Shown here in pieces: positions 1 through 64,000 of a DNA stretch of 64,000 nucleotides. Position 1 is the first letter of the stretch; the number at the start of each line of letters is the position of its first letter. A program made the position numbers and the translations under genes. Source of the DNA: Chitinophagaceae bacterium. Lineage in GTDB: Bacteria > Bacteroidota > Bacteroidia > Chitinophagales > Chitinophagaceae. The notes below the pieces were generated by a model that worked only from the letters and a program-made list of their open reading frames with translations, was not told where the DNA came from and did not search any database. The stretch spans positions 17,929-81,928 of the forward strand of contig DALYHN010000001.1 of the NCBI GenBank assembly GCA_031970875.1, in the 5' to 3' direction.

Positions 1-267
1 TTTCTCATCAGTTGTAACTGCATAAAAGCCGTTGAGCAAGATTGTCTTTATATGGTATGCTTTGTTTTGATAAGCAAATGTGCTATCACCTGTTTTTTGG
101 CCCGGCCACCATTTTTTCCATTGTTGCGTAAATACCATAAACCTTGTTACAGCATCTGGGGGGCATGCAATGGTTACAGTTTCTGTATGCTGTCTTTTTG
201 CAGGTATCAGCATGAGTATCACCATGAGTGTAAAAACAATCAATAAAACAACATATCCTTTCTTCAT
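1..267 (-). CDS. hypothetical membrane-anchored protein, 5' part only (gene continues past the left edge)
   Basis: This gene is absent from the ORF track because it has no stop in the window. The reverse complement of 1..267 is an open 89-codon frame from ATG (267..265): MKKGYVVLLIVFTLMVILMLIPAKRQHTETV... It has a hydrophobic N-terminal helix. It begins 24 nt downstream of the PAP2-like gene on the same strand. No family was recognised. Confidence 0.4.
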   Translation of the reverse strand, partial: MKKGYVVLLIVFTLMVILMLIPAKRQHTETVTIACPPDAVTRFMVFTQQWKKWWPGQKTGDSTFAYQNKAYHIKTILLNGFYAVTTDEK

Positions 268-291
268 GACACTCGCTTTTATTCCGTAAAA

Positions 292-1614
292 TTACTGTTC
301 TTGATTTTGCTTATGTAACAATTGTTGAATATATCGCTCACCAATACGGTTGCCTTGTGTTTTACCTTGCTCGATCGCTGATCTAAAGTGAATACCGCCA
401 TACAAGCGACTGATGCCAGCTTCATCTGCAGCCTGTTGAATAGATGTGAATTTTCTTGACATATTCAGGTATTTAACTTCGGTTGTATCATGAAAAGCTA
501 GTGCTGTGCCAAAAAAAGCGATAGCTGTAGTGGCTGCTGCTGCTGAAATTACACTATGACCGCTGGTATATTCTGGGAATGGGGGTGTTTGTAAAAGAGC
601 ATCCCATTTAGGGTTAAAAACCTCTCTTATGACAGTAATAGGTCTGACAGTACTACTCCGAAACTTCTCATCCCAGCAAGAGATAAAGCCATCAAATATG
701 GCTGCAGCAACAATAGCATAGGCTTGAGCTGTTTTCACTTCGCTAGTGTTAGTCATTCTACTGAATATAGCGAGCATGCCAATCCAATGCCCAACAGGTG
801 TAATTTTTTTATTGGCATAGGTGAAATGACCGGTGTGTTTGGTAACAAATGGGTTGTCATCCCAGTATTGGGCAATCGTATCCTGTTCTGGTGTAATGGT
901 AAGACTTACATTATAGGCCTCTTTTAATTCTGTATAATATTTACTATTTGGTTGCAGGCTATATGGTGGTGGCGGTGCTGGTTTAAATGCAGCAGCTGAG
1001 TCTAACAATAAGGGTTTAATCAAGCGCCAATGTGGCTCAGTAGCATCGGCATATTCCGGAGGTGTTTGAACCCATTTGCCTTTTTCTCCAAATACACTGT
1101 ATTTGGGCATGCCTCTGGTAAGTTTGTAATTATCCTGTGCTGCTCTTTTCAATATATGCGTGGCAACAGTATCAGCCCAGTTTAAAGAAGCTTTTTGAAT
1201 AGCATTGCTTAGGTCTTGAAACTGTGCTAGGATAGTTTTTTCTTTATTGGTAATACTGTCTTTTGAAAAGGCCAAAGCCTTAGCCACTTTCATAAATGCC
1301 ATTGATGCAGACAAACGAGTATTAATTGTTCCTTGCTCGGGTAAATTTTTGATAGGCTCAAATCCATGTAGCATGGATAAAAACGAGGGAGTGCTATCTG
1401 CGTACAGTCTCAATGCTTCATAATAAGCTAGATTAGAGTAGGCATACATTCTACTAGCAACTGGTGGTGTGAGAATGTCATATACAATTACATCAGTTAA
1501 TACTTGATTGCAATAGTGTTGTAACTCGCTATTGGGTAAACTGATTTTTGATGTGTTTTGTTTACAGCAGGTCAGTGAGATGACCAGTATAAATAATGTA
1601 AAATATTGTTTCAT
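292..1614 (-). CDS. PAP2 / vanadium-haloperoxidase-like lipoprotein (paralog 1)
   Basis: 440 aa with lipoprotein signal MKQYFTLFILVISLTCC. It carries the PAP2/vHPO motifs K-x6-RP (KFRSSTVRP), SGH (YTSGHS) and SR-x5-H (SRLYGGIHFRS). YWDDNPF and PVGHW motifs are shared with the two paralogs. Its ATG overlaps the upstream stop (TAATG). Confidence 0.8.
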   Translation of the reverse strand: MKQYFTLFILVISLTCCKQNTSKISLPNSELQHYCNQVLTDVIVYDILTPPVASRMYAYSNLAYYEALRLYADSTPSFLSMLHGFEPIKNLPEQGTINTRLSASMAFMKVAKALAFSKDSITNKEKTILAQFQDLSNAIQKASLNWADTVATHILKRAAQDNYKLTRGMPKYSVFGEKGKWVQTPPEYADATEPHWRLIKPLLLDSAAAFKPAPPPPYSLQPNSKYYTELKEAYNVSLTITPEQDTIAQYWDDNPFVTKHTGHFTYANKKITPVGHWIGMLAIFSRMTNTSEVKTAQAYAIVAAAIFDGFISCWDEKFRSSTVRPITVIREVFNPKWDALLQTPPFPEYTSGHSVISAAAATTAIAFFGTALAFHDTTEVKYLNMSRKFTSIQQAADEAGISRLYGGIHFRSAIEQGKTQGNRIGERYIQQLLHKQNQEQ

Positions 1615-4600
1615 TATTGGATGGTTCTTTTTTGGCCTTGGTTATTTATTATGGTAATACTTGATACAGTTTTATCTTTTATAAGCATATTAGCAGATTG
1701 CGTTAAGAACCCAGAACCCCAATAAACTTCTTGCTTTCTTTTTTGACCATCAAATAATGTTATTTCAACAGTTTTATCATCTTGCTTTAACGGAATGATA
1801 GAGTAATCTGTTTGAGCAATAAAGCTTTTTAATGGTCCATTATTTTGAGAAGCTGTTATCATTAATCGATTCCCTACTGCTAATGCACTCAAGGATTTTC
1901 CGTTTCCGCCAACATAAAATCCACTGTTGCAAGGCGGCATAACTGTAAATGTTTTGCCATTACCAAGTAGCACCAATCCATTTAGTGCATCATTTCTTCC
2001 TAATGCCGGTGCCATAGAAAACTCATTACCATTTAGTATTAGATCAAGCCATCCGTCACTATTCACATCATAGCATAGTGAACCATATATAGGTGCGAAT
2101 TGAGCAGCAGCAGGTAGTGCGTGCCATTCAAAGCTCAATTTGCCTTTGTTCTCAATCCAACCTGTTTCTAAGTTCACTGCACTCAGACTGATAGCTTCTT
2201 TGAGCGTTTCTTTGCTAAATATTTCTTCCATACTTGCTCCGGCGTAACTACCGTAATTGGGAAATCGCTCTTTCATGATTGTCATTTCCTTGAGAAAATC
2301 ATCTCTTCCGGCAACAGGAAACTCTTTAACCTCTCCTTTGAGCTTGCCGATATGATAATGGCTCATCACAGCATCGAAGCTGCCATTCTGATCAAAATCT
2401 TTCGCATAGATAGAGGTAGGTTGGGTTGATGAGGCTTTGATATAACCATTGTTGCCATAATTTCCTACAACATAGTCTATATCTCCATCATTATCTATAT
2501 CTGCAGCAGAAATACTGTTCCACCAACCGGTAAGTTTTTGTAAAGGGGTAGATTGTTTTTTAAGCCTTCCATTAGCATATGCAAAGATTTCAATACCACC
2601 CCATTCAGTTGTGATGAGTAGTTCTGATTTGCCATCATTGTCTGCATCAGACCATATTGCATCAGTAACCATACCCAGCTGCTGCAATTGTGGAGCTGCC
2701 TGTTGAGTGATATCGGTGAATTTTATCTGTCCTGACTTGGAATCGTTACGCAACAAGATACTGCTCGTTGGGGAAGGATACCTGCTTGGAATAAATCTGC
2801 CACCAATAAAGAGATCTAAATCTCCGTCTCCATCAAAATCGTTGGCTTTAACGCAACTTTTAGTGGTTCTATTATCTGGAACAGCATTCAGTACTTCTGT
2901 AAACTGCCCTTTACCATTATTCAAATAAAAGTGATCAGCATAAGCTTTGTGCTGCGGTGGATTTTCACCACCACCGGAAGCGATGTAGAGATCAAGGTCA
3001 CCATCAGCATCTGCATCAAACAAACAAAGACCAGCATCATCCTGATACTTATCTTCTTTACTATTGGTAAGTAGCTGCTTATTGAATTGTCCATTTTTCT
3101 GCTGGAAGAAAATAGTTGCGTAGTCTGGCGATCCTGCGCCAACAATTAAATCATGTAGTCCGTCCCCATTGATATCACCAGCTGCAAGCGATGGTCCGTA
3201 TTGTGAAAGTTTATGCGGAATGAGTTTTTGAATATTAAAATCTATAAAGTCTTCTTGCATATCTAAATATTCTAATCCTGCAGCACGGGTAATTTCTTTG
3301 AAATATGGATTTGTTAAATCATGATTGAAAGTGAAAATCGCAGCCCCTGCTTGCTGTTGAATATTAAGATGTTGATCAATAGCCGGATTTTGGATGATTT
3401 GTTTTGTGTTATTTGGCCAAATAACAACAATAGAATCGATGCGCGTATCTTGTCCTAGTCCAAAATGGGCAACGGGTTCTATACTAGACATATATCCACG
3501 ATAATGCGTAAACTCATAGACTTGTTTTCGATTGCCCTGATATACACTGATCCAGGCACCTAAAGCAGTGATATTGGGTTTTTGTGCTTTTAAGCTGATT
3601 CTTAGGAAGTGTTGTTTTTCCTTTTGAGCCTCGGCTCTGTTTTCCAGGAGTGTGACGGGCCCATTGCTATTATTGATAACAATATCTAGGTCGCCATCCT
3701 TATCCAAATCCGCACTCGCCATACCAGCGCCAAAAGACTCAAAGTCCATACCCCATGCTTTAGACATGTCTTCAAACTGTAACAGTCCAGTATTGCGGTA
3801 AACAAACTTCTTGACTTTAATGACGGGAATTTGCTGCATCATTTCACCAATTGTAGCACGTGCTACAGCATTGTTTCTGTAAGCCATAAAGTCGAGATCT
3901 GAAACATCTTTTGGAATGCCGTTACTTAAGATGAGGTCTCGTAATCCATCATTGTCTAAGTCAGTCAGCAATGGCGCCCAGCTCCAGTCCGTTTGAGTAA
4001 CACCACTAAAATGCCCGATCTCAGAAAATACTGCTCTTGGTAGGGTATCTTTTTCTGTTTGTACAAAACCTTGGTTTAGTTGTAAGGTATTTCGTGCATA
4101 TTGATGCATATAACCAAAGCGTGCAAAATTCTGATAAGTCTGGTAGCTGATATCATTGTACATCATCTTTTGCCGATACCTATCTGACGGCATCATATCC
4201 ATTTCCACAATATCCATTAGGCCATCGTTATTGATGTCCGCAATATCATTACCCATTGCATTTTTGCTGGTATGCTTAAAGTACTTAGCACATTGATCTG
4301 TAAATGTGCCATCGTGATTGTTGATGTAAAGAATATTGTTAGATTGATAATCGTTGCTAACGTAAATATCCTTCCACCCGTCCATATTGATATCAGTTAT
4401 GTTAACACCCAGCCCATAGCCTTCAATCAGCACTCCTGCTTTAGCAGAAACATCCACAAAAACTGCATGTTGTTTCACACTGTCCCAATTGTTTTGCAAT
4501 AGCTTATCGGTATTCGGCATTGAGCCATCGGTACGTATCGGCCTGAACTCATTTGGGTATGAACCATCAAGATCATTAATTAATAAGTAGACATCCAAAT

Positions 4601-5150
4601 CCCCATCATTATCGTAATCAAAAAATGTGGCCATATGGGTATTGGATTGGTGGTCTAATCCATATGCTTCAGCCATGTCTTTGAAAGTGGGTTTACCCGT
4701 TTTAGGATCAATGCCCTGATTGATATAGAGTATATTCTTTCTTGCATTTGAATCTGGTAATACTGCTGCACATACATAAATATCATCCCATCCATCCTGA
4801 TTGATGTCAACGATGCTAACACCTTTGCACCATTTGCCATTACCGCTTACACCAGCTGCTTCAGTAATGTCTTCAAATTGGAGATTGCCCTTATTGAGGT
4901 ATAATTTGTTAGGTACCAGATTACCTGTGAAATAAACATCAGGTAAGCTATCATGATTGAAGTCGCCAATACCTACGCCACCCCCGTTATACATATACTC
5001 ATAGTTCAGAATATTTCTTTCAGGTGTTTCAGATAGATTATTGCTAAAATATAAACCGCTTTGTTCGGCCCTTATTTGACGAAAGAGTTTAGGAGATTGA
5101 TTACAAGCCAGCAGCAGGGAGGTCAAGCATAGTATATATATGCGCATCAT
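1614..5150 (-). CDS. FG-GAP/VCBS repeat protein with central UnbV_ASPIC domain (CRTAC1-like), lipoprotein
   Basis: The track ORF 1614..5174 begins at a TTG. The first ATG at 5150 gives MMRIYILCLTSLLLAC, a lipoprotein signal. There are 14 DxDxDG-type FG-GAP loops (e.g. DINQDGWDD, DYDNDGDLD, DLDKDGDLD, DIDNDGDID) arranged 7 + 7. They flank an UnbV_ASPIC-like segment (ALGAWISVYQGNRKQVYEF...AHFGLGQDTRIDSIVVIWPNN). Confidence 0.85.
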   Translation of the reverse strand: MMRIYILCLTSLLLACNQSPKLFRQIRAEQSGLYFSNNLSETPERNILNYEYMYNGGGVGIGDFNHDSLPDVYFTGNLVPNKLYLNKGNLQFEDITEAAGVSGNGKWCKGVSIVDINQDGWDDIYVCAAVLPDSNARKNILYINQGIDPKTGKPTFKDMAEAYGLDHQSNTHMATFFDYDNDGDLDVYLLINDLDGSYPNEFRPIRTDGSMPNTDKLLQNNWDSVKQHAVFVDVSAKAGVLIEGYGLGVNITDINMDGWKDIYVSNDYQSNNILYINNHDGTFTDQCAKYFKHTSKNAMGNDIADINNDGLMDIVEMDMMPSDRYRQKMMYNDISYQTYQNFARFGYMHQYARNTLQLNQGFVQTEKDTLPRAVFSEIGHFSGVTQTDWSWAPLLTDLDNDGLRDLILSNGIPKDVSDLDFMAYRNNAVARATIGEMMQQIPVIKVKKFVYRNTGLLQFEDMSKAWGMDFESFGAGMASADLDKDGDLDIVINNSNGPVTLLENRAEAQKEKQHFLRISLKAQKPNITALGAWISVYQGNRKQVYEFTHYRGYMSSIEPVAHFGLGQDTRIDSIVVIWPNNTKQIIQNPAIDQHLNIQQQAGAAIFTFNHDLTNPYFKEITRAAGLEYLDMQEDFIDFNIQKLIPHKLSQYGPSLAAGDINGDGLHDLIVGAGSPDYATIFFQQKNGQFNKQLLTNSKEDKYQDDAGLCLFDADADGDLDLYIASGGGENPPQHKAYADHFYLNNGKGQFTEVLNAVPDNRTTKSCVKANDFDGDGDLDLFIGGRFIPSRYPSPTSSILLRNDSKSGQIKFTDITQQAAPQLQQLGMVTDAIWSDADNDGKSELLITTEWGGIEIFAYANGRLKKQSTPLQKLTGWWNSISAADIDNDGDIDYVVGNYGNNGYIKASSTQPTSIYAKDFDQNGSFDAVMSHYHIGKLKGEVKEFPVAGRDDFLKEMTIMKERFPNYGSYAGASMEEIFSKETLKEAISLSAVNLETGWIENKGKLSFEWHALPAAAQFAPIYGSLCYDVNSDGWLDLILNGNEFSMAPALGRNDALNGLVLLGNGKTFTVMPPCNSGFYVGGNGKSLSALAVGNRLMITASQNNGPLKSFIAQTDYSIIPLKQDDKTVEITLFDGQKRKQEVYWGSGFLTQSANMLIKDKTVSSITIINNQGQKRTIQ

Positions 5151-5275
5151 ATGGAAATAATATTTTAAGTGCAAGAAGGCACTTACTGCAAAATACAGAT
5201 TTAGCCTGCTTTTTTAGTGAAATACATCAGCTAATTGCAGTAGCACACTTATTTTCGTAAGTGATGTTGATTTTC

Positions 5276-8200
5276 ATGAAAAAGTATCAAGTATATCCTT
5301 TAGCAATCTTTTGTGCTCTCTTGGTTGCCCTATCCTTAACCCGATGCGGACAAAAGCAAGCAAAACAAGAGTCCGCTCTGTTTGAACTATTACAATCGTC
5401 ACAAACAGGTATTCGCTTTACCAATACACTTACGCCGCGGCCGGACTTCAATATGTTCACCTACATGTATTTCTACAATGGAGCAGGTGTGGGGGCGGGT
5501 GATTTTAATCAGGACGGTCTGATCGATTTATTTTTTGCAGCCAATCAGCAGCCCAATGCACTTTACCTAAATAAGGGCAAGCTTCAATTTGAAGATGTTT
5601 CTGCTCAAACGGGTATACCAAGAGACAGTGCTTGGTCAACCGGTGTATCAGTCGTTGATATCAATAATGATGGCTTGCTCGATATTTATGTGTGTCGCGT
5701 AGGAAACTATGAAATCTTAAAGAGTCATAACCAGCTATTGGTTTGTACTGGTATTCAAAATGGTATTCCGCAGTTTGAGGAGAAGTCGGCTGAATATGGA
5801 TTAGATTTTTCAGGCTTCAGCACACAGGCGGCTTTTTTGGATTATGATTTGGATGGCGACTTAGATATGTTTTTACTAAATCATTCTGTGCATCAGAATG
5901 GCACATTTGGTCCGCGAAGCCAGTTTCTTGGTAAGTATCATCCGCTCTCTGGTGACAGATTATTCCGAAACGATAGAAAGAAGTTTACCGATGTTACTAA
6001 ACAATGCGGTATTGAAAGCTCTGCGATTAGTTATGGATTAGGTGTGGCTGTTGCGGATATTAATTTGGACGGCTGGCCGGATATCTATGTAGGGAATGAT
6101 TTTCACGAGAATGATTATCTCTATATCAATGATCGAAATGGTCGGTTTCGCGATGCTTCAGGCGATATGCTGATGCATACCAGTCAGTATTCCATGGGCG
6201 TAGATGTAGCGGATATCAATAATGATGCTTATCCTGAGATCATTTCTGCAGACATGCTGCCACAGGATCCTTATATCCTGAAACGTTCATTGGGTGAAGA
6301 TGCATATGATTTGTTTAACATGAAGATTCGTATCGGCTATCAGCATCAGTACACAAGAAATAACTTACAACTAAACCGAAAGAATGGACTATTTAGTGAG
6401 GTGGGTAGATACAGCAATGTGTTTGCAACCGACTGGAGCTGGTCCACACTCTTCATGGACTTTGATAATGATGGGAAGAAAGATCTCTTCATTTCAAACG
6501 GTATTCCCAAAAGGTTGAATGATATTGACTATGTGAATTTTGTGTCCAACGAGGAATTGCAGTCGCGCATTAGAACCAGCTCCGTTACCGAGAAAGATTT
6601 TTCACTCATCAATCGCTATCCGGAAATTAAGATTCCGAATAAGTTTTACTTGAATAAAGGCGATGTAGCTTTTGATGATATTGCACCGCGTATCAAGAAT
6701 GACAAACCTACTTTCTCCAACGGGGCTGTCTATGCAGATTTAGACAATGATGGTGATTTGGATATTGTAGTGAATAATATCGCTGATCCCGTAATGATAT
6801 ATCAGAATCAACTAAATGATCAACAGCCTACAACTTATGTGTCAATCAAACTAAAAGGAAGTAATTATAATGTCAATGCTATTGGCGCGCAGTTGCTGGT
6901 CTATCAGCAAAATGAAACACGTACCTATCTGAATTATGCGGTGAAGGGATTTCAATCAAGCATGCAAGTGCCTATGCTAATTGGTATGCAAGGCGCAAAG
7001 CCTGATTCTATCTTGCTTGTCTGGCCCGATCAAACCTATCAGCGTATTCAGTGGAAAGGAGAAAAACAATTATCAGTTAGCTGGCAGAAAGGTTTACCCA
7101 AGTTTGATTTTACAAGATTACAAGCCAAGCCCGCAGCGCTAGCAGAAGATATCACTGCTGCTACTAAATTAGTGTATAAGCATACTGAGAATGATTTTGT
7201 AGAATTCGATCGTGAACCGCTGATGCCTCACATGGTCTCTCGTGAAGGTCCTGCATTGGCGGTGGCGGATATCAATCAAGATGGATTGGAAGATGTATTC
7301 ATCGGCTCATCTAAAACCAGTATTCCGGTGGTCTTCTTGCAAAATGGTGCGGGACAGTTTACACAAATGAAACAACCCGCATTGATTGCTGATTCCGCTT
7401 ACGAAGAAGTAGCGGCGGTGTGGATAGATGTGAACGGAGACAGTTATCCCGACTTAATCACAGCCTCAGGTGGTAATGAGTTTTTTGGTAATGATACACA
7501 CCAACAGCCAAGGTGTTATCTGAATGATGGTAAAGGCAATCTTCGTGTACAGGCCGATGCATTCAACAATGTTTATCTCACCGCTTCTTGTATTGCAGTG
7601 GAAGATATAAACAAAGATGGCTTTCCTGATCTGTTTATTGGTGCAAGAGCTGTGCCCTGGGAATACGGTGCAAGACCAACTTCCTATTTATTACTCAACG
7701 ATGGAAAAGGAAGATTTACGAATGCAACAGCAAGTCTTGCTCCTGCATTGAGTGATGCAGGATTTGTAACTGGTGCTGTGTGGACAGATATCAATGGCGA
7801 CAAGCAAAATGAATTAATTATATCTACCGAATGGGGAGGTATTGATGCATATATAAAAAAGGGCCAATCATATCAAAAGCAATCACTCATCACACAAAAA
7901 GGTTGGTGGCAATTTGTATCCGCAGCTGATATAGATGGAGACGGCGACCAGGACCTGATTGCAGGTAATCTTGGTTGGAACACTCGTTTGAAAGCTAGCG
8001 AAGCTCAGCCGGTGCGGATGTACTATAATGATTTTGATGGTAACGGGAAGAAAGAGCAAATACTAACTTACTATCTTGGTGGAAAAGAAATACCCTTTGC
8101 CAATAAAGCGGAATTCGATAAGAAACTGCCTTCACTGAAAAAGCAATTTCTCTTTGCAGAAGATTTTGCCAAAGCAAGTTTGGATCAATTATTACCTGCA

Positions 8201-8587
8201 GATAAACTAGGTAATGCTGCAGTGTATGAAGCCAATTGGATGGCGAATAGCCTGCTCATCAATGATGGCAAAGGTGGTTTTAGTCTGCAGGCCATGCCTT
8301 GGGAAGCGCAGTTATCTCCTTTTAGGGCTGCTTTTTTTAGCAAAGGAGAAATCATACTGGCCGGTAATTTTTATGAGAACAATGTGGAGATGGGGCGCTA
8401 TGATGCCGACTTTGGTACTCTTTTACAAAGGCGCAATAAACAGTGGGTGGCATCGGTCTTGCCGGGCCTGTCTATCAAAGAGCAAGTAAGGCAGATTCAG
8501 CCCATTTTGATAAAAGGAAAGCAGGCTTTGATTGCCGTGTGCAATGATGCGCCCGTTCGAATATTCAGGCTGCCAAATCAGCGATAG
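5276..8587 (+). CDS. FG-GAP/VCBS repeat protein with central UnbV_ASPIC domain (CRTAC1-like), paralog 2
   Basis: The track ORF starts at GTG 5261. ATG 5276 gives MKKYQVYPLAIFCALLVALSLTRC, a signal or lipoprotein-like sequence. It has 13 clear DxDxDG loops (DFNQDGLID, DINNDGLLD, DYDLDGDLD, DLDNDGDLD, DIDGDGDQD...). The UnbV_ASPIC-like core is AIGAQLLVYQQNETRTY...ILLVWPDQ. Confidence 0.85.
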   Translation: MKKYQVYPLAIFCALLVALSLTRCGQKQAKQESALFELLQSSQTGIRFTNTLTPRPDFNMFTYMYFYNGAGVGAGDFNQDGLIDLFFAANQQPNALYLNKGKLQFEDVSAQTGIPRDSAWSTGVSVVDINNDGLLDIYVCRVGNYEILKSHNQLLVCTGIQNGIPQFEEKSAEYGLDFSGFSTQAAFLDYDLDGDLDMFLLNHSVHQNGTFGPRSQFLGKYHPLSGDRLFRNDRKKFTDVTKQCGIESSAISYGLGVAVADINLDGWPDIYVGNDFHENDYLYINDRNGRFRDASGDMLMHTSQYSMGVDVADINNDAYPEIISADMLPQDPYILKRSLGEDAYDLFNMKIRIGYQHQYTRNNLQLNRKNGLFSEVGRYSNVFATDWSWSTLFMDFDNDGKKDLFISNGIPKRLNDIDYVNFVSNEELQSRIRTSSVTEKDFSLINRYPEIKIPNKFYLNKGDVAFDDIAPRIKNDKPTFSNGAVYADLDNDGDLDIVVNNIADPVMIYQNQLNDQQPTTYVSIKLKGSNYNVNAIGAQLLVYQQNETRTYLNYAVKGFQSSMQVPMLIGMQGAKPDSILLVWPDQTYQRIQWKGEKQLSVSWQKGLPKFDFTRLQAKPAALAEDITAATKLVYKHTENDFVEFDREPLMPHMVSREGPALAVADINQDGLEDVFIGSSKTSIPVVFLQNGAGQFTQMKQPALIADSAYEEVAAVWIDVNGDSYPDLITASGGNEFFGNDTHQQPRCYLNDGKGNLRVQADAFNNVYLTASCIAVEDINKDGFPDLFIGARAVPWEYGARPTSYLLLNDGKGRFTNATASLAPALSDAGFVTGAVWTDINGDKQNELIISTEWGGIDAYIKKGQSYQKQSLITQKGWWQFVSAADIDGDGDQDLIAGNLGWNTRLKASEAQPVRMYYNDFDGNGKKEQILTYYLGGKEIPFANKAEFDKKLPSLKKQFLFAEDFAKASLDQLLPADKLGNAAVYEANWMANSLLINDGKGGFSLQAMPWEAQLSPFRAAFFSKGEIILAGNFYENNVEMGRYDADFGTLLQRRNKQWVASVLPGLSIKEQVRQIQPILIKGKQALIAVCNDAPVRIFRLPNQR

Positions 8588-8620
8588 TTTTGATAAATTG
8601 TATTCGCTTAATATCTACTT

Positions 8621-10648
8621 ATGAAACGATTGTTCTGCTCCCTACTGGCAATTTTATTGGTAGCTGTTGCAGTGGCACAAGATCCTTGGAAGATCAGTGC
8701 CAGCAATTTTGATCCAAGAAATTATTATGGCATCACGGTAGCCAATGGTATGATTGGTATTGTGTCCTCACCTGAACCATTCAAGGTAAAAGATGTGGTA
8801 CTTGCTGGTGCCTATGATCAGTATGGCCGCGGCAGGGTTAGCAATTTCCTGCGCAGCTTCAATCTGCTCAATATGAACCTGGATATTGATGGCAGGCGCG
8901 TGGATGCTTCCACTGCAAAAAATATGGTGCAGGAACTGGATATGCGCAAAGCCGCTTTCACCACTAAGTTTGATGTGGGCGATAAAGCTAGTGTGCAATA
9001 TACTTACTACTCTTTGCGTCATCTGCCTTATACGGTGTTGATGGATGTAACCATCACGCCTAAGAAAGACATCACTATCGGTGGTGCCAGTGTGATGGAA
9101 GCACCGGATGCATTGCGTGATGTACAGAACTATTACAACGAGATTGATCGCCCGCATGTAACCATCAGTCTCCTGACTTCTTCAGCAAAAAGTCCTACCG
9201 GTAAATTACTCATGTGTGCTTCCAATACTTTTCTCTTTGGCGAAGCGCATGGCAAAGAACCTCGTGTGATTCATGAAATGTGGGACAATAACATGCACCT
9301 GCTTAAGTTCAGCAAACAACTGAAAGCAGGAGAGACCTATCGCTTTTCTATTGCAGGTTCATCTATCACTTCTGCGCATCATGATGATCCTTTGAATGAA
9401 GCTGAACGCCTTACCATATTCGCCAAGCTGGAAGGAAGAGATCGTTTATTGCAGTTTCATACCCAAGCATGGGATAAACTTTGGGAAAGTGATATTCAGA
9501 TAGAAGGCGATGCAGAAGCACAGCAGGATGTACATAGTATGCTGTATCATTTGTATTCCTTCGTTCGCGAAGTCAATGCTTTTTCGCCATCACCCATGGG
9601 TTTGAGCGGACTAGGATACAACGGCCACGTATTCTGGGATACAGAATTGTGGATGTATCCTTCACTCTTAGTCTTGCAGCCCGGCATGGCCAAGAGCATG
9701 GTTGAATATCGTTTCAAAAGATTGGAAGCTGCTAAGCGCAATGCTTTCAGTAAAGGATACAAGGGTGCCATGTATCCATGGGAGAGTGCAGAAACAGGCG
9801 TGGAAGAAACCCCGGTTTGGGCGCTGAGCGGTCCGTTTGAACACCATATTACTGCCTGTGTGGGTATTGCTGCCTGGAATTATTATTGTGTAACCCAGGA
9901 TAAACAATGGCTGCGCGAAAAAGGCTGGCCTATCTTACAGGCTACGGCAGATTTCTGGGCCAGCAGGGTAGAGCGCAATGGTCCGGGTAAATACGATATC
10001 AATAATGTAGTAGCAGCAGATGAGTGGGCAGAGAATGTCAACAATAATGCATTCACCAATGCTGCGGCTAAAGCCAATCTACAGTTTGCTACTGAAGCTG
10101 CTAAACTATTGGGCGTTACTGCTGATCCGGATTGGGCGCATGTGGCGAGCAATATTCCCATCCTCAAATTTGCAGATGGTGTTACCAGAGAGCATGCCAT
10201 GTATAATGGAGAAGGTATCAAGCAGGCAGATGTAAACCTGCTGGCTTATCCTTTGAAAGAAGTCACAGACCCCAAAGCCATTAAAAAAGACCTGAATTAT
10301 TATGAAACGCGCGTACCCAATGAAGGCACACCTGCCATGACACAGGCCGTATTTTCTTTGCTCTATGCCCGGTTAGGTGATGCGGATAAAGCCCATCATT
10401 GGTTCCGCGATGCGTACATTCCAAACATAAATCCTCCCTTCAGGGTGATCGCAGAAACCAAGGGCGGCACCAATCCGTATTTCGCAACAGGGGCTGGTGG
10501 TATTATCCAGGCCATGCTAATGGGTTTTGGCGGATTAGAGATCACCCCTCAGGGAATTACTCAGCTGAAATCTGTACTGCCGGCCAAGTGGAAATCGTTG
10601 AAGATCACGGGGGTTGGACCTGAAAAGAAAACTTTTGTGGTGAAATAA
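8621..10648 (+). CDS. secreted glycoside hydrolase family 65 protein (alpha-glucoside hydrolase type)
   Basis: 675 aa with signal peptide MKRLFCSLLAILLVAVAVAQ. GH65 core motifs are present: YNGHVFWDTELWMYP, AAWNYYCVTQDKQWL...ADFWASRV and VVAADEWAENVNNNAFTN (the acid Glu lies in the DE(W/Y) context). Confidence 0.8.
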   Translation: MKRLFCSLLAILLVAVAVAQDPWKISASNFDPRNYYGITVANGMIGIVSSPEPFKVKDVVLAGAYDQYGRGRVSNFLRSFNLLNMNLDIDGRRVDASTAKNMVQELDMRKAAFTTKFDVGDKASVQYTYYSLRHLPYTVLMDVTITPKKDITIGGASVMEAPDALRDVQNYYNEIDRPHVTISLLTSSAKSPTGKLLMCASNTFLFGEAHGKEPRVIHEMWDNNMHLLKFSKQLKAGETYRFSIAGSSITSAHHDDPLNEAERLTIFAKLEGRDRLLQFHTQAWDKLWESDIQIEGDAEAQQDVHSMLYHLYSFVREVNAFSPSPMGLSGLGYNGHVFWDTELWMYPSLLVLQPGMAKSMVEYRFKRLEAAKRNAFSKGYKGAMYPWESAETGVEETPVWALSGPFEHHITACVGIAAWNYYCVTQDKQWLREKGWPILQATADFWASRVERNGPGKYDINNVVAADEWAENVNNNAFTNAAAKANLQFATEAAKLLGVTADPDWAHVASNIPILKFADGVTREHAMYNGEGIKQADVNLLAYPLKEVTDPKAIKKDLNYYETRVPNEGTPAMTQAVFSLLYARLGDADKAHHWFRDAYIPNINPPFRVIAETKGGTNPYFATGAGGIIQAMLMGFGGLEITPQGITQLKSVLPAKWKSLKITGVGPEKKTFVVK

Positions 10649-10668
10649 TTTCATTATTTTCGGATTGC

Positions 10669-11232
10669 TTGAAGAAACTGCTCGCCATATTACTCATTGC
10701 CATGCTAGCGTTCAACTGGTATGGATACGAGCTGCTGGTTAACCATTTGCAGCAGCGTTCGGACAGGCAATTAGAAGCGAGACTGGATGCTGGTGAATAT
10801 GATCAGCAGCAATTGATTGAGTTAAGTGTTGCACTTGATCTCCCGTATACAACTGATTGGGAAAACTTTGAACGTGTAGACGGTGATGTGGTGATCGATG
10901 GTATTCACTACAAATACGTAGAGCGTAAGTATGAGCAGGGACGCATGATTTACAAATGCATTCCCAACAGCGATAAAGCAAGATTACAAAATGCCAGAGA
11001 TGCGTTTTTCCAACTGGCCTATGATATGCAGCGCTCTTCTGATAGTAAGCAGCCTGTAAACAATGCGCCGGCTTTTAAGAAAGCCCTCAGCGATTATGAG
11101 CAACAGATCGAGACAGATCCGTTTAGGATGGTCACTATCAGATCTGGCTTGCTGTACGTTCATGCAGCTGAAGCCTGTGCTGCCGGGCATTTCAACCTCC
11201 CTGCGCAACCGCCGGAAATAAGCCTGATATAA
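10669..11232 (+). CDS. hypothetical protein with N-terminal membrane anchor
   Basis: 187 aa with a TTG start in the track. The N-terminus is MKKLLAILLIAMLAFNWYG. No family was recognised. It sits in a co-directional array with 20-nt and 99-nt gaps. Confidence 0.45.
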   Translation: MKKLLAILLIAMLAFNWYGYELLVNHLQQRSDRQLEARLDAGEYDQQQLIELSVALDLPYTTDWENFERVDGDVVIDGIHYKYVERKYEQGRMIYKCIPNSDKARLQNARDAFFQLAYDMQRSSDSKQPVNNAPAFKKALSDYEQQIETDPFRMVTIRSGLLYVHAAEACAAGHFNLPAQPPEISLI

Positions 11233-11331
11233 ATCATTGTACAGCATACGTACGCTTTGTACGTTGCCTTCAGTTCCATTGTGTAACCGGTGTAGCACCG
11301 GTTGTATTTCTTGAGCGTATAATATCCAGTT

Positions 11332-12657
11332 ATGAAGAAAATTGTTTGGATGATCGCTGTGATCATCGGTATCAGTGCGTGTAAGCAGAATAATGCGTAT
11401 CAGTCTTACTTGAAAGACCCGCAATTGTTTTGTAACACGGTGTACGAATTGAATAATGTGGTGATGGGAAATAATTTCCCGCCGATGATTGCTTCGCGTA
11501 ATTATGGTTATGCAGCAGTAGCGGCCTATGAAGCCATTGCTGCAGGTTACCCTGATAAATATCAAACATTGGCTGGCCAGTTGAATGGTTTGCAACAAAG
11601 TCCGCAAATAGCAGATAAGGAAAATGTATCGGTAGAACTGGCTGCTTTGCTGGCCTATATCAAGGTTGGTGAAGCGGTAACTTTCCCTGAAGGAAGTATG
11701 GGCGATTATCGCGATAGCATTCTGGCACTGGCACGCGAAAAAGGCCTGCCTTCTAAAGTGGAGAAAGCTAGTAAGGTTTTTGCAGACAGCGTAGCGGCAA
11801 TTATTATTCGCTGGAGTAAGAAAGACAATTATGCGCAAACAAGAAGTGCAGAAAAATACACAGTCATGGATGTACCGGGCCGTTGGGTACCCACCCCACC
11901 CATGTATGCTTCTGCGGTAGAACCTGCTTGGAAGACGATCAGACCAATGGTGCTGGATTCTTCTAATCAGTTTATGCCGCCACCACCCATTCCTTTTGAT
12001 ATTACCAATAAGAACAGCGCCTATTACAAGCAAGTAATGGCAGTGAAAAATGCGGTGGATAGTTTAACAGACGAACAGAAGCATATTGCTGCATTCTGGG
12101 ATGACAATCCTTTTAAAATGAATGTGGTTGGACACGTGATGTTTAGTACCAAGAAATTCTCTCCTCCAGGTCACTGGATGAGTGTTGCAGGTATTGCAGC
12201 CAAAACAGCTAAAGCCGATTTTCCGGAAACAGTGTATGCCATCGCTAAAACAGGGATCGCCCTGTTTGATGCATTCATTCAATGCTGGGATGTGAAATAC
12301 AAATACAATACAGTTCGTCCTGAAACAGTGATCAACAAATACATTGATCCAAACTGGGCGCCCTATTTGCAAACACCTGCTTTCCCTGAATATACTTGCG
12401 GACACTCAACCATTTCTTCAGCTGCTGCTGAAGCATTAACCAGTGTGTTTGGAGATAATTTTGCTTTCACTGATTCTACAGAGTTAGATTTTGGTATTCC
12501 CAATCGTTCTTTCAAATCTTTCCGCCATGCTGCGGATGAGAACAACTGGGCACGTTTCTATGGTGGTATCCATTTTCACCCATCTTGTATCGAGAGTACA
12601 GATATGGGTAGAAAAGTTGGCGGTTACCTGGTGCAGAAACTGAAGATGAAGAAATAA
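11332..12657 (+). CDS. PAP2 / vanadium-haloperoxidase-like lipoprotein (paralog 2, divergent active-site motifs)
   Basis: 441 aa with lipobox IGISAC. K-x6-RP is present (KYKYNTVRP). SGH is replaced by CGH (YTCGHS) and SR-x5-H by AR-x5-H (ARFYGGIHFHPS). It carries FWDDNPF and PPGHW. Confidence 0.75.
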   Translation: MKKIVWMIAVIIGISACKQNNAYQSYLKDPQLFCNTVYELNNVVMGNNFPPMIASRNYGYAAVAAYEAIAAGYPDKYQTLAGQLNGLQQSPQIADKENVSVELAALLAYIKVGEAVTFPEGSMGDYRDSILALAREKGLPSKVEKASKVFADSVAAIIIRWSKKDNYAQTRSAEKYTVMDVPGRWVPTPPMYASAVEPAWKTIRPMVLDSSNQFMPPPPIPFDITNKNSAYYKQVMAVKNAVDSLTDEQKHIAAFWDDNPFKMNVVGHVMFSTKKFSPPGHWMSVAGIAAKTAKADFPETVYAIAKTGIALFDAFIQCWDVKYKYNTVRPETVINKYIDPNWAPYLQTPAFPEYTCGHSTISSAAAEALTSVFGDNFAFTDSTELDFGIPNRSFKSFRHAADENNWARFYGGIHFHPSCIESTDMGRKVGGYLVQKLKMKK

Positions 12658-12681
12658 GTTCTTTCATTTTCAAACACTGCT

Positions 12682-13671
12682 ATGAATCATCAGTCTTTGT
12701 GTAAAGACGGAAGGGTATCTTATGTTTCCATCCGTCGTATTGTGCTCGTGCTTATGGTATGTTTGTCGGCAGGCGCCATTCAGGCGCAAACTGATATTGA
12801 TGCCATCATGATGAGCAAACGTAATTTTTGTACAGGTATCATGTATGGTAACAGCAGCTGGACCAATTACTGGGAAGGCACGCTGAAAAGAGACAATGAA
12901 AACCTAGGCAGGGTGTCAACCCAGTCTGTCAGCATCATGGGTAACTATGGTGTGAACAGAAGACTCAACCTGCTTTTTGGTATTCCTTATATTCAAACAA
13001 AAGCTTCTGCAGGCACCCTCAAGGGTATGCGCGGTATTCAGGATTTATCCCTTTGGGTGAAATGGATGCCCATTGAGAAAGAATGGGGTAAGCACACTTT
13101 CTCAGTGTATGCACTGGGCGGCGCATCTGCACCCTTAACCAATTATGCTGCTGACTATTTGCCGATCTCATTAGGACTACGTAGTAAGACATTGTCTTTA
13201 CGCGGTATGGTTGATTATCAGTACGGAAGTTGGTTCACCACATTCAGTGGTACTTATGTGCACAGAAGCAATATCACTATCGATAGGATGGCTTATTATA
13301 CCACCGAAATGCATTACACCAATGAAGTGTACATGCCGGATGCTTTGCAATTCAACTGGCGGGCAGGTTTCCGTGATAAGGGTTGGATTGTAGAGGCAGT
13401 GGCCGATCAATGGACTACCCTGGGTGGGTTTGACATTACCCGAAACAATATGCCTTTTCCTTCCAACAGGATGAATGCAACACGCTTAGGTATCAATCTG
13501 AAATATGAGGATGTTTTTCTGGATGGCTTATCGCTTACCGGTAATGCATTTACAACAGTAGCCGGAAGAAATATGGGACAAGCCAATGCTTTCGCAGCAG
13601 GCGTATTCTACATTATTGATTTTCCTGCTAAGAAAAAGAAAACAAAAGAAGTGTCAACTGAAAAACAATAA
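12682..13671 (+). CDS. putative outer-membrane beta-barrel protein
   Basis: 329 aa with a signal peptide ending AGAIQAQ. It shows alternating aromatic/hydrophilic strand-like periodicity (e.g. YALGGASA, FTTFSGTYVH, GINLKYEDVF, AAGVFYIIDF). A Lys-rich tail follows the terminal aromatic residue. No specific family was recognised. Confidence 0.5.
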   Translation: MNHQSLCKDGRVSYVSIRRIVLVLMVCLSAGAIQAQTDIDAIMMSKRNFCTGIMYGNSSWTNYWEGTLKRDNENLGRVSTQSVSIMGNYGVNRRLNLLFGIPYIQTKASAGTLKGMRGIQDLSLWVKWMPIEKEWGKHTFSVYALGGASAPLTNYAADYLPISLGLRSKTLSLRGMVDYQYGSWFTTFSGTYVHRSNITIDRMAYYTTEMHYTNEVYMPDALQFNWRAGFRDKGWIVEAVADQWTTLGGFDITRNNMPFPSNRMNATRLGINLKYEDVFLDGLSLTGNAFTTVAGRNMGQANAFAAGVFYIIDFPAKKKKTKEVSTEKQ

Positions 13672-13673
13672 CC

Positions 13674-15230
13674 ATGAAAAAAATTAGCATCATCATCAGT
13701 AGTTGCATGGTATTGTTGATCACAGCCTGCAACAAACAACTAGAAGATAACAGTAAGGAATTTCCTGCTTTAAATCCGGCAAGAATAGATGTAAATGCCG
13801 GCACTTGGAAACCCATATTACTCAACACAGCTAACGAGATTGCGGTGCCTGCACCTATGGCAACAGGAACGCCTGATTTTATTGCACAGCTGAGTGAAAT
13901 CAAATCCTGGCAAAAGAATGCCACAGCAGAAGATAAAGCATCACTTAAATACTGGAGCGCGGGTGCGGTATTGCGTTGGAATGAGATTATGCGAGAACTG
14001 GTGGCCAAATATAATTTGCCGCCATACCAGAATCCCGATGGTACCTATCCAATTCCAAGCGCCAATAATCCATTGGCTTATCCATTATTTCCATTTGCCA
14101 ATCCGCCATATGCAGCGCGCGCTTATGCATATGTGAGTGCGGCGCAATACGATGCATTGGTAGCTGCGTATTTCTACAAGCAACAATACAATCGTGCAGC
14201 ACCTTATCAGTTGGATAATGGCATCCAAGCCATGCTACCACAACAAACAACACCTGCATACCCTTCTGAAGATGCGGCAGTTTATGGTGTTACTGTAGAA
14301 ATGATGAAATTGCTATTTCCTGGGGAACAGGCATTTATTCAGCAAAAAGCAGAAGAACACAGAAGAGCAAGACTACTTTCTGGCGCGAATACCAGAAACG
14401 ACTTAGAAGCTGGCGAAGCTTTGGGTAAAGCAGTTGCACAAAGATTTGTGGCAAGAGCCAGAACAGATAGAGCGGGTGCTGCTGTGGGTATTGTGAATGG
14501 AGTAGAATTGTGGCGTGAATTTGAAACGGCTGCTATCAATCAGGGAGAAACTCCATGGATTAGCAGGGAATTACCTTTGCGACCTCCAATGTTACCTTAC
14601 TTTGGTCGTGTGAGGCCTTTTTTGTTTGATTCGCTCACTTTAGTAACAAAGCTCAGACCGGTGCCTCCTCCTTCTACCAAATCTGAACAGTTCAGAAAAG
14701 AAACAGAAGAAGTATTGTTCTATAGTCAGAATCCAACACGCGAGCGTATGCGCATTGTTCATTTCTGGGCGGATGGGGTAGGTACTTATACACCTCCGGG
14801 CCATTGGAATGCAATTGCTGCTGAAGAAATGGTGAAACTGAATTTGAGTGAAGTACGCTGGGCAAGAAATATGGCTTTGTTGAACATGGCTTTGATGGAT
14901 GCGGCGATTGTATGCTGGGATGCAAAGTATACTTACTATAACCCGCGTCCTTCTCAGGTCAATACCAATATCAAGACTTTAACGGGTATCCCTAATTTTC
15001 CCGCATATACTTCAGGGCATTCAACATTTAGTGGTGCAGCGGCAACCATTCTGGGCTATCTGATTCCTACCAAAGCCAACCAATTTAATGAAATGGCTAA
15101 GGAAGCATCCTTGTCTAGGTTATATGGCTCAATACATTACAGGAGTGATTGTGAAGTTGGCCTAACTTCTGGGAATCAAGTAGGTAGTTATGCCATTCTT
15201 CGTGCACAAGCTGATGGAGCAGGCAATTAG
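13674..15230 (+). CDS. PAP2 / vanadium-haloperoxidase-like lipoprotein (paralog 3, complete motif set)
   Basis: 518 aa with lipobox LLITAC. It has K-x6-RP (KYTYYNPRP), SGH (YTSGHS) and SR-x5-H-x3-D (SRLYGSIHYRSD). It carries HFWADG and PPGHW. It starts 2 nt after the preceding stop. Confidence 0.8.
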   Translation: MKKISIIISSCMVLLITACNKQLEDNSKEFPALNPARIDVNAGTWKPILLNTANEIAVPAPMATGTPDFIAQLSEIKSWQKNATAEDKASLKYWSAGAVLRWNEIMRELVAKYNLPPYQNPDGTYPIPSANNPLAYPLFPFANPPYAARAYAYVSAAQYDALVAAYFYKQQYNRAAPYQLDNGIQAMLPQQTTPAYPSEDAAVYGVTVEMMKLLFPGEQAFIQQKAEEHRRARLLSGANTRNDLEAGEALGKAVAQRFVARARTDRAGAAVGIVNGVELWREFETAAINQGETPWISRELPLRPPMLPYFGRVRPFLFDSLTLVTKLRPVPPPSTKSEQFRKETEEVLFYSQNPTRERMRIVHFWADGVGTYTPPGHWNAIAAEEMVKLNLSEVRWARNMALLNMALMDAAIVCWDAKYTYYNPRPSQVNTNIKTLTGIPNFPAYTSGHSTFSGAAATILGYLIPTKANQFNEMAKEASLSRLYGSIHYRSDCEVGLTSGNQVGSYAILRAQADGAGN

Positions 15231-15257
15231 TTTGAATATGTGTAAATTGAGAGATTT

Positions 15258-17456
15258 ATGGGAAAGTTATTGATAATCTTTTTGGTGTGTTTTAACATAA
15301 ATGGTATCGGACAAGTAAATGCTCTGTCCGATACCATCTTTGATGGGGTACAGAATCTAGATAGTGTTTTGGTAACAACAAGATGGTCTGCAGATAAGAT
15401 TAATGCAATGCCATCAGTAAGGGGCACATTTTTATATTCTGGTAAAAAAACAGAACAAATTTTTTTAACTGGCACAAATGCAGATGTTGCTAATAAATCT
15501 GCAAGACAAGTATTTGCAAAGATTCCAGGCGTTTTTGTGTATGATATGGATGGTGCAGGTAATCAGCTGAATATTTCTATGCGTGGGTTGGATCCACATC
15601 GTGGCTGGGAATTCAGTAATCGGAAAGATGGGTTTATTACCAATTCTGATTTATACGGGTATCCTGCCAGCCATTTCTCCATGCCTTTAGAAAGCATCGA
15701 GCGTATTGAGATTGTTAGGGGTACAGCATCCTTGCAATATGGTTCACAATTTGGTGGCATGATCAATTATGTTACCAAAAAGGGAGATACTACTCGCCCA
15801 TTTGCATTTGAGAATATTGCCACTACTGGTTCATATAGATTACTCAGCAATTATACGTCTGTCTCAGGTCGTACAGGGAGGTTCAGCTATTTTGCATATT
15901 ACCAGAAACGTGGAAGACTGGGGTATCGCGATAATGAGCAATCCCAAGCAGAAGCAGCATCTGTGCAGTTAAAATATGCTATTAGCAATAAGTTCACTCT
16001 ACAGCTGGAATGGTCAAGGTCTTATTACCTGTATAGGCTATCCGGTTCGTTAACGGATAGCATGTTTCTCCAGAATCCCCGGCAAGCAAGCCGGAGCAGA
16101 AACTATTACAGCCCAGATATCCATATTCCAGCATTCAGTGCTTATTGGAAACCCTCATCGGCTGCTACAGTTCAGTTGAAAGTTTCTGCTATACTAGGCA
16201 ATAGAAGTAGTGTCCTTTTCGACAGACCCGTGAATATCAGAGATAGTATTAATGTACAGACTGGGCTAATGAATAGTAGGCAGGTAGATATTGACATTTT
16301 TAGAAGCTATACAACAGAATTGAATGTTTTATATGCATATCGTATAGGTCAATTAGCAAATACATTGAGTACGGGCTTACAGTACATTAATAATGACTTA
16401 GGCAGAAGACAATTTGGGGTTGGTACTACTGCCAGTGATTACGATCTTACCATAATCCCTGGTTCCTGGGGTAGAGACATACACTTACTTACCAGCAATC
16501 TGGCATTATTTGCGGAGAATAAAATACAACTCAGCAAGACTTTTTCTTTGAATACGGGCTTTAGAATAGAGCAGGGTACAACGCGTATGCGTGGCCAGAT
16601 TGTTTACTATCAGGCAAATAAACTGCCTTTAGATATACCTAATAAGTTCCCATTATTTGGCATGCATTTTTTGTGGAAGCCTTCTCAGCGAAATACAGAA
16701 TTATATGGTGGAATATCACAGGCATTCAGACCTATGTATTTCAGGGATCTGATTCCTGGTTCTGTATTTGAGGAGGTAGACCCTGCAATCAAAAGCGCCA
16801 AAGGGTATAATGCTGAGATTGGATTCAGAGGTAGTTGGAGGTTTTTAAGATGGGATATCACTGCTTACCAGCTTCGATACAATAACCGCTTTGGTATTCT
16901 TGTAAAAACAGATGCGTCGAATAACCTGATATTGTGGCGTACTAATATCGGTGATTCAAGAACCAACGGACTAGAGCTATTACTACAAACTGAATTTGCA
17001 TTGAATAAACAAACAGGTATTACATTGTTTACTTCCACTGCAATAACAGATGCCAGATATATTTCTGGAACGGCGAGAAGCGGTAATCAGAATATTTCGC
17101 TCAAAAAAAAGTTTGTTGAAAGTGCTCCTATACTGATTTCTAGAAACGGTGTACAAGTGCAGCATAGGATGATCTATTTTCAACTTCTGTACAGTTATAC
17201 AGCATCTTCTTATGCTGACCCATTGAATACAATTGAGCCTATTAAATCCACCGGTGCAGCTGGATTGGTGCCTGCTTATTCGCTGTTAGATGCAGCATGT
17301 TCTATTCGTATAAGTAAAAGTTTAGAAATAAAGCTGAATATCAATAACCTGTTTGATAAGCAGTATTTCACCAAACGACCAACATTGTATCCAGGCCCGG
17401 GTGTATGGCCTTCAGATGGAAGAAACTTCAGCTGTGCAATAACAACCAGACTCTGA
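15258..17456 (+). CDS. TonB-dependent receptor (non-SusC type, no SusD partner)
   Basis: 732 aa with plug-like N-terminus (VTTRWSADKINAMPSVRGTF..., IERIEIVRGTASLQYGSQFGGMINYVTKKG). It has a long beta-barrel and C-terminal NINNLFDKQYFT. Confidence 0.8.
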   Translation: MGKLLIIFLVCFNINGIGQVNALSDTIFDGVQNLDSVLVTTRWSADKINAMPSVRGTFLYSGKKTEQIFLTGTNADVANKSARQVFAKIPGVFVYDMDGAGNQLNISMRGLDPHRGWEFSNRKDGFITNSDLYGYPASHFSMPLESIERIEIVRGTASLQYGSQFGGMINYVTKKGDTTRPFAFENIATTGSYRLLSNYTSVSGRTGRFSYFAYYQKRGRLGYRDNEQSQAEAASVQLKYAISNKFTLQLEWSRSYYLYRLSGSLTDSMFLQNPRQASRSRNYYSPDIHIPAFSAYWKPSSAATVQLKVSAILGNRSSVLFDRPVNIRDSINVQTGLMNSRQVDIDIFRSYTTELNVLYAYRIGQLANTLSTGLQYINNDLGRRQFGVGTTASDYDLTIIPGSWGRDIHLLTSNLALFAENKIQLSKTFSLNTGFRIEQGTTRMRGQIVYYQANKLPLDIPNKFPLFGMHFLWKPSQRNTELYGGISQAFRPMYFRDLIPGSVFEEVDPAIKSAKGYNAEIGFRGSWRFLRWDITAYQLRYNNRFGILVKTDASNNLILWRTNIGDSRTNGLELLLQTEFALNKQTGITLFTSTAITDARYISGTARSGNQNISLKKKFVESAPILISRNGVQVQHRMIYFQLLYSYTASSYADPLNTIEPIKSTGAAGLVPAYSLLDAACSIRISKSLEIKLNINNLFDKQYFTKRPTLYPGPGVWPSDGRNFSCAITTRL

Positions 17457-17497
17457 TTTTAACTAATTTAGGGCTGAGATTGTTTAACCTTACTCAT

Positions 17498-19069
17498 ATG
17501 CATAAGTTACTGCGCGCCTTTGCCATATTATTTGCTTTTGGTTTTATGACGCAACAACCGGTAAAAACTCCGGATCAGCTATACGGTGTGCTGTTCAAAG
17601 ACATTCAACTACAAAGAATATTTCCCGATGGAAAAACCTTTGTGGATTGTGTATCCAAGGGCAAACCGGAAAGTATTGTTGCTGCTTATAAGAAGCAAAA
17701 ATCTAAGCCTGGTTTTTCTCTTAAGCAGTTTGTCGCAGATAATTTTATTCTGCCAGCTGCACCCAAAACAGTACAATATGTGCAACCTGAGAAAGATGTA
17801 GCCACGCACATTAAAAATCTGTGGGGCAGCTTAAAGCGCGATGCAGATAAGCCTGTTGTAGGTAGTAGTTTATTGCCTTTGCCCGGTGCGTATATTGTAC
17901 CCGGCGGTCGTTTCAGAGAGATTTACTATTGGGATTCTTATTTCACCATGCTAGGCTTGGAAGAAAGTGGGGAGGTTGCAACTATAGAAAGTATGGTCGA
18001 CAATTTTGCTTATCTCATCAAAGCATACGGTCATGTGCCTAATGGTAACAGGTCTTATTATCTATCTAGATCTCAACCGCCCTTTTTTGCCTTGATGGTA
18101 GAACTGCTCTCAACGCATAAAGGTGACGTCGTGTATAAAAAATATCTGCCTGTATTGGAAAAGGAGTACGCCTATTGGACAGATAAGACAGCACCTACGA
18201 AACATAATGTTGTGATGCCTGATGGAACGATACTCTCTCGCTATTATGATGCAGGCGATGCGCCGCGTCAAGAAAGCTATCGTGAAGATCATGAGCTTGC
18301 TACACAGCAGGCAAAGCTAGCTGGAGCAGCTAATCAATCGCAAGTATACAAACGAGTATGTAGAGATCTGCGTAGTGGCGCAGAGAGTGGATGGGATTTT
18401 AGTACACGCTGGTTTACAGATAACCAATCAATCGCCACCATTGCTACAACAGATATTATTCCCGTTGACTTAAACGGACTCATGTATCGTTTAGAAACCA
18501 TTTTGGCAAAAGCCTATCAATTAAACGGTCAATCTGCTGCAGCAAAGAAAATGGAGCAATTGGCTGCCAAAAGAAAAGCTGCCATCATCCGTTATTGCTG
18601 GAATGAAGCAATAGGGTATTATTACGACTGGCGCATCAGTACCAAACAGCAAATGACAAATAAAACCATTGCAGGTGCATTTCCATTATTTTTTCAAATA
18701 GCAACTCAAGCACAAGCAATTCGTATTGCGAAAGTGGTAGAACAGGACTTTCTCAAAGCGGGTGGTGTAGTAACGACCTTGGTGCATAGCGGACAGCAGT
18801 GGGATGCGCCTAACGGTTGGGCGCCATTGCAGTGGATGACGATACAGGGATTACGTAATTACCAGCAAAATCAATTGGCTGAAACCATTGCCAAGCGATG
18901 GATTCAGGTAAACACTGATGTATATGCACGCACCGGAAAAATGATGGAGAAATACAATGTAGAGAATACTACATTGGAAGCCGGTGGCGGCGAGTATCCC
19001 GGTCAGGATGGTTTTGGCTGGACCAATGGCGTTTTACTCAAACTCATCAGTCTATACGGCAAAGATTAA
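17498..19069 (+). CDS. treA: periplasmic alpha,alpha-trehalase (GH37)
   Basis: The track ORF 17405 overlaps the TBDR end. ATG 17498 gives the signal peptide MHKLLRAFAILFAFGFM. Trehalase signatures are GGRFREIYYWDSYFTMLGL and QWDAPNGWAPLQWM. Confidence 0.9.
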   Translation: MHKLLRAFAILFAFGFMTQQPVKTPDQLYGVLFKDIQLQRIFPDGKTFVDCVSKGKPESIVAAYKKQKSKPGFSLKQFVADNFILPAAPKTVQYVQPEKDVATHIKNLWGSLKRDADKPVVGSSLLPLPGAYIVPGGRFREIYYWDSYFTMLGLEESGEVATIESMVDNFAYLIKAYGHVPNGNRSYYLSRSQPPFFALMVELLSTHKGDVVYKKYLPVLEKEYAYWTDKTAPTKHNVVMPDGTILSRYYDAGDAPRQESYREDHELATQQAKLAGAANQSQVYKRVCRDLRSGAESGWDFSTRWFTDNQSIATIATTDIIPVDLNGLMYRLETILAKAYQLNGQSAAAKKMEQLAAKRKAAIIRYCWNEAIGYYYDWRISTKQQMTNKTIAGAFPLFFQIATQAQAIRIAKVVEQDFLKAGGVVTTLVHSGQQWDAPNGWAPLQWMTIQGLRNYQQNQLAETIAKRWIQVNTDVYARTGKMMEKYNVENTTLEAGGGEYPGQDGFGWTNGVLLKLISLYGKD

Positions 19070-20985
19070 GCAGGCGTCAACAAACAAAAACCATGTGGCG
19101 GAACAATCAAGTGTTCTCTATCATTACCCACTACATGTTTTTGTCCTGTCCAATGATCTAATAATGTATTACTGGTGAGTTCATGTTCTTTAAACGCATA
19201 CCAGGTTAAATAAGCTGGTGCATCATTAAAATTAAATACGCCAAAGAATCGCTCTGCACCATATTTGCGCACATAAACAGCTACGTGAATATTGTGTGGT
19301 GTTACCCAGGTAATATTACTGCTGTCTGCAATAATGGATAATTGCTTTCGAATGGCTAGGAGTTGTTTGGTGCCGTTAAATATTCTTGCTTCAACGGTGT
19401 TTGATTTTTTTCGCTGTGCATTTTTCTCCCAATCAATGATTGGTCTATGCATCCATCGGTTGTCGTAGCTTTTTCCTGCGTCTTGCAAATAACTATAGTC
19501 ATTGGTATAGCCAATCTCATCACCATAGAACAGCATTGGAATACCACCTAAGAAAAAGCTATGGGCTTGCATCAATAGAATCTTATTAATCGCATCATCA
19601 ATGGCTGCCGCATTATTCGCATCAATTGCTTTCTCTAAACCACACAAAGACGCCAGCGTGCCACTGATACGCGCATCATTGGTTTTGGGATTTACAGAGA
19701 ACAAAGCGCCTGCTGCAGGTGATCCCTCATAAGTGCCGGCATAATAATCTTTCAAAAATCGTCTGTGTTCAAAAGGGTTAAAGCCTGCAACAGCAATCAT
19801 GCTATCATCGTAGCCTAAGCCAATATCGTCGTGGCAACGTGTGTAAGTAATCCAGCTAGTGCCATATGGTTTGCGCAATATCTGCTCTTGTGCTGCCAGC
19901 ATCACACGTGTATCTTTGGTTGCGAGCATATCCCATTGCAACGCCATATGTGTTGCGTTATAAGCAAAGTCACATTCTTTTGCAACAAACTCATCTGTGC
20001 CAAAGTATTTCATGATCTCAGCAGGTGCAACAATGGCTTCGCCTAATAATGCCATACCAGGCGTAGCAATCGTTACGCAACATTTGATGATGCGTAACAA
20101 GATATGTGCTTCAGGAAGATTCTGACAAGTAGTGCCCAAGCGTTTCCAAATAAATGCTGGCGCATCAATGCGCAGAATATCTACACCCAGATTGGCATAG
20201 AAGAAAATCGTATCCAACATGGCAACAAGCACATGCGGATTGGTATAGTTCAAATCCCACTGATAGTTGTGGAAGACCGTCATCACCCATTCCTGTAATT
20301 CAGGTACGTAAGTGAAACTGCCTGGAGCCGATTCCGGAAAAATTTCCGGCATGGTTTGTTCAAACTGATCGGGTAGGTTACGATCTTGATAGAAATAGAA
20401 AAAGTCCTTGTAGAAAAGATCTCCTGCCTTGGCTTTTTCCGCCCAAGCATGTTTGTGCGAAGTGTGGTTCAGCACAATATCCAGCATAAGGTACATCTTA
20501 CGCTGGTGCATTTTGCTTACCAACGATTCGAGGTCTTTCAGATTACCGAAGCGAGCATCTACTTTTCTGAAATCAGAAACAGCATAGCCTCCATCGCTTT
20601 CGTTGGCCGGACTTTCAAAGATGGGCATCAGGTGCAGAAAATTGATGCCGAGCTCTTCCAGATAATCTAACTTCTCTGGCATCTGTTTTAATGAACCAGC
20701 AAAGCGATCTACATACAAGCTCATACCTGCAATTTCATTGGAGAGATACCAATGTGTTTTGGCAGCTTTCTCCTGATCGTAAGCCTGTAATTTTTTGGAT
20801 CGTTGTTGATGCGCTTGAATAATTGTTTTCAGCAGCCCTTCATAAGCGGCTTCTGCTGCAGGATGCCCCTGATACAACTGATGGAACAATCTTTCCAGTG
20901 TTAGTGCAGCTGCATACAATCTGTCAGCAAATGCTTTTTCAGTTTTGCTTTCTGCCAGCAGTGAAGAAACTTTTTGCAAAGACAT
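19066..20985 (-). CDS. amylosucrase-type GH13 (subfamily 4-like) enzyme, cytoplasmic
   Basis: 639 aa with no signal peptide. It aligns by eye with the Neisseria amylosucrase blocks: SDGGYAVSDFRKVD, DIVLNHTS, FHNYQWDLNYTNP, GVDILRIDAPAFIWKRLGTTCQNLPEAH, GEAIV and RCHDDIG. Confidence 0.8.
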   Translation of the reverse strand: MSLQKVSSLLAESKTEKAFADRLYAAALTLERLFHQLYQGHPAAEAAYEGLLKTIIQAHQQRSKKLQAYDQEKAAKTHWYLSNEIAGMSLYVDRFAGSLKQMPEKLDYLEELGINFLHLMPIFESPANESDGGYAVSDFRKVDARFGNLKDLESLVSKMHQRKMYLMLDIVLNHTSHKHAWAEKAKAGDLFYKDFFYFYQDRNLPDQFEQTMPEIFPESAPGSFTYVPELQEWVMTVFHNYQWDLNYTNPHVLVAMLDTIFFYANLGVDILRIDAPAFIWKRLGTTCQNLPEAHILLRIIKCCVTIATPGMALLGEAIVAPAEIMKYFGTDEFVAKECDFAYNATHMALQWDMLATKDTRVMLAAQEQILRKPYGTSWITYTRCHDDIGLGYDDSMIAVAGFNPFEHRRFLKDYYAGTYEGSPAAGALFSVNPKTNDARISGTLASLCGLEKAIDANNAAAIDDAINKILLMQAHSFFLGGIPMLFYGDEIGYTNDYSYLQDAGKSYDNRWMHRPIIDWEKNAQRKKSNTVEARIFNGTKQLLAIRKQLSIIADSSNITWVTPHNIHVAVYVRKYGAERFFGVFNFNDAPAYLTWYAFKEHELTSNTLLDHWTGQKHVVGNDREHLIVPPHGFCLLTPA

Positions 20986-20991
20986 GATGAA

Positions 20992-21969
20992 CTAGTTGAA
21001 AATATCGTTGCTTAAAAATTTGAATGCTTCCATGGCGCCCATATACTCACAAGTACGCGCGCCAGCTTTATTGCCCTGTTGCATATAGCTTGCCCATTGT
21101 TCCTTACTGAGCGATTTCATCTCAGCAATATTGTGCTGGCTCAGCTGATAAAGCAGTGCACCAACAAAGGCATCGCCTGCGCCTGTTGTATCAACCGGCT
21201 TAACAGGGATACTGGGAATTTGTACTGTTTGATTTTGGTGGCCCATAAGGGTGCCATCTTTTCCTAGTGTAATAGCAAATACCGCATTGGTTCTTTGTAA
21301 AAAAATAGTGGCAGCTTCTTCAACCGTTGTGGCTTTTGTCAGCAGTAGTGCTTCTTCATCACTCACTTTAAAAAAATCGCATGCTTCTAGAAAATACCAT
21401 GAATGCTGTATAAATGAATCAATTTTGTCTTTAAAGAGTAAGTGTCGATAATTTGGATCGAAGCTGATGAATCTGCCTGCTTTCAATGATTGCTTCAACA
21501 AAGCGCTATAAGCATCTTGTAATGGTCCGGGTAAGAAGCCGGTAGCAGAACCAAAATGAACAATGCCGTAATTATATACATCAATAGCTTTGATGTCTTG
21601 TACACTCAGCTGTCCATCAGCACCGCGGCTAAACACAAAATCTCTCTCACCATTTTCCATCAAGGATACAAATGCCAGTGTAGTGAAGTGATGCTCATCG
21701 CGGAGCATCCATTGTGTGTCTACACCAAATTCTTGCATGACTTCAATCAACTGTGTACCAAAAGGATCTTTGCCCACTTTTGCACTTAAGGCTACTTTTC
21801 CGCCCAAAGCGGCAATAGCTGCTGCTACATTGGTAGGAGCGCCGCCAGGCTTTTTCAAAAAATGTTGTCCTGCAGACAGCCTAGTTCCTTTGTCTGTACA
21901 AATCATATCGATCAATGCTTCTCCAATGCAAAGTATCTGTTCCATCAGATTCAGTTTAATGTCCGCCAC
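20992..21969 (-). CDS. PfkB-family sugar kinase (fructokinase-like)
   Basis: 325 aa with N-terminal GEALIDM...GGAPTNVA and the C-terminal PfkB signature DTTGAGDAFVGALL. It lies 6 nt upstream of amylosucrase and overlaps the transporter stop. Confidence 0.8.
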   Translation of the reverse strand: MADIKLNLMEQILCIGEALIDMICTDKGTRLSAGQHFLKKPGGAPTNVAAAIAALGGKVALSAKVGKDPFGTQLIEVMQEFGVDTQWMLRDEHHFTTLAFVSLMENGERDFVFSRGADGQLSVQDIKAIDVYNYGIVHFGSATGFLPGPLQDAYSALLKQSLKAGRFISFDPNYRHLLFKDKIDSFIQHSWYFLEACDFFKVSDEEALLLTKATTVEEAATIFLQRTNAVFAITLGKDGTLMGHQNQTVQIPSIPVKPVDTTGAGDAFVGALLYQLSQHNIAEMKSLSKEQWASYMQQGNKAGARTCEYMGAMEAFKFLSNDIFN

Positions 21970-23290
21970 CCATTGGCATTTGTACGCTTTCGGTTGGCTT
22001 TGCTGATTTGATCAATGTTGTGGCAATAGCTGCCAGTAGCAAGAAAACACCAGCAAAGGAAATGGCTTTGCCCGGATCATTGTTCAGAAAATGTTTGAGG
22101 ATATAGCCAAAGCTGATATTTTGTAAAATCATCGGAATCACAATCATCATGTTGATGATACCCATATATACACCGTAGCGTTCTTTCGGAATATTGCCTA
22201 CAACCATTAGGTAAGGAATACCCATCATACTGGCCCAAGCAATACCAAAGCCCGTCATGGGGATGAAGAAAAGGTATTTGTCTTCAATATGCGGAAAGAT
22301 TAATAATCCTACACCAGCCAATATCAAGCAAATAATGTGTACTCCTTTGGGACTGTATTTCTTGGCAAGTCCTACTAATGCAAACGCCGAAAGAAAAGTA
22401 ACAATATTGTACCAGCCGTTTACGAGACCAGTCCAGCCCACAGCTTCATCGTACAAAGGGTTTTGCTGATAGTTATTGGTCTTCCACGCAGATTGCGCAA
22501 TACTCTTGGCCGCATTCTGCCAATAGCAGAAGAGCGCATACCACTGAAACAAATACACCAGTGCTAATTGCCACATCACTTTGGGCATGTCCATAATGGC
22601 AGCAGGAATTTCTTTGAAAGGGGTTAGTATGCTGAGCTTTTCTTTTTGCAGCTCGGCCAGTTCTTCCGGTGTAGGTGGTATTTCAGGTGTTTTGGCCATA
22701 CTCCAGCTAACTGATGCGATAGAACAAACAGAACCTAGGAAAAAGGAGCCAAATACCCAATAAGGAATTGCGCCAAGGCTACCGGTGATATTTTTCTGAA
22801 AGATGAATAAAGACACATTGGCTAGTGTGATACCCAAGCCGGTAAAAAAGCTTTGTGATAGAAAACCTGTGGCCATCTGCTCTGGGGATAATTTATCGGC
22901 AATAAATGCACGATAAGGTTCCATAGCAGTATTATTGGCCGCATCTAATACCCATAGCAGTCCTACGGCCATCCATAAGCTACTACTGAAAGGATAGATA
23001 AAGAGGCACAAGCTACATAGTAAGGCACCAATGAAAAAATAGGGCTTACGCCTGCCCCAGCGTGGGTGCCATGTTTTATCACTCATAGCACCGATTATGG
23101 GTTGAATCAATAGTCCCGTAACGGGGCCAGCCAGATTGAGCAGGGGGATCTCATCTGGTCTGGCGCCTAACATATCGTAAATAGGGTTTACAGCGCTTTG
23201 TTGCAAACCGAAGCTGTACTGAATACCAAAAAAACCCACATTCATGTTGATGATCTGGCGAAAGCTCAGCTTGGGTTTCTGAAACTGCAT
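21956..23290 (-). CDS. SLC45/GPH-type disaccharide:H+ symporter (MFS)
   Basis: The track ORF extends to 23491. That extension is non-membrane-like and covers the palindrome-rich promoter. ATG 23290 gives MQFQKPKLSFRQIINMNVGFFGIQYSFGLQQ, and RWGRRKPYF is typical of sucrose/maltose SLC45-type carriers. The protein is predicted multi-pass. Confidence 0.75.
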   Translation of the reverse strand: MQFQKPKLSFRQIINMNVGFFGIQYSFGLQQSAVNPIYDMLGARPDEIPLLNLAGPVTGLLIQPIIGAMSDKTWHPRWGRRKPYFFIGALLCSLCLFIYPFSSSLWMAVGLLWVLDAANNTAMEPYRAFIADKLSPEQMATGFLSQSFFTGLGITLANVSLFIFQKNITGSLGAIPYWVFGSFFLGSVCSIASVSWSMAKTPEIPPTPEELAELQKEKLSILTPFKEIPAAIMDMPKVMWQLALVYLFQWYALFCYWQNAAKSIAQSAWKTNNYQQNPLYDEAVGWTGLVNGWYNIVTFLSAFALVGLAKKYSPKGVHIICLILAGVGLLIFPHIEDKYLFFIPMTGFGIAWASMMGIPYLMVVGNIPKERYGVYMGIINMMIVIPMILQNISFGYILKHFLNNDPGKAISFAGVFLLLAAIATTLIKSAKPTESVQMPMGGGH

Positions 23291-23371
23291 AGCAATCAAT
23301 CGTTTAAGAGGGTGTTGTCTAAAATTAGCTGCCAAAACCCAAATAGGGAGCAGGTTTCCCGCTTTTCTTTT

Positions 23372-23385
23372 TGCAAACGATTGCA
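23372..23385. promoter_or_regulatory. candidate LacI-family operator TGCAAACGATTGCA
   Basis: This 14-mer is 12/14 self-complementary and matches the generic LacI/CcpA-type TGnAAnCGnTTnCA pattern. It lies 82 nt upstream of the transporter ATG. Confidence 0.45.
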
Positions 23386-23441
23386 GTTTGTGGAGGCTTT
23401 GTTTAAGATATCTTTCTAAAAGGTTGAAAGTTTTTTTGATG

Positions 23442-23460
23442 ATGTGTAAAAAATACACAT
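23442..23460. promoter_or_regulatory. perfect palindrome ATGTGTA-N5-TACACAT
   Basis: The 7-bp arms are perfectly inverted. A second copy lies 31 bp downstream. Confidence 0.4.
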
Positions 23461-23472
23461 ATTTGTAGAGTA

Positions 23473-23491
23473 ATGTGTTAAAATTACACAT
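23473..23491. promoter_or_regulatory. palindrome ATGTGT-N7-ACACAT (second copy)
   Basis: The 6-bp arms are inverted, and the 19-bp frame matches 23442..23460. Confidence 0.4.
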
Positions 23492-23495
23492 TCAA

Positions 23496-23523
23496 CGCAA
23501 ACGATTGCAGTAAAACGATTGTA
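23496..23523. promoter_or_regulatory. two abutting LacI-operator-like 14-mers (CGCAAACGATTGCA + GTAAAACGATTGTA)
   Basis: Both share the AAACGATTG core with the site at 23372. They end exactly at the GTG start of the amylase gene. Confidence 0.4.
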
Positions 23524-26415
23524 GTGGCCATCCGAATTATCTTCTTAACCACACTGCTTTTCGCAGTGCTTAGGGGCAATACGCAGCTATTGACCTGGTC
23601 GCCTTCTTTTATAACAGAATCGTCAAACACAGTAGAAATTACCTGTGATGCTACAAAAGGTAATCAAGGCCTTCGCGGTCATACACCACTAACAGATGTT
23701 TATGTGCATATAGGTGTGATCACCACAAAAAGTACAGGTGCTTCTGATTGGAAATATGTAAAGTTTACTTGGGGTACAGCTAACACACAAGCCCAGTGTA
23801 GTTCATTGGGTAACAATCAATGGAAGTACACGATTACAGGTGGTTTGCGCACATTCTTTGGCATTACAGATGCTACAGAGCGCATCACTAAAATTTCTAT
23901 TCTCTTCCGCAGTGGCGATGGCAATAAGGTGCAAAGAAATACAGATGGTTCAGACATGTATGTACCTGTGTACACTGCATCTGCTGCTGTTCGCATAGAT
24001 GAGCCTTTCAGACAACCTTTGTTTACGCCTACGCCAGAACCGATTACAAAATCTATTGGTGAGAGCATCAACATCAACGCAAAAGCTAGTGAAGCGGCCA
24101 ACATGCGTATTCTCTTCAATGGTACGCAGCTAGCAACACAAAACGCTGTTACAACGCTTAGCAGCAGTGCAAATATTACTGCTGCTGGTAATCAGCAAAT
24201 CATTGCAGAAGCAGTTGCAGGCAGTACTACAGTGAGAGACACACTCAATTTCTTTGTATCTGCTGCAGTGAATGTAGCACCCTTACCTGCCGGTGTGAAG
24301 GATGGAATCAATTACCAGCCCGGCGATACTTCTGCTGTACTTGTACTCTATGCGCCAGGTAAATCAAGTGTGATGGTGCTGGGCGATTTCAATAACTGGA
24401 CTGCCGGTTTGAATTACCAAATGAACAGAACAGAAGACGGTAATCGCCACTGGCTGCGCATTACAGGTCTTACACCCGGAACAGAATATGCTTACCAATA
24501 TTTAGTGGATGGCAGTTTGCGTGTAGCAGATTATAACACAGAAAAAGTATTGGATCCATTCAATGATCCTTTTATTCCAGCTAGTAATTATCCATCACTC
24601 AAAGCATATCCAACCGGTAAAACAACAGGTATTGTAAGTGTGCTGCAAACAGCCAAGCCTGCATACAACTGGCAGGTGGCGAATTTCACCAGACCTGATA
24701 AGCGCAACTTATTGGTATATGAATTATTGGTGCGCGATTTCATTGCTGCACAAAACTGGAATGTGCTGCGCGATACATTGACTTATTTGAAACGCCTTGG
24801 TATCAATGCGATTCATGTAATGCCATTCAATGAATTTGAAGGCAATAATAGCTGGGGTTATAATCCGAGTTTCTATTTCGCGCCAGATAAAATGTATGGT
24901 ACAGAGAACGCTTTGCGTCAATTCATTGATGAGTGTCATAAACAAGGCATTGCTGTCATCATGGATATGGTATTGAATCATTCTTTTGGTCAATCACCCA
25001 TGGTGCAACTCTATTGGGATGCTACAAATAACAAACCCGCTACCAATAATCCATGGTTTAATCCCGATGCTAAACACCCATTCAATGTTGGGTATGATAT
25101 GAACCATGAATCACAGGCTACTAAAGACTTTGTCGCACGTGTGGTGCGTCATTGGTTAGTTAATTACAAGATTGATGGTTTCCGTTGGGATTTATCTAAA
25201 GGCTTCACACAAACTAATAATCCCAATGATGTAAATGCATGGGGTAATACAGATATCACGCGTATCAATACATGGAAGCGCATTTACGATTCTATGCAAG
25301 CAGTACTGCCCGGCAGCTATTGCATACTAGAGCATTTTGCTAATAACGATGAAGAAACACAATTAGCGAATTATGGTATGCTGCTCTGGGGTAATAGCAA
25401 TTTTGCTTTCCGCGAAGCGGTGAAAGCAACGAATCTGGGTAATAGTAATTTCGATTGGGGTTTGCATACACGCAGAGGTTGGTCGCAACCACACTTGATG
25501 ACCTATATGGAGAGTCATGATGAAGAACGCATCATTTTTGATGCATTGCAAAATGGATCTACCAGTAATACCGGCCATTTGGTGAATACCTTACCTGTTG
25601 CGTTGAAGCGCGCAGAAATGGCTGCTGCATTCTGGGCAATGATGCCTGGTCCGAAATTGATGTGGCAGTTTGGTGAGTTGGGTTATGATCAATCCATCAA
25701 CCGTTGCGAGAACGGCAGTATCAATAATGATTGTCGTACTGCACCCAAGCCAGTCTTGTGGAACTATCGTACGGAAACCAATCGCGCAGCACTCTATAAT
25801 GTGTACAGAGAATTGTTCCGCTTGCGCAGAACACCTAATTACTTGACCACATTCACCAGCAATAGTGTGAGTCAGAATTTTAGTGGTGCATTTAAGACCA
25901 TGACCATCAACAGCGATTCGTTAGTGATTGTGGTGGTGGGCAATTTTGGTGTAACAGCTACCACTAGTTCTGTAAACTTTCCTACTGCCGGCACTTGGTA
26001 CAGTTATTTAACAGGAACCACGATTACAGCTGCAGGTGGTGCACAGAATATTTCGTTAGCACCTGCTGAATACCATATTTATACCAGTAAAGATGTACGC
26101 GGTGCAGTTACAACTGCTATAACACCTGCACAGCCTGTTTGGATGAATGAAGTGAAACTGGAACTTGGTCCCAACCCAATGCGCCAAACAGGTACTATTA
26201 CCTATACACTGCCATTGAATGCACAAGTGGGTTTATACCTTACTGATATGCAAGGCAAGAGAATTGCACAGTTATTCAATGGTAGAAGAAACAAAGGTGT
26301 GTATCAGCAATCGGTTAATCTACAAACACTTTCCGCTAAGCCTTCAAATGGACTCTATTTTATTGAGATGCGTGTGAATGGGCAAAGCAAAACAACCAAA
26401 CTCATTATTCAGTAA
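23524..26415 (+). CDS. GH13 alpha-amylase-family enzyme with N-terminal accessory domains and T9SS C-terminal sorting domain
   Basis: 963 aa with a GTG start and signal MAIRIIFLTTLLFAVLRG. GH13 regions are VIMDMVLNHS, IDGFRWDLSKGF, ILEHFAN and YMESHDEER. The C-terminal ~85 aa (LGPNPMRQTGTITYTL...NGLYFIEMRVNGQSKTTKLIIQ) look like a type-A T9SS CTD. Confidence 0.85.
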   Translation: MAIRIIFLTTLLFAVLRGNTQLLTWSPSFITESSNTVEITCDATKGNQGLRGHTPLTDVYVHIGVITTKSTGASDWKYVKFTWGTANTQAQCSSLGNNQWKYTITGGLRTFFGITDATERITKISILFRSGDGNKVQRNTDGSDMYVPVYTASAAVRIDEPFRQPLFTPTPEPITKSIGESININAKASEAANMRILFNGTQLATQNAVTTLSSSANITAAGNQQIIAEAVAGSTTVRDTLNFFVSAAVNVAPLPAGVKDGINYQPGDTSAVLVLYAPGKSSVMVLGDFNNWTAGLNYQMNRTEDGNRHWLRITGLTPGTEYAYQYLVDGSLRVADYNTEKVLDPFNDPFIPASNYPSLKAYPTGKTTGIVSVLQTAKPAYNWQVANFTRPDKRNLLVYELLVRDFIAAQNWNVLRDTLTYLKRLGINAIHVMPFNEFEGNNSWGYNPSFYFAPDKMYGTENALRQFIDECHKQGIAVIMDMVLNHSFGQSPMVQLYWDATNNKPATNNPWFNPDAKHPFNVGYDMNHESQATKDFVARVVRHWLVNYKIDGFRWDLSKGFTQTNNPNDVNAWGNTDITRINTWKRIYDSMQAVLPGSYCILEHFANNDEETQLANYGMLLWGNSNFAFREAVKATNLGNSNFDWGLHTRRGWSQPHLMTYMESHDEERIIFDALQNGSTSNTGHLVNTLPVALKRAEMAAAFWAMMPGPKLMWQFGELGYDQSINRCENGSINNDCRTAPKPVLWNYRTETNRAALYNVYRELFRLRRTPNYLTTFTSNSVSQNFSGAFKTMTINSDSLVIVVVGNFGVTATTSSVNFPTAGTWYSYLTGTTITAAGGAQNISLAPAEYHIYTSKDVRGAVTTAITPAQPVWMNEVKLELGPNPMRQTGTITYTLPLNAQVGLYLTDMQGKRIAQLFNGRRNKGVYQQSVNLQTLSAKPSNGLYFIEMRVNGQSKTTKLIIQ

Positions 26416-26504
26416 ACAAAACCTTTCTATATAGATGACTCAACAAAAGCAAACAACCCTTCAATCAAATGAAAATTTTCTTGCAAACCAGTAAAACCTG
26501 AATT

Positions 26505-29468
26505 ATGAATCTTAAACGACTGCTCATTGCGTTGGTCTTGCCGCTGGTGATGCTTTGCATGCCTGCACTAGCACAAGACAAGTTGGTGACCGGTAAGATC
26601 ACCAGCACAAAAGATGGTAGCCCTGTGATAGGTGCCACCATTACAATCAAAGGAACAAAATCCGGTACCGCTGCCGGACAGGATGGTTCATTCAGCCTGC
26701 GCGTTCCTGCTTCTGCTACTACTTTGGTGATTTCTTCTGTTGGCTATGCTGCACAAGAAGTTGCTGTAGGTACTGGAATCATTGAGGTACAATTAGTAGA
26801 AACCAATACGGCCCTAACAGATGTAGTGGTCATTGGTTATGGTACCCAGCGTAAAAAAGATGTAACCGGTGCTGCTGTTTCCGTTTCAGCGAAAGACTTT
26901 GTAAAAGGTCCGATTGTTTCTCCGGAACAACTCATCAATGGTAAAGTTGCCGGTGTACAAATTACACCTGGTGGCGGTGCTCCTGGTGCGGGATCTCGTA
27001 TCCTGATCCGTGGTGGTTCTTCTTTAGCGGCTTCTAACAACCCATTGATCGTGATCGATGGTGTGCCTGTTGACGAATCTGGCATCGCCGGTTCTGCCAA
27101 CCCGCTGAACATGATTAACCCTAACGACATCGAAACTTTTAACGTACTGAAAGATGCATCTGCTGCAGCTATCTACGGTTCAAGAGCTTCTAATGGTGTT
27201 ATCATCATCACTACGAAGAAGGGTAAGAAAGGAAAGCCTCAGTTTAGCTTTAACACAAACCTGTCTATCTCTACAGTTGGTAAGACAGTTGATGTATTGT
27301 CTGCTGATGAATTCCGTGCTGTTGTAAATGCCAGAGGTACTGCACAGCAAAAAGCTCGTCTGGGTAATGCCAGCACTAACTGGCAAGATGAAATCTACAG
27401 AACAGCTATCATGACAGACAACAACCTGAGCGTGACCGGTTCTGCAGGTAAAATGCCTTATCGTTTATCAGTTGGTTATCTGAATCAGGATGGTATCCTG
27501 AAGACAGATAATATGCAGCGTATTACTGCAGCTGTTAACCTGAGCCCTTCATTCATGAACGATCACCTGAAGGTGAACCTGAATGTAAAAGGAACTTCTA
27601 CAAAGAATAAGTTCGCTAACCAAGGCGCTATTGGTAACGCCGTTTCTTTCGATCCTACTCAGCCTGTATTGTCTGGTAACAACCGTTTTGGTGGTTATTG
27701 GGAATGGCTGAACGCAAGCAACCAGCCTAACCAGCTGTCTCAGCGTAATCCAATGGGTCTGCTGAATATGCGTGATGATAGAAGCGATGCCGTAAGAAGC
27801 ATTGGTAATATGCAGGTAGATTATAAGTTTCACTTCCTGCCTGAACTGCGTGCCAACCTGAACTTAGGTTATGATGTAGCTCGTGGTAAAGGAAACATCT
27901 TTGTTACAGATAGTGCTGCGCAATCTTACTACCAGGGTGGTGTAAACAACCAATACAATCAAAATAATACCAATACCCTTGCTGAATTCTATTTGAATTA
28001 TGCTAAGGATTTGCGTTCTATCAATAGCCGTATTGACCTGACTGCAGGTTATTCTTTCCAGTCATTCCGTGTGGTTTCTGATACATTCCCTAACAGACGT
28101 GCAAACGGTACAGTCATTAACTATGCTGGTCGTTTGAATGAGCCTTTCCAAAACTCACTCATGTCTTATTACGCTCGTTTGGTGTACACCTACAATGGTA
28201 AGTATATCCTGACTGCAACAATCAGACGTGATGGTTCTACTCGTTTTGGTCTGAAAGGAGATCCTGCACGTTGGGGTACATTCCCAGCCTTGGCTGCTGC
28301 ATGGCGTATCAGCGAAGAAGACTTCATGAAGAACAGCAAAGTATTCAATGACCTGAAGCTTCGTGCTGCTTATGGTGTAAACGGTAACCAATCTGTTGGT
28401 GGTAGTTTCCCATTCCTGCCTATCTACTCTCAGAGTAACCTGACTGCATCTTATCAGTTTGGTAATACTTTCTATCAGATGCAGCGTCCTTCAGCGTACG
28501 ATCCTTTGTTGAAGTGGGAGCAATTGAAGTCTTATAACATTGGTATCGACTTCAGCATGTTCAATAACAAGATCAGTGGTAGTATTGATTACTTCAATAA
28601 GGATAACGAAGATCTGTTGAACACCATTCCTATTCCTGTTGGTACAAACTTCAGCAACGTGTTAACAACAAACGTTGGTACACTGAATACCCGTGGTTTG
28701 GAATTTACTTTGAATACCAACCTGAAGCGTACAAAAGACCTGAACTGGGATTTTGGTTTCAACCTCACTTTCCTGAGCAACGAAATCAAGAATCTGACAC
28801 GCGTATTTGATCCTAACTATCCAGGTGCGCCTCGTGGCTTTATCGCCGGTGGTACTGGTAACTTTGTGCAGATCAATAGTGTTGGTTACAGACCAGGTTC
28901 TTTCTACGTGTACAAGCAAGTATATGATAAGAACAATAACCCTATCGAGAACCTGTTCGAAGATCGCAACCGTGATGGTGTGATCAATGAAAAAGACCGT
29001 TATCGTTATATGTCGCCAGAACCAGATGTATTACTGGGTGTAAACTCTTCTTTGTCTTATAAGAAGTGGACAGCCGGTTTTGTACTGCGTGGTTCTTTTG
29101 GCAACTACATGTACAACAACTTTAATTCTGTTCGTGGTACTTACTTCGGTATTCTGGATCCAAACGGCTTCTTGGCCAATGCTTCTAGAAAAGTGCTGAC
29201 TACCAACTTCGCTACCAATAGTGTAGAACAGTTGCTGTCTGACTACCATGTAGAGAATGCATCATTCCTGCGTATGGATAATATCAACGTTGGTTACAAT
29301 GTTGGTAAGGTTGCCAAAGGCATCAATATGCGTGCTTCTCTGAACGTACAGAATGCATTCATCATCACCAAGTACAGTGGTATCGATCCTGAGATCGCGG
29401 GTGGTATTGATAATAATCTTTACCCTCGTCCAAGAATGATTGTATTGGGTGTGAACCTTGATTTTTAA
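26505..29468 (+). CDS. susC: SusC-type TonB-dependent receptor (starch-type PUL)
   Basis: 987 aa. It has a carboxypeptidase-regulatory-like N-domain (VTGKITSTKDGSPVIGATITIKG) and plug motifs (VVIGYGTQRKKDVTGA, NPLIVIDGVP, FNVLKDASAAAIYGSRASNGVIIITTKKG). The C-terminus is VLGVNLDF. Confidence 0.9.
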   Translation: MNLKRLLIALVLPLVMLCMPALAQDKLVTGKITSTKDGSPVIGATITIKGTKSGTAAGQDGSFSLRVPASATTLVISSVGYAAQEVAVGTGIIEVQLVETNTALTDVVVIGYGTQRKKDVTGAAVSVSAKDFVKGPIVSPEQLINGKVAGVQITPGGGAPGAGSRILIRGGSSLAASNNPLIVIDGVPVDESGIAGSANPLNMINPNDIETFNVLKDASAAAIYGSRASNGVIIITTKKGKKGKPQFSFNTNLSISTVGKTVDVLSADEFRAVVNARGTAQQKARLGNASTNWQDEIYRTAIMTDNNLSVTGSAGKMPYRLSVGYLNQDGILKTDNMQRITAAVNLSPSFMNDHLKVNLNVKGTSTKNKFANQGAIGNAVSFDPTQPVLSGNNRFGGYWEWLNASNQPNQLSQRNPMGLLNMRDDRSDAVRSIGNMQVDYKFHFLPELRANLNLGYDVARGKGNIFVTDSAAQSYYQGGVNNQYNQNNTNTLAEFYLNYAKDLRSINSRIDLTAGYSFQSFRVVSDTFPNRRANGTVINYAGRLNEPFQNSLMSYYARLVYTYNGKYILTATIRRDGSTRFGLKGDPARWGTFPALAAAWRISEEDFMKNSKVFNDLKLRAAYGVNGNQSVGGSFPFLPIYSQSNLTASYQFGNTFYQMQRPSAYDPLLKWEQLKSYNIGIDFSMFNNKISGSIDYFNKDNEDLLNTIPIPVGTNFSNVLTTNVGTLNTRGLEFTLNTNLKRTKDLNWDFGFNLTFLSNEIKNLTRVFDPNYPGAPRGFIAGGTGNFVQINSVGYRPGSFYVYKQVYDKNNNPIENLFEDRNRDGVINEKDRYRYMSPEPDVLLGVNSSLSYKKWTAGFVLRGSFGNYMYNNFNSVRGTYFGILDPNGFLANASRKVLTTNFATNSVEQLLSDYHVENASFLRMDNINVGYNVGKVAKGINMRASLNVQNAFIITKYSGIDPEIAGGIDNNLYPRPRMIVLGVNLDF

Positions 29469-29483
29469 TCTTGATAAATTCAG

Positions 29484-31085
29484 ATGAATATGAAAAAGAT
29501 TTCCATTCAGCTATTTTCCCTGCTTGCGGTGCTTGCGCTTACAGTAAGCTCTTGCAAGAAGTGGGATATTAAGCCGGAAGTTGACCAAACCTCTGAGACA
29601 GTTTACGCCAATGCAAATGGATACAAAACTGTACTCGCTAAAGTGTATGGCTCTTTCGCAACCACAGGTAACGCAGGTCCTGCCGGTGCAGGTGACCTTG
29701 CCAATATTGATGAGGGTACTTCAGACTACCTGCGTTTGTTCTGGAAAGCTCAGGAACTGAGCACAGACGAAGCAGTAGTTGCTTGGGGTGACCCCGGTAT
29801 CCGCGACTTCCACAACATGAACTGGAGTTCTAGCAACCCCATGTTGGAAGGTCTGTATAACCGTATTTTCTACAGCATTACTGTAGCGAATGAATTTATT
29901 CGCGAAGCTGCTGATGATCGTTTGGCTCGTAGAGGTATTACAGGTGCAGATGCTACTGCCGTAAAAACCTTTAAGGCTGAAGCTCGCTTCATGCGCGCTT
30001 ATGCTTATTGGGCTGCATTAGATTTGTTTGGTAATGTACCATTCATTGATGATGCTTCTCCAATTGGTGCTACGCCTCCAAAGCAAATCAAGCGTGCTGA
30101 TCTGTACAATTATATTGTAACAGAACTGAGAGCTGTTGAAGCTGATTTGCCTGCTGCAAGAAGTAATGAGTACGGCCGTGCAGATAAAGCTGCTGCTTGG
30201 GCTTTGTTGGCAAGATTGTACCTGAATGCTGGTGTGTATACCGGTACGCCTGATTATAATAATGCGATTGTGTATGCTAAGCGTGTCATTGATGCTGGTT
30301 ATACATTGGTGGGTAATTACCGTCACCTGATGTTAGCAGACAATCAGTTAAACGCCAATGAGTTTATCCTCACATTGAACTATGATGGTCAGCGTACACA
30401 GAACTGGGGTGGTACTACTTTCTTAACCCATGCTTCAGTTGGTGGTGATATGAATGCTGCTAACTCTGGTATCAATGGCGGTTGGGGTGGTATTCGTACA
30501 ACCAAGAATATTCCTGCGTTGTTCTCTGATGTTTCTGGTAACACAGATAGCCGCGCTCAGTTTTTCCAGCACAATCTGGATATTGCAGATATTGCCAATT
30601 TCAAAGATGGCTATGCGATCACTAAGTATAGAAATGTAAATAGATTAGGTGCTCGCCCAGCAAACTTTGTAAACTGGGTTGATATTGATTTCCCGCTGTT
30701 CCGTTTGGCTGAAATGTACCTGATTTATGCGGAAGCTGTGGTAAGAGGCGGTGCAGGTGGCGATATTAATACGGCTGTGACTTATGTCAACAATCTGCGT
30801 CAGCGTGCTCATGCTCAAACTTCTAACCAGACTCAGGCTAATATTAACTCTGGTCAACTTACTTTGAACTTCATCTTGGATGAAAGAGCACGTGAGTTGT
30901 ACTGGGAAGGTCACCGCAGAACAGACCTGATTCGTTACGGTCGTTTCACAGAAGGCACTTATCTCTGGCCTTGGAAAGGTGGTGTAGCTGCAGGTACTGC
31001 AGTAGCAGATTTCAGAAAGCTGTATCCATTGCCTTCTTCAGATATCGTAGCTAACCCGAATCTGGTACAGAATCCTAACTACTAA
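29484..31085 (+). CDS. susD: SusD/RagB-family lipoprotein
   Basis: 533 aa with lipobox LTVSSC. It lies immediately 3' of SusC (15-nt gap). SusD-like segments are FMRAYAYWAALDLFGNVPF, RAELYWEGHRRTDLIRYGRF and a YPLP tail. Confidence 0.85.
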   Translation: MNMKKISIQLFSLLAVLALTVSSCKKWDIKPEVDQTSETVYANANGYKTVLAKVYGSFATTGNAGPAGAGDLANIDEGTSDYLRLFWKAQELSTDEAVVAWGDPGIRDFHNMNWSSSNPMLEGLYNRIFYSITVANEFIREAADDRLARRGITGADATAVKTFKAEARFMRAYAYWAALDLFGNVPFIDDASPIGATPPKQIKRADLYNYIVTELRAVEADLPAARSNEYGRADKAAAWALLARLYLNAGVYTGTPDYNNAIVYAKRVIDAGYTLVGNYRHLMLADNQLNANEFILTLNYDGQRTQNWGGTTFLTHASVGGDMNAANSGINGGWGGIRTTKNIPALFSDVSGNTDSRAQFFQHNLDIADIANFKDGYAITKYRNVNRLGARPANFVNWVDIDFPLFRLAEMYLIYAEAVVRGGAGGDINTAVTYVNNLRQRAHAQTSNQTQANINSGQLTLNFILDERARELYWEGHRRTDLIRYGRFTEGTYLWPWKGGVAAGTAVADFRKLYPLPSSDIVANPNLVQNPNY

Positions 31086-31103
31086 TCAAGTAAACTGACT
31101 ATT

Positions 31104-31946
31104 ATGAAACAATACATCAAAATACTCCAGTCAGCAGTGCTTGGGCTTTTGCTTCTGGCCGGCACCAGCTGCGAGAAGTATGAGAATAAACTGTACTTCG
31201 AAGGAGGTACGGCTCCAGTGCTCACCGGCAGCACCAATGCTGTTCGCCTGACTGCATTGACAGAAAATGAAACAGCGATTACATTGCGTTGGACAAACCC
31301 TGAGTATAAATTCACTTCTGGTGTTAGTTCAGCTAACGTAACCTATACATTAGAAATTGATACTACTGGCGCTAATTTCACTAGCGGTAGAAGATATGTT
31401 ACCACTATTGCTTCAGATCTGTCTAAGACTTTTACAGAGAAGGAACTGAATGCTATCCTTGGTAATGATATGCGTCTCACTTTCGGTAGATTGTACACGA
31501 TGCAAGCGCGCGTAACTGCGAGCTTAGCACAGGGTGCTTCTGCTGCAGTGCTTGCATCTAATGTTTTCTCTTTCACAGCGCGTCCATTTGCGCCACCACC
31601 TAAAGTAGAGCCGCCAACTGATGGTACTTTATGGTTAGTAGGTGATGCGTTAGCATCTGGTTGGAACAACCCGCTGCCTGCACCATTTAGCACAACGCAG
31701 CGTTGTACCAAAGTGACTGATACGGAATATCGTATCGATGTTACATTCAATGCAAGTGGCGCATATAAGCTGATCCAAACACAGGGTGTATGGGGTACAC
31801 AGTACCACATGATCACTGGTGGTACAGCTTTGAGTGGCACATTCGAAAAGCGTGATGCAGATCCTGCCTTCCCTTCACCAGGTGCGGGTAACTATCGCAT
31901 GACGTATAATTTCCAAACTGGAGAATATTCCGGTGTTAGGCTTTAA
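31104..31946 (+). CDS. susE: SusE-like outer-membrane lipoprotein (one C-terminal glycan-binding module)
   Basis: 280 aa with lipobox LAGTSC. The SusE-type N-domain is AITLRWTNPEY...YTLEIDTTGANF. One module begins LWLVGDALASGWNNPLPAP. Confidence 0.7.
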   Translation: MKQYIKILQSAVLGLLLLAGTSCEKYENKLYFEGGTAPVLTGSTNAVRLTALTENETAITLRWTNPEYKFTSGVSSANVTYTLEIDTTGANFTSGRRYVTTIASDLSKTFTEKELNAILGNDMRLTFGRLYTMQARVTASLAQGASAAVLASNVFSFTARPFAPPPKVEPPTDGTLWLVGDALASGWNNPLPAPFSTTQRCTKVTDTEYRIDVTFNASGAYKLIQTQGVWGTQYHMITGGTALSGTFEKRDADPAFPSPGAGNYRMTYNFQTGEYSGVRL

Positions 31947-31964
31947 CTGTAAAAACTATTTGAT

Positions 31965-33143
31965 ATGAAACACATTCAAAAATTATGGTTTTTCCTGCTG
32001 GCTGCCGGATTACTCTTTACAGCTTGTAAGAAAAACATCGAAGGCGGTGGAGAGATTGCTGTTTTCAGTAACGGTAAGCAGCCGGTGATCTCAGCTTCAG
32101 CTGCTACAATTGCTCCTGCTGCTGCAGACTCCAACAACGTTGCATTAACGTTGAACTGGACAAACCCTGAGTACTCTATCGACTCAAATTCAGTGAAATA
32201 CATTGTTGAGATCGATTCAACGAATCGCAATTTCTCAAAATCAGTTACACGCACTGTAACAGGTACACGTAGAATCAGTATGCTGGCAAAAGAACTGAAC
32301 AGCATTTTGCTGGGCTTTGGTTTTGCTTTCAATACAGCGTACGATATTGATGTACGTGTGATTTCTTCATTCCCTAACAACAACGAGCGTCTGGTATCTA
32401 ATACGTTGAAGCTTCGTGTTACACCATACAAGATCCCTCCAAGAGTGCCGCTGCCTACTTCAGGTCGTCTCTTTCTGGTAGGTGATGCTTCTGATGGTGG
32501 TTGGAACAACCCTGTTCCTGTACCAACGCAAGAGTTTAGCAGATTGGATGAAACCACTTTCGCTGGTATATTCAACCTGAAAGCAGGTAGCTATTTGATA
32601 TTGCCTATCAATGGTGATTGGGGTCAGAAATATGCATTAACCAACAATGGTGTTCCTGGTATTGCTAACGGAGGCAACTTCGTATACTATGGTCCCGGCG
32701 TTGGTGGTGGTGATAATTTCCCTAGCCCTGCAGCTGCGCCCGGCCTATATAAAATCGTTGTAGATTTTCAGGCAGGTAGATTCACAGTAACACCGTTTAC
32801 ACAGCAACATGGCTTGCCTGGCAGTCTCTTCCTCGTAGGAGGTGCTACACCTGGTGGCTGGAATAACCCTGTGCCTGTACCGTCACAACAATTCACGCGT
32901 GTTACATCAACACGATTCGAACTGGCATCTATTGCTTTAACTGCCGGTGAGAAATACCTCTTCCTGCCAGAGAATGGTAACTGGGGTAAGAAGTACGGTG
33001 CAGTAAACGGCAGTGCAGCCAATATTGGTTTGGGCGGTCCGTTGAAACCAGAAGGAGAAGATATGCCTGCTCCAACAGTAACCGGCAATTACAAGATTGT
33101 CGTAGAGCTGGCCAACAATACTTACACACTTACCAAGTTGTAA
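31965..33143 (+). CDS. susF: SusF-like outer-membrane lipoprotein (two tandem glycan-binding modules)
   Basis: 392 aa with lipobox LLFTAC. The N-domain is the same type (VALTLNWTNPEY...YIVEIDSTNRNF). Two modules begin LFLVGDASDGGWNNPVPVP and LFLVGGATPGGWNNPVPVP. Confidence 0.7.
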   Translation: MKHIQKLWFFLLAAGLLFTACKKNIEGGGEIAVFSNGKQPVISASAATIAPAAADSNNVALTLNWTNPEYSIDSNSVKYIVEIDSTNRNFSKSVTRTVTGTRRISMLAKELNSILLGFGFAFNTAYDIDVRVISSFPNNNERLVSNTLKLRVTPYKIPPRVPLPTSGRLFLVGDASDGGWNNPVPVPTQEFSRLDETTFAGIFNLKAGSYLILPINGDWGQKYALTNNGVPGIANGGNFVYYGPGVGGGDNFPSPAAAPGLYKIVVDFQAGRFTVTPFTQQHGLPGSLFLVGGATPGGWNNPVPVPSQQFTRVTSTRFELASIALTAGEKYLFLPENGNWGKKYGAVNGSAANIGLGGPLKPEGEDMPAPTVTGNYKIVVELANNTYTLTKL

Positions 33144-33170
33144 GATTCGGATTTTCACAGTTTTACTGCT

Positions 33171-33202
33171 GCTGCCCCGTACCTACGGGGCAGCTTTGTT
33201 TT
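33171..33202 (+). terminator. intrinsic terminator after the PUL
   Basis: A perfect 10-bp stem GCTGCCCCGT/ACGGGGCAGC with a 4-nt loop is followed by TTTGTTTT. Confidence 0.8.
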
Positions 33203-33250
33203 GGTAACCTTCACACATTTTCATTTACTTTTACTGCCTAAGACTTATCT

Positions 33251-34126
33251 ATGCTCTACTCCATGACCGGTTATGGTCGCAGCGAACAATCTATTGGTGA
33301 TAAAGTATTATTGGTTGAATTGAGATCGCTTAACGGCAAACAGTTCGACCTGCGACTGAATATCCCCGCACAACTCAAGCCATTTGAATTTGATATCAGA
33401 CAAATGCTGAGCGAATCATTGGAAAGAGGCAGCGTAGAGTGTATTGCCACTATCAAAAACAATGGCGCATCTAAGCCTGTGGCTATCAATACCGATCTGC
33501 TGAAATCTTATTATGCATCAGTAAAGCAGGTTGCGGAAGAAATGCAAGCAGATGATAGTCAGCTATTGGCTGCCATCCTGCGTTTACCGGAAGTGGTTAC
33601 CAATCAGTCTGAATTACTCAATGATGAGGAATGGGCTGCAGCACAACGCGTGTTTCAGGATGCCATCGCACAAATCAACACACACAGAACAGAAGAAGGT
33701 AAGGTGTTGGAAGCAGATTTGTTGGATAGAGTAAAGCAAATTGAGCAGCTGCAGGCAGAGATTGCTAGTTTAGAACCCTTACGCAGGGAAAAGATTCGTG
33801 AGGGATTGAAGAAAACTTTGGAAGAGAATGTCGGAAAGGAAAACTATGATCCCAATAGGTTAGAGCAAGAGCTGATTTATTATATCGAGAAAATTGATAT
33901 CAGCGAAGAACAGGTGCGTTTAAAGAACCATTGTGATTATTTCCGCGAAGTGCTGAAGGGCAAGGAGCGTAGCAAGGGTAAAAAACTATCTTTTGTGCTG
34001 CAGGAATTTGGGCGTGAAATCAATACCACCGGCTCCAAAGCTTATGATGCCACTATTCAGAAATGCGTAATTCTGATGAAGGATGAATTGGAAAAAGCGA
34101 AAGAACAAGTCTTGAATATTTTATAA
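33251..34126 (+). CDS. yicC: YicC/YloC-family protein
   Basis: 291 aa. It has the N-terminal SMTGYGRSE motif and a C-terminal region (EEQVRLKNHCDYF...SFVLQEFGREINTTGSKA) typical of YicC. Confidence 0.85.
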   Translation: MLYSMTGYGRSEQSIGDKVLLVELRSLNGKQFDLRLNIPAQLKPFEFDIRQMLSESLERGSVECIATIKNNGASKPVAINTDLLKSYYASVKQVAEEMQADDSQLLAAILRLPEVVTNQSELLNDEEWAAAQRVFQDAIAQINTHRTEEGKVLEADLLDRVKQIEQLQAEIASLEPLRREKIREGLKKTLEENVGKENYDPNRLEQELIYYIEKIDISEEQVRLKNHCDYFREVLKGKERSKGKKLSFVLQEFGREINTTGSKAYDATIQKCVILMKDELEKAKEQVLNIL

Positions 34127-34130
34127 GTAT

Positions 34131-34598
34131 ATGCTGCAGAAACTTCTTTTTTCTATATTGATTGGTTTGAGTTTGTACAGCTGTACAACCATTGAACTGA
34201 AGGAGCAACAGCATTTCTTTCCCGATCATCAATGGAGCAGTAAAGATTCACTGGAGTTTAAGTTTGACGTGAAGGACACGAGTGTTTTATACCGCATTTA
34301 TTTGGTTGTACGCCATGAAGATGCTTACGGATATAACAATATCTGGGTGAATATTGGTACCAAGCGTTCTTCAGAAAACATGCAGTATCAACTGTTGGAT
34401 CTCAAGTTGGCAGACCCTGCAAAAGGTTGGTTGGGTACGGGTATGGATGATATTTATGATCACCGCATCAGCTTAACCCCCAAACCTATCCGCTTGCGCA
34501 AAGGCGAATATATTTTCCGATTGAAGCAAGCGATGCGTGAAGATCCTTTGCAATACGTATTGAATGCGGGTATTCGTGTAGAAAAAGTCACTGAATGA
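34131..34598 (+). CDS. gldH: GldH-like gliding-motility lipoprotein
   Basis: 155 aa with lipobox LSLYSC. The pattern W..KDS.EF.F.V.D....Y.IYLVVRH...Y.YNNIW...L.LADP.G.WLG.G......Y.F.LKQAMR matches my recollection of the GldH family. This is recognition by eye only. Confidence 0.6.
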   Translation: MLQKLLFSILIGLSLYSCTTIELKEQQHFFPDHQWSSKDSLEFKFDVKDTSVLYRIYLVVRHEDAYGYNNIWVNIGTKRSSENMQYQLLDLKLADPAKGWLGTGMDDIYDHRISLTPKPIRLRKGEYIFRLKQAMREDPLQYVLNAGIRVEKVTE

Positions 34599-35569
34599 CG
34601 ATCTTCCCTAAAAGCAAACTCAGATTAGTAACAGTAGTGTATTGGTTCTTACTGTTATACATTATTGCTGCACTGATCTGGTGGTTTATTGCGCTGGAAA
34701 GACAAAACAGACGTATTACAGAAATTAGAATTGATGCAGCTGAGCAGCAGCACGACATCAAAGCTATGTTAGATGCGATCGCTGAGGGCAATAGAAAAAC
34801 AGCCCAGTATATAGGTGAAGGCGTTACCTTTTTAGCCTTGATGCTGGTTGGAGCTGTATTTGTATATCGAGCTGTGCGCAAACAAATTCGTTTAGCTGCT
34901 CAGCAGCAGAATTTCATGATGGCGATTACGCATGAATTGAAAACCCCCATCGCTGTTACCAAGCTGAATCTGGAAACACTTCAGAAAAGAAAATTAGATG
35001 AGTTGAAACAGCAAAAGCTGATCACCAATACACTTCAGGAAGCTGGTCGATTGGATAATCTTTGTAACAATATTTTATTGGCATCAAGATTAGAGGGAGA
35101 TGATGCTTTGTCCATGACTGCACATGAAGTAAACCTTAGTGAAGTAGCCATCAATTGTATGCAGGAAGCAAGAATGCACTACAGTGCCCGCACCATTGAG
35201 GCTGATATTGAAGACGGTTTATACGTTTATGCAGATGAATTGATGATGCAACTATTGATCAATAACCTGGTTGATAATGCCATCAAATACTCGCCAAAGG
35301 ATCAGCCTGTTTTATTGAAATTGGAACAAAAAGATGGCAAAGCCAACTTGACTGTTTCAGATTATGGTAAAGGCATTCCTGATGCAGATAAAAAGCGCAT
35401 TTTCGAGAAATTCTACCGTTCTGGCGATGAAAATACCCGCACCACCAAGGGTACTGGCCTAGGTTTGTATCTGTGCAGTAAGATTGTGAAGCATTTCGGT
35501 GGTAACATTACTGTGACAAACAATTCTCCGCAGGGTGCTATTTTTACAACCATATTTACCGCAGTATGA
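34595..35569 (+). CDS. sensor histidine kinase (two TM helices, HisKA + HATPase_c)
   Basis: 324 aa. It has an H-box ITHELKTPIA, N-box NLVDNAIKYSP, G1 DYGKGIP and G2 GTGLGLYL. An ATGA overlap links it to the preceding gene. Confidence 0.9.
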   Translation: MTIFPKSKLRLVTVVYWFLLLYIIAALIWWFIALERQNRRITEIRIDAAEQQHDIKAMLDAIAEGNRKTAQYIGEGVTFLALMLVGAVFVYRAVRKQIRLAAQQQNFMMAITHELKTPIAVTKLNLETLQKRKLDELKQQKLITNTLQEAGRLDNLCNNILLASRLEGDDALSMTAHEVNLSEVAINCMQEARMHYSARTIEADIEDGLYVYADELMMQLLINNLVDNAIKYSPKDQPVLLKLEQKDGKANLTVSDYGKGIPDADKKRIFEKFYRSGDENTRTTKGTGLGLYLCSKIVKHFGGNITVTNNSPQGAIFTTIFTAV

Positions 35570-36270
35570 GCAGTGAAAAAGGCAATATTCTTTTGGTAGA
35601 AGATGAAGAGAACCTCCACGAGGCACTTAAATTGAACCTCGAGCTGGAGGGTTATACAGTAACTTCTGCATTCGATGGTGCTGCTGCTTTGGAAGCTGTT
35701 GCCGGAGAATACTTTGATCTCATCATCCTGGATGTGATGTTGCCTGAGTTGGATGGCATCAGCGTTACGGAAACTATCCGTGTAAAGAATAGTGAGTTGC
35801 CCATACTGATTCTAAGTGCGAAAAGCAATAGCTCAGATCGCGTGCTGGGATTGAAAAAAGGTGCAGATGATTATCTCACCAAACCCTTTAACCTGGAAGA
35901 ACTTTTACTGCGTGTAGAAAAACTGATTGATAAGAATAAGAAACTACAGGAGAAAGAGAGTATCGGCGATACGTATCAGTTTGGCAATAATACGATCGAC
36001 TTCAAAGCGCAGGAAGCCATTGGTATTACTGGCGAAACCATTACCCTAAGCAAGAAAGAAGCACAGCTACTGAAGCTGCTGATTGAGAACAAAGGCGAAG
36101 TGGTTACGCGGGAAAAGATTCTGCAGATTGTTTGGGGCTATAATGTCTATCCTTCTACCAGAACCATTGATAATTTCATCTTGAGTTTCCGTAAATATTT
36201 TGAAACCGATAGCCGCAATCCACGTCATTTCCACTCTGTACGCGGCGTTGGCTATAAGTACACAGATTAA
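35566..36270 (+). CDS. OmpR/PhoB-family response regulator
   Basis: 234 aa with receiver domain (ILLVEDEENL, DLIILDVMLPELDG, KPF). The winged-helix C-terminus is LSKKEAQLLKLL...RTIDNFILSFRKYFE...VRGVGYKY. An ATGA overlap links it to the kinase. Confidence 0.9.
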   Translation: MSSEKGNILLVEDEENLHEALKLNLELEGYTVTSAFDGAAALEAVAGEYFDLIILDVMLPELDGISVTETIRVKNSELPILILSAKSNSSDRVLGLKKGADDYLTKPFNLEELLLRVEKLIDKNKKLQEKESIGDTYQFGNNTIDFKAQEAIGITGETITLSKKEAQLLKLLIENKGEVVTREKILQIVWGYNVYPSTRTIDNFILSFRKYFETDSRNPRHFHSVRGVGYKYTD

Positions 36271-36330
36271 GCAGGTTTGGCACAATAAAAGCAGTGCTTT
36301 GAGCGTCTCTGTAGGGAGAAAAATGTCTTC

Positions 36331-37464
36331 ATGTCGCTGCAAACCATTATCGATTTTTTAGATCCCATTAGTGTTGCCCATATTAGTTTAGACGAAGCCT
36401 ATAAGCCTACGCAGATAGGTCAGCATATTACCGTGTACGAAGAGGAGTTTCCAGATTTACAGGATGCAGACTTGATCCTGATTGGCTGTACAGAAATGCG
36501 TGGCGGTGCATCAGAAGTATCGCAATCGAATAGTCCGGATAAAGTACGCCGCGAATTCTACCAACTCTTTCATTGGCACAAGGATGTGAAAGTGGCGGAT
36601 ATTGGTAATATTAAAATCGGTGCCACTTTATTAGATACATATGCTGCACTGCGTGAAGTATTGACGGAATTAATCTTGCTCAACAAAAAAGTATTGATCC
36701 TCGGTGGTTCACATGATGTAACGATGGCGCAGTATGGGGCCTATGCATCATTGAAGCGCATCATTGAAGCTAGCTGTGTGGATGCGCGCATGGATATGGA
36801 TACAGATAGCTTGCTGCCTGCGGATAATTTCCTGATGGAGTTGTTTACTTCAGAACCCAATTTCCTGCGTCATTATAACCATATCGGTTTCCAGAGTTAT
36901 TATGTGCATCCCGGTATGCTGGAAACCATTGATAAACTGCGTTTCGATTGCTATCGCGTAGGTAAGGTGAAGGAAGATATTCAGGAAATGGAGCCATGCA
37001 TCCGTAATAGCCATATGCTCACTTTCGACATTGCTGCTATCCAGCATGCACATGCACCAGCAAATAGGTTAACGCCAAACGGTTTCAACGGTGAAGAAGC
37101 TTGTACATTGATGCAATTTGCAGGTATGAGTAATCATATCAGCACTATTGGTTTGTATGGCTATATAGCAGAGTGGGATGAACATGAACTTACGGCCAAG
37201 CAATTGGCGCACATGATCTGGTACCTGATGGATGGCATCTTCCGCCTCAAGCATGAAGCAGACATGGAAGACAAGAATAATTTCAATGAATTCACCATGG
37301 CTTTTGCTGAAGTGGAAACCACTTTTATTCAAAGCAAGAAAACTGGCCGTTGGTGGATGCGCATGCCTGATGGTTCTTATATCGCCAGTAACCAGCGCGA
37401 TTATATGGTTGCCGCCGGTAATGATATTCCGGAAAGATGGCTGCGTGCCATGGAGCGTATGTAA
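36331..37464 (+). CDS. arginase-family protein (formimidoylglutamase-like)
   Basis: 377 aa. It has ureohydrolase-like segments: LILIGCTE, ILGGSHDVT and FDIAAIQHAHAP. Confidence 0.6.
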   Translation: MSLQTIIDFLDPISVAHISLDEAYKPTQIGQHITVYEEEFPDLQDADLILIGCTEMRGGASEVSQSNSPDKVRREFYQLFHWHKDVKVADIGNIKIGATLLDTYAALREVLTELILLNKKVLILGGSHDVTMAQYGAYASLKRIIEASCVDARMDMDTDSLLPADNFLMELFTSEPNFLRHYNHIGFQSYYVHPGMLETIDKLRFDCYRVGKVKEDIQEMEPCIRNSHMLTFDIAAIQHAHAPANRLTPNGFNGEEACTLMQFAGMSNHISTIGLYGYIAEWDEHELTAKQLAHMIWYLMDGIFRLKHEADMEDKNNFNEFTMAFAEVETTFIQSKKTGRWWMRMPDGSYIASNQRDYMVAAGNDIPERWLRAMERM

Positions 37465-37487
37465 ACAGGTTTCTGTACCTTTTCACT

Positions 37488-38798
37488 ATGTTATTCAAGC
37501 ATCTGTATCGCATTTCTTTGCTCAGTGCAATGGCACTGTTGTTTGCATGTAATGTTGCTAAAAAGCTTCAGCAAACAGCCGAAACAAGCATTTTACATAA
37601 GCCTGAATTGGCTAATGCACATATTGGTATCAGTTTGTACAACCCAGCTAAGGGAACTTATCTATACAATTATCAAGGCAACAAATATTTTGTTCCTGCA
37701 AGCAATACTAAAATCGTTACCTGTTATGCTGCGATGAAGCATTTGGGTGATAGCATCGTTGGCTTGCAATACATTCCAACAGAAACGGGTATTACTGCAA
37801 AGTTCACGGGAGATCCAACCTTATTGCATCCTGATTTCAAGAAACATCCGGTTGCTGATTTCATCAAGCAACATACAGATGAGCTAATCATCACTTTGCC
37901 TGAATGGAAGACTGAAAAATACGGTAGCGGCTGGGCATGGAATGATTATGATGCAGCCTATATGCCTGAGCGTTCTGCTGCCCCAGTCTATGGCAATGTG
38001 GTGCGTTTTACCAAACGCGGTAACAACCTAATCACGACGCCTAAACTATTCAAAGACTCTGTCAGCATCTTTGCTGATCTGCGCAGTGATAATATTCGCA
38101 TCAATCGCCCACAAGCATCCAATAGTTTTCAAGTAGAAAAGGGTGGTGGTCGTTTTACGAGCACAGAAATGCCCTTTGTAACCAATGATGCTTTGTCTGT
38201 AGCATTGCTGGAAGACAGTTTGGGTAAAACCATTCAGTTCTTGGATTCGGAAAGTATTGCAGACACTGTTTGGAAGAAAGTCTACTCACAACATACAGAT
38301 TCCCTACTCAAGCCCATGATGCATAGAAGCGATAATTTCTATGCAGAGCAAACCTTATTGATGATTAGTCAGCAAATGCTGGGTTATATGAGCGATAATA
38401 AGGTGATGGATACTTTATTGAAAACAGACTTCGCTAGCTTACCACAAGCACCCCGCTGGGCAGATGGTAGCGGACTCAGTAGATACAATCTTTTTACCCC
38501 GCAAGACTTTGTACAGGTCCTCGCCAAGATGAAACAAGAGTTTAGCTGGAACCGTATCAGTACCATTTTCCCAACAGGTGGCAGTGGCACTTTGAGTGGT
38601 TATTATAAAGAACTAAATGGAAAGCTGTTTGCAAAAACAGGCACATTAAGCGGACAAGTAGCATTGAGTGGTTTTCTCGAAACAGCGAAAGGAACGCCAC
38701 TGATTTTCTCTGTGCTAGTGAATAACCACCAGACATCTGCTACAACAGTAAGGCGTGCTGTAGAGCAGTTCCTGTTACAGGTGTATCAAACACAGTAA
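37488..38798 (+). CDS. dacB: D-alanyl-D-alanine carboxypeptidase/endopeptidase (PBP4, peptidase S13)
   Basis: The track ORF 37437 overlaps the previous gene. ATG 37488 gives the lipoprotein-like signal MLFKHLYRISLLSAMALLFAC. Motifs are SxxK (PASNTK), SxN (RSDNFYAE) and KTG (FAKTGTLSG). Confidence 0.85.
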   Translation: MLFKHLYRISLLSAMALLFACNVAKKLQQTAETSILHKPELANAHIGISLYNPAKGTYLYNYQGNKYFVPASNTKIVTCYAAMKHLGDSIVGLQYIPTETGITAKFTGDPTLLHPDFKKHPVADFIKQHTDELIITLPEWKTEKYGSGWAWNDYDAAYMPERSAAPVYGNVVRFTKRGNNLITTPKLFKDSVSIFADLRSDNIRINRPQASNSFQVEKGGGRFTSTEMPFVTNDALSVALLEDSLGKTIQFLDSESIADTVWKKVYSQHTDSLLKPMMHRSDNFYAEQTLLMISQQMLGYMSDNKVMDTLLKTDFASLPQAPRWADGSGLSRYNLFTPQDFVQVLAKMKQEFSWNRISTIFPTGGSGTLSGYYKELNGKLFAKTGTLSGQVALSGFLETAKGTPLIFSVLVNNHQTSATTVRRAVEQFLLQVYQTQ

Positions 38799-40637
38799 TT
38801 ACTTGCGGAACATATTGTCCAGATAATCTTCTTTATACTCGAGATAAGTAGGGCTGCCGCTAGGCGTGATATTTGGTGTTTGGCATTGCAATAAATCTTC
38901 CACCAATTGCAGCATCTCTTGCTGGCTAAGGCTTTGTCCGGCTTTAATTGCTTGCTGACGTGCCATACAGCGGATCAGTTGCTCGCGCTTGCTGAACTTT
39001 ACATCACTGCTGAAATGCTTGTATTGCTCTAGTAAAAGTTCGATAGAATGTTTTTCATTACCTGCGAGAATATCAGCTGGTGTTCCATGGATGATAAAAC
39101 TATCCTTACCAAAATATTCAAGCTGATAGCCAAGACTATTCACTTCAGGTAATAAGTCTTCTAATAAAACTGCATCAGGTGTGCTCAAATCCAATGTAAC
39201 AGGAAACAAGGTTTTCTGCGTAGGCATGAGTTGCTGATGTGCAGCGCCATAGCGTTCGTATAAAACACGTTCATGTGCCAATTGCTGGTGTACCAGCAGA
39301 AAGCCATTCATCGCAGAAGCAATGATATAAGTGTTGTGCAATTGCAATAAGGGCGCATCTTGTTTCAGCGCGATGGATTGCTTCTTGGGTTTACCATATA
39401 ATAAATCTTCCGTTGAACTCTGTTGCCACTGCTCTTCCGGTTGCTTGAATTGGTCCAGCATGGAACTCCAATGGCCCAAACCCTTGTTGCTGCTGGGTGC
39501 AATTTTATGGGCCTGATTTTTCTGTGTAAAAGTTTGATACAGATCAGAACTGGATGCCTGTGTCTGTTGTGTTTCAGTAAATGGTTTACTCACTGCATCC
39601 AATTGCTGAATGTCTGCATTGAGCGAAAAGTCTAGCGATGGTGCAACAGAGAACTGCGCCAATGCATGTTTCACAGCTGCTTGTACAAATGCATAAACAA
39701 TCTTTTCATCCTCAAACTTGATTTCCTGCTTGGTAGGATGCACATTGATATCTAACTGCGTAGGATCCAGTTCAATAAACAATACATATGTTGGGAAACA
39801 GTCTTTGGCAATCAATCCTTCAAAAGCACTATTCACTGCATGGTTGAGGTAAGCGCTTCTGATGAAACGGTTATTCACGAAGAAATACTGTTCACCCCTG
39901 GTTTTGCGTGCTGTATCGGGCTTGCCCACAAAACCCTGAATATTCATATAATCTGTTTGCTCGGCAACATGTACCAGTTTGGTATTGTACTGGTTGCCGA
40001 GTAATTGCAGAATACGTTGTTTTAAACTACCGCTTTCTAGATAGTAAACTTGTTGCCCGTTTGCAGTAAGCGAAAAAATGATTTTGGGAAAAGCCATGGC
40101 TACGCGGATAAACTCATCCACGATATGGCGCATTTCAGCAGCATTGCTTTTCAGAAAATTTCTTCTGGCAGGCACATTGAAGAACAAGTTCTTCATGCTG
40201 ATGCTAGTACCTGTTGGCGCTGCACAAGGCTCTTGTTTGGTCACCTTGCTGTTTTCAATCTCCAGATAAGTGCCTAGATGCTCATGCTCCTGTCTGGTTT
40301 TCATCTCCACCTGTGCTACCGCAGCTATAGAAGCCAATGCTTCACCACGAAAACCCATGGTGCGGATATGGAACAAATCTTCAATCGCCCTGATCTTGCT
40401 GGTTGCATGGCGTTCAAATGCCATCCGCGCATCGGTCATGCTCATACCCTTGCCATTATCTATCACCTGTACCAATGCCTTGCCCGCATCTGTAACAATG
40501 AGTTTGATTTCGGTAGCACCGGCGTCAATAGCATTCTCGAGTAATTCCTTCACTGCGCTGGCAGGTCTTTGAATCACTTCGCCAGCGGCTATCTGGTTGG
40601 CTAAATTATCAGGGAGTAATTGAATAATATCCGGCAC
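38799..40637 (-). CDS. mutL: DNA mismatch repair protein MutL
   Basis: 612 aa with N-terminal IQLLPDNLANQIAAGEVIQRPASAVKELLENAIDAGA, GFRGEALASI and a C-terminal dimerisation region. Confidence 0.95.
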   Translation of the reverse strand: MPDIIQLLPDNLANQIAAGEVIQRPASAVKELLENAIDAGATEIKLIVTDAGKALVQVIDNGKGMSMTDARMAFERHATSKIRAIEDLFHIRTMGFRGEALASIAAVAQVEMKTRQEHEHLGTYLEIENSKVTKQEPCAAPTGTSISMKNLFFNVPARRNFLKSNAAEMRHIVDEFIRVAMAFPKIIFSLTANGQQVYYLESGSLKQRILQLLGNQYNTKLVHVAEQTDYMNIQGFVGKPDTARKTRGEQYFFVNNRFIRSAYLNHAVNSAFEGLIAKDCFPTYVLFIELDPTQLDINVHPTKQEIKFEDEKIVYAFVQAAVKHALAQFSVAPSLDFSLNADIQQLDAVSKPFTETQQTQASSSDLYQTFTQKNQAHKIAPSSNKGLGHWSSMLDQFKQPEEQWQQSSTEDLLYGKPKKQSIALKQDAPLLQLHNTYIIASAMNGFLLVHQQLAHERVLYERYGAAHQQLMPTQKTLFPVTLDLSTPDAVLLEDLLPEVNSLGYQLEYFGKDSFIIHGTPADILAGNEKHSIELLLEQYKHFSSDVKFSKREQLIRCMARQQAIKAGQSLSQQEMLQLVEDLLQCQTPNITPSGSPTYLEYKEDYLDNMFRK

Positions 40638-40734
40638 GCTTGTTTTGCTTAAAGGGCGTAAAAATAGGCAGTTCCTTGTACAACTAAACCAACAGACTGC
40701 TTATTCCGTACCTTTAGGCAAACAATATCATCCA

Positions 40735-41307
40735 ATGAAGCGATTCTTATGGTTTTTACCGCTGCTGCTCTTGGCTGCATGTACCAAAGAGGACTTATTC
40801 AAAAACGACTTGAAGGGTGTATGGGTGAGTTATACCATCCAGAAAGGGGCACAAAGCTCAGATCAGGCCAAAACACAGCCAGTTACTTTGGATTCACTGC
40901 GCTTTATCGTGCAGTTTGATAATTCAGCCAGATACACAACGGTTAGTCCGTCTAACCAGTCCGATATCAACAAGCTGTATGGCTTTTCAGACAATAATAA
41001 GCAGCACCATGAGTTTAGTGCGCGTATTGGCTGGCGCTGGTTCAATAATCAACTGGAATTATTGGGCTATAACTACAATAATTCTGTGAATGATTGGCGT
41101 TTTATTACCGCTGTTCCATTGAATACGGAAATCCCTTGCTCTATCAAGGTTTCCGGCAATCAGTATATTATCAATGTAAATGGGGTAACGGTTAGCATGC
41201 CCAGAGCGGCAACCACAGCAAAAGCAGAAGGGTATAAGCTCTTTCCCTTCTTTGGCGGAACAGAAAATGCCCCCCAGCTGATCACCATCAAGATTAAAGA
41301 ACTGTAA
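40735..41307 (+). CDS. hypothetical lipoprotein
   Basis: The internal ATG 40735 gives MKRFLWFLPLLLLAAC. No family was recognised. Confidence 0.5.
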   Translation: MKRFLWFLPLLLLAACTKEDLFKNDLKGVWVSYTIQKGAQSSDQAKTQPVTLDSLRFIVQFDNSARYTTVSPSNQSDINKLYGFSDNNKQHHEFSARIGWRWFNNQLELLGYNYNNSVNDWRFITAVPLNTEIPCSIKVSGNQYIINVNGVTVSMPRAATTAKAEGYKLFPFFGGTENAPQLITIKIKEL

Positions 41308-41316
41308 ATATTGACC

Positions 41317-41340
41317 AGCCCTTCTTCGGAAGGGCTTTTT
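41317..41340 (+). terminator. intrinsic terminator
   Basis: The hairpin AGCCCTTC-TTCG-GAAGGGCT is followed by TTTT. Confidence 0.7.
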
Positions 41341-41391
41341 CTTGCCCAGTCCTCGCCAACAGCGCGTATTTTTGCGCTTCAAATTCGTACT

Positions 41392-43110
41392 ATGGAACTG
41401 AGTGCTGCAATTGAAAAACTGCCCCGCCATTTTTTGCCGAAAGATTTTACTGTTACTACATGGGAAGCTTTGGAGCCCTGGTTTAAAAACCTATTGGAGC
41501 GTCCTATCAGTAGTGTAGATGAATTGGAGCAATGGCTGCGCGATATGAGTGAGCTGGAAGCTGTGGTGAGTGAAGATGCCTGCTGGCGTCAGATTCGCAT
41601 GACTTGCGATACAACAGATAAAGCTCTGGAAGAAGCTTTTAATTTCTTCTTCATGGAAATTCAACCAAAGCTGCAGCCTTATGCAGATGCATTAAATAAA
41701 AAGCTCATCGCTTCACCATATACGACTGAATTACCGCAGGAAAAATATTTCACTTATCTGCGTAACGTGAAAAAGAATATTGAACTCTATCGTGAAGCCA
41801 ATATTCCCTTGCAGGCAGAGTTGAGTGTCATGCAACAGCAATATGGTGCGATTGCTGGTAAGATGACGATTGAGGTAAACGGACAAGAATACACTTTGCA
41901 ACAAGCAGGTAAGTTCTTAGAAAGTCATGATCGTAACCTACGCGAAACAGTGTATCGCAAAATTCAGGAACGCAGATTGCAGGATAAAGATGCGATGCAT
42001 CAACTCTATTCTCAGCTCATTGAGAAAAGACATCAGGTAGCTGTGAATGCAGGCTTTGCAAACTATCGAGATTACAAGTTTGCAGAAATGGGTCGCTTCG
42101 ATTATACCAAGGAAGATTGTTTCCAGTTTCACGAAGCAGTGAAACTGCATGTGCTTCCGCTGATTGAGAAAATTTATCAAAAGAAAAAAGCCAAGCTGGG
42201 CTTGGATACACTGCGCCCATGGGATACAGAAGCAGAACCTGAAGGCATTCAGCCACTCAAACCATTTACAGATGGTAAAGACTTGCTGAATAAATCCATC
42301 ACCTGCTTTGAATCACTGCATCCATTCTTCGCCAATTGTTTGCGTAAGATGGATGAGCTCAAACATTTTGATCTGGAAAGCCGCAAAGGCAAAGCACCAG
42401 GCGGGTATAACTGTCCGCTCGCAGAGAGCGGTGCACCATTCATCTTCATGAATGCAGCCGGACAAATGAGCGATGTTACCACCATGGTACACGAAGGTGG
42501 TCATGCCATTCATTCTTTCTTATCGCATAACTTGGAATTAAGTGCATTCAAAGAATATCCAACTGAGATTGCAGAAGTTGCCAGTATGGCTATGGAATTG
42601 TTTAGCATGAATCATTGGCAAGCTTTCTTCAACAATGAAGCAGATTTGCAACGTGCCAAAGAACATCAGTTAGAGCGCACCATCACCATCTTCCCATGGA
42701 TTGCTATCATCGATAAATTCCAGCATTGGGCATATGAACATCCTACACATACTGTTGAAGAAAGAACAGCAGCTTGGATGGGCATACTGAATGAGTTTTC
42801 TACCAATAACATTGATTATACCGGCTTAGAAGCTTTCCGCGAAATAGGCTGGCAGCGTCAGTTGCATTTGTTTGAAGTGCCCTTCTATTATATCGAGTAC
42901 GGTATTGCACAATTGGGTGCGATTGGTTTGTGGATGCAGTATCAACAAAACCCTGATCAAGCCATTCACAACTATGTACAGGCTTTGTCCTTAGGCGGCA
43001 CTAAAACATTGCCTGAACTGTATACAGCTGCAGGTGTGGAATTCAATCTCTCGCCTGATTATATCAAAACATTGATGGAGTTTACCGCAGCAGAAATGGA
43101 GAAGTTATAA
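41392..43110 (+). CDS. pepF: M3-family oligoendopeptidase F-like metallopeptidase
   Basis: ATG 41392 was chosen because the track start 41311 lies inside the terminator. It has the zinc motif HEGGHAIH and a downstream E (EIAEVASM). The length, ~570 aa, is typical of M3B. Confidence 0.8.
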   Translation: MELSAAIEKLPRHFLPKDFTVTTWEALEPWFKNLLERPISSVDELEQWLRDMSELEAVVSEDACWRQIRMTCDTTDKALEEAFNFFFMEIQPKLQPYADALNKKLIASPYTTELPQEKYFTYLRNVKKNIELYREANIPLQAELSVMQQQYGAIAGKMTIEVNGQEYTLQQAGKFLESHDRNLRETVYRKIQERRLQDKDAMHQLYSQLIEKRHQVAVNAGFANYRDYKFAEMGRFDYTKEDCFQFHEAVKLHVLPLIEKIYQKKKAKLGLDTLRPWDTEAEPEGIQPLKPFTDGKDLLNKSITCFESLHPFFANCLRKMDELKHFDLESRKGKAPGGYNCPLAESGAPFIFMNAAGQMSDVTTMVHEGGHAIHSFLSHNLELSAFKEYPTEIAEVASMAMELFSMNHWQAFFNNEADLQRAKEHQLERTITIFPWIAIIDKFQHWAYEHPTHTVEERTAAWMGILNEFSTNNIDYTGLEAFREIGWQRQLHLFEVPFYYIEYGIAQLGAIGLWMQYQQNPDQAIHNYVQALSLGGTKTLPELYTAAGVEFNLSPDYIKTLMEFTAAEMEKL

Positions 43111-43116
43111 AATCAA

Positions 43117-43140
43117 AATCCCCGCTGAATAGCGGGGATT
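43117..43140. terminator. bidirectional intrinsic terminator between convergent genes
   Basis: The hairpin AATCCCCGCT-GAAT-AGCGGGGATT is flanked by an A-run on the left and a T-rich tract on the right. Confidence 0.75.
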
Positions 43141-43143
43141 GTT

Positions 43144-44496
43144 TTATGCTTTCGGTTCATTCGGTCTCTGTGGGCCACGATTACCATCGGGTCTGTTCCC
43201 TTGTTGTGGTGGTCTTTGCTGTGGCGGTCTGTTGGGTCCGCCTTGTTGTGGCTTATTGCCTGGTTGTTGCGGACGTTGAGGTTGATTCGGTCTTTGCTGT
43301 TGTGGTCCGCGCGGTGCTTGTCCGCCACCTTGTTGCGGCGGTCTGTTGTCTGGTCTGCGATCACCACCTCCACGTTGTTCACGGTCACGATCGCGGCGCT
43401 TTTTGCTATTGCGTTCCAAACTGCGCAAGCTGATTTGTCCTACCACATCTACAAAAGCAGGTTCTGCTTCACGTGGTTTGCTGCTCACCACTTCTACGGG
43501 TTGCAGTTCTTCTGGTCTAATGCCTTGCGCATTCAAACGCTTGATTTCTTTCACACGCTGAATGGTGAGTGGGTATTGCTTATTGCTATCAGGCAACACA
43601 TACCACATCAGGTTCTTGAAAATATCTTTCTTGATGAGGTTGGCACGGCCACGAGCTGTTTCAATGTATTCGGCGTTATCTGGGAAATGCTGCAAAGCAT
43701 CCAGATAAGTATCCAGTTCATAGTTCAAACAACATTTCAAACGGCCACATTGTCCGCTCAACTTGGTTTGGTTAATGCTCAGGTTCTGATAACGCGCAGC
43801 CGTTGTGTTTACACTCTTAAAGTCATGTAACCAAGTGCTGCAACATAGTTCACGTCCGCAAGAACCAATACCGCCCACTTTGGCCGCTTCCTGGCGGATA
43901 CCAATCTGGCGCATTTCCACCTTTACTTTAAAGTCGGATGCGTATTGCTTAATCAGTTCACGAAAATCTACACGATCATCAGCGGTATAGAAGAAAGTCG
44001 CTTTCTTACCATCGGCCTGCAATTCCACTTCTGTGAGTTTCATCTGCAGGTTTAAGCTGCGGGCGATTGCGCGACTTCGTGCCAGCATTTCTCTTTCGCG
44101 TCCTTTAGACGTGCGATAGATTTCAATATCTCTTTCAGAAGCTTTGCGCAGGATTTTTTTCATCTCAGGGTTGAACTCATCCACGCCGCGCTTTTTCAAT
44201 TGAAGGCGTACTAGCTCACCGCTTAGATTTACTTCACCTACATCAAAACCACCCGCACCTTCTACGGTAACGAGTTCACCTTTTGCGAAATATTGTAAAG
44301 TTGGGTTACGGTAAAATTCTTTACGGCTTCCTTGGTTAAAGCTAATCTCTACCACTTTGCAGGAACTCTCCGGGTCGCTGAAAGGCAGGTTCATCAGCCA
44401 ATCGTGCACATTCAAGCGGTTACAACCGCCCGTACTGCAACCACCGTTGCTTTTACATCCATTGGGTTTCCCCGTTCCACAAGATCCACAGCCCAT
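43144..44496 (-). CDS. PSP1-domain (RicT/YaaT-like) protein with Cys-rich N-terminus and low-complexity tail
   Basis: 450 aa. The PSP1 core includes GDLVTVEG-like KGELVTVEGAGGFDVGEV and KEQKLSMKL-like segments, plus SGQCGRLKCCLNYE. The N-terminus is MGCGSCGTGKPNGCKSNGGCSTGGC. The last 86 aa are rich in R, G, P and Q. The position after holB matches the Bacillus holB-yaaT arrangement. Confidence 0.85.
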   Translation of the reverse strand: MGCGSCGTGKPNGCKSNGGCSTGGCNRLNVHDWLMNLPFSDPESSCKVVEISFNQGSRKEFYRNPTLQYFAKGELVTVEGAGGFDVGEVNLSGELVRLQLKKRGVDEFNPEMKKILRKASERDIEIYRTSKGREREMLARSRAIARSLNLQMKLTEVELQADGKKATFFYTADDRVDFRELIKQYASDFKVKVEMRQIGIRQEAAKVGGIGSCGRELCCSTWLHDFKSVNTTAARYQNLSINQTKLSGQCGRLKCCLNYELDTYLDALQHFPDNAEYIETARGRANLIKKDIFKNLMWYVLPDSNKQYPLTIQRVKEIKRLNAQGIRPEELQPVEVVSSKPREAEPAFVDVVGQISLRSLERNSKKRRDRDREQRGGGDRRPDNRPPQQGGGQAPRGPQQQRPNQPQRPQQPGNKPQQGGPNRPPQQRPPQQGNRPDGNRGPQRPNEPKA

Positions 44497-44711
44497 ATTA
44501 TCAGGTTACAAAGGTTAAAGTTATAGGGCAGGTGGTGGTACCGGCTGTTGAATAGCCATCATCTGTTGTTGTGTCACTCACTGCACCGTTCGGTACAAAG
44601 CCCGGCAGGCAATCGAGAGATATATGATGTAACGAGGATGATTCGCTTTCTGCCACACAGTTGCCTGTGTTGTTCCAAACGCACCTAGCCATTATGCCGG
44701 CCAAACCGGCG

Positions 44712-45929
44712 TCACTGAGCCAAAATTAAGGTTTTGTGCTGAATGATGTGGTAAAGCCGGATAGTGAGGGCTTGAAACAGCATTTTAGGGTTGGCGTTGC
44801 GTTCTACATAGTAAGCAGCTTTGTCCAAAGCAGTGGCCATGGCCTCCTGCTGACTTACAGAGGCAATTTTATTGATACGCTGGGCAAAATCCTTCTCATG
44901 ATCTGCCATTTGCACCCTTTCTGGTCCCATAATGCGGATGCGGATGCTTTGTTCAATCAGGTGTACAAAGTATTTCAAGAACTGCTTTTGCTTTTCCCGG
45001 CCCAGTTTGCTGATTTCCTCGGTAAACTTGATCTGAGCTACGGGCCCATTGCGTAAAGTGGCATTCAGCCATTCGCGTAGCAGACTTTGCCAGTCTTCCT
45101 CCGCATGTTGCATCAATTGTAGGGCTTCACGATAATTACCATCTGCTATGGCAGCAATCTGACTCGCTCTTGCCGGTTCAACTTGAGCTCGGGCAACCAA
45201 GGCTCCGGCAATGACATCTTGCTCCAATGCAGGTACGCGCACCAATTGGCAGCGGCTCAATATGGTGGGTAATATTTGTTCTTCATCCTCAGCCACCAAA
45301 ATAAATAAGGTATTGGCCGGCGGTTCTTCAATCAGTTTCAGCAGTTTGTTGCCCTCCTTACGCAAGTATTCCGGCATCCACATCACCAGTACTTTGTAAG
45401 CACTTTCAAAACTTTTGAGGTTGAGTTTGCGGATGATATCGTTACATTCTTCAGCAGTGATATTACCCTGTCTGTTCTCTGCACCTATAAACTGTAGCCA
45501 GTCATAGACATTGCCATAGGGGTAGAGTTTGATGAACTCTCTCCACTCACTTAGATAATCTGCACTGGTGGGTTTATCGCCGGGTTTCCTGCTAACAACG
45601 GGATAGGAAAAATGTAAATCAGGGTGAATGAGTTGTGTTGCTCTCAGGTAAGCAGGCAGTTCTGCAATTTGATCAGGTAGTAACAAGGAGTCAGACGTAG
45701 GCTCTTCTGTTTCTATGGCAGAAAAGCCTCCAAACAAATCTGCTGCCATCACTTTTTCTTTTGCAGCAGGCAGGCTTACTACATACTGCGCAAAAGCGAG
45801 CGCCAGCGGCAATGTACCATTACCCTCCTTACCCAAAAAGAGTAAAGCATGGCTCAAGCGGTTGTGCTGCACCATTTCTGTTAGGTGGTGCTTTACTTCC
45901 TCGTGACCTATGACTTCGCTGAACAGCAT
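44712..45929 (-). CDS. holB: DNA polymerase III subunit delta' (clamp-loader AAA+)
   Basis: 405 aa with LSHALLFLGKEGNGTLPLALAFAQYV, LLKLIEEPPANTLFILV and ILPTILSRCQ (SRC motif). Confidence 0.85.
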   Translation of the reverse strand: MLFSEVIGHEEVKHHLTEMVQHNRLSHALLFLGKEGNGTLPLALAFAQYVVSLPAAKEKVMAADLFGGFSAIETEEPTSDSLLLPDQIAELPAYLRATQLIHPDLHFSYPVVSRKPGDKPTSADYLSEWREFIKLYPYGNVYDWLQFIGAENRQGNITAEECNDIIRKLNLKSFESAYKVLVMWMPEYLRKEGNKLLKLIEEPPANTLFILVAEDEEQILPTILSRCQLVRVPALEQDVIAGALVARAQVEPARASQIAAIADGNYREALQLMQHAEEDWQSLLREWLNATLRNGPVAQIKFTEEISKLGREKQKQFLKYFVHLIEQSIRIRIMGPERVQMADHEKDFAQRINKIASVSQQEAMATALDKAAYYVERNANPKMLFQALTIRLYHIIQHKTLILAQ

Positions 45930-46166
45930 AGCGACGAAGTTAAAGGCTGCAATATTTTCTACTGATTTTTTTTAGCACAGTTGTGTGCTGACCTCATTAA
46001 GGTTGGTGATTAAGAAGTGCAAAGCATAGCTGCTATTACAGTTGCGTAATTACCTCTTCTTGCTGGGCATCTTGTCGGCAGGCATATAGGCAAAGCACTA
46101 GATAGATTGCTAAAAGGGTTGAGGCCATCTTAGTTTTTTTCTGAGACTTAAGTTCCAGTAAAAAGT

Positions 46167-46946
46167 TTAATGCCCAGAAAAAATATGATGAACGTAATCC
46201 TGCATAGCTACAAATGAGGCTTCCTGCTGCAGGCGAGTAGTTAGTTTGTATAACCTCTCTAAGAGTAAACCTGTACAATATCTAGTGGTATATGTGGGTA
46301 ACCCCAGATTTCTTACATCTGTGAACTCCCAAGGGTGGTAGTAAAGGCTTAGGTAGCTATCCTTACGCAGTGTTTGCAGTGCTAATTGTTGATAGAGCGA
46401 AAAGGGGAAGTTTTTAAGGCTCAACCAAAAAAGCGGTAGACGTAAACGATGGCTTACTGATGCAGGAATACGAAGCAAGCCTTGTTCTTTGTAAGTATTT
46501 CTTGGGAGGTGAAGATTATTGTATCGACCAGGTAGCCATGTAGGGTGTATGGATGCATCGTACTGATAGCCAGCATCAATAATATCTTGAACTGGCACTT
46601 GTTTCATGCGTGGCATTCTTAAGCCAGTAACAGGTTTTCCGGTGATGGCTTCTAATCTTAGTCGAGATGTTGCTAAGTCAGCTGTTTCAAATTTGCTGTG
46701 GTAATAAGTGTGCGAAGCAATTTCATGCTGAACCGATAGTGCTTTTATCGTGTCAGGATATTGATCTGCGAAGTTGGCTGTTGTGAAAAGTGTTGTTGTA
46801 ATGGAGTTATCCTGTAATAAAGGCATTAGTGTATCTAATCCCTTTTTACCTAATTCCATTTGAAGTGCTATAGGGATATTATTGCCATATTCTAGTGGCA
46901 TATCAAACTCTTCAACATCAAAGCTTAGTAAAACAACAGGCTTCAT
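46167..46946 (-). CDS. polysaccharide deacetylase (CE4/NodB-fold) family protein
   Basis: 259 aa with VLLSFDVEEFD (metal/acid motif) and HEIASHTYYH (H-x-x-x-H-like). There is no signal peptide. An ATGA overlap links it to the upstream GT2. Confidence 0.75.
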   Translation of the reverse strand: MKPVVLLSFDVEEFDMPLEYGNNIPIALQMELGKKGLDTLMPLLQDNSITTTLFTTANFADQYPDTIKALSVQHEIASHTYYHSKFETADLATSRLRLEAITGKPVTGLRMPRMKQVPVQDIIDAGYQYDASIHPTWLPGRYNNLHLPRNTYKEQGLLRIPASVSHRLRLPLFWLSLKNFPFSLYQQLALQTLRKDSYLSLYYHPWEFTDVRNLGLPTYTTRYCTGLLLERLYKLTTRLQQEASFVAMQDYVHHIFSGH

Positions 46947-47887
46947 AGATTGGTCTCTTTCACAATGTAATGAGGTCTTTGTTTACTCTGTATGAAGATT
47001 TTTCCAAGGTAAAGGCCAATAATTCCTAAAATCATTAATTGTACACCTCCAAGAAAAACAACTGTTACAATTAATGACGCCCAACCTGAAATGGGATGAC
47101 CATAGATGAAACTAAATAACACATAAGGGATATATCCTATAGAAAGTAATGAGAAAATAAATCCAAGATATATTGCTAGATAAAGTGGTCTTACTGTAAA
47201 GGAGGTTAATCCTTGTATTCCAAGCTTAAGAAGATTACTTGAGTTATACTTTGTGTCACCTGAATTACGTTGATTTACAGTATATGGTATGCCAATTTGC
47301 TTAAATCCAACCCATTTTATTAAACCTCTGAAGAAAGGGTTTTCTTCCTGTAAATCCTTAAGAACATTGACTACTTTTTTATCAATAAGGCGGAAATCAG
47401 AAGTGCCATCTTCTATTTCAAATTCTGATAGTACATTCAAAAGCTTATAAAAAATTTTTGAAGTAATTCTTTTTATTAAAGAAGCATGATTATTACCTTT
47501 TTCCCTATATGCAAAAACAATCTCCGCACCAGATTCCCAATGGTTAATCATTTTTGGTATTAAGCTTGGTGGATGTTGTAAGTCTGCGTCAATTGTAATT
47601 ATTATATCACCAAAAGAACTCTTCAGACCAGCAAATAATGCATTGTCTTTCCCAAAATTTCTGGATAGGTTTATATACTTGACCTTTGGATCCTCATCAG
47701 CCAGTTTTTTGATTTTAGCTAGTGTATCGTCAGTACTACCGTCATTTACAAAAATGATTTCGAAAGCATAATTAGTAGAAGCTAATACAGCACAGATTTC
47801 TTCGTAAATCGGTAGAATATTCCCCGATTCATTATGCGCGGGCAAAATCAGTTGAAGCGTTTTCTGCATTGTCTCTGGATTCAACAA
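46943..47887 (-). CDS. GT2 polyprenyl-phosphate glycosyltransferase (ArnC/GtrB/DPM1-like)
   Basis: 314 aa with ILPAHNESGNI, FVNDGSTDDT and DADLQHPP (DxD). Two C-terminal TM helices match the polyprenyl-P sugar synthase architecture. An alternative start is at 47869. Confidence 0.85.
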   Translation of the reverse strand: MLNPETMQKTLQLILPAHNESGNILPIYEEICAVLASTNYAFEIIFVNDGSTDDTLAKIKKLADEDPKVKYINLSRNFGKDNALFAGLKSSFGDIIITIDADLQHPPSLIPKMINHWESGAEIVFAYREKGNNHASLIKRITSKIFYKLLNVLSEFEIEDGTSDFRLIDKKVVNVLKDLQEENPFFRGLIKWVGFKQIGIPYTVNQRNSGDTKYNSSNLLKLGIQGLTSFTVRPLYLAIYLGFIFSLLSIGYIPYVLFSFIYGHPISGWASLIVTVVFLGGVQLMILGIIGLYLGKIFIQSKQRPHYIVKETNL

Positions 47888-49040
47888 ACTGGTGTGTCAG
47901 CAGTTTGAAAGTAATGAATATCCATGCAATCATGCAAGGAAATGCCTTAAGCGAGTATTTAATAACATAATTTTCCCTCAGGTATCTGGGGAATAAATCT
48001 GTAGGGGAGAAAACTGTCAACACCAAGACCATTATCAGTAAAGCAAACATTTGAATAGATGGCTTTGGGCCTGAGAGTACGTACCAGATAGCAAAACCTG
48101 TAACAGCAATGACATAGGTGGGCGACTCAGCAGAGGAACTGAAAATGACCAGACCAATCAGTAATTGAGCAAGATAAATGAGTTGGAAGCGGGTGTTTTG
48201 TAAGTGCTTGAAACGGGTAAGTGGTAACAATGTGAAAATAGCCGCGGGTAAAAGGAAGTACATATTACCCAACATATAATTGCCAGTTGTTCTGCGTACA
48301 AAACCCATAAAAGAGATATCCTGCATACCTGTGTAGAGATAAGTTGTAACGTTTTCCGTATTTTTTTCTACCAGAGAATGATACCAGTCCGTGTAAGATT
48401 GTACAACAAAAGCCGGGCTTGAGATAGCCATTGGCAATACAAATAAAACAATCGTCCAGCATGCGCAATAAGCAATAAAGCGACGATAGTCTTTGCTGAA
48501 AAAGATAAATGCCAAACCAACGATACCATAGATCTTAATCAATGTACCTGCAATAATTAACGCGGTAGCGAGTAGCTGTTTGTCTTTTTTAACCCATACA
48601 TAAGCAAGTACAATCCAAGCAGTAAGCATAGGATTGAATTGTACGTTCTGAATCGAAGTAAGGGTTTCAATCAGTGCAATCAGCAGTATAGTTTTTTTAC
48701 CCCAATCGCTTAATGGTAATTGCTGAATTGCATAAAATAAGCTGGCAATATTTGCCATTACCCAACAAACAACACCAGCTTTTACAGGTAAGAGTGCGAA
48801 AGGTGCTACCAAGACGGCAAATAACGGCCCGTAATGATTCTTATCTAAATATTCTGTAGGATAAGCTAGGTAGAGATTTTTCTGTTCCAGCGTATGCCAG
48901 AAAACCTGCTTGAAAATGAGAAAATTATTATAATAAGAAGGTCCCTGTATAGCACCAATGATAGTTGCTATCAATGGTATAATAAACCATAGCAACCTAA
49001 CATAATTAGGCTTAAGTATGGGGGTAAACAGCTTACGCAT
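47832..49040 (-). CDS. polytopic membrane protein, GT-C-like (DUF2029/GT87-like) candidate glycosyltransferase
   Basis: 402 aa with about 10 or more hydrophobic helices. The first loop, YLAYPTEYLDKNHYGPLFAVLVAPFALLP, resembles the acidic-residue plus Y-x-P loop of GT-C/DUF2029 proteins. Its 3' end overlaps the GT2 start. Assignment is by eye only. Confidence 0.5.
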   Translation of the reverse strand: MRKLFTPILKPNYVRLLWFIIPLIATIIGAIQGPSYYNNFLIFKQVFWHTLEQKNLYLAYPTEYLDKNHYGPLFAVLVAPFALLPVKAGVVCWVMANIASLFYAIQQLPLSDWGKKTILLIALIETLTSIQNVQFNPMLTAWIVLAYVWVKKDKQLLATALIIAGTLIKIYGIVGLAFIFFSKDYRRFIAYCACWTIVLFVLPMAISSPAFVVQSYTDWYHSLVEKNTENVTTYLYTGMQDISFMGFVRRTTGNYMLGNMYFLLPAAIFTLLPLTRFKHLQNTRFQLIYLAQLLIGLVIFSSSAESPTYVIAVTGFAIWYVLSGPKPSIQMFALLIMVLVLTVFSPTDLFPRYLRENYVIKYSLKAFPCMIAWIFITFKLLTHQFVESRDNAENASTDFARA

Positions 49041-49209
49041 TAAAGGGTTTTGGCACGCGAAGTTACGTTTTCAGCAAGGTTTCACACATAGATTATAAAC
49101 AAATTCGCTTTATTCTCTGAGGCTTCAACAGGCCAAAGCCGCTATACTGACTAACACTTCAATGAAAATCAATTCATATTGGCGAATGTTTATATGTATG
49201 ATAAGTTGT

Positions 49210-49241
49210 AAAAAAACACCCGCATATGCGGGTGTTTTTTT
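49210..49241 (-). terminator. intrinsic terminator downstream of the peroxidase gene
   Basis: The hairpin ACACCCGC-ATAT-GCGGGTGT is flanked by A6 and T6 runs, so it is potentially bidirectional. Confidence 0.8.
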
Positions 49242-49257
49242 AAAGAGAGGGGGATTA

Positions 49258-49800
49258 TTATTTTAAAAACTTCATTATCTCATCGCTGTCGGGAGCGGTT
49301 CTGCTTGGGAAGTAAGCAATCATCTTCCCGTTTTCATCCAATAAAAACTTATTGAAGTTCCATTTGATATCAGCATCCAATACGCCATTCTCAGACTTGT
49401 TGCATAGCCATTTGTAAATGGGAATAGCTTTATCGCCTTTCACGTCTACGCGAGTGGTTAATGGGAAGGTTACGCCAAAATTCTTTTCGCAGAAGCTGGC
49501 AATCTCTTTGTCATCTTGGTATTCTTGTCCGCCAAAATTGTCAGAAGGGAAGCCCACAACCACTAGTTTGTCCTTATGTGCTTTGTACAAAGCCTCCAAT
49601 GATTTGTACTGAGGGGTATAGCCGCACATAGAAGCTGTATTAACAACGAGGATTTTTTTGCCTTTAAACTTAGAAAAATCAATTTCTTTTCCGTCGATTG
49701 ATTTAATCTTAAAAGCATGGATAGTGCCTGGAGGTGCAATAAAGGAAAGCATAGCAGCAGCAAATAAGGTGAGGCATGACGCCATAAATATTCTTTTCAT
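49258..49800 (-). CDS. glutathione peroxidase (Cys-type), exported
   Basis: The internal ATG 49800 gives the signal peptide MKRIFMASCLTLFAAAMLSF. GPx motifs are NTASMCGYTPQY, FPSDNFGGQE and WNFNKFL. The track extension to 49929 overlaps comF. Confidence 0.85.
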   Translation of the reverse strand: MKRIFMASCLTLFAAAMLSFIAPPGTIHAFKIKSIDGKEIDFSKFKGKKILVVNTASMCGYTPQYKSLEALYKAHKDKLVVVGFPSDNFGGQEYQDDKEIASFCEKNFGVTFPLTTRVDVKGDKAIPIYKWLCNKSENGVLDADIKWNFNKFLLDENGKMIAYFPSRTAPDSDEIMKFLK

Positions 49801-49859
49801 ATGCCTATTTTTTACAAATAACAGGGAAAAAAGCAAATGGTTGCAGGCTTTTTGATGAA

Positions 49860-50552
49860 CTATATCGTCCAGGCAACCGTAGCAATGCTGAGTTGGGTAT
49901 TGGGAACAGCCAAGATGGTTGCACCACATGCTTCTAGCGTTGCACCCGTAGTGATGACATCGTCTACTAATAATACATGTTTACCTTGTATGGCTGCAGA
50001 ATCCCACACCCGAAAGCTACCTTGCATATTCTGCCACCTACTCAAACGGTTTTTATTGGTTTGAGAACTAGTATGCATCGTACGTTCCAATACATGGGTA
50101 AGTACAGGCTTCTGCCAAACCTCGCTAATGCCTGTACAGATTTCAGCTGTCTGGTTATAGCCACGGATATGCAGTTTTTTAGCATTTAATGGAAGCGGTA
50201 GTAATACATCGATGCTTGCATATAAAGGTGATTCGGCCAGCATATAGCCAATATATCTGCCTAAGAGTTTTCCTATTATTGGTTGTTGTTTGTATTTCAA
50301 TTGCTGCATGAGCTCTTGTAACAAACTCTCTTTGGTATAAAAATAGCCGGCACCTGCTTGTACAATGGGTATGCGGCCGATAAAGCTCGCGGCTACCGGA
50401 TTATTACTTTGTTGAAAGAAACTTGTTTCAGGTAAACTTAGTTGACATCTTGCGCAAAGACTTGTATCATATGGTAGCGCATCTGTTCCGCAACCGAAAC
50501 AATAGTGCGGAAATAATAATGAACGTAAATCTTGAAGCAAGGTGAGTGGCAT
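49860..50552 (-). CDS. comF: ComF-family phosphoribosyltransferase-domain protein
   Basis: 230 aa with an N-terminal CxxC...CxxC zinc ribbon (CFGCG...CARC). The PRTase loop is VLLVDDVITTGATL. Confidence 0.8.
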   Translation of the reverse strand: MPLTLLQDLRSLLFPHYCFGCGTDALPYDTSLCARCQLSLPETSFFQQSNNPVAASFIGRIPIVQAGAGYFYTKESLLQELMQQLKYKQQPIIGKLLGRYIGYMLAESPLYASIDVLLPLPLNAKKLHIRGYNQTAEICTGISEVWQKPVLTHVLERTMHTSSQTNKNRLSRWQNMQGSFRVWDSAAIQGKHVLLVDDVITTGATLEACGATILAVPNTQLSIATVAWTI

Positions 50553-50592
50553 GCTTCAAATTATGCAGCATTATTTTCTTCTAAGCTATTGC

Positions 50593-51963
50593 TTAAAACA
50601 ACTGTCTATACACTTCATCTACACGACCCAGCGCAATGATCTCTATCTTGAAGTTTTTGGGATCGAAGGATTTTTTGTTGTAACGAGAGATGATGATTTT
50701 TTCAAAACCAAGTTTCTCTGCTTCTGCAATGCGTTGTTCAATTCTGTTCACTGCACGTATTTCTCCATTCAAGCCAACTTCACCTGCAAAACAAATTTGT
50801 TGCGGCAGTGGAACATCTTCATACGAAGAGAGTAGTGCGCAAATAATGGCAAGATCAGTAGAAGGATCTTCTACTTTTAATCCGCCAGCAATATTCACAA
50901 ACACATCTTTCATACCAAACTGGAATCCGCCGCGCTTTTCCAATACAGCTAACAATAGTTGCAATCTCCTTAAATCCAAACCACTCACTGTTCTTTGCGG
51001 TGTGCCGTACACACTTTGGGTAACAAGGGCTTGTATTTCCATTAACATCGGGCGCATGCCTTCCACTGTTGCTGCAATGGCAGAGCCGCTGAGTTGTTCT
51101 TCACGTTGTGAGATCAATATTTCAGATGGGTTACTCACGATACGCATACCAGCGCCTGTCATCTCATAGATGCCTAATTCAGCTGTGCTGCCAAAGCGAT
51201 TCTTCAGTGTGCGCAGAATACGATATGCATAATGTCGATCACCTTCAAACTGCAAAACGGTATCCACCATGTGTTCAAGAATTTTTGGTCCGGCTATACT
51301 ACCGTCTTTGGTGATATGACCAATTAAGAAAACCGGTGTGGATGTTTCTTTCGCAAATCTTTGCAACTCTGCAGTGCATTCCCTGATTTGTGATACGCTG
51401 CCTGCAGGTGAATCAATTAAGTTGGATTGTAATGTTTGAATAGAATCTACAATCACCAGATCAGGTTTCAGTTTTTTAATTTCCTGAAAAATGGTTTGTG
51501 TAGCTGTTGCAGTGAGTAAGTAAAAGTTGGCATGTTGATGCTGAATTCTATCTGCACGCATTTTAATTTGCTGCTCACTTTCTTCTCCGCTGATGTATAA
51601 AGTTTTCAGTTGTGTAAGTTGTAAACCGTTTTGCAAAAACAAAGTACTCTTACCAATACCTGGTTCACCTGCAACCAAAATAATACTACCGGGAACAATG
51701 CCTCCGCCTAATACGCGATTAAGTTCAGTATCTGCAGTGATGATTCTTTTTTCTTCAGAAGAATCTACATCTCGAAGTGCAACCGTTTTTGCTTGCTTTT
51801 TTTCTTCTTTATAATCATCCCAACCTTGTTTGTTCTGTTGGCCTTTGTCGATAATTTCTTCAATGAATGTATTCCATTGTTGACAAGAGGGACATTTGCC
51901 TAACCATTTGGTACTTTCATAACCACAATTGCTACAGAAAAAAGCAGATTTCACTTTACTCAT
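50593..51963 (-). CDS. radA: DNA repair protein RadA/Sms
   Basis: 456 aa with zinc ribbon CSNCGYESTKWLGKCPSCQQW, Walker A GEPGIGKST, the KNRFG motif and a Lon-like C-domain. Confidence 0.95.
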   Translation of the reverse strand: MSKVKSAFFCSNCGYESTKWLGKCPSCQQWNTFIEEIIDKGQQNKQGWDDYKEEKKQAKTVALRDVDSSEEKRIITADTELNRVLGGGIVPGSIILVAGEPGIGKSTLFLQNGLQLTQLKTLYISGEESEQQIKMRADRIQHQHANFYLLTATATQTIFQEIKKLKPDLVIVDSIQTLQSNLIDSPAGSVSQIRECTAELQRFAKETSTPVFLIGHITKDGSIAGPKILEHMVDTVLQFEGDRHYAYRILRTLKNRFGSTAELGIYEMTGAGMRIVSNPSEILISQREEQLSGSAIAATVEGMRPMLMEIQALVTQSVYGTPQRTVSGLDLRRLQLLLAVLEKRGGFQFGMKDVFVNIAGGLKVEDPSTDLAIICALLSSYEDVPLPQQICFAGEVGLNGEIRAVNRIEQRIAEAEKLGFEKIIISRYNKKSFDPKNFKIEIIALGRVDEVYRQLF

Positions 51964-52008
51964 AAGGTGCTAAAGATACAGATCAGGAAAGGGTCAATTG
52001 ATTGGATT

Positions 52009-52048
52009 CTACAAAAGCAAAAGGGCCAGCAAAAATGCTGACCCCCTT
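52009..52048 (-). terminator. candidate minus-strand intrinsic terminator upstream of radA
   Basis: The minus-strand RNA would read GGGUCAGCA-UUUU-UGCUGGCCC (one mismatch) followed by UUUUGCUUUUG. Confidence 0.45.
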
Positions 52049-52312
52049 ACTTACTAACCCATTAAATTCTGCCACTAAATTACAATTCTGGAGCAGTTTT
52101 CAAAATAAATTTTTGTCACCCTTGCCTGATTTTCCGGCAATGAAAATCATGATTTCCTAATTGAAATAAAACTTAAGGCAAATTGGCAGATAATTCCTAA
52201 TTAATTGATATTTAGCAAGTTATATGCTAAATAATTAGATTTTCAATACTATTTGACAGCCCGGAATGAACTGGTCGTAAATTTGATATGATCTATTCTA
52301 AATCATTGTGTT

Positions 52313-52999
52313 ATGAATTCTATCATGTTGGTCTCGCTGATTTTTGTAGGTATCAGTATGCTGGTCTCCATGCAGCTAAAATCAAAATTTACGCAGTACA
52401 GTCAGCAGCCCTTGGCTGCCGGGTTAAGCGGTAAGGAAATTGCGGAGAAAATGCTGAGGGATAATGGCATTTACGATGTACAGGTAGTTTCTGTAGATGG
52501 CTTCCTGAGCGACCACTATAATCCTGCCAATAAAACCGTGAATTTGAGTCCCGAAGTATATAGTGGAACGAGTATTGCAGCTGCAGCTGTTGCTGCCCAT
52601 GAATGTGGGCATGCTGTTCAGCATGCTACGGCCTATACTTGGTTGAATATGCGCAGTAAATTGGTACCGGTGGTGCAGTTTAGCAGCAGTATAGTGCAGT
52701 GGGTATTATTGGGCGGTATTCTGGCGATTAATGTGTTTCCTTCTTTATTATTGATTGGTATCGCACTTTTTGCCATGACAACTTTGTTTTCTGTGATTAC
52801 CCTGCCGGTGGAGTTTGATGCAAGCAATAGGGCTTTGGCTTGGTTGGGTAAGGCAAATATTACCAGAGGGCAGGAATCAAACGGGGCTAAGGATGCGCTA
52901 AAGTGGGCGGCTATGACATATGTGGTTGCTGCTGTGGCGTCAATTGCTACCTTAATTCAGTATATCCTGATCTTTTTGGGCAATAGAGATAGAGATTAA
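52313..52999 (+). CDS. membrane zinc metallopeptidase (Zn_peptidase_2 family)
   Basis: 228 aa with the HExxH motif in AAHECGHAVQH. It has an N-terminal TM helix and C-terminal TM helices. Confidence 0.8.
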   Translation: MNSIMLVSLIFVGISMLVSMQLKSKFTQYSQQPLAAGLSGKEIAEKMLRDNGIYDVQVVSVDGFLSDHYNPANKTVNLSPEVYSGTSIAAAAVAAHECGHAVQHATAYTWLNMRSKLVPVVQFSSSIVQWVLLGGILAINVFPSLLLIGIALFAMTTLFSVITLPVEFDASNRALAWLGKANITRGQESNGAKDALKWAAMTYVVAAVASIATLIQYILIFLGNRDRD

Positions 53000-53025
53000 C
53001 TTTTTTAACAGATTTAATAATTTTC

Positions 53026-53049
53026 AGGAGGCTATGGCCTCCTTTTTTT
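53026..53049 (+). terminator. intrinsic terminator
   Basis: The hairpin AGGAGGC-TATG-GCCTCCT is followed by T6. Confidence 0.8.
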
Positions 53050-53247
53050 GTAGATGAACGGCATGAACATATGTTAGTTTTTATAATTTATTTATACTAA
53101 ATCAGTAAAACAAGCGGTCATTAATACGCCATTATCTCTATTTTCATATGATTATCAATATTTTACGTGAAAAAATATTTATCTGCCCTTGATGCAGCAT
53201 TTGTTTATAAATGCCTGTCTTTTTTTTGTTAAATTATTCCTAAGGGC

Positions 53248-53255
53248 TATATTTG
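53248..53255 (+). promoter_or_regulatory. possible Bacteroidota -7 promoter element TATATTTG
   Basis: It matches the TAnnTTTG consensus described for Bacteroides/Flavobacterium primary-sigma promoters. It lies 18 nt upstream of the SusC ATG. This is a single short motif and therefore weak evidence. Confidence 0.3.
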
Positions 53256-53272
53256 GCTCCATTCTAAACAAA

Positions 53273-56200
53273 ATGCACATGAGAAAAAAGCTACTGCTCG
53301 GCTTTTGTGCCATGGTTTTGTCTATTGCCATGTTTGCACAAACAGTCGTAGTAACCGGAAAGGTTACTGACGAGAAGGGTGCCGCTCTCGCTGGCGCTAC
53401 AGTCAGGGAAAAGAACACCAACAATGCGACCAGTGCGGGTGCTGATGGTTCTTACTCCATCAAAGTGAAACCCGGTACAAAGCTGGTTATCAGCGTTGAA
53501 GGCTACACAAACAGAGAAATTGCGGCCAAAGCCGGTGCGGGTAATGATGTATCACTTAATGTTGATACAAAGAACCTGACGGAAGTGGTTGTAACTGCCT
53601 TGGGTGTGAAGCGTGAAAAAAAGGCTTTGGGTTATGCGGTTGCTACCGTAGACAAAAAGCAATTAGAGCAGCGTCCTGATGGTGACGTAGTTCGTTTGTT
53701 AAATGGTAAAGCACCTGGTGTGGATATTGGTGCAACCAGCGGTTTGTCCGGTTCTGGTACCAACATCATCATTCGTGGTGTATCATCAATCTCTGGTGAT
53801 GCAACACCTTTGTTCATTGTTGATGGTGTACAGTTTGATGGTTCTACCAATGCACAATCCGATTTCCGTTATGGTAACCAATCTTCTAGCCGTTTCTTGG
53901 ATTTAGATCCCAACAACATTGAAAGTGTTAACGTACTGAAGGGTCTGAGCGCCACTACTTTGTATGGTGCACAGGGTCGTAATGGTGTGGTATTGATCAC
54001 TACCAAAAACGGTGCGAACACACGTGTAAATAAGAAAACAGAAGTTACTGTTAACCAATCTTACTTCTCTAATACTGTGGCCAACCTGCCTGCGTATACA
54101 GATAAGTTTGGCGGTGGTTTCGATATGTCTACTGGTTTAACATTCTTCAGTAACTGGGGTGCACCTTTCCGTACGCCTCCAGTGTTGGTAAACCACCCGT
54201 ACAATCAACCTAACCTGGCAGGTGAATTTCCTGAATTCCAGGGCAAGACATATGAGTACAAGCCTTACCCCAACCACGTGAAGAATTTCTTCCGTCAGGG
54301 TGCTGTTAGCACTACTTCTATCAACATGAAGGGTAGTGTGGGTGGTGTTAACTTAAGTGCAAACTATTCATATTTAGATGATAAAGGTTTCACACCTGGT
54401 AACAGTGTGAACAGAAATACATTTGGTATTGGTGGTAATGCGAAATTGAGCAACAATATCACATTGAATGCTACTTTCAACTTTGTAAACACAGATTTCA
54501 AATCACCGCCTAACTCAGTGAGCTTCGGTAGCTCTGCTGCCAACGGTTCTGGTGTATTTGTGGATCTGATGTATACGCCGCCTGCCGTAGACTTAATGGG
54601 TCTGCCTTATAAGCGTCCTTTGACTGGTGGTTCCATTTACTACCGTCCTGCAAACGATATGCAAAACCCACGTTGGACAGTTGAGAACGTATTAACTGGT
54701 CAAAAAATCAACCGTACTTACGGTCAGATCTCTACCAAGTATGATATCTTGAAGAACCTGAACCTGACTTATCGCTTAGGTTGGGATAATTACAACACAT
54801 TCGATTATTACTACCAGAACAAAGGTGGTGTACAAAACCCATTGGGTTTCATGCGTACAGTTAACGCGCAAACTACCATCTGGGATCATTACCTGATTGG
54901 TAACTACCAAACAGATATCAATGAAAACTGGAACGTAAATATTGAAGCGGGGGTTAACTCTCGTGAGCGTATTGATGATCAAACCGGTGTTGCCAGCCAA
55001 CAGCAAATCATCTTTGGCTTGTTCAACCATGGTAATTTTATTAATCAGTCTTTCCGTGGTGAAGATGGTGGTAACCTGAATAGCAAATCTAGCGAGCAGC
55101 AGATTGGTGTGTTCACACAAGGTTCATTCGGCTATAAAGACTATATGTATGTAACTGTTGGTGGACGTAATGATTGGGTTTCTACACTAGAACCTCAGAA
55201 TCGTTCTCTCTTCTATCCAAGTGCGAGCGTTTCATTCATTCCTACTTCTGCTATCGCTTCTCTGCAGAACAATAAAATTTTGAACTACGCGAAAATTCGT
55301 GCCGGTTATTCAACCAGTGCCCGTTTCCCAGCGCCTTACAGAACACGTCAGGCACTGAGTGTAAACGCTAATGCTTTCGTTGACAGAGCTGGTACCGCTT
55401 TGAATACAAACTCAATTCCTAACCGTTTGCCTAACCCTGATTTGAAGCCAGAGTTGCTGCAGGAGTTTGAAATTGGTTTGGAAGGTCGTTTCATCAACAA
55501 CCGAGTAAGTGTTGACTTTACATATTATAACCGTGTTTCTAAGGATCAAATCTTGACTCAATCATTGGATCCTTCTACTGGTTATACCAGCAAGGAAGTA
55601 AACGGTGGTGATGTATCTAACAAGGGTATTGAATTGCAATTAGGCGTAACTGCTGTAAAGAATAGAAACTTTACATGGCAGATCGATATGAACTATACAC
55701 GTAACCGAAGCATGGTAAGCAATCTGCCATCTTCTATTAAGCAGATTGTTGTTGCGGGTTATACAGACTTAGGTGCATTTGCCATGAATGGCCAGCCACT
55801 GGGTGTTATTCAGGGTTATTATGTTCAGCGTGATGCAAAAACAGGCCAGCGTGTTGTGAATAGCGCTGGTAACTATGTTTCATCTAATGAAATTGGTATT
55901 ATTGGTAACCCGCTGCCTTTGTGGAAGGGTGCTTTGATCAACACAGTTACCTATAAGGGTCTGAGCTTCCGTATGCAGTGGGATTACACACATGGTGGTG
56001 ATATTTACTCAACTACTACTCGTGCCTTATTGGCTCGTGGTGTAACCAAGGATACTGAGTTCGACAGATATGCTCCTGTAATTCTCCCTGGTGTTCTTGA
56101 AAATGGACGGCCCAACAATATCCAGACTTCTGCAACAAATGCTTACTTCTCCAACTTCGGTTTTGGTGCAAATGATATGAGTATTTGGGATGGCTCAGTA

Positions 56201-56446
56201 ATTCGTTTGAGAGAAATGTCTTTGTCTTACTCAGTTCCTGAAAGTGCTTTGAAGAAACTGCCTTTCGGTGGTATTTCATTCACTGTGTCTGGTCAGAATC
56301 TTTGGTACAAAGCGCCTAACTTCCCTAAGTACAGCAATTTCGATCCTGAAACTTCCGGTTTGGGTGTAGGCTCTTACAGAGGTTTGGAATTCATTACTGG
56401 TCCTTCTTCAAGAAGAATTGGTGCCAGCATCAGAGTAACCTTTTAA
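53273..56446 (+). CDS. SusC-type TonB-dependent receptor
   Basis: ATG 53273 (or 53279) gives MHMRKKLLLGFCAMVLSIAMFAQ. The N-domain is VVTGKVTDEKGAALAGATV. Plug motifs are VVTALGVKREKKALGYA, PLFIVDGV and VNVLKGLSATTLYGAQGRNGVVLITTKNG. The C-terminus is IRVTF. Confidence 0.9.
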   Translation: MHMRKKLLLGFCAMVLSIAMFAQTVVVTGKVTDEKGAALAGATVREKNTNNATSAGADGSYSIKVKPGTKLVISVEGYTNREIAAKAGAGNDVSLNVDTKNLTEVVVTALGVKREKKALGYAVATVDKKQLEQRPDGDVVRLLNGKAPGVDIGATSGLSGSGTNIIIRGVSSISGDATPLFIVDGVQFDGSTNAQSDFRYGNQSSSRFLDLDPNNIESVNVLKGLSATTLYGAQGRNGVVLITTKNGANTRVNKKTEVTVNQSYFSNTVANLPAYTDKFGGGFDMSTGLTFFSNWGAPFRTPPVLVNHPYNQPNLAGEFPEFQGKTYEYKPYPNHVKNFFRQGAVSTTSINMKGSVGGVNLSANYSYLDDKGFTPGNSVNRNTFGIGGNAKLSNNITLNATFNFVNTDFKSPPNSVSFGSSAANGSGVFVDLMYTPPAVDLMGLPYKRPLTGGSIYYRPANDMQNPRWTVENVLTGQKINRTYGQISTKYDILKNLNLTYRLGWDNYNTFDYYYQNKGGVQNPLGFMRTVNAQTTIWDHYLIGNYQTDINENWNVNIEAGVNSRERIDDQTGVASQQQIIFGLFNHGNFINQSFRGEDGGNLNSKSSEQQIGVFTQGSFGYKDYMYVTVGGRNDWVSTLEPQNRSLFYPSASVSFIPTSAIASLQNNKILNYAKIRAGYSTSARFPAPYRTRQALSVNANAFVDRAGTALNTNSIPNRLPNPDLKPELLQEFEIGLEGRFINNRVSVDFTYYNRVSKDQILTQSLDPSTGYTSKEVNGGDVSNKGIELQLGVTAVKNRNFTWQIDMNYTRNRSMVSNLPSSIKQIVVAGYTDLGAFAMNGQPLGVIQGYYVQRDAKTGQRVVNSAGNYVSSNEIGIIGNPLPLWKGALINTVTYKGLSFRMQWDYTHGGDIYSTTTRALLARGVTKDTEFDRYAPVILPGVLENGRPNNIQTSATNAYFSNFGFGANDMSIWDGSVIRLREMSLSYSVPESALKKLPFGGISFTVSGQNLWYKAPNFPKYSNFDPETSGLGVGSYRGLEFITGPSSRRIGASIRVTF

Positions 56447-56466
56447 TCACCTAAAATCTCGAAACA

Positions 56467-58149
56467 ATGAAAATTTTTAAGAAGATAATTATGGTTGCCG
56501 GGGTTGCAGGTCTTGTTGCAACTTCTTGTAACAAGAAGTTCGACTCCATGCTGGAGAACCCTAACCAACCACTGCCTGCGCAAGCAGATGCTGATTTATA
56601 TGTTAACCAAATTCAGTTATCCTTTCCTGGGTATTTTGATAATATTCAGACATTTGGCGCAGAATTTACTCGTCAGATGGCATTTGGTGGTGCTAACTAT
56701 ACGAATGGTTACTCACCTCAGAATTACTCAGGCACTTGGTCAACAGCTTACACTAGTATTGTCAAGAACGCGGATGCCCTGATTGAGTTGGCTGCTCCAA
56801 GACGTCAGACATACCACACTGGTATTGCTTATATTCTGAAAGGCTATACCATGATGACCATGGTAGATTGCTTTGGCGATATACCTTATACTGAAGCCAA
56901 TAAGGGTAATGCCAATACCAACCCTAAGTTGGATCCAGGTAAGAATGTGTACAATACAGCTATTGCTTTATTGGATTCAGGTATTGCAAACATGGGTCGT
57001 ACACCTTCAACCAATGTAGCAACAGATATGTACTATGGCCACCTGAGTGGTACTGCTGCTCGTCGTGCTGCTTGGTCTACACTGGCCAAGACACTCAAGC
57101 TGCGTGCTTACTTAAACCTGCGTTTAACTGATGCAGCTGCTGCAACAGCTGGTATCAATGCATTGATTGCAGGCGGTGATTTGATTGATACAGATGCAGA
57201 AGATTTTACTTTCCGTTATGGTACACAGTTGGCTAACCCCAATACACGTCATCCTCGTTACAACGATGGTTACCGTGCTTCAGGTGGTGCTGGTGGTTAT
57301 ATTGGCACCTATTTCCTGCATGCCATTGCGGTAGAAAAAATCTTGTTGGGTCAACCAAGAGATCCACGTCGTGAATTCTATTTCTATCGTCAGGCTTTTG
57401 CACCAGGTTCTCAGTCACAGCAACCATGCGCATATAATGCTGCGCCTGGTCATTTTGGACCTGATGATCCATTCTGTTACACACTGTCTGGCCACTGGGG
57501 TCGTGATCATGGTGATAACAGTGGTATTCCTCCCGATAATGGTCAGCGTACTGTATGGGGTATCTATCCTGCAGGTGGTAAATTTGATGATGTATCTGCA
57601 ACAGCTGTAGGTATCAACGACGGTGCAAAAGGTGCGGGTATTCACCCTATCTGGATGTCATGGTTTACTGATTTCACATTGATGGAAGCTGGTATCACAT
57701 TGTCTGGTGTTAACCTTACAGCAGCACAAGAAAAAGCATATTTCTTGGGTGGTATCAATAAGAATATGGCACGTGTATTTGGTTATGGTGCAACAGTTGG
57801 AGCCGCCCCATCTTCTGCAGCTTTAGCAACAGCAGCTACTCGCCAGACCAACTATGTAAATGCTATGTCTAATCTCTGGGATGCTACAACTACTGATGCA
57901 GCTAAATTGGATCTTGGTTTAAAAGAATACTATCTGACAACTTGGGGTAATGGTATTGAGTCATGGAATACGTATCGTAGAACTAGTCGTCCTCGTGCCT
58001 TGCAACCGATGCTAGTGGCTAGTCCTGGGGCATTTATTCGCTCTTTTTACTATCCTGCTGACTTCGCTAACTTGAATACCAATGGTTCTCAGAAAGCTGG
58101 TCCTGGCGTGAAAGTATTCTGGGATACCAACCCTGATGCGCTGTTCTAA
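56467..58149 (+). CDS. SusD/RagB-family lipoprotein
   Basis: 560 aa with lipobox LVATSC. It lies 20 nt after SusC. It has TPR-like SusD segments (MMTMVDCFGDIPYTEA, YLTTWGNGIESWNTYRRT). Confidence 0.8.
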   Translation: MKIFKKIIMVAGVAGLVATSCNKKFDSMLENPNQPLPAQADADLYVNQIQLSFPGYFDNIQTFGAEFTRQMAFGGANYTNGYSPQNYSGTWSTAYTSIVKNADALIELAAPRRQTYHTGIAYILKGYTMMTMVDCFGDIPYTEANKGNANTNPKLDPGKNVYNTAIALLDSGIANMGRTPSTNVATDMYYGHLSGTAARRAAWSTLAKTLKLRAYLNLRLTDAAAATAGINALIAGGDLIDTDAEDFTFRYGTQLANPNTRHPRYNDGYRASGGAGGYIGTYFLHAIAVEKILLGQPRDPRREFYFYRQAFAPGSQSQQPCAYNAAPGHFGPDDPFCYTLSGHWGRDHGDNSGIPPDNGQRTVWGIYPAGGKFDDVSATAVGINDGAKGAGIHPIWMSWFTDFTLMEAGITLSGVNLTAAQEKAYFLGGINKNMARVFGYGATVGAAPSSAALATAATRQTNYVNAMSNLWDATTTDAAKLDLGLKEYYLTTWGNGIESWNTYRRTSRPRALQPMLVASPGAFIRSFYYPADFANLNTNGSQKAGPGVKVFWDTNPDALF

Positions 58150-58176
58150 ATGATTCATCACTAAACTATGTGTAAC

Positions 58177-59061
58177 ATGAAAAATAAATTATCATTCATC
58201 GTAGCGCTGGGTTTATTCCTCTTCGTGGTTGCCTGTAAAAAGGAAGGCCAGGATGTATGGAAGTACGAGAACCTCGCTCAGGGTGAAGTATTGAAATTTG
58301 ATACGCCCAATGCCGTTATTAATGGCAACCTCGACTATTCAAATCTTTCTACTAGCTCAGTTTCTTGTAAAGTATATGCGTATGGTGTGTTGAAAGCTAC
58401 CAAAGTAGCTGTATATGCCAGTACACGTAACAATACAGATACTACTACCTGGAGAAAGATCAAGGAAGTTAATCTGGTTAACGATAAGGCAACATTATCA
58501 GTAAGTGCTACTGAGTTGGCTACAGCGCTTGGTATTGCCACATCTGCACTGCAGCCCGGTACGCAGTACAATCTCTACAATCAGGTGATTACTGAAACTG
58601 GCCAGAAGTTCTCAATCGCTAATACTTTTGGCGATTATGAGAGTAACGTGAACTATAACCATGCTTTCCGTTGGACAGCAACCATCGTTTGTCCTTTCGT
58701 AGCGCCTATGGCAGGTAACTACGAGGTACTGCAGGATGATTGGGCTGACTGGAGTGCAGGTGACGTGGTTCAGGTTCTGGATGGCCCTGGTGCTAACCAG
58801 TTAAACCTGCGTAATGTTTATCCAGCACCTTTCTATGGTGTTGTGGTTAACCCTCTGGTAGTGAATGTAAATGCCTCAACTGGTGCAGCAACTGTTCCTA
58901 ACGTTACATACGGTAACTATACTGCTTTTGGTAACGTTATCGCTAGCGCTTCAGGTTCTGGTTTTGTGTTCTCTTGTACCGGTACCATTACCTTGCGCCT
59001 TGCGCACGTATATGGAGGTACACCTCAGGGTACATTAACACTGCGCTTGAAGAAGTTATAG
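58177..59061 (+). CDS. hypothetical PUL-associated lipoprotein
   Basis: ATG 58177 gives MKNKLSFIVALGLFLFVVAC. The protein is rich in Thr, Asn and Val and looks beta-rich. Its position after SusD is typical of surface glycan-binding proteins. No family was recognised. Confidence 0.5.
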   Translation: MKNKLSFIVALGLFLFVVACKKEGQDVWKYENLAQGEVLKFDTPNAVINGNLDYSNLSTSSVSCKVYAYGVLKATKVAVYASTRNNTDTTTWRKIKEVNLVNDKATLSVSATELATALGIATSALQPGTQYNLYNQVITETGQKFSIANTFGDYESNVNYNHAFRWTATIVCPFVAPMAGNYEVLQDDWADWSAGDVVQVLDGPGANQLNLRNVYPAPFYGVVVNPLVVNVNASTGAATVPNVTYGNYTAFGNVIASASGSGFVFSCTGTITLRLAHVYGGTPQGTLTLRLKKL

Positions 59062-59080
59062 AGAAATTAAGTTTTTCAAA

Positions 59081-59116
59081 AGAAGGCAACTATGATTATA
59101 GTTGCCTTCTTTTTTT
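59081..59116 (+). terminator. strong intrinsic terminator
   Basis: A perfect 13-bp stem AGAAGGCAACTAT/ATAGTTGCCTTCT with a 4-nt loop is followed by T6. Confidence 0.85.
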
Positions 59117-59176
59117 ATAACCGAAAGTTGCTTCTTGAACAAATTCTGAATTTTGTTTTAAATAGTAATGGAATCG

Positions 59177-59392
59177 CTACTTTATCAATTCAGCAAAATC
59201 TAACAGGTATCTAAGGTCGACCCCAAGTTGTAAAGCAATTTGATTTAATTCAAATATTGTTGGCGATTTCGAGCCATTTTCTATTGCACTTAGCGTATTT
59301 CGACTAATTCCAATTTTTTTTGCCAAATATTCCTGCTTAATATTTTTGATGAGCCTGATTCTCCTTATGTTATTTCCAATGTTATTATTCAT
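59177..59392 (-). CDS. small XRE-family helix-turn-helix transcriptional regulator
   Basis: 71 aa. The segment IRRIRLIKNIKQEYLAKKIGISRNTLSAIENGSKSPTIFELNQIALQLGV is a canonical Cro/C1-type HTH. Confidence 0.8.
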   Translation of the reverse strand: MNNNIGNNIRRIRLIKNIKQEYLAKKIGISRNTLSAIENGSKSPTIFELNQIALQLGVDLRYLLDFAELIK

Positions 59393-59537
59393 TTGAGCTA
59401 AGCTTTTTTTAAAAATAAGTTTTTTTGTTGCAAAAAAACACCCCCCTTATAGGGCATGATGCGAATAAAAGTGATCAAAGTAGTGCAAGTAAAACCGAAT
59501 ATGAAATGCTTTGATTCTTAGCTTAGATAAAAAAAAC

Positions 59538-60002
59538 ATGAAAAAATTATCAGTACTTTTTTTATTTTTCTTGGTGCTAGCCTCATGCAATAAAAATGCA
59601 GGTACTTTTGACACAGAGAACACTCAGACCAAAAAAAGAATTTTATCAGATGCACCACCCCCACTTATGAATCAGCCAACTGAAGAAGAATTGGTTGCAT
59701 TAGGATTTACTGTTGGATGTGAGCTTGCTAAAGCTTTGGGTGGTGCTGGTGTGACAGCACCCGATAGTACAAGCTACGGGCCTTACTCGGTTTTTTATAA
59801 AACTATTCATAACGAAACCTTTCCTGCTATTTATAAAGAAGCTGTAGAAAACGGCTGGCAAAGCTGTCTTAATCTTGGAGCTTATTTGCCAACTAGTTGT
59901 GACGCGCAAATTACAGTACATAACGGCAGCAGTACTCAGAATGTTAACTATTGGGAGTTTGTAGGCATACCCTGCACTGGTGGGAATGCAAATATTAGGT
60001 AA
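59538..60002 (+). CDS. hypothetical small lipoprotein (6 Cys in mature part)
   Basis: The track start 59511 is TTG. ATG 59538 gives MKKLSVLFLFFLVLASC. No family was recognised. Confidence 0.5.
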   Translation: MKKLSVLFLFFLVLASCNKNAGTFDTENTQTKKRILSDAPPPLMNQPTEEELVALGFTVGCELAKALGGAGVTAPDSTSYGPYSVFYKTIHNETFPAIYKEAVENGWQSCLNLGAYLPTSCDAQITVHNGSSTQNVNYWEFVGIPCTGGNANIR

Positions 60003-60025
60003 GTAACACTTTCGTATCTCATTTA

Positions 60026-60049
60026 GCCGGCTTTTAGCCGGCCTTTTTT
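60026..60049 (+). terminator. intrinsic terminator
   Basis: The hairpin GCCGGC-TTTTA-GCCGGC is followed by C and T6. Confidence 0.65.
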
Positions 60050-60265
60050 ATTTTATAGCTATAGGTTTTAAATCTAGCAGTGCTTGCTGCAGCAGCTCAT
60101 GTATCATGTTTGTCTGTACATCTTGCTTGAAATCAGTTATTTATAGAGCATTTCATAATATATGATGAATAATACGATGTGTCATATTTATCTCATCTCT
60201 TATCAAAATGCTAAATAATTGACTATTTTTTTATAAAATTGTGATCCTTTTAAATCAAACTTCAA

Positions 60266-63200
60266 ATGAGAAAACTAACTGTAGTGCTAACCATGTTAGC
60301 TGCTTTGGCTTCGTTTGAGTTATTTGCTCAGACCAAAACAGTTACCGGTAAAGTAACCGACGGCAAGTCGGGTACACCCATTTCCGGTGTTGCTGTGAGT
60401 GTTAATGGAAACAACGTGGCATTAACAGGTGAAGATGGTGCTTTCACTGCCAATGTTCCCCAAGATGCAAAGAAGCTCCTTTTTAAATCAGTGGGTTACG
60501 ACAATGTATCTGCTGACATCATCTCTGGAACATTGATGATCAAAATGATGGCTTCAGACAAAAACCTCGAAGAGGTGGTGGTAACAGGTTATAAGTCTGC
60601 TCAAAAGCGCAGCTTTGCAGGTTCTGCCGGAACCATCAAGGGTGAAGAAGTGGCGAATGTGCCCATCGCTTCATTCGATCAGGCTATGCAGGGCCGCACA
60701 CCAGGTTTGATCCTGCGTGCCAACTCTGGTCAGCCAGGTGCAAGCGGTAGTGCCATCATCAGAGGTAGAGGTTCTATCAACGGTAGTACAGAACCGATCT
60801 ATATCGTAGATGGTATTCAGATTGCTGCTGCAGACTTTAGCCAGTTAAACCCTAACGATATCGAGAATATCTCGGTATTGAAAGATGCGGTTGCTACATC
60901 TCTGTATGGTTCAAGAGGTGGTAATGGAATGGTGTTATCGTTGTTTCAACCAAGCGTGGTTCAACTGGTAAACCTAAGTTGGAAGTTGATGTGTATACTG
61001 GTTGGTCTACACTGCCCGACTTCAACGATATGCAGTTGATGAATACCAATCAGAAAATTGATTTCGAATTGAGAAGAGGTGGTTCTTCACTTTCTTTCTA
61101 TTCACCTAGAATGATCGACTCTCTGCGTGGCATCAATACCAATTGGTTCAATGAAATTACACGTACCGGTCGCACACATAGCGTTAACGCTAGTGCTTCA
61201 GGTGGTAGCGATAAAACAAAGTATTTCGCTTCAGTGAACTACTTCACTCAGGAGGGTACAGTACGTAATACTGGTTTCGACAGAATTACCGGTCGCATGA
61301 ACCTGACTCAGGAAGCTGGTAATTTCACTTTCGGTATTAACACAACTGGTACAGTTTCTAATTTCACCAATACTTCAGAGGCAAATACAGGTATCGGTAC
61401 TCCACTGAACGCTGGTTTGTGGACAAACCCTTACGAGCAACCATTTGTACCTGGTCGTTATAACGCTGCTGGTAACTTCGTTGCTGGTGGAACAACTTTA
61501 ACTCGCCCAAGATTGGCAGAAAGCTTCCAGCCTATTCCAACAACAGACCTTTTCTGGAACAACAACAAGAGCGTTGACCTGAGAGCGGTTGCGAATATCA
61601 ATGCTGAATACAAGATTCCTTTTGTAAAAGGTTTATCTATTAAAACTGTATACGGTATCGACTATCGTCAGTTTGATGCAAATGCTTTTGTGGATAGAAG
61701 AACGTACAGTGCTGGTTCTAACCCCAGACCTACTTCTGGTACTTTCGCTAACTTCAGAACAAGCTCTTTCGGTCGTTCTTTCTCAAAGAGTTCTCGTATT
61801 ACGAACACGAACTCAGTTAACTATACCAGAACTTTTGGCGAACATTCAATTGATGCAGGTTTGTACTATGAAACCGTTGACCTAAAAGCTAAAAACAATA
61901 GCAGAACAGTTTTCTTACTTGAATCTCCTTTCCAAAACGAAGCTGGTGCTACCATCAATGCTGATCTGTTGCCACGTGTTGGTGCAGGTGGTTCTGAAGC
62001 ATCTCTTCAATCATATTTTGGTTTGATCAACTACGGTTTCAAGAATAGATATTTCATTACTGGTAATATCCGTCGTGATGGTTCTTCTCGCTTTGGTGCC
62101 GATAAGCGTTACGCTACATTTGGTGGTGTAGGTGCTGCATGGTTAATCAGCGACGAGAAGTTCATGGATGGTGTTTCTGGTTGGTTGAATCAGTTGAAAT
62201 TTAAGATCAGCTATGGTACAGTAGGTAACCAAGAAGGTATTGGTGCTTACCAATCTCAAGGTGCTGTGGGTGGTCGCTTGTACAATGCTACACAAGGTTC
62301 TATTGTTACTGAATTGGAGAACACAGACCTGCAGTGGGAATCTCGTAAAAAATTCAACACGGGTTTTGAATTCGGTATGTTCAATAACAGATTAAGTGGT
62401 TCATTGGATGTGTACAGTGAATTAACTGATAATCTCTTCCTGCCTGCTGAATTGTCTCGTACAACTGGTTTCAACACCCTGACAAGAAATATCGGTGCTG
62501 TTAGAAACAGTGGTGTGGAGCTTGCAGTAAACTATGATATCGTAAGAAACAAGGATCTGCGTATTGGTGTAAACGCCAACTTTACTTACAACAAGAATGC
62601 TGTTGTACGTCTAACAGATCGTGACACAATCGTATCAGGTATTGTTGCACGTATCAAGGGTCAGCCAATTCAATCATTATTCTTGGTTGAGTATGTAGGT
62701 GTAAATCCTCAGAATGGTAATGCGCAGTATCGTAAGTTGGATGGTTCTGTAACTGAGACTTACAGCATCAACGACAGAAAAATTGTAGGTAATAGCGATC
62801 CTGTTTACTTTGGTGGCTTTGGTGTAGATGCAAACTATAAGGGTATTGCATTCTCAGCACAGTTCAGCTACTTCGGTGGTCAGAGCGCTTACAACAATGA
62901 GCGTAACAACCTGGAGAACCCAGACTATTACTATGATAACATGATCACTGATTTGTTGACTGAGTGGCAGAAGCCTGGTGATATTACCAGAATTCCACGC
63001 CCAGGTAATACTTTCGTCTCTAGCACCACTCGTTTTGTTGAGAACAACTCATTCATCAGATTGAGATCTGTAACCCTCTCATACAATATCCCAGCTAAAA
63101 TTTTGAATAAAGCTAAGATGCGCTCTTTGATGGTGTATGCATCAGGTACCAACCTGCTGACTTTCACCAAATTCCGTGGTCGTGATCCTGAGTTCAACTC

Positions 63201-63270
63201 AGCTTCATTAACTGGTGCGCAGTATCCTGCATTGAGAACAGTTCAGGCAGGTGTAAGACTTGGTTTCTAA
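60266..63270 (+). pseudogene. SusC-type TonB-dependent receptor interrupted by a +5 frameshift
   Basis: Track ORFs 60266..61039 and 60979..63270 are the N- and C-terminal parts of one SusC. The N part carries VTGKVTDGKSGTPISGVAV and the plug. The frames switch at the tandem AATGGAATGG (60923..60932). Removing one AATGG restores ...GSRGGNGVIVVSTKRGSTGKPKLEVDVYTGW... and an exact 1000-codon frame. Confidence 0.85.
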
Positions 63271-63303
63271 TTCATCACAGTAGCATTAATAAAGAAATTG
63301 ATT

Positions 63304-64000
63304 ATGAAATACAATAGTTTCAAAATAGTAGTGGTTCTGGCAACTGCACTAGGCTTGGGCGCATGCTCTAAGAACCTGGAGTTGAAGAATCCATTCGGGC
63401 TTACGCCTACCAATGCCTTTACTGATCTCGCTTCATTCGAGCGTCAATTGTCTGGTGTGTATGGTGGATTTGCATCTGCAGATTACCACAATGGTTACAC
63501 CATGGTTACAGATATTCTCACAGACGACTGTTATGAAACCACAGAGTCTTTGGTGAATTTCAACCAAGTGCATAACTGGCAGTATGATGCAGCTGACCGT
63601 CAGCGTACATTCTTCACTAGTATGTGGCGTCAGCCTTACAATACCATTCTGCAGGCAAACTATATCATCAATGGTATTGGTGCTTTCAAGAATGACAACG
63701 AGCGTTACCACAACAGAATCCTCGGACAAGCATTGGCTGCAAGAGCCATCGCTCACTTCGATCTGTTGAAAGCTTATGCTGGTAATATCGATCGTAATAG
63801 TACAGCTCCTGGTATTCCTGTGAAAACAGATACAAAGATCACTTTCCCTGCAAGAAACACAGCAAAAGAAGTGTACGATGCTATCTATAACGACCTGAAT
63901 CAGGCCATCACTTTATTAGGTAATACAGATGTTAACATTAACTCTGCTACCAATAAAGGTGGATTAGATATCTGGGGTGCAAGAGCTGCACTGGCTAGAG
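63304..64000 (+). CDS. SusD/RagB-family lipoprotein, 5' part (runs off the right edge)
   Basis: This gene is not in the track because it has no stop in the window. ATG 63304 gives MKYNSFKIVVVLATALGLGAC, then an open frame to the window end. The sequence has SusD-like helices (ILQANYIINGI, RILGQALAARAIAHFDLLKAY). It lies 33 nt after SusC. Confidence 0.8.
   Translation, partial: MKYNSFKIVVVLATALGLGACSKNLELKNPFGLTPTNAFTDLASFERQLSGVYGGFASADYHNGYTMVTDILTDDCYETTESLVNFNQVHNWQYDAADRQRTFFTSMWRQPYNTILQANYIINGIGAFKNDNERYHNRILGQALAARAIAHFDLLKAYAGNIDRNSTAPGIPVKTDTKITFPARNTAKEVYDAIYNDLNQAITLLGNTDVNINSATNKGGLDIWGARAALAR

Follow-up and report, generated by a model that had tools for sequence, protein, structure and literature searches.

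Layout of the array

The analysed stretch of DNA from a Chitinophagaceae bacterium (64,000 nucleotides, hereafter the window) harbours eight co-directional ORFs on the plus strand between positions 5276 and 19069 (G1 to G8; Table 1), separated by intergenic gaps of 33, 20, 99, 24, 2, 27 and 41 nt. The array is real, its coordinates and gaps being exactly those of the original prediction. From G1 to G8, the products were assigned to FG-GAP_3/UnbV_ASPIC, GH65, a 187-aa protein without Pfam family, VCPO_2nd/PAP2, a β-barrel, PAP2, a Plug plus TonB barrel receptor without SusD, and Trehalase.

Export was called heuristically from a basic N-terminus, Kyte-Doolittle hydrophobicity and a lipobox pattern. 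By N-terminal hydrophobicity, all eight array products carry the export signal or anchor that had been claimed for them, and in 10/10 products, if the two minus-strand genes Gm1 and Gm2 are included, basic N-terminal residues lead into a hydrophobic stretch. The best 10-residue Kyte-Doolittle means of these ten N-termini range from 2.5 to 3.4 (1.09 for the adjoining cytoplasmic GH13 protein), and five out of ten contain a lipobox-like xxxC motif. Eight exported products in succession would occur by chance with a probability of ~1e-4 at an assumed export rate of ~30% of the proteome; conservation of the core across related loci is the stronger argument against chance.

Table 1 Features of the array and its surroundings (positions within the window)
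Feature	Position	Strand	Remark
Gm2, vHPO-fold (VIPO-like) lipoprotein, 440 aa	292–1614	−	start overlaps Gm1 stop by 1 nt
Gm1, FG-GAP/UnbV_ASPIC (CRTAC1-like) lipoprotein	1614–5150	−	divergent from G1
G1, FG-GAP/UnbV_ASPIC lipoprotein	5276–8587	+	variable flank, outside conserved core
Bacteroidetes-type −7 box (TAnnTTTG), TAGTTTTG	8585–8592	+	overlaps G1 stop; 29 nt before GH65 ATG
G2, periplasmic GH65 kojibiose hydrolase (EC 3.2.1.216)	8621–10648	+	first gene of conserved block
G3, N-terminally anchored protein, 187 aa, unnamed family	10669–11232	+	always first gene of the module
12-bp hairpin with weak U-tract, core AACCGGTG-TAG-CACCGGTT	11281–11307	+	in 99-nt G3-G4 gap
G4, vHPO-fold lipoprotein, Zobellia VIPO clade	11332–12657	+	matches PDB 4CIT
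G5, small outer-membrane β-barrel (PF13557/COG4313-like)	12682–13671	+	paired with G6
G6, vHPO-fold PAP2 lipoprotein	13674–15230	+	2 nt after G5
G7, SusD-less TonB-dependent receptor (TBDR)	15258–17456	+	accessory gene
G8, periplasmic trehalase TreA (GH37)	17498–19069	+	Pfam Trehalase
GH13 (amylosucrase/TreS-like), PfkB fructokinase-like, GPH-type MFS	19066–23491	−	cytoplasmic/inner-membrane half of sux-like unit
LacI-type palindrome TGCAAACGATTGCA	23372–23385		MFS / GH13-SusC divergent promoter
LacI-type palindrome CGCAAACGATTGCA	23496–23509		MFS / GH13-SusC divergent promoter

FG-GAP/UnbV flank and probable operon boundaries

Both G1 and Gm1 match FG-GAP_3 (E = 9e-73 and 7e-65, respectively) and UnbV_ASPIC (E = 8e-7 and 1e-23), Gm1 with the lipobox LLAC; similarity of G1 to the CRTAC1 structure (PDB 9ETN, E = 5e-11) is confined to residues 68–204. 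Gm2 (lipobox SLTC) displays the motifs KX6RP, TSGH and SRX5H and scores slightly under the cutoff for Pfam PAP2 as well as VCPO_2nd. The mirror-image mini-operon that had been proposed for this strand was largely recovered, as the Gm1-Gm2 overlap and a gene for a 305-aa hypothetical protein next in the window's genome agree with it; the Gm1-Gm2 pair recurs in 8 out of 51 loci. In the same genome, the Gm1 cluster extends leftwards to SusC-SusD-FG-GAP/UnbV, and FG-GAP genes follow SusC/SusD also in locus L085.

That the whole set of eight genes, FG-GAP/UnbV propeller included, constitutes one coherent transcription unit and system is consistent with their co-directionality, short gaps and uniformly exported products, with an FG-GAP gene at most 10 kb upstream (in either orientation) in 20 out of 51 loci, and with the translational coupling of vHPO-fold Gm2 to FG-GAP Gm1, by which the two kinds of protein do associate. 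This reading is, however, improbable, considering that GH65 directly adjoins an FG-GAP gene in no more than 13 out of 53 related loci, that FG-GAP genes follow SusC/SusD in the two cases described above, that the full order downstream of G3 (G3-G4-G5-G6-TBDR-TreA) was found once in 69 complete chains, and that a −7 box and a hairpin are situated at the G1/GH65 junction and in the G3-G4 gap, respectively. The FG-GAP/UnbV genes belong to the neighbouring SusC/SusD cluster and not to an eight-gene system; G1 and the opposite-strand Gm1/Gm2 would represent the tail of this SusC/SusD-linked cluster, transcribed from a promoter of its own (unit A). Conservation of the neighbourhood was observed for the core and not for this flank.

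The −7 box renders the G1/GH65 junction a candidate internal start, at variance with the claim that the two glycosidases and the FG-GAP gene share one unit. Since TAnnTTTG is present at this site and enriched upstream of GH65 in related loci (13/37 vs 3.2% background), GH65 probably starts its own transcript. Upstream of G3, G4, G5 and G6, the box occurs in 0–6%, and no enrichment was detected between GH65 and G3-G6 in the related loci scanned. The gaps were likewise said to be free of terminator-like hairpins, which does not hold for the G3-G4 gap: it contains a hairpin (Table 1), and its whole length folds at −29.7 kcal/mol (z = −2.5). The automatic terminator scan passed over this hairpin, as the extended stem takes in part of the T-run. 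Among orthologous G3-G4 gaps, a hairpin with T-run is present in loci L033, L037, L066, L070 and L080 and absent in most; it is a candidate attenuator or partial terminator.

The GH65-led core and its vHPO-fold lipoproteins

Core counts were obtained from 162 related loci, nearly all of them from two related families and not phylogenetically independent; the source genomes originate from soil, freshwater, groundwater and sludge. Even without selection, internal deletions would be expected to leave the remaining genes next to each other.

G2 matches the NCBIfam equivalog NF053734 (1218 bits vs cutoff 800) and FjGH65A (PDB 7FE3, E = 5e-283), and shares 74–84% identity with its relatives. FjGH65A is the periplasmic kojibiose hydrolase of FjDexUL, the dextran utilisation locus of Flavobacterium johnsoniae (PMC10316084). 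While FjDexUL has the order SusR-SusC-SusD-SusE/F-GH66-GH31-GH97-GH65, no GH66, GH31 or GH97 gene lies beside G2, which instead heads G3-G4-G5-G6. The GH65-G3 junction is kept in 56 out of 94 loci, with at least 10 classes of genes upstream of GH65.

G3 has no Pfam or NCBIfam match and belongs to a family of 1578 representative clusters, all of ~185 aa, in which Y44, Y60, E68, Y81, V84, C97 and the C-terminal PP of QPPE are invariant. Its AF2 model (pLDDT 75.6) comprises a TM helix, a four-strand sheet and subsequent helices, and no fold match was found in the PDB. G3 precedes in 65 out of 66 loci, G6 follows G5 in 72 out of 72, and G4 is present in 58 out of 66. Reduced forms of the core (G3-G4-X-TreA, G3-X-G5-G6 and G3-G5-G6, with X a further barrel) reveal lipoprotein plus barrel as the repeating unit, always with G3 first. 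The barrel G5 (signal peptide ...AIQA|QT) has >4000 homologues, some with PF13557; the window's G5 itself yielded no significant match to Pfam or the PDB.

The vHPO-like proteins had been regarded as devoid of established function in Bacteroidota. This does not hold: characterised members exist for the vHPO fold as for GH65, and G4 matches the crystallised vanadium iodoperoxidase Zg-VIPO1 of Zobellia galactanivorans (PDB 4CIT/4USZ) over its full length (4CIT, E = 8e-117, 44.8% identity), including the vanadate/phosphate-site residues K, R, G, H, R and H. In contrast to Zg-VIPO1, the active-site Ser is exchanged for Cys in G4 (TCGH), G6 is distant in sequence (E = 1e-24, C-terminal half), G4, G6 and Gm2 are lipoproteins, G4 and G6 each have a barrel partner, and the source genomes are non-marine; the two-bundle fold of G6 and the motifs of Gm2 are shared. 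G6 exceeds the Pfam PAP2 cutoff (54.3 bits), its orthologues keep KX6RP, SGH and SRX5HX3D in 69–71 out of 71, and the catalytic motifs are invariant across G4 and G6 orthologues. The AF2 model of G6 (pLDDT 84.6) is best matched by 4CIT in Foldseek (E = 8e-13, TM 0.69), followed by VCPO/NapH and class A acid phosphatases. With the latter (PhoC/PhoN), G6 shares the three motifs and the PAP2 assignment, and its C-terminal bundle matches the structures of PhoC, PhoN and EB-NSAP; unlike them, it is twice as long, carries, like the vHPOs, an additional helical bundle at its N-terminus, is a lipoprotein in an operon with a barrel, and scores far below the cutoff of the NCBIfam PhoC model.

Judged by sequence, G4 and G6 may be phosphatases or haloperoxidases, the catalytic residues being common to vHPOs and acid phosphatases and not discriminating between the activities. 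In a genuine vanadium haloperoxidase system, halide oxidation with H2O2 by G4, G6 and Gm2 at the envelope would serve defence, antagonism or the handling of iodine, the barrels and the TBDR would admit vanadate or halide, and periplasmic glucose from GH65/TreA would feed an H2O2-producing oxidase. We consider this unlikely, even though the closest match of G4 is a genuine iodoperoxidase and not a phosphatase, its Cys-Trp and Phe second-shell positions are kept, the fold of G6 is closest to 4CIT and VCPO/NapH, and the flavobacterium Arenibacter C-21 requires glucose to take up iodine, a process for which glucose oxidase plus haloperoxidase were proposed (PMC5064120). Besides the shared catalytic residues, the Ser to Cys exchange in the SGH motif of G4, the sugar-type LacI operator in relatives and source habitats other than halide-rich seawater argue against it, and no oxidase gene was recognised in the window up to ~47 kb or in the 18 commonest, partly annotated neighbour clusters.

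The array is best described as three neighbouring units, the centre of which is a conserved, uncharacterised GH65-led operon in a sugar-scavenging island of soil and freshwater Chitinophagaceae. In this operon, a known kojibiose-splitting enzyme is combined with lipoproteins of the haloperoxidase/phosphatase fold and small barrels of the outer membrane. Of the coherent, undescribed envelope system originally proposed, what remains is a conserved, undescribed module linked to α-glucoside hydrolases physically and, in relatives, also by regulation; a single system of eight genes is not supported. The operon (unit B) would consist of the kojibiose hydrolase, anchored G3, and pairs of vHPO-fold lipoprotein and barrel, i.e., G4 with barrel X, which this genome has lost, and G5 with G6. 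As in SusC/SusD PULs, the gene of an outer-membrane transporter neighbours those of periplasmic glycosidases and an all-helical lipoprotein, and control is sugar-responsive; unlike there, the barrels have ~320–360 aa (TBDRs ~1000 aa) and the lipoproteins possess the catalytic vHPO/PAP2 fold instead of that of SusD.

Sugar uptake genes and probable LacI-type regulation

G7 has Plug and TonB barrel domains and, in contrast to SusC, neither a CarboxypepD_reg domain nor a SusD partner, in agreement with the receptor without adjoining SusD that had been predicted; its best NCBIfam and PDB matches are generic (siderophore type; YncD/PqqU, E = 5e-8). G8 matches Pfam Trehalase over its full length (E = 2e-146) and PRK13271 of NCBIfam (583.8 bits vs cutoff 560). 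A TBDR directly follows G6 in 17 and TreA in 10 out of 77 loci; TreA lies within 10 kb of G5 in 21 out of 45 loci, and at least one of GH13, PfkB, MFS and TreA within 10 kb in 34 out of 45.

Together, TBDR, TreA and GH13/PfkB/MFS appear to resemble the Xanthomonas sux (CUT) locus, which comprises the LacI repressor SuxR, the TBDR SuxA, the amylosucrase SuxB and the MFS transporter SuxC (PMC1790865). In both cases, the genes beside a SusD-less TBDR encode a disaccharide hydrolase, a GPH/MFS transporter and an amylosucrase-like enzyme of GH13; the MFS promoter of the window contains LacI-type palindromes, and relatives carry a LacI gene inside the array. Differences are the phylum, the periplasmic GH37 trehalase as hydrolase, the absence of a LacI gene from window positions 1–20000, and the vHPO-fold proteins, small barrels and G3, which sux lacks. 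G7, TreA and the convergent GH13/PfkB/MFS genes (unit C) may form a sux-like disaccharide-scavenging unit beside a starch-type PUL.

The two palindromes reach PWM scores of 20.7 (TGCAAACGATTGCA) and 21.7 (CGCAAACGATTGCA) vs 18.9 for the best shuffle, and all remaining sites of the window stay within the range of the shuffles. In relatives, 13 loci have such a palindrome in front of GH65 and 4 in front of MFS-TreA, and LacI genes are present in 19 loci, directly after G6 in 11 out of 77. Because of this shared palindrome and the frequent LacI gene after G6, the core probably belongs to an α-glucoside regulon; the link is drawn from relatives, as window positions 1–20000 contain neither LacI-type operator nor LacI gene.

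Alternatively, the neighbourhood may lack a common function, G3-(G4-X)-G5-G6 being an autonomous envelope module, e.g., for phosphate-ester scavenging by a specific porin and an acid phosphatase, that resides in the α-glucoside island by shared ancestry. In Sphingobacteriaceae (Daejeonella, Pedobacter), G3-G5-G6 stands alone among unrelated neighbours, without glycosidase and with a CRP-like box (TGTGAT-N4-6-ATCACA) instead; the module can therefore work without GH65 and TreA. The missing LacI-type operator of the window array, the complete class A acid phosphatase motif set of G6 and the origin of the sampled loci mostly from one family are also compatible with autonomy. We regard it as a possible, albeit rather doubtful explanation, given the persistence of the GH65-G3 junction over at least 10 upstream contexts, the lack of a −7 box between GH65 and G3-G6, gaps of 20–33 nt compatible with co-transcription, and, in many loci, a LacI operator before GH65 and a LacI gene separating G6 from MFS-TreA.

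Three juxtaposed units, of which B and C form one α-glucoside island with a LacI-type operator common to both in relatives, is a reading to which we give about an even chance. Small α-glucosides, e.g., trehalose, kojibiose or kojioligosaccharides, or their phosphate esters would cross the outer membrane via the barrels or the TBDR, and the barrel-linked vHPO-fold lipoproteins, with their fully kept oxyanion-binding catalytic residues, would remove a phosphate-type group or act on it in another way. Periplasmic glucose would then be released by GH65 and TreA for MFS uptake, and G3 may serve as inner-membrane anchor or organiser of the module. A phosphorylated α-glucoside or an oxyanion cofactor, as originally suggested, is a possible substrate or cargo of the system. 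Genuine SusC/SusD pairs flank the region, one just left of the window and another at 26505–31085.

Gene organisation of the array

All eight co-directional genes predicted between 5276 and 19069 (G1–G8) were borne out as ORFs, separated by gaps of exactly 33, 20, 99, 24, 2, 27 and 41 nt. Their proposed export likewise held: a basic-then-hydrophobic N-terminus, applied as a heuristic, was found in all eight products as well as in Gm1 and Gm2, the FG-GAP/UnbV and vanadium haloperoxidase (vHPO)-fold proteins of the divergent mirror unit, and was absent from the neighbouring cytoplasmic GH13 protein. A lipobox-like Cys was detected heuristically in 5 of these 10 exported products. The array had been described as devoid of terminator-like hairpins, which needs correction: the 99-nt G3–G4 gap harbours a 12-bp hairpin with a weak U-tract at 11281–11307. 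This hairpin was not picked up by the automatic terminator scan, which, like the sigma-70 promoter scan, gave output at chance level and is ill-suited to Bacteroidota. Since orthologous G3–G4 gaps are heterogeneous, the hairpin was ruled out as a conserved element. An Rfam scan of window positions 1–24000 (E ≤ 1) yielded no match, and hence neither a riboswitch nor a leader of known type in the array gaps.

Features of the array, the divergent unit and the downstream sugar genes (window positions)
Feature	Position	Strand	Assignment
Gm2	292-1614	-	vHPO-fold
Gm1	1614-5150	-	FG-GAP/UnbV
G1	5276-8587	+	FG-GAP_3 (E = 9e-73) + UnbV_ASPIC
G2	8621-10648	+	GH65, above kojibiose hydrolase equivalog cutoff
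G3	10669-11232	+	no family
G4	11332-12657	+	VCPO_2nd/PAP2, under cutoff
G5	12682-13671	+	no family
G6	13674-15230	+	PAP2, 54 bits
G7	15258-17456	+	Plug + TonB barrel, SusC-type N-domain absent
G8	17498-19069	+	Trehalase over full length; TreA subfamily cutoff exceeded
LacI-type palindrome, near-perfect (TGCAAACGATTGCA)	23372-23385		divergent promoter, GPH-type MFS / GH13(T9SS)-SusC-SusD-SusE-SusF
LacI-type palindrome, near-perfect (CGCAAACGATTGCA)	23496-23509		same divergent promoter
Starch-type PUL	23524-33143		GH13 (CBM48 + T9SS C-terminal sorting domain), SusC, SusD, SusE, SusF-like

Conserved block and variable flanks

Homologues of the barrel protein G5 number more than 4000 and stem from Chitinophagaceae and Sphingobacteriaceae. 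For comparison, the window proteins were mapped by tblastn onto 80 G5-anchored genome loci and 80 G3-anchored metagenome loci. Among loci with enough flank, to which the neighbourhood counts are restricted and which, coming from two related families, are not independent, G6 follows G5 in 72 of 72, G3 lies upstream in 65 of 66, G4 is present in 58 of 66 and GH65 adjoins G3 in 56 of 94. A second small beta-barrel (X, ~363 aa; PF13557 at 23.9 bits, cutoff 22) is located between G4 and G5 in 52 of the 85 first-set loci (e.g., L001 8870–9961 and L085 12064–13170); the window has no copy, and G4 and G5 are separated there by 24 nt. Adjacency following internal deletions can arise without selection. 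The 5' neighbour of GH65 belongs to at least 10 classes, among them FG-GAP (13 of 53 loci), SusC, Amidohydro_2, an SDR and a hypothetical family termed c313, and the conserved block therefore starts at GH65. On the 3' side of G6, the commonest neighbours are a TonB-dependent receptor (TBDR; 17/77), a LacI regulator (11/77) and TreA (10/77). The array is a composite, the conserved block of which is GH65-G3-(G4-X)-G5-G6. The original prediction was largely right in its observation, and its interpretation, which joined all eight genes into a single system, is partly supported. An FG-GAP gene occurs within 10 kb in 20 of 51 loci and TreA in 21 of 45, and the neighbourhood search in relatives that it called for recovered the core together with a single instance, among 69 complete chains, of the window's exact order G3-G4-G5-G6-TBDR-TreA. 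A functional unit of all eight genes is very unlikely.

Reduced forms of the block comprise G3-G4-X-TreA, GH65-G3-G4-X-TBDR-TreA and G3-X-G5-G6, and in Daejeonella and Pedobacter G3-G5-G6 stands alone. From these forms, the repeating unit is deduced to pair a vHPO-fold lipoprotein with a barrel, and G3 always comes first. G5 and X share no significant similarity, which leaves a simple tandem duplication of the pair unsupported. The stand-alone occurrences bear on a less likely alternative, namely that the module is autonomous and merely syntenic with sugar genes; the frequent GH65–G3 adjacency speaks against it. Any of TreA, GH13, PfkB or MFS genes is present within 10 kb in 34 of 45 loci.

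Both FG-GAP/UnbV proteins, G1 and Gm1, combine an FG-GAP beta-propeller with a UnbV_ASPIC domain (Pfam), as in the CRTAC1/ASPIC-UnbV type, and G1 aligns partially with human cartilage acidic protein CRTAC1 (9ETN, E = 5e-11). Vertebrate CRTAC1 has an EGF-like domain; none was reported by Pfam in G1 or Gm1. To the left of the window, the same genome encodes SusC-SusD-FG-GAP/UnbV-FG-GAP, followed on the opposite strand by a 305-aa hypothetical protein, Gm2 and Gm1; as SusC-SusD precedes them, the FG-GAP/UnbV genes are assigned to a SusC/SusD cluster, of which they likewise form part in locus L085. The only real link of a propeller to a vHPO-fold protein is the Gm1-Gm2 pair, the latter VIPO-like (VIPO, vanadium iodoperoxidase), which recurs in 8 of 51 loci and whose 1-nt overlap (window 1612–1616) suggests translational coupling.

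The hypothetical protein following Gm2 (~305–313 aa, N-terminal anchor, no Pfam match) is represented in the window by an 89-aa fragment (1–267, minus strand) and also lies at L086 11348–12265. In relatives, 17 loci carry c313, a family of similar size and placement that either neighbours FG-GAP genes or diverges from GH65. On size and position alone, the 305-aa protein is presumed to belong to c313, the representative of which gave no match to the 89-aa fragment.

Outside bacteria, the solved structure most closely related to G2 is that of human PGGHG, a glucosidase acting on Glc-Gal-hydroxylysine of collagen (9SD7, E = 5e-67). A "collagen" theme uniting GH65/PGGHG with CRTAC1 was rejected as an explanation because the FG-GAP genes are variable flank, and the pairing at G2 and G1 is probably coincidence.

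The alpha-glucoside island and its putative regulation

G2 exceeds the cutoff of the curated kojibiose hydrolase equivalog NF053734 (1218 bits, cutoff 800) and aligns over residues 18–674 with the Flavobacterium johnsoniae kojibiose hydrolase FjGH65A (7FE3, E = 5e-283), which places it among GH65 kojibiose hydrolases with EC 3.2.1.216 as predicted activity. To our knowledge, the only characterised context of such an enzyme is FjDexUL, the branched-dextran PUL of F. johnsoniae. The setting of G2 differs from the FjDexUL one (PMC10316084) in that G2 heads a widely conserved operon with vHPO-fold and barrel genes. G8 matches PF01204 over residues 2–512 of 512 (E = 2e-146), passes PRK13271 (583.8 bits, cutoff 560), stays under the PRK13272 equivalog cutoff (587.8 vs 941) and has the hydrophobic N-terminus expected, by heuristic, of a periplasmic TreA.

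The receptor G7, located between G6 and TreA, consists of Plug and barrel domains only. It lacks both the CarboxypepD_reg N-domain and the adjacent SusD of SusC/SusD-type PULs, and true SusC/D pairs sit outside the array. As its likeness to known receptors is generic only (YncD/PqqU, E = 5e-8), no substrate was assigned. Downstream and convergent with TreA follow genes for a GH13 amylosucrase/TreS-like protein, a PfkB fructokinase-like kinase and a GPH-type MFS transporter. The sux CUT locus of Xanthomonas (PMC1790865) is the nearest counterpart of genes G7–G11. The window holds TBDR, TreA, GH13, MFS and LacI-type operators at the MFS promoter, and the regulator gene is absent. The starch-type PUL beyond is followed on its 3' side by housekeeping genes (YicC, GldH, a two-component system).

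Evidence on transcription and regulation is comparative and motif-based. The Bacteroidetes -7 box TAnnTTTG precedes GH65 in 13 of 37 loci (background 3.2%) and G3, G4, G5 or G6 in 0–6% of loci; in the window it is found at 8585–8592, overlapping the stop codon of G1. This enrichment before GH65 and the box at the G1 stop argue that GH65 would start its own transcript, continuing into the vHPO and barrel genes, with G1 separate.

Putative LacI-type sites (CGCAAWCGWTTGCG) were identified before GH65, MFS-TreA and the starch-type PUL. In 8 loci, a palindrome with the consensus CCGCAAACGTTTGCGG is positioned 69–110 nt 5' of GH65; 5 more have it in that intergenic zone, within the 5'-terminal part of the FG-GAP gene that diverges from GH65, and in 4 it stands directly 5' of MFS-TreA. 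LacI genes are present in 19 loci. The window's sole strong sites are the two palindromes at the divergent MFS/PUL promoter: positions 1–20000 contain no strong site, the window contains no LacI gene, and a search inside the array for LacI-type operators and CRP-like boxes gave nothing above chance. The conserved block sits in an alpha-glucoside island (LacI, MFS, TreA, GH13, starch-type PUL), and the operator is shared in relatives. In place of a LacI-type site, stand-alone Sphingobacteriaceae G3-G5-G6 units are preceded by a conserved CRP/FNR-like palindrome, TGTGAT-N4-6-ATCACA, ~55 nt 5' of the G3 homologue (L025, L027, L035, L036, L054, L058, L059 and L076 carry such a palindrome), replaced by TGTGTA-N4-TACACA in Paraflavitalea-type loci.

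In some relatives, CMD (AhpD-like) genes, a Sugar_tr MFS gene and a DUF3179 gene are located between G6/TBDR and LacI-MFS-TreA (L002 12696–16345; L085 18186–20579).

vHPO-fold lipoproteins, small barrels and a candidate uptake device

Bacterial vHPO-fold proteins are abundant, and we know of an established chemistry for few marine and Streptomyces members only. Even so, it went too far to deny the vHPO-like proteins of Bacteroidota any established function: the whole of G4 can be aligned with Zg-VIPO1, the crystallised iodoperoxidase of Zobellia (4CIT; E = 8e-117, G4 residues 2–439 vs 10–449, 44.8% identity), as expected of the bacterial VIPO clade; G6 resembles 4CIT by fold only. Of the seven vanadate-site residues (Lys, Arg, Ser, Gly, His, Arg, His), which acid phosphatases share, Gm2 and G6 retain all and G4 six, with Ser replaced by Cys. 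Orthologues of G4 retain Lys, Arg, Gly-His, Arg and His and fall into two subtypes, TCGH + ARX5H (including the window's) and TSGH + SRX5HX3D. G6 scores as PAP2 (54.3 bits vs 27.2) and carries the motifs KX6RP, PSGH and SRX5HX3D of PAP2/class A acid phosphatases, with KX6RP, SGH and SRX5HX3D kept in 69–71 of 71 orthologues; G4 (17.6 bits) and Gm2 (25.5 bits) remain under the Pfam PAP2 cutoff. In the G6 model (pLDDT 84.6), the whole fold is nearest to Zg-VIPO1, then to VCPO/NapH, and class A acid phosphatases match the C-terminal bundle. Judged from these residues, the vHPO-fold proteins very probably catalyse a reaction rather than just serving as binding lids. Across the PAP2/vHPO superfamily, the ligand of these residues is vanadate in the haloperoxidases and phosphate in the phosphatases, and sequence therefore cannot decide the chemistry. 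A true haloperoxidase system is very unlikely; this reading draws on a proposal for Arenibacter, in which iodine uptake depends on glucose (PMC5064120), and the AhpD-like peroxidase fold of the CMD genes might bear on it.

G3 belongs to a family of 1578 representative clusters of uniform length (~185 aa) without a Pfam model, and matched nothing in Pfam or NCBIfam. Y44, Y60, E68, Y81, V84 and C97 are invariant in its alignment, and a C-terminal QPPE follows a variable linker. Its model (pLDDT 75.6) combines a TM helix and further, long helices with a small sheet of four strands; Foldseek against PDB gave nothing at E ≤ 0.001, the top matches being g3p and an MCE domain with probability < 0.45. 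Among PDB sequences, a profile search with G5 returned nothing meaningful. G5 itself does not match PF13557 of the COG4313/PF13557 outer-membrane channels, whereas 1 of 21 aligned homologues does, as do more in precomputed data, so that the link of G5 to PF13557/OMP proteins is weak.

In the main reading, about as likely as not, barrels and TBDR would admit small alpha-glucosides or their esters, the vHPO-fold lipoproteins would act upon a phosphate-type group, and GH65 and TreA would release glucose in the periplasm. A more far-reaching interpretation, speculative and unlikely, is that the vHPO-fold lipoprotein/small-barrel pairs and G3 form an unrecognised outer-membrane uptake-and-processing device by which Chitinophagaceae and Sphingobacteriaceae would capture modified (e.g., phosphorylated) small alpha-glucosides or another ester, and which would have been recruited into a trehalose/kojibiose regulon. 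The pairs would resemble SusC/SusD in logic and differ by a catalytic, oxyanion-handling lid. Among the components, TreA, the CUT-like TBDR unit, the vHPO fold and the kojibiose hydrolase of family GH65 are already known; new is the conserved and apparently sugar-regulated way in which GH65 is coupled to small barrels, vHPO-fold lipoproteins and the G3 family. No paper was found on this coupling or on a UnbV/ASPIC-haloperoxidase-GH65/GH37 association in Chitinophagaceae. The G3 family and the two barrel families would thereby gain a first functional context, and a sugar-regulated, barrel-coupled vHPO set in soil and freshwater Bacteroidota offers a concrete setting for the phosphatase-versus-haloperoxidase question. 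If the module does process phosphorylated sugars, it would be relevant to carbon and phosphorus scavenging in abundant environmental Chitinophagaceae.

In a divergent lineage (L083 10675–13721), a 647-aa ORF with an N-terminal DoxX-like membrane part and a C-terminal barrel X takes the place of G4, a MetE-like gene (Meth_synt_2, E = 3e-10) is inserted ahead of G5, and TreA still follows G6.

Follow-up and report, generated by a model that had tools for sequence, protein, structure and literature searches.

The window, a 64,000-nucleotide stretch from a Chitinophagaceae bacterium, carries three overlapping genes on the minus strand, which encode a polytopic membrane glycosyltransferase with a GT-C fold, a GT2 polyprenyl-phosphate sugar synthase and a CE4 deacetylase. 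The first-pass annotation had placed the open reading frames at 47832-49040, 46943-47887 and 46167-46946, where we found them as well. For GT2 the most likely start is the ATG at 47869, the alternative being the TTG at 47887, and the gene is called as 308 aa in public data (P0270, L102). With the ATG start, GT2 overlaps the GT-C gene by 38 nt; the overlap between GT2 and CE4 is 4 nt (ATGA start/stop). The features of the locus are as follows.

47832..49040, minus strand: GT87-like GT-C polytopic membrane glycosyltransferase, 402 aa, predicted periplasmic transferase
46943..47869, minus strand: GtrB-type GT2 polyprenyl-phosphate sugar synthase, 308 aa, with two C-terminal TM helices
46167..46946, minus strand: predicted cytoplasmic CE4 (+DUF3473-like) de-N-acetylase, 259 aa, PF01522
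46950..47700 (limits approximate), minus strand: foreign recombination tract inside the GT2 gene, residues ~55-305
45984..49209, no strand: presence/absence indel comprising the cassette and its own intergenic DNA, relative to the empty site of the same-genus genome G001
49041..49209, minus strand: upstream non-coding region of the cassette, presumed promoter/leader, between the gpx terminator and the GT-C start codon
49210..49234, minus strand: gpx intrinsic terminator, CACCCGC-ATAT-GCGGGTG then T7, read from the sequence

Between holB and gpx, genomes of the genus either have or lack the cassette, as a clean indel of 3.2 kb. At the empty site of G001 these two genes are ~100 bp apart, and G001 follows the window as far as 45983, the match resuming at the terminator of gpx, the upstream gene. 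This terminator, which is conserved in the empty site, parts gpx from the cassette. A sigma-70/terminator scan returned no more sites than in shuffled sequence, Bacteroidota promoters being outside its consensus, and did not list the gpx terminator.

The GT-C protein passes Pfam PF09594 (GT87) with 88.4 bits against a cut-off of 25 (E=8e-25) and has no match to Pfam PMT or PMT_2, in agreement with the initial call of a DUF2029/GT87-like rather than ArnT-like (GT83) transferase. Separate PMT_2 proteins are encoded elsewhere in the genome. When the AF2 model (pLDDT 94.1, pTM 0.93) was searched against the PDB with Foldseek, the top match was PimE (9dm5/9dm7, TM 0.64-0.67), the GT87 polyprenyl-P-mannose:PIM4 alpha-1,2-mannosyltransferase of Mycobacterium. 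The best 21 matches all have the GT-C fold; they include ALG6, ArnT, ALG3/9/12, GPI-MT-I, PMT, EmbB and OST, with PIGU as the third best. The GT-C fold on which the earlier reading depended is therefore supported by model and matches, with a TM-score to ArnT of only 0.30-0.42. A phmmer search of the PDB with the single sequence found nothing; with the family profile, PimE was the sole match (E=1.8e-6, ~16% identity).

In PimE, the donor-phosphate residues Y92, Q163 and K195 are essential, and so is the catalytic Asp, the D58N variant being dead (PMC12041525). The family profile aligns these three residues to Y70, Q134 and K169 of the GT-C protein, which are conserved in 82, 80 and 81 of 83 sequences, respectively. 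In place of the catalytic Asp in JM1, a helix that begins at residue 38 in the AF2 model, stand N38 (73/83) and N39 (77/83), the equivalence of N39 and D58 being set by helix position and spacing (±3 residues) and not by superposition; across the 83 sequences, positions 36-43 hold essentially no D or E. Neither D58 nor its partner Y62, four residues on, is thus kept in the family, which has N38-N39 and F43, with E305 and T308 in the places of PimE W319 and H322. The subfamily shows no variation at D66 or E305, and the cavity is lined by invariant polar residues of the kind that is typical of an enzyme. The same genus also has, as a separate gene, a canonical GT87 paralogue marked by 'SGDD' and 'WEHH' motifs; the copy compared is the full-length one of G001, that in the window's own genome being broken by the contig end. 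Judged by these alignments, the cassette GT-C is a distinct GT87 subfamily that lacks the canonical Asp yet retains the donor-phosphate residues of PimE, and its catalytic details probably differ from those of PimE.

GT2 passes Pfam PF00535 (118 bits, E=4.5e-34) and carries a DxD motif ('DADLQHPP') as well as two hydrophobic C-terminal helices. The polyprenyl-phosphate glycosyltransferase type with two C-terminal TM helices, as first annotated, is confirmed by full-length similarity to GtrB: in the PDB the match to GtrB sll0501 spans residues 11-311 with E=1.2e-74, compared with 9e-33 for ArnC. The assumed likeness to ArnC, by contrast, has to be revised to a GtrB/PgfS-like type, as the score against the NCBIfam ArnC equivalog (NF007986) is 133.6 bits, far below the cut-off of 529. 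PgfS (NF047588) is the best-scoring named family, of which the protein is likewise not a member (288.4 bits, cut-off 500). The PpgS equivalog gave 34 bits against a cut-off of 370, and the NCBIfam GlcN_PG_synth model did not match. A GtrB-type sequence does not reveal which sugar is loaded, because relatives make Und-P-Glc and Und-P-GlcNAc alike; the linked CE4 gene is the sole pointer to an N-acetyl sugar.

The deacetylase passes Pfam PF01522 with 38.2 bits against a cut-off of 23.1 (E=1.6e-9), and a DUF3473 match stays below threshold. It begins with 'FDVEEFD', as expected for the FDVEEF type to which it had been assigned, and its catalytic set is intact: D10, E12, E13, D15, H79, H83, R110, P112 and H204 are invariant or nearly so in 52 cassette-linked homologues. 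The catalytic strand starts from residue 4, which leaves no room for a signal peptide. With the AF2 model (pLDDT 95.8), 49 PDB structures matched by fold at E<=1e-3, and CE4 enzymes make up nearly the whole set. HP0310 (TM 0.70) and PuuE-type barrels rank ahead of ArnD (8t0j), which comes ninth with a TM-score of 0.56 and is matched neither by phmmer (E<=1) nor by the family profile (E<=0.01). The protein is thus not an ArnD orthologue, and the first-pass annotation's comparison to ArnD does not extend to the sequence level. The best named CE4 subfamily is TIGR03006 (XrtA-system polysaccharide deacetylase), with which it has a DUF3473-type C-terminal part in common, though it is not a member (63.7 bits, cut-off 276.2).

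To survey related loci, a search was seeded with an 18-sequence alignment; the residue conservation given above for the GT-C protein comes from 83 sequences. The GT-C, GT2 and CE4 genes are adjacent, co-directional and in that order in 70 of the 80 species-level Bacteroidota loci, which bears out the proposal that the three genes are one module. This grouping is far beyond chance, and the genes form an evolutionarily coupled unit. A permuted order (GT2, GT-C, CE4) was found in which all three still stand together, four family members are GT-C–GT2 fusion proteins, and genome G005 has a non-homologous short GT2 between GT-C and CE4.

The whole cassette had also been described as AT-rich and thus possibly acquired by transfer. 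Our composition check upholds this for GT2 alone, whose GC3 of 0.248 (z = -2.8) is the lowest among the window's 42 ORFs; CE4 deviates less (z = -1.2), and the GT87-like gene is unremarkable (z = -0.3). With GT2 as the sole compositional outlier, acquisition of the whole cassette is ruled out as a conclusion from base composition. Compared with the near-conspecific contig L102, DNA identity falls from 0.98 to ~0.5 and then returns to 0.85-0.92, the rest of the cassette outside the GT2 tract being conserved at 90–98%, and the resident GT2 allele has a GC3 of 0.386 against 0.248 here. By these sequence comparisons, a foreign recombination tract of ~750 bp has replaced most of the GT2 gene. The AT-richness of GT2 is accounted for by this intragenic allele replacement and not by arrival of the whole cassette, so that transfer and recombination at the locus are real, but in another form than was suggested. 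The foreign allele is present on 8 contigs, and no relatives above 60% identity were found for it. The behaviour of the cassette is that of an accessory locus for surface glycans, open to exchange.

We lean towards the view that the three genes are a self-contained operon which decorates the envelope with a lipid-carried aminosugar, and the best reading of its order of events, which we consider fairly probable, is the Arn-like logic of loading an N-acetyl sugar, deacetylating it and transferring it outside the membrane. Going by homology, GT2 would act at the cytoplasmic face and load undecaprenyl phosphate with an N-acetyl-hexosamine taken from a UDP-sugar. The cytoplasmic CE4 would then strip the N-acetyl group to yield Und-P-hexosamine, a step we infer from the gene coupling, from an active site that is intact and from the missing signal peptide. 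The lipid-linked sugar would be flipped by a component outside the cassette. No flippase gene lies within the cassette, and no recurrent small membrane protein that might be a flippase candidate was found near the 80 loci among ORFs >=100 aa; a GtrA-like gene is present elsewhere in the genome. Finally, the GT87-like GT-C would move the hexosamine to an envelope acceptor at the periplasmic face; fold and donor-binding residues are seen in the model and the alignment, and from them we infer the chemistry. The loss of an Asp that is essential in PimE counts against this reading.

Precedents for the pathway logic, by analogy, are Arn, Flm and PpgS/Rv3779, although the cassette proteins are not orthologues of ArnC/D/T, FlmF2/NaxD/FlmK or GpgSDF. 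In the Arn system (Enterobacteria, Pseudomonas, Burkholderia; L-Ara4N on lipid A), a GT2 with two C-terminal TM helices likewise loads an N-acylated aminosugar, a cytoplasmic CE4-fold enzyme exposes the amine and the periplasmic transfer is the work of a GT-C enzyme; ArnC, ArnD and ArnT all turn up in the fold or sequence searches with the cassette proteins. The cassette differs in that its GT-C is GT87/PimE-like (TM-score to ArnT 0.3-0.4) and in that it has neither ArnA/ArnB sugar-nucleotide genes nor an ArnE/F flippase. Francisella FlmF2/NaxD/FlmK and Bordetella LgmA/LgmC/LgmB (GalN or GlcN on lipid A) resemble it in carrying on Und-P a hexosamine, not Ara4N, which is deacetylated and then transferred by a GT-C enzyme, and in Francisella the GT2 and GT-C genes are adjacent too. 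However, their transferases are ArnT (PmrK) homologues while that of the cassette is GT87-like, and the deacetylases NaxD and LgmC belong to the YdjC family while that of the cassette is a CE4, for which the Pfam scan gave PF01522 and DUF3473 only, hence outside the YdjC type. The mycobacterial/corynebacterial PpgS (Rv3631)-Rv3632-Rv3779 pathway, in which GT2-made polyprenyl-P-GalNAc is deacetylated and a GT-C enzyme moves GalN to arabinogalactan, belongs to another phylum and envelope, and the cassette GT2 is far below the PpgS cut-off. Its deacetylase and flippase are 'as yet unidentified', whereas the cassette encodes a deacetylase in the operon. In Corynebacterium the GalN modification is a phage receptor, which fits the accessory, allele-swapping behaviour of the cassette.

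The leading candidate acceptor would be LPS (lipid A or core). For lipid A, and for the polymyxin resistance that the first-pass annotation linked to such modifications, the GT9/GT4 neighbours in Flavobacteriales would be weak support. Against LPS count the absence of kdsB linkage in ~89 loci and a LysM-bearing family member which points elsewhere; kdsB was also not found in the incomplete G000 assembly. It is possible, though on the doubtful side, that the same pathway serves another acceptor: the glycans of periplasmic or outer-membrane glycoproteins (as in Pgf-like systems or Bacteroidota O-glycosylation), peptidoglycan, or a polysaccharide, capsular or otherwise. The top NCBIfam match of GT2 is indeed PgfS of the streptococcal protein-glycosylation system, but at 288 versus 500 it is well under the cut-off. 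The LysM domain, at the C-terminus of the protein, and the NlpC/P60 gene beside the cassette would favour an acceptor other than LPS, and the closest actinobacterial analogue decorates arabinogalactan; however, the LysM fusion was seen just once, and the NlpC/P60 neighbour in Chryseobacterium alone. Flavobacteriales cassettes, moreover, sit amid GT9 (heptosyltransferase family), GT4 and GT2 genes, neighbours which were seen in this order only and score below curated cut-offs.

A Gtr-like decoration without an amine is unlikely. GT2 would here make Und-P-glucose or Und-P-GlcNAc, which the GT-C would pass on unchanged, and CE4 would have a separate job such as removing O- or N-acetyl groups from the acceptor glycan or from some other intermediate in the cytoplasm. 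The closest solved relative of GT2 being GtrB, a Und-P-glucose synthase, agrees with this, as do the diversity of CE4 substrates and top fold matches of peptidoglycan/PuuE type, not ArnD. However, the CE4 is cytoplasmic, is translationally coupled to GT2 via the 4-nt overlap and has stayed beside its partners where the gene order was permuted or GT2 replaced, an association that is difficult to account for if its substrate is not the GT2 product.

In two three-gene operons, gpgSDF of P. aeruginosa (GlcN-phosphatidylglycerol) and hexSDF of C. difficile (aminohexosyl glycolipid), a HexNAc is attached to a membrane lipid by a glycosyltransferase, which is joined by a deacetylase that frees the amine and by a polytopic membrane protein; what results is an envelope lipid, cationic or zwitterionic, as final product, not as carrier. 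GpgS is a GT4, GpgD a COG3233 protein and GpgF a UPF0104 flippase, while HexS is of MGDG-synthase type and HexF is MprF-like (PMC12713373, PMC10128005); homology to the cassette, with its GT2 synthase and GT87-like third gene, is ruled out. That the lipid-linked aminosugar is in like manner (or by GPI-like logic) the end product or acceptor, with GT2 and CE4 making a cationic glycolipid which the GT-C-fold protein flips, escorts or extends with a second lipid-linked sugar, is very unlikely: the missing catalytic Asp and the high rank of the non-catalytic PIGU and of GPI mannosyltransferase I speak for it, but neither the synthases nor the flippases of these operons are homologous to the cassette proteins, GT2 is of a bona fide polyprenyl-phosphate glycosyltransferase type whose products are donors, and the GT-C retains the donor-phosphate and invariant polar cavity residues.

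Within the Arn-like reading, a bolder and rather doubtful version would make the GT-C the founding member of a GT87-derived subfamily without catalytic Asp and with an invariant donor-site Glu, which puts a cationic hexosamine onto an anionic acceptor (such as a lipid A or core phosphate). The Asp would then have been lost because such an acceptor needs no general base, and recombinational GT2 swaps between near-identical strains would change the sugar shown, giving Bacteroidota a minimal exchangeable serotype/phage-receptor switch.

Envelope aminosugar decorations control surface charge, cationic peptide/polymyxin resistance, innate immune recognition and phage adsorption; the characterised examples come from Proteobacteria and Actinobacteria, none from Bacteroidota. 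In the literature searched we found nothing relevant on GT87/DUF2029 in Bacteroidota and no biochemical or genetic work on any cassette member. New are the Asn-Asn GT-C subfamily, the holB/gpx presence/absence indel and the foreign tract confined to GT2. If the Arn-like reading is true, the cassette provides an operon-encoded deacetylase for a Und-P-HexNAc pathway, the step that is unidentified in the mycobacterial GalN pathway. A GT-C without the canonical catalytic Asp would be a natural variant of mechanistic interest, and the clean empty site together with the intragenic GT2 replacement makes a small, well-defined example of how a surface-glycan locus diversifies. The cassette occurs in at least 561 species-level genomes. 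Among its carriers are genera that can be cultured and manipulated genetically (Flavobacterium, Chryseobacterium, Pedobacter, Sphingobacterium) as well as two fish pathogens, F. psychrophilum and F. columnare, which makes the prediction directly testable.

The cassette consists of three minus-strand ORFs, which were confirmed in the window sequence at the positions where the first-pass annotation had placed them. On one side it borders holB and a PSP1/RicT gene; gpx, comF and radA lie on its opposite side. Going by the names of close homologues, the organism belongs to the Chitinophagaceae. The features are as follows:

47832-49040, minus strand: GT-C ORF, 402 aa; PF09594 (GT87), 88 bits, over the Pfam threshold
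46943-47887, minus strand: GT2 ORF; PF00535, 118 bits, over the Pfam threshold
46167-46946, minus strand: CE4 ORF, 259 aa; PF01522, 38 bits, over the Pfam threshold; sub-threshold match to DUF3473
49210-49234: clear intrinsic terminator after gpx

Public gene calls and the near-conspecific metagenomic contig L102 place the GT2 start at ATG 47869 (308 aa). Read from there, the GT2 gene shares 38 nt with the GT-C gene; GT2 and CE4 overlap by 4 nt (ATGA). As this terminator follows gpx, the upstream region of the cassette is its own. Just 3' of the CE4 stop lies a putative gene of 30 codons (46036-46128, minus strand), which begins like a lipoprotein (MASTLLAIYLVLCLYAC...) and is 99% identical to L102 at the DNA level. 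The PSP1/RicT-family protein (43144-44496, minus strand) ends in a low-complexity stretch of about 100 residues in which Gly, Pro, Gln and Arg abound.

Species-representative genomes were scanned and yielded at least 561 loci that encode GT-C relatives. The best 80 of these all belong to Bacteroidota and include Chitinophagaceae, Flavobacterium (also F. psychrophilum and F. columnare), many Chryseobacterium, Pedobacter, Sphingobacterium, Mucilaginibacter, Saprospira, Emticicia and Bacteroidales MAGs; in 70 of them, GT-C, GT2 and CE4 are adjacent in this order on a single strand. The cassettes that hold the nearest relatives of the window GT2 have the permuted order GT2, GT-C, CE4. In a family-level relative (G005), a non-homologous GT2 of 248 aa without TM helices (L013:7513-8259) sits between GT-C and CE4 in place of the GtrB-type GT2; here the loader enzyme has been exchanged for a non-homologous one. 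Furthermore, four family representatives (P0149, P0171, P0182 and P0268; 629-644 aa) are single polypeptides with an N-terminal GT-C and a short C-terminal GT2. The conserved order, the permutation, the GT2 replacement and the fusions each argue independently for a joint function of the three activities. When the phylum was sampled evenly, the GT-C was found at E<=1e-25 in 21 of 401 genomes and 15 of 180 genera, sometimes in two copies, and a library of 50%-identity representatives contained 1403 family members at E<=1e-3. The cassette is a genuine operon, widely conserved but so far uncharacterised, for a kind of pathway that is already known; our literature search found no paper on it. Four genomes of one genus (G205, G285, G329 and G425) each encode two cassette-type GT-C copies, about 45% and about 38% identical to the query, which suggests two parallel decoration systems.

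The GT-C protein was modelled with AlphaFold2 on an alignment of 83 sequences, and the model is very confident (pLDDT 94.1, pTM 0.93). Its top Foldseek match in the PDB is the mycobacterial GT87 archetype PimE (TM 0.59-0.67, probability 1.0), followed by PIGU, ALG6, ArnT, ALG9, GPI mannosyltransferase I, ALG3, PMT and EmbB. Since all of these have the GT-C fold, the model bears out the fold proposed in the first-pass annotation, which had named its absence as grounds for abandoning the assignment. When the family profile was searched against the PDB, PimE was the sole match (E=1.8e-6). By residue count in this profile alignment, Y70 (82/83 sequences), Q134 (80/83) and K169 (81/83) align with PimE Y92, Q163 and K195; these PimE residues are reported to bind the phosphate of the donor and to be indispensable for activity (PMC12041525).

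What the first-pass annotation did not anticipate is that the cassette GT-C appears to represent a GT87 subfamily without the catalytic Asp. In PimE, the catalytic base is D58 at the tip of the juxtamembrane helix JM1, and D58N is dead (PMC12041525). The profile alignment begins beyond D58; JM1 in our model comprises residues 38-51, where the family has Asn-Asn (N38 in 73/83, N39 in 77/83 sequences) and acidic residues are all but absent from positions 36-43. We equate N38/N39 with D58 from their place in the helix and their spacing (±3 residues), not from a superposition. PimE W319 corresponds to E305, an invariant Glu (81/83), and PimE H322 to T308. The same genus also encodes a canonical GT87 paralogue, whose JM1 opens with 'SGDD' and which shows the PimE-like motif 'SPVAWEHHYG'; the cassette GT-C therefore belongs to a distinct subfamily and is not merely a divergent PimE. 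We speculate that the exchange of the catalytic Asp for Asn-Asn, together with the Glu at the W319 position, might suit a donor sugar that is cationic, an anionic acceptor without need of a general base, or both. ArnT, which has a phosphate acceptor, keeps its catalytic Asp (PMC12041525). Equally speculative is D66 as an alternative base; it is the nearest invariant acid of the first periplasmic loop (77/83) and is followed by Y70. The canonical paralogue of the window's own assembly lies on contig C226 (L101:1237-2349, minus strand) and ends at the contig edge; a full-length copy is present in the same-genus genome G001 (L109:1498-2919). It adjoins a HAD-like hydrolase and another polytopic membrane protein, with no linked GT2 or CE4.

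The top solved relative of the GT2 over its full length is GtrB, a polyisoprenyl-phosphate glycosyltransferase from Synechocystis (E=1.2e-74), with ArnC (about 1e-32) and dolichol-phosphate mannose synthase far behind. The protein has a DxD motif and two C-terminal TM helices. Among the NCBIfam models, PgfS came first with 288 bits (cut-off 500) and ArnC second with 134 bits (cut-off 529); because both scores are under the cut-off, the GT2 falls outside both equivalogs. Its sequence identifies it as a predicted polyprenyl-phosphate sugar synthase, which is an assignment of type, not of sugar.

The N-terminus of the CE4 protein opens with the catalytic strand (MKPVVLLSFDVEEFD), which leaves no space for a signal peptide, and the enzyme is therefore cytoplasmic. 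Its motifs are intact, as D10, E12, E13, D15, H79, H83, R110 and H204 are invariant across 52 cassette-linked homologues. The best fold match of the model (pLDDT 95.8) is H. pylori HP0310 (TM 0.70), followed by M. smegmatis 3rxz and PuuE-type barrels. The enzyme is not of the YdjC type. ArnD (8t0j) ranked ninth among the fold matches (TM 0.56) and was not detected at the sequence level with either the single CE4 sequence or the family profile; the CE4 shares fold class and cellular side with ArnD but was rejected as its orthologue.

The best-supported reading, which we hold to be reasonably probable, has four steps. The GT2 would form Und-P-HexNAc at the cytoplasmic face, the cytoplasmic CE4 would convert it to Und-P-HexN, a flippase not linked to the cassette would translocate the product, and the GT-C would move the hexosamine onto an envelope acceptor. 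Our analysis establishes the types and folds of the enzymes, the intactness of their active-site motifs, the side of the membrane on which the CE4 works and the coupling of the genes in evolution; that the sugar is N-acetylated, that the steps follow in this order and that the GT-C performs the transfer is what we infer. The same scheme is known from ArnC/ArnD/ArnT, Francisella FlmF2/NaxD/FlmK, Bordetella LgmABC and the mycobacterial PpgS/Rv3779 GalN pathway, for which the deacetylase and flippase are still unidentified; in Corynebacterium the modification acts as a phage receptor. The description as an Arn/Lgm/Flm-like module hence stands with respect to pathway logic, but not as orthology, as all tests for membership in the Arn, Flm, Lgm and PpgS/Rv3779 families failed at the orthologue level. 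The gpgSDF and hexSDF operons (PMC12713373, PMC10128005) have the same layout of synthase, deacetylase and membrane protein; however, their proteins are not homologous to those of the cassette, and the lipid made there is the end product.

As acceptor, LPS is a possible but somewhat doubtful candidate. Flavobacterium and related Flavobacteriales have the cassette amid a GT9 (heptosyltransferase-family) gene, a GT4 gene and several GT2 genes, and in Chryseobacterium a GT4 gene directly follows CE4; these neighbours all score under curated cut-offs, and the pattern is limited to one order. The Chitinophagaceae contexts are unrelated housekeeping genes, and no kdsB was found within 6 kb of about 89 loci. 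Non-LPS acceptors taken together are about as plausible as LPS. A single cassette-type GT-C with a C-terminal LysM domain (P0269, 656 aa) and an NlpC/P60 neighbour in one genus point weakly to peptidoglycan. A search of the assembly that contains the window (94.5% complete, 428 contigs) found no match to CMP-Kdo synthetase (PF02348), although G004 of the same genus encodes one; a gap in the assembly is the probable reason.

Two further features go beyond the first-pass annotation, namely a clean presence/absence site and an intragenic swap of the GT2 allele. The same-genus genome G001, with flanks 94-99% identical, has an empty site with a holB-gpx gap of about 100 bp. As it matches the window up to 45983 and again from the gpx terminator, the cassette is a clean indel of about 3.2 kb, at which neither mobility genes nor flanking repeats were found. 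G002 and G003, also of the same genus, carry a more distant cassette at another place (GT-C 33% identical). G004 has the cassette at the same site, with sharp changes in DNA identity at about 45,980 and 49,280; its flanking proteins are 92-98% identical to those of the window (comF 83%), and its CE4, GT-C and GT2 are 83%, 71% and 55% identical. In L102, the flanks (97-99%), CE4 (98%) and GT-C (90%) are close to the window, but the GT2 is just 57% identical. DNA identity to L102 drops from 0.98 to about 0.5 across roughly 46,950-47,700 and then recovers, and the window allele retains the resident first ~27 and last 11 residues. The L102 allele is 74% identical to that of G004 and has a normal GC3 of 0.39. 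The window allele has the lowest GC3 among the window's 42 ORFs (0.248, z = -2.8) and no relative above 60% identity in 5.8 billion proteins searched; it is not an assembly artefact, since the identical protein is recorded on eight contigs. The cassette had been described as more AT-rich than its neighbours, which is true of the GT2 but not of the GT-C gene with its ordinary composition (z = -0.3). The AT-richness thus traces to an exchange, within the gene, of the enzyme that loads the sugar. The nearby comF-like phosphoribosyltransferase gene (49860-50552, minus strand) is itself variable between same-genus genomes (83% aa and about 0.72 DNA identity), and the adjacent radA and gpx are far better conserved (92-97% aa).
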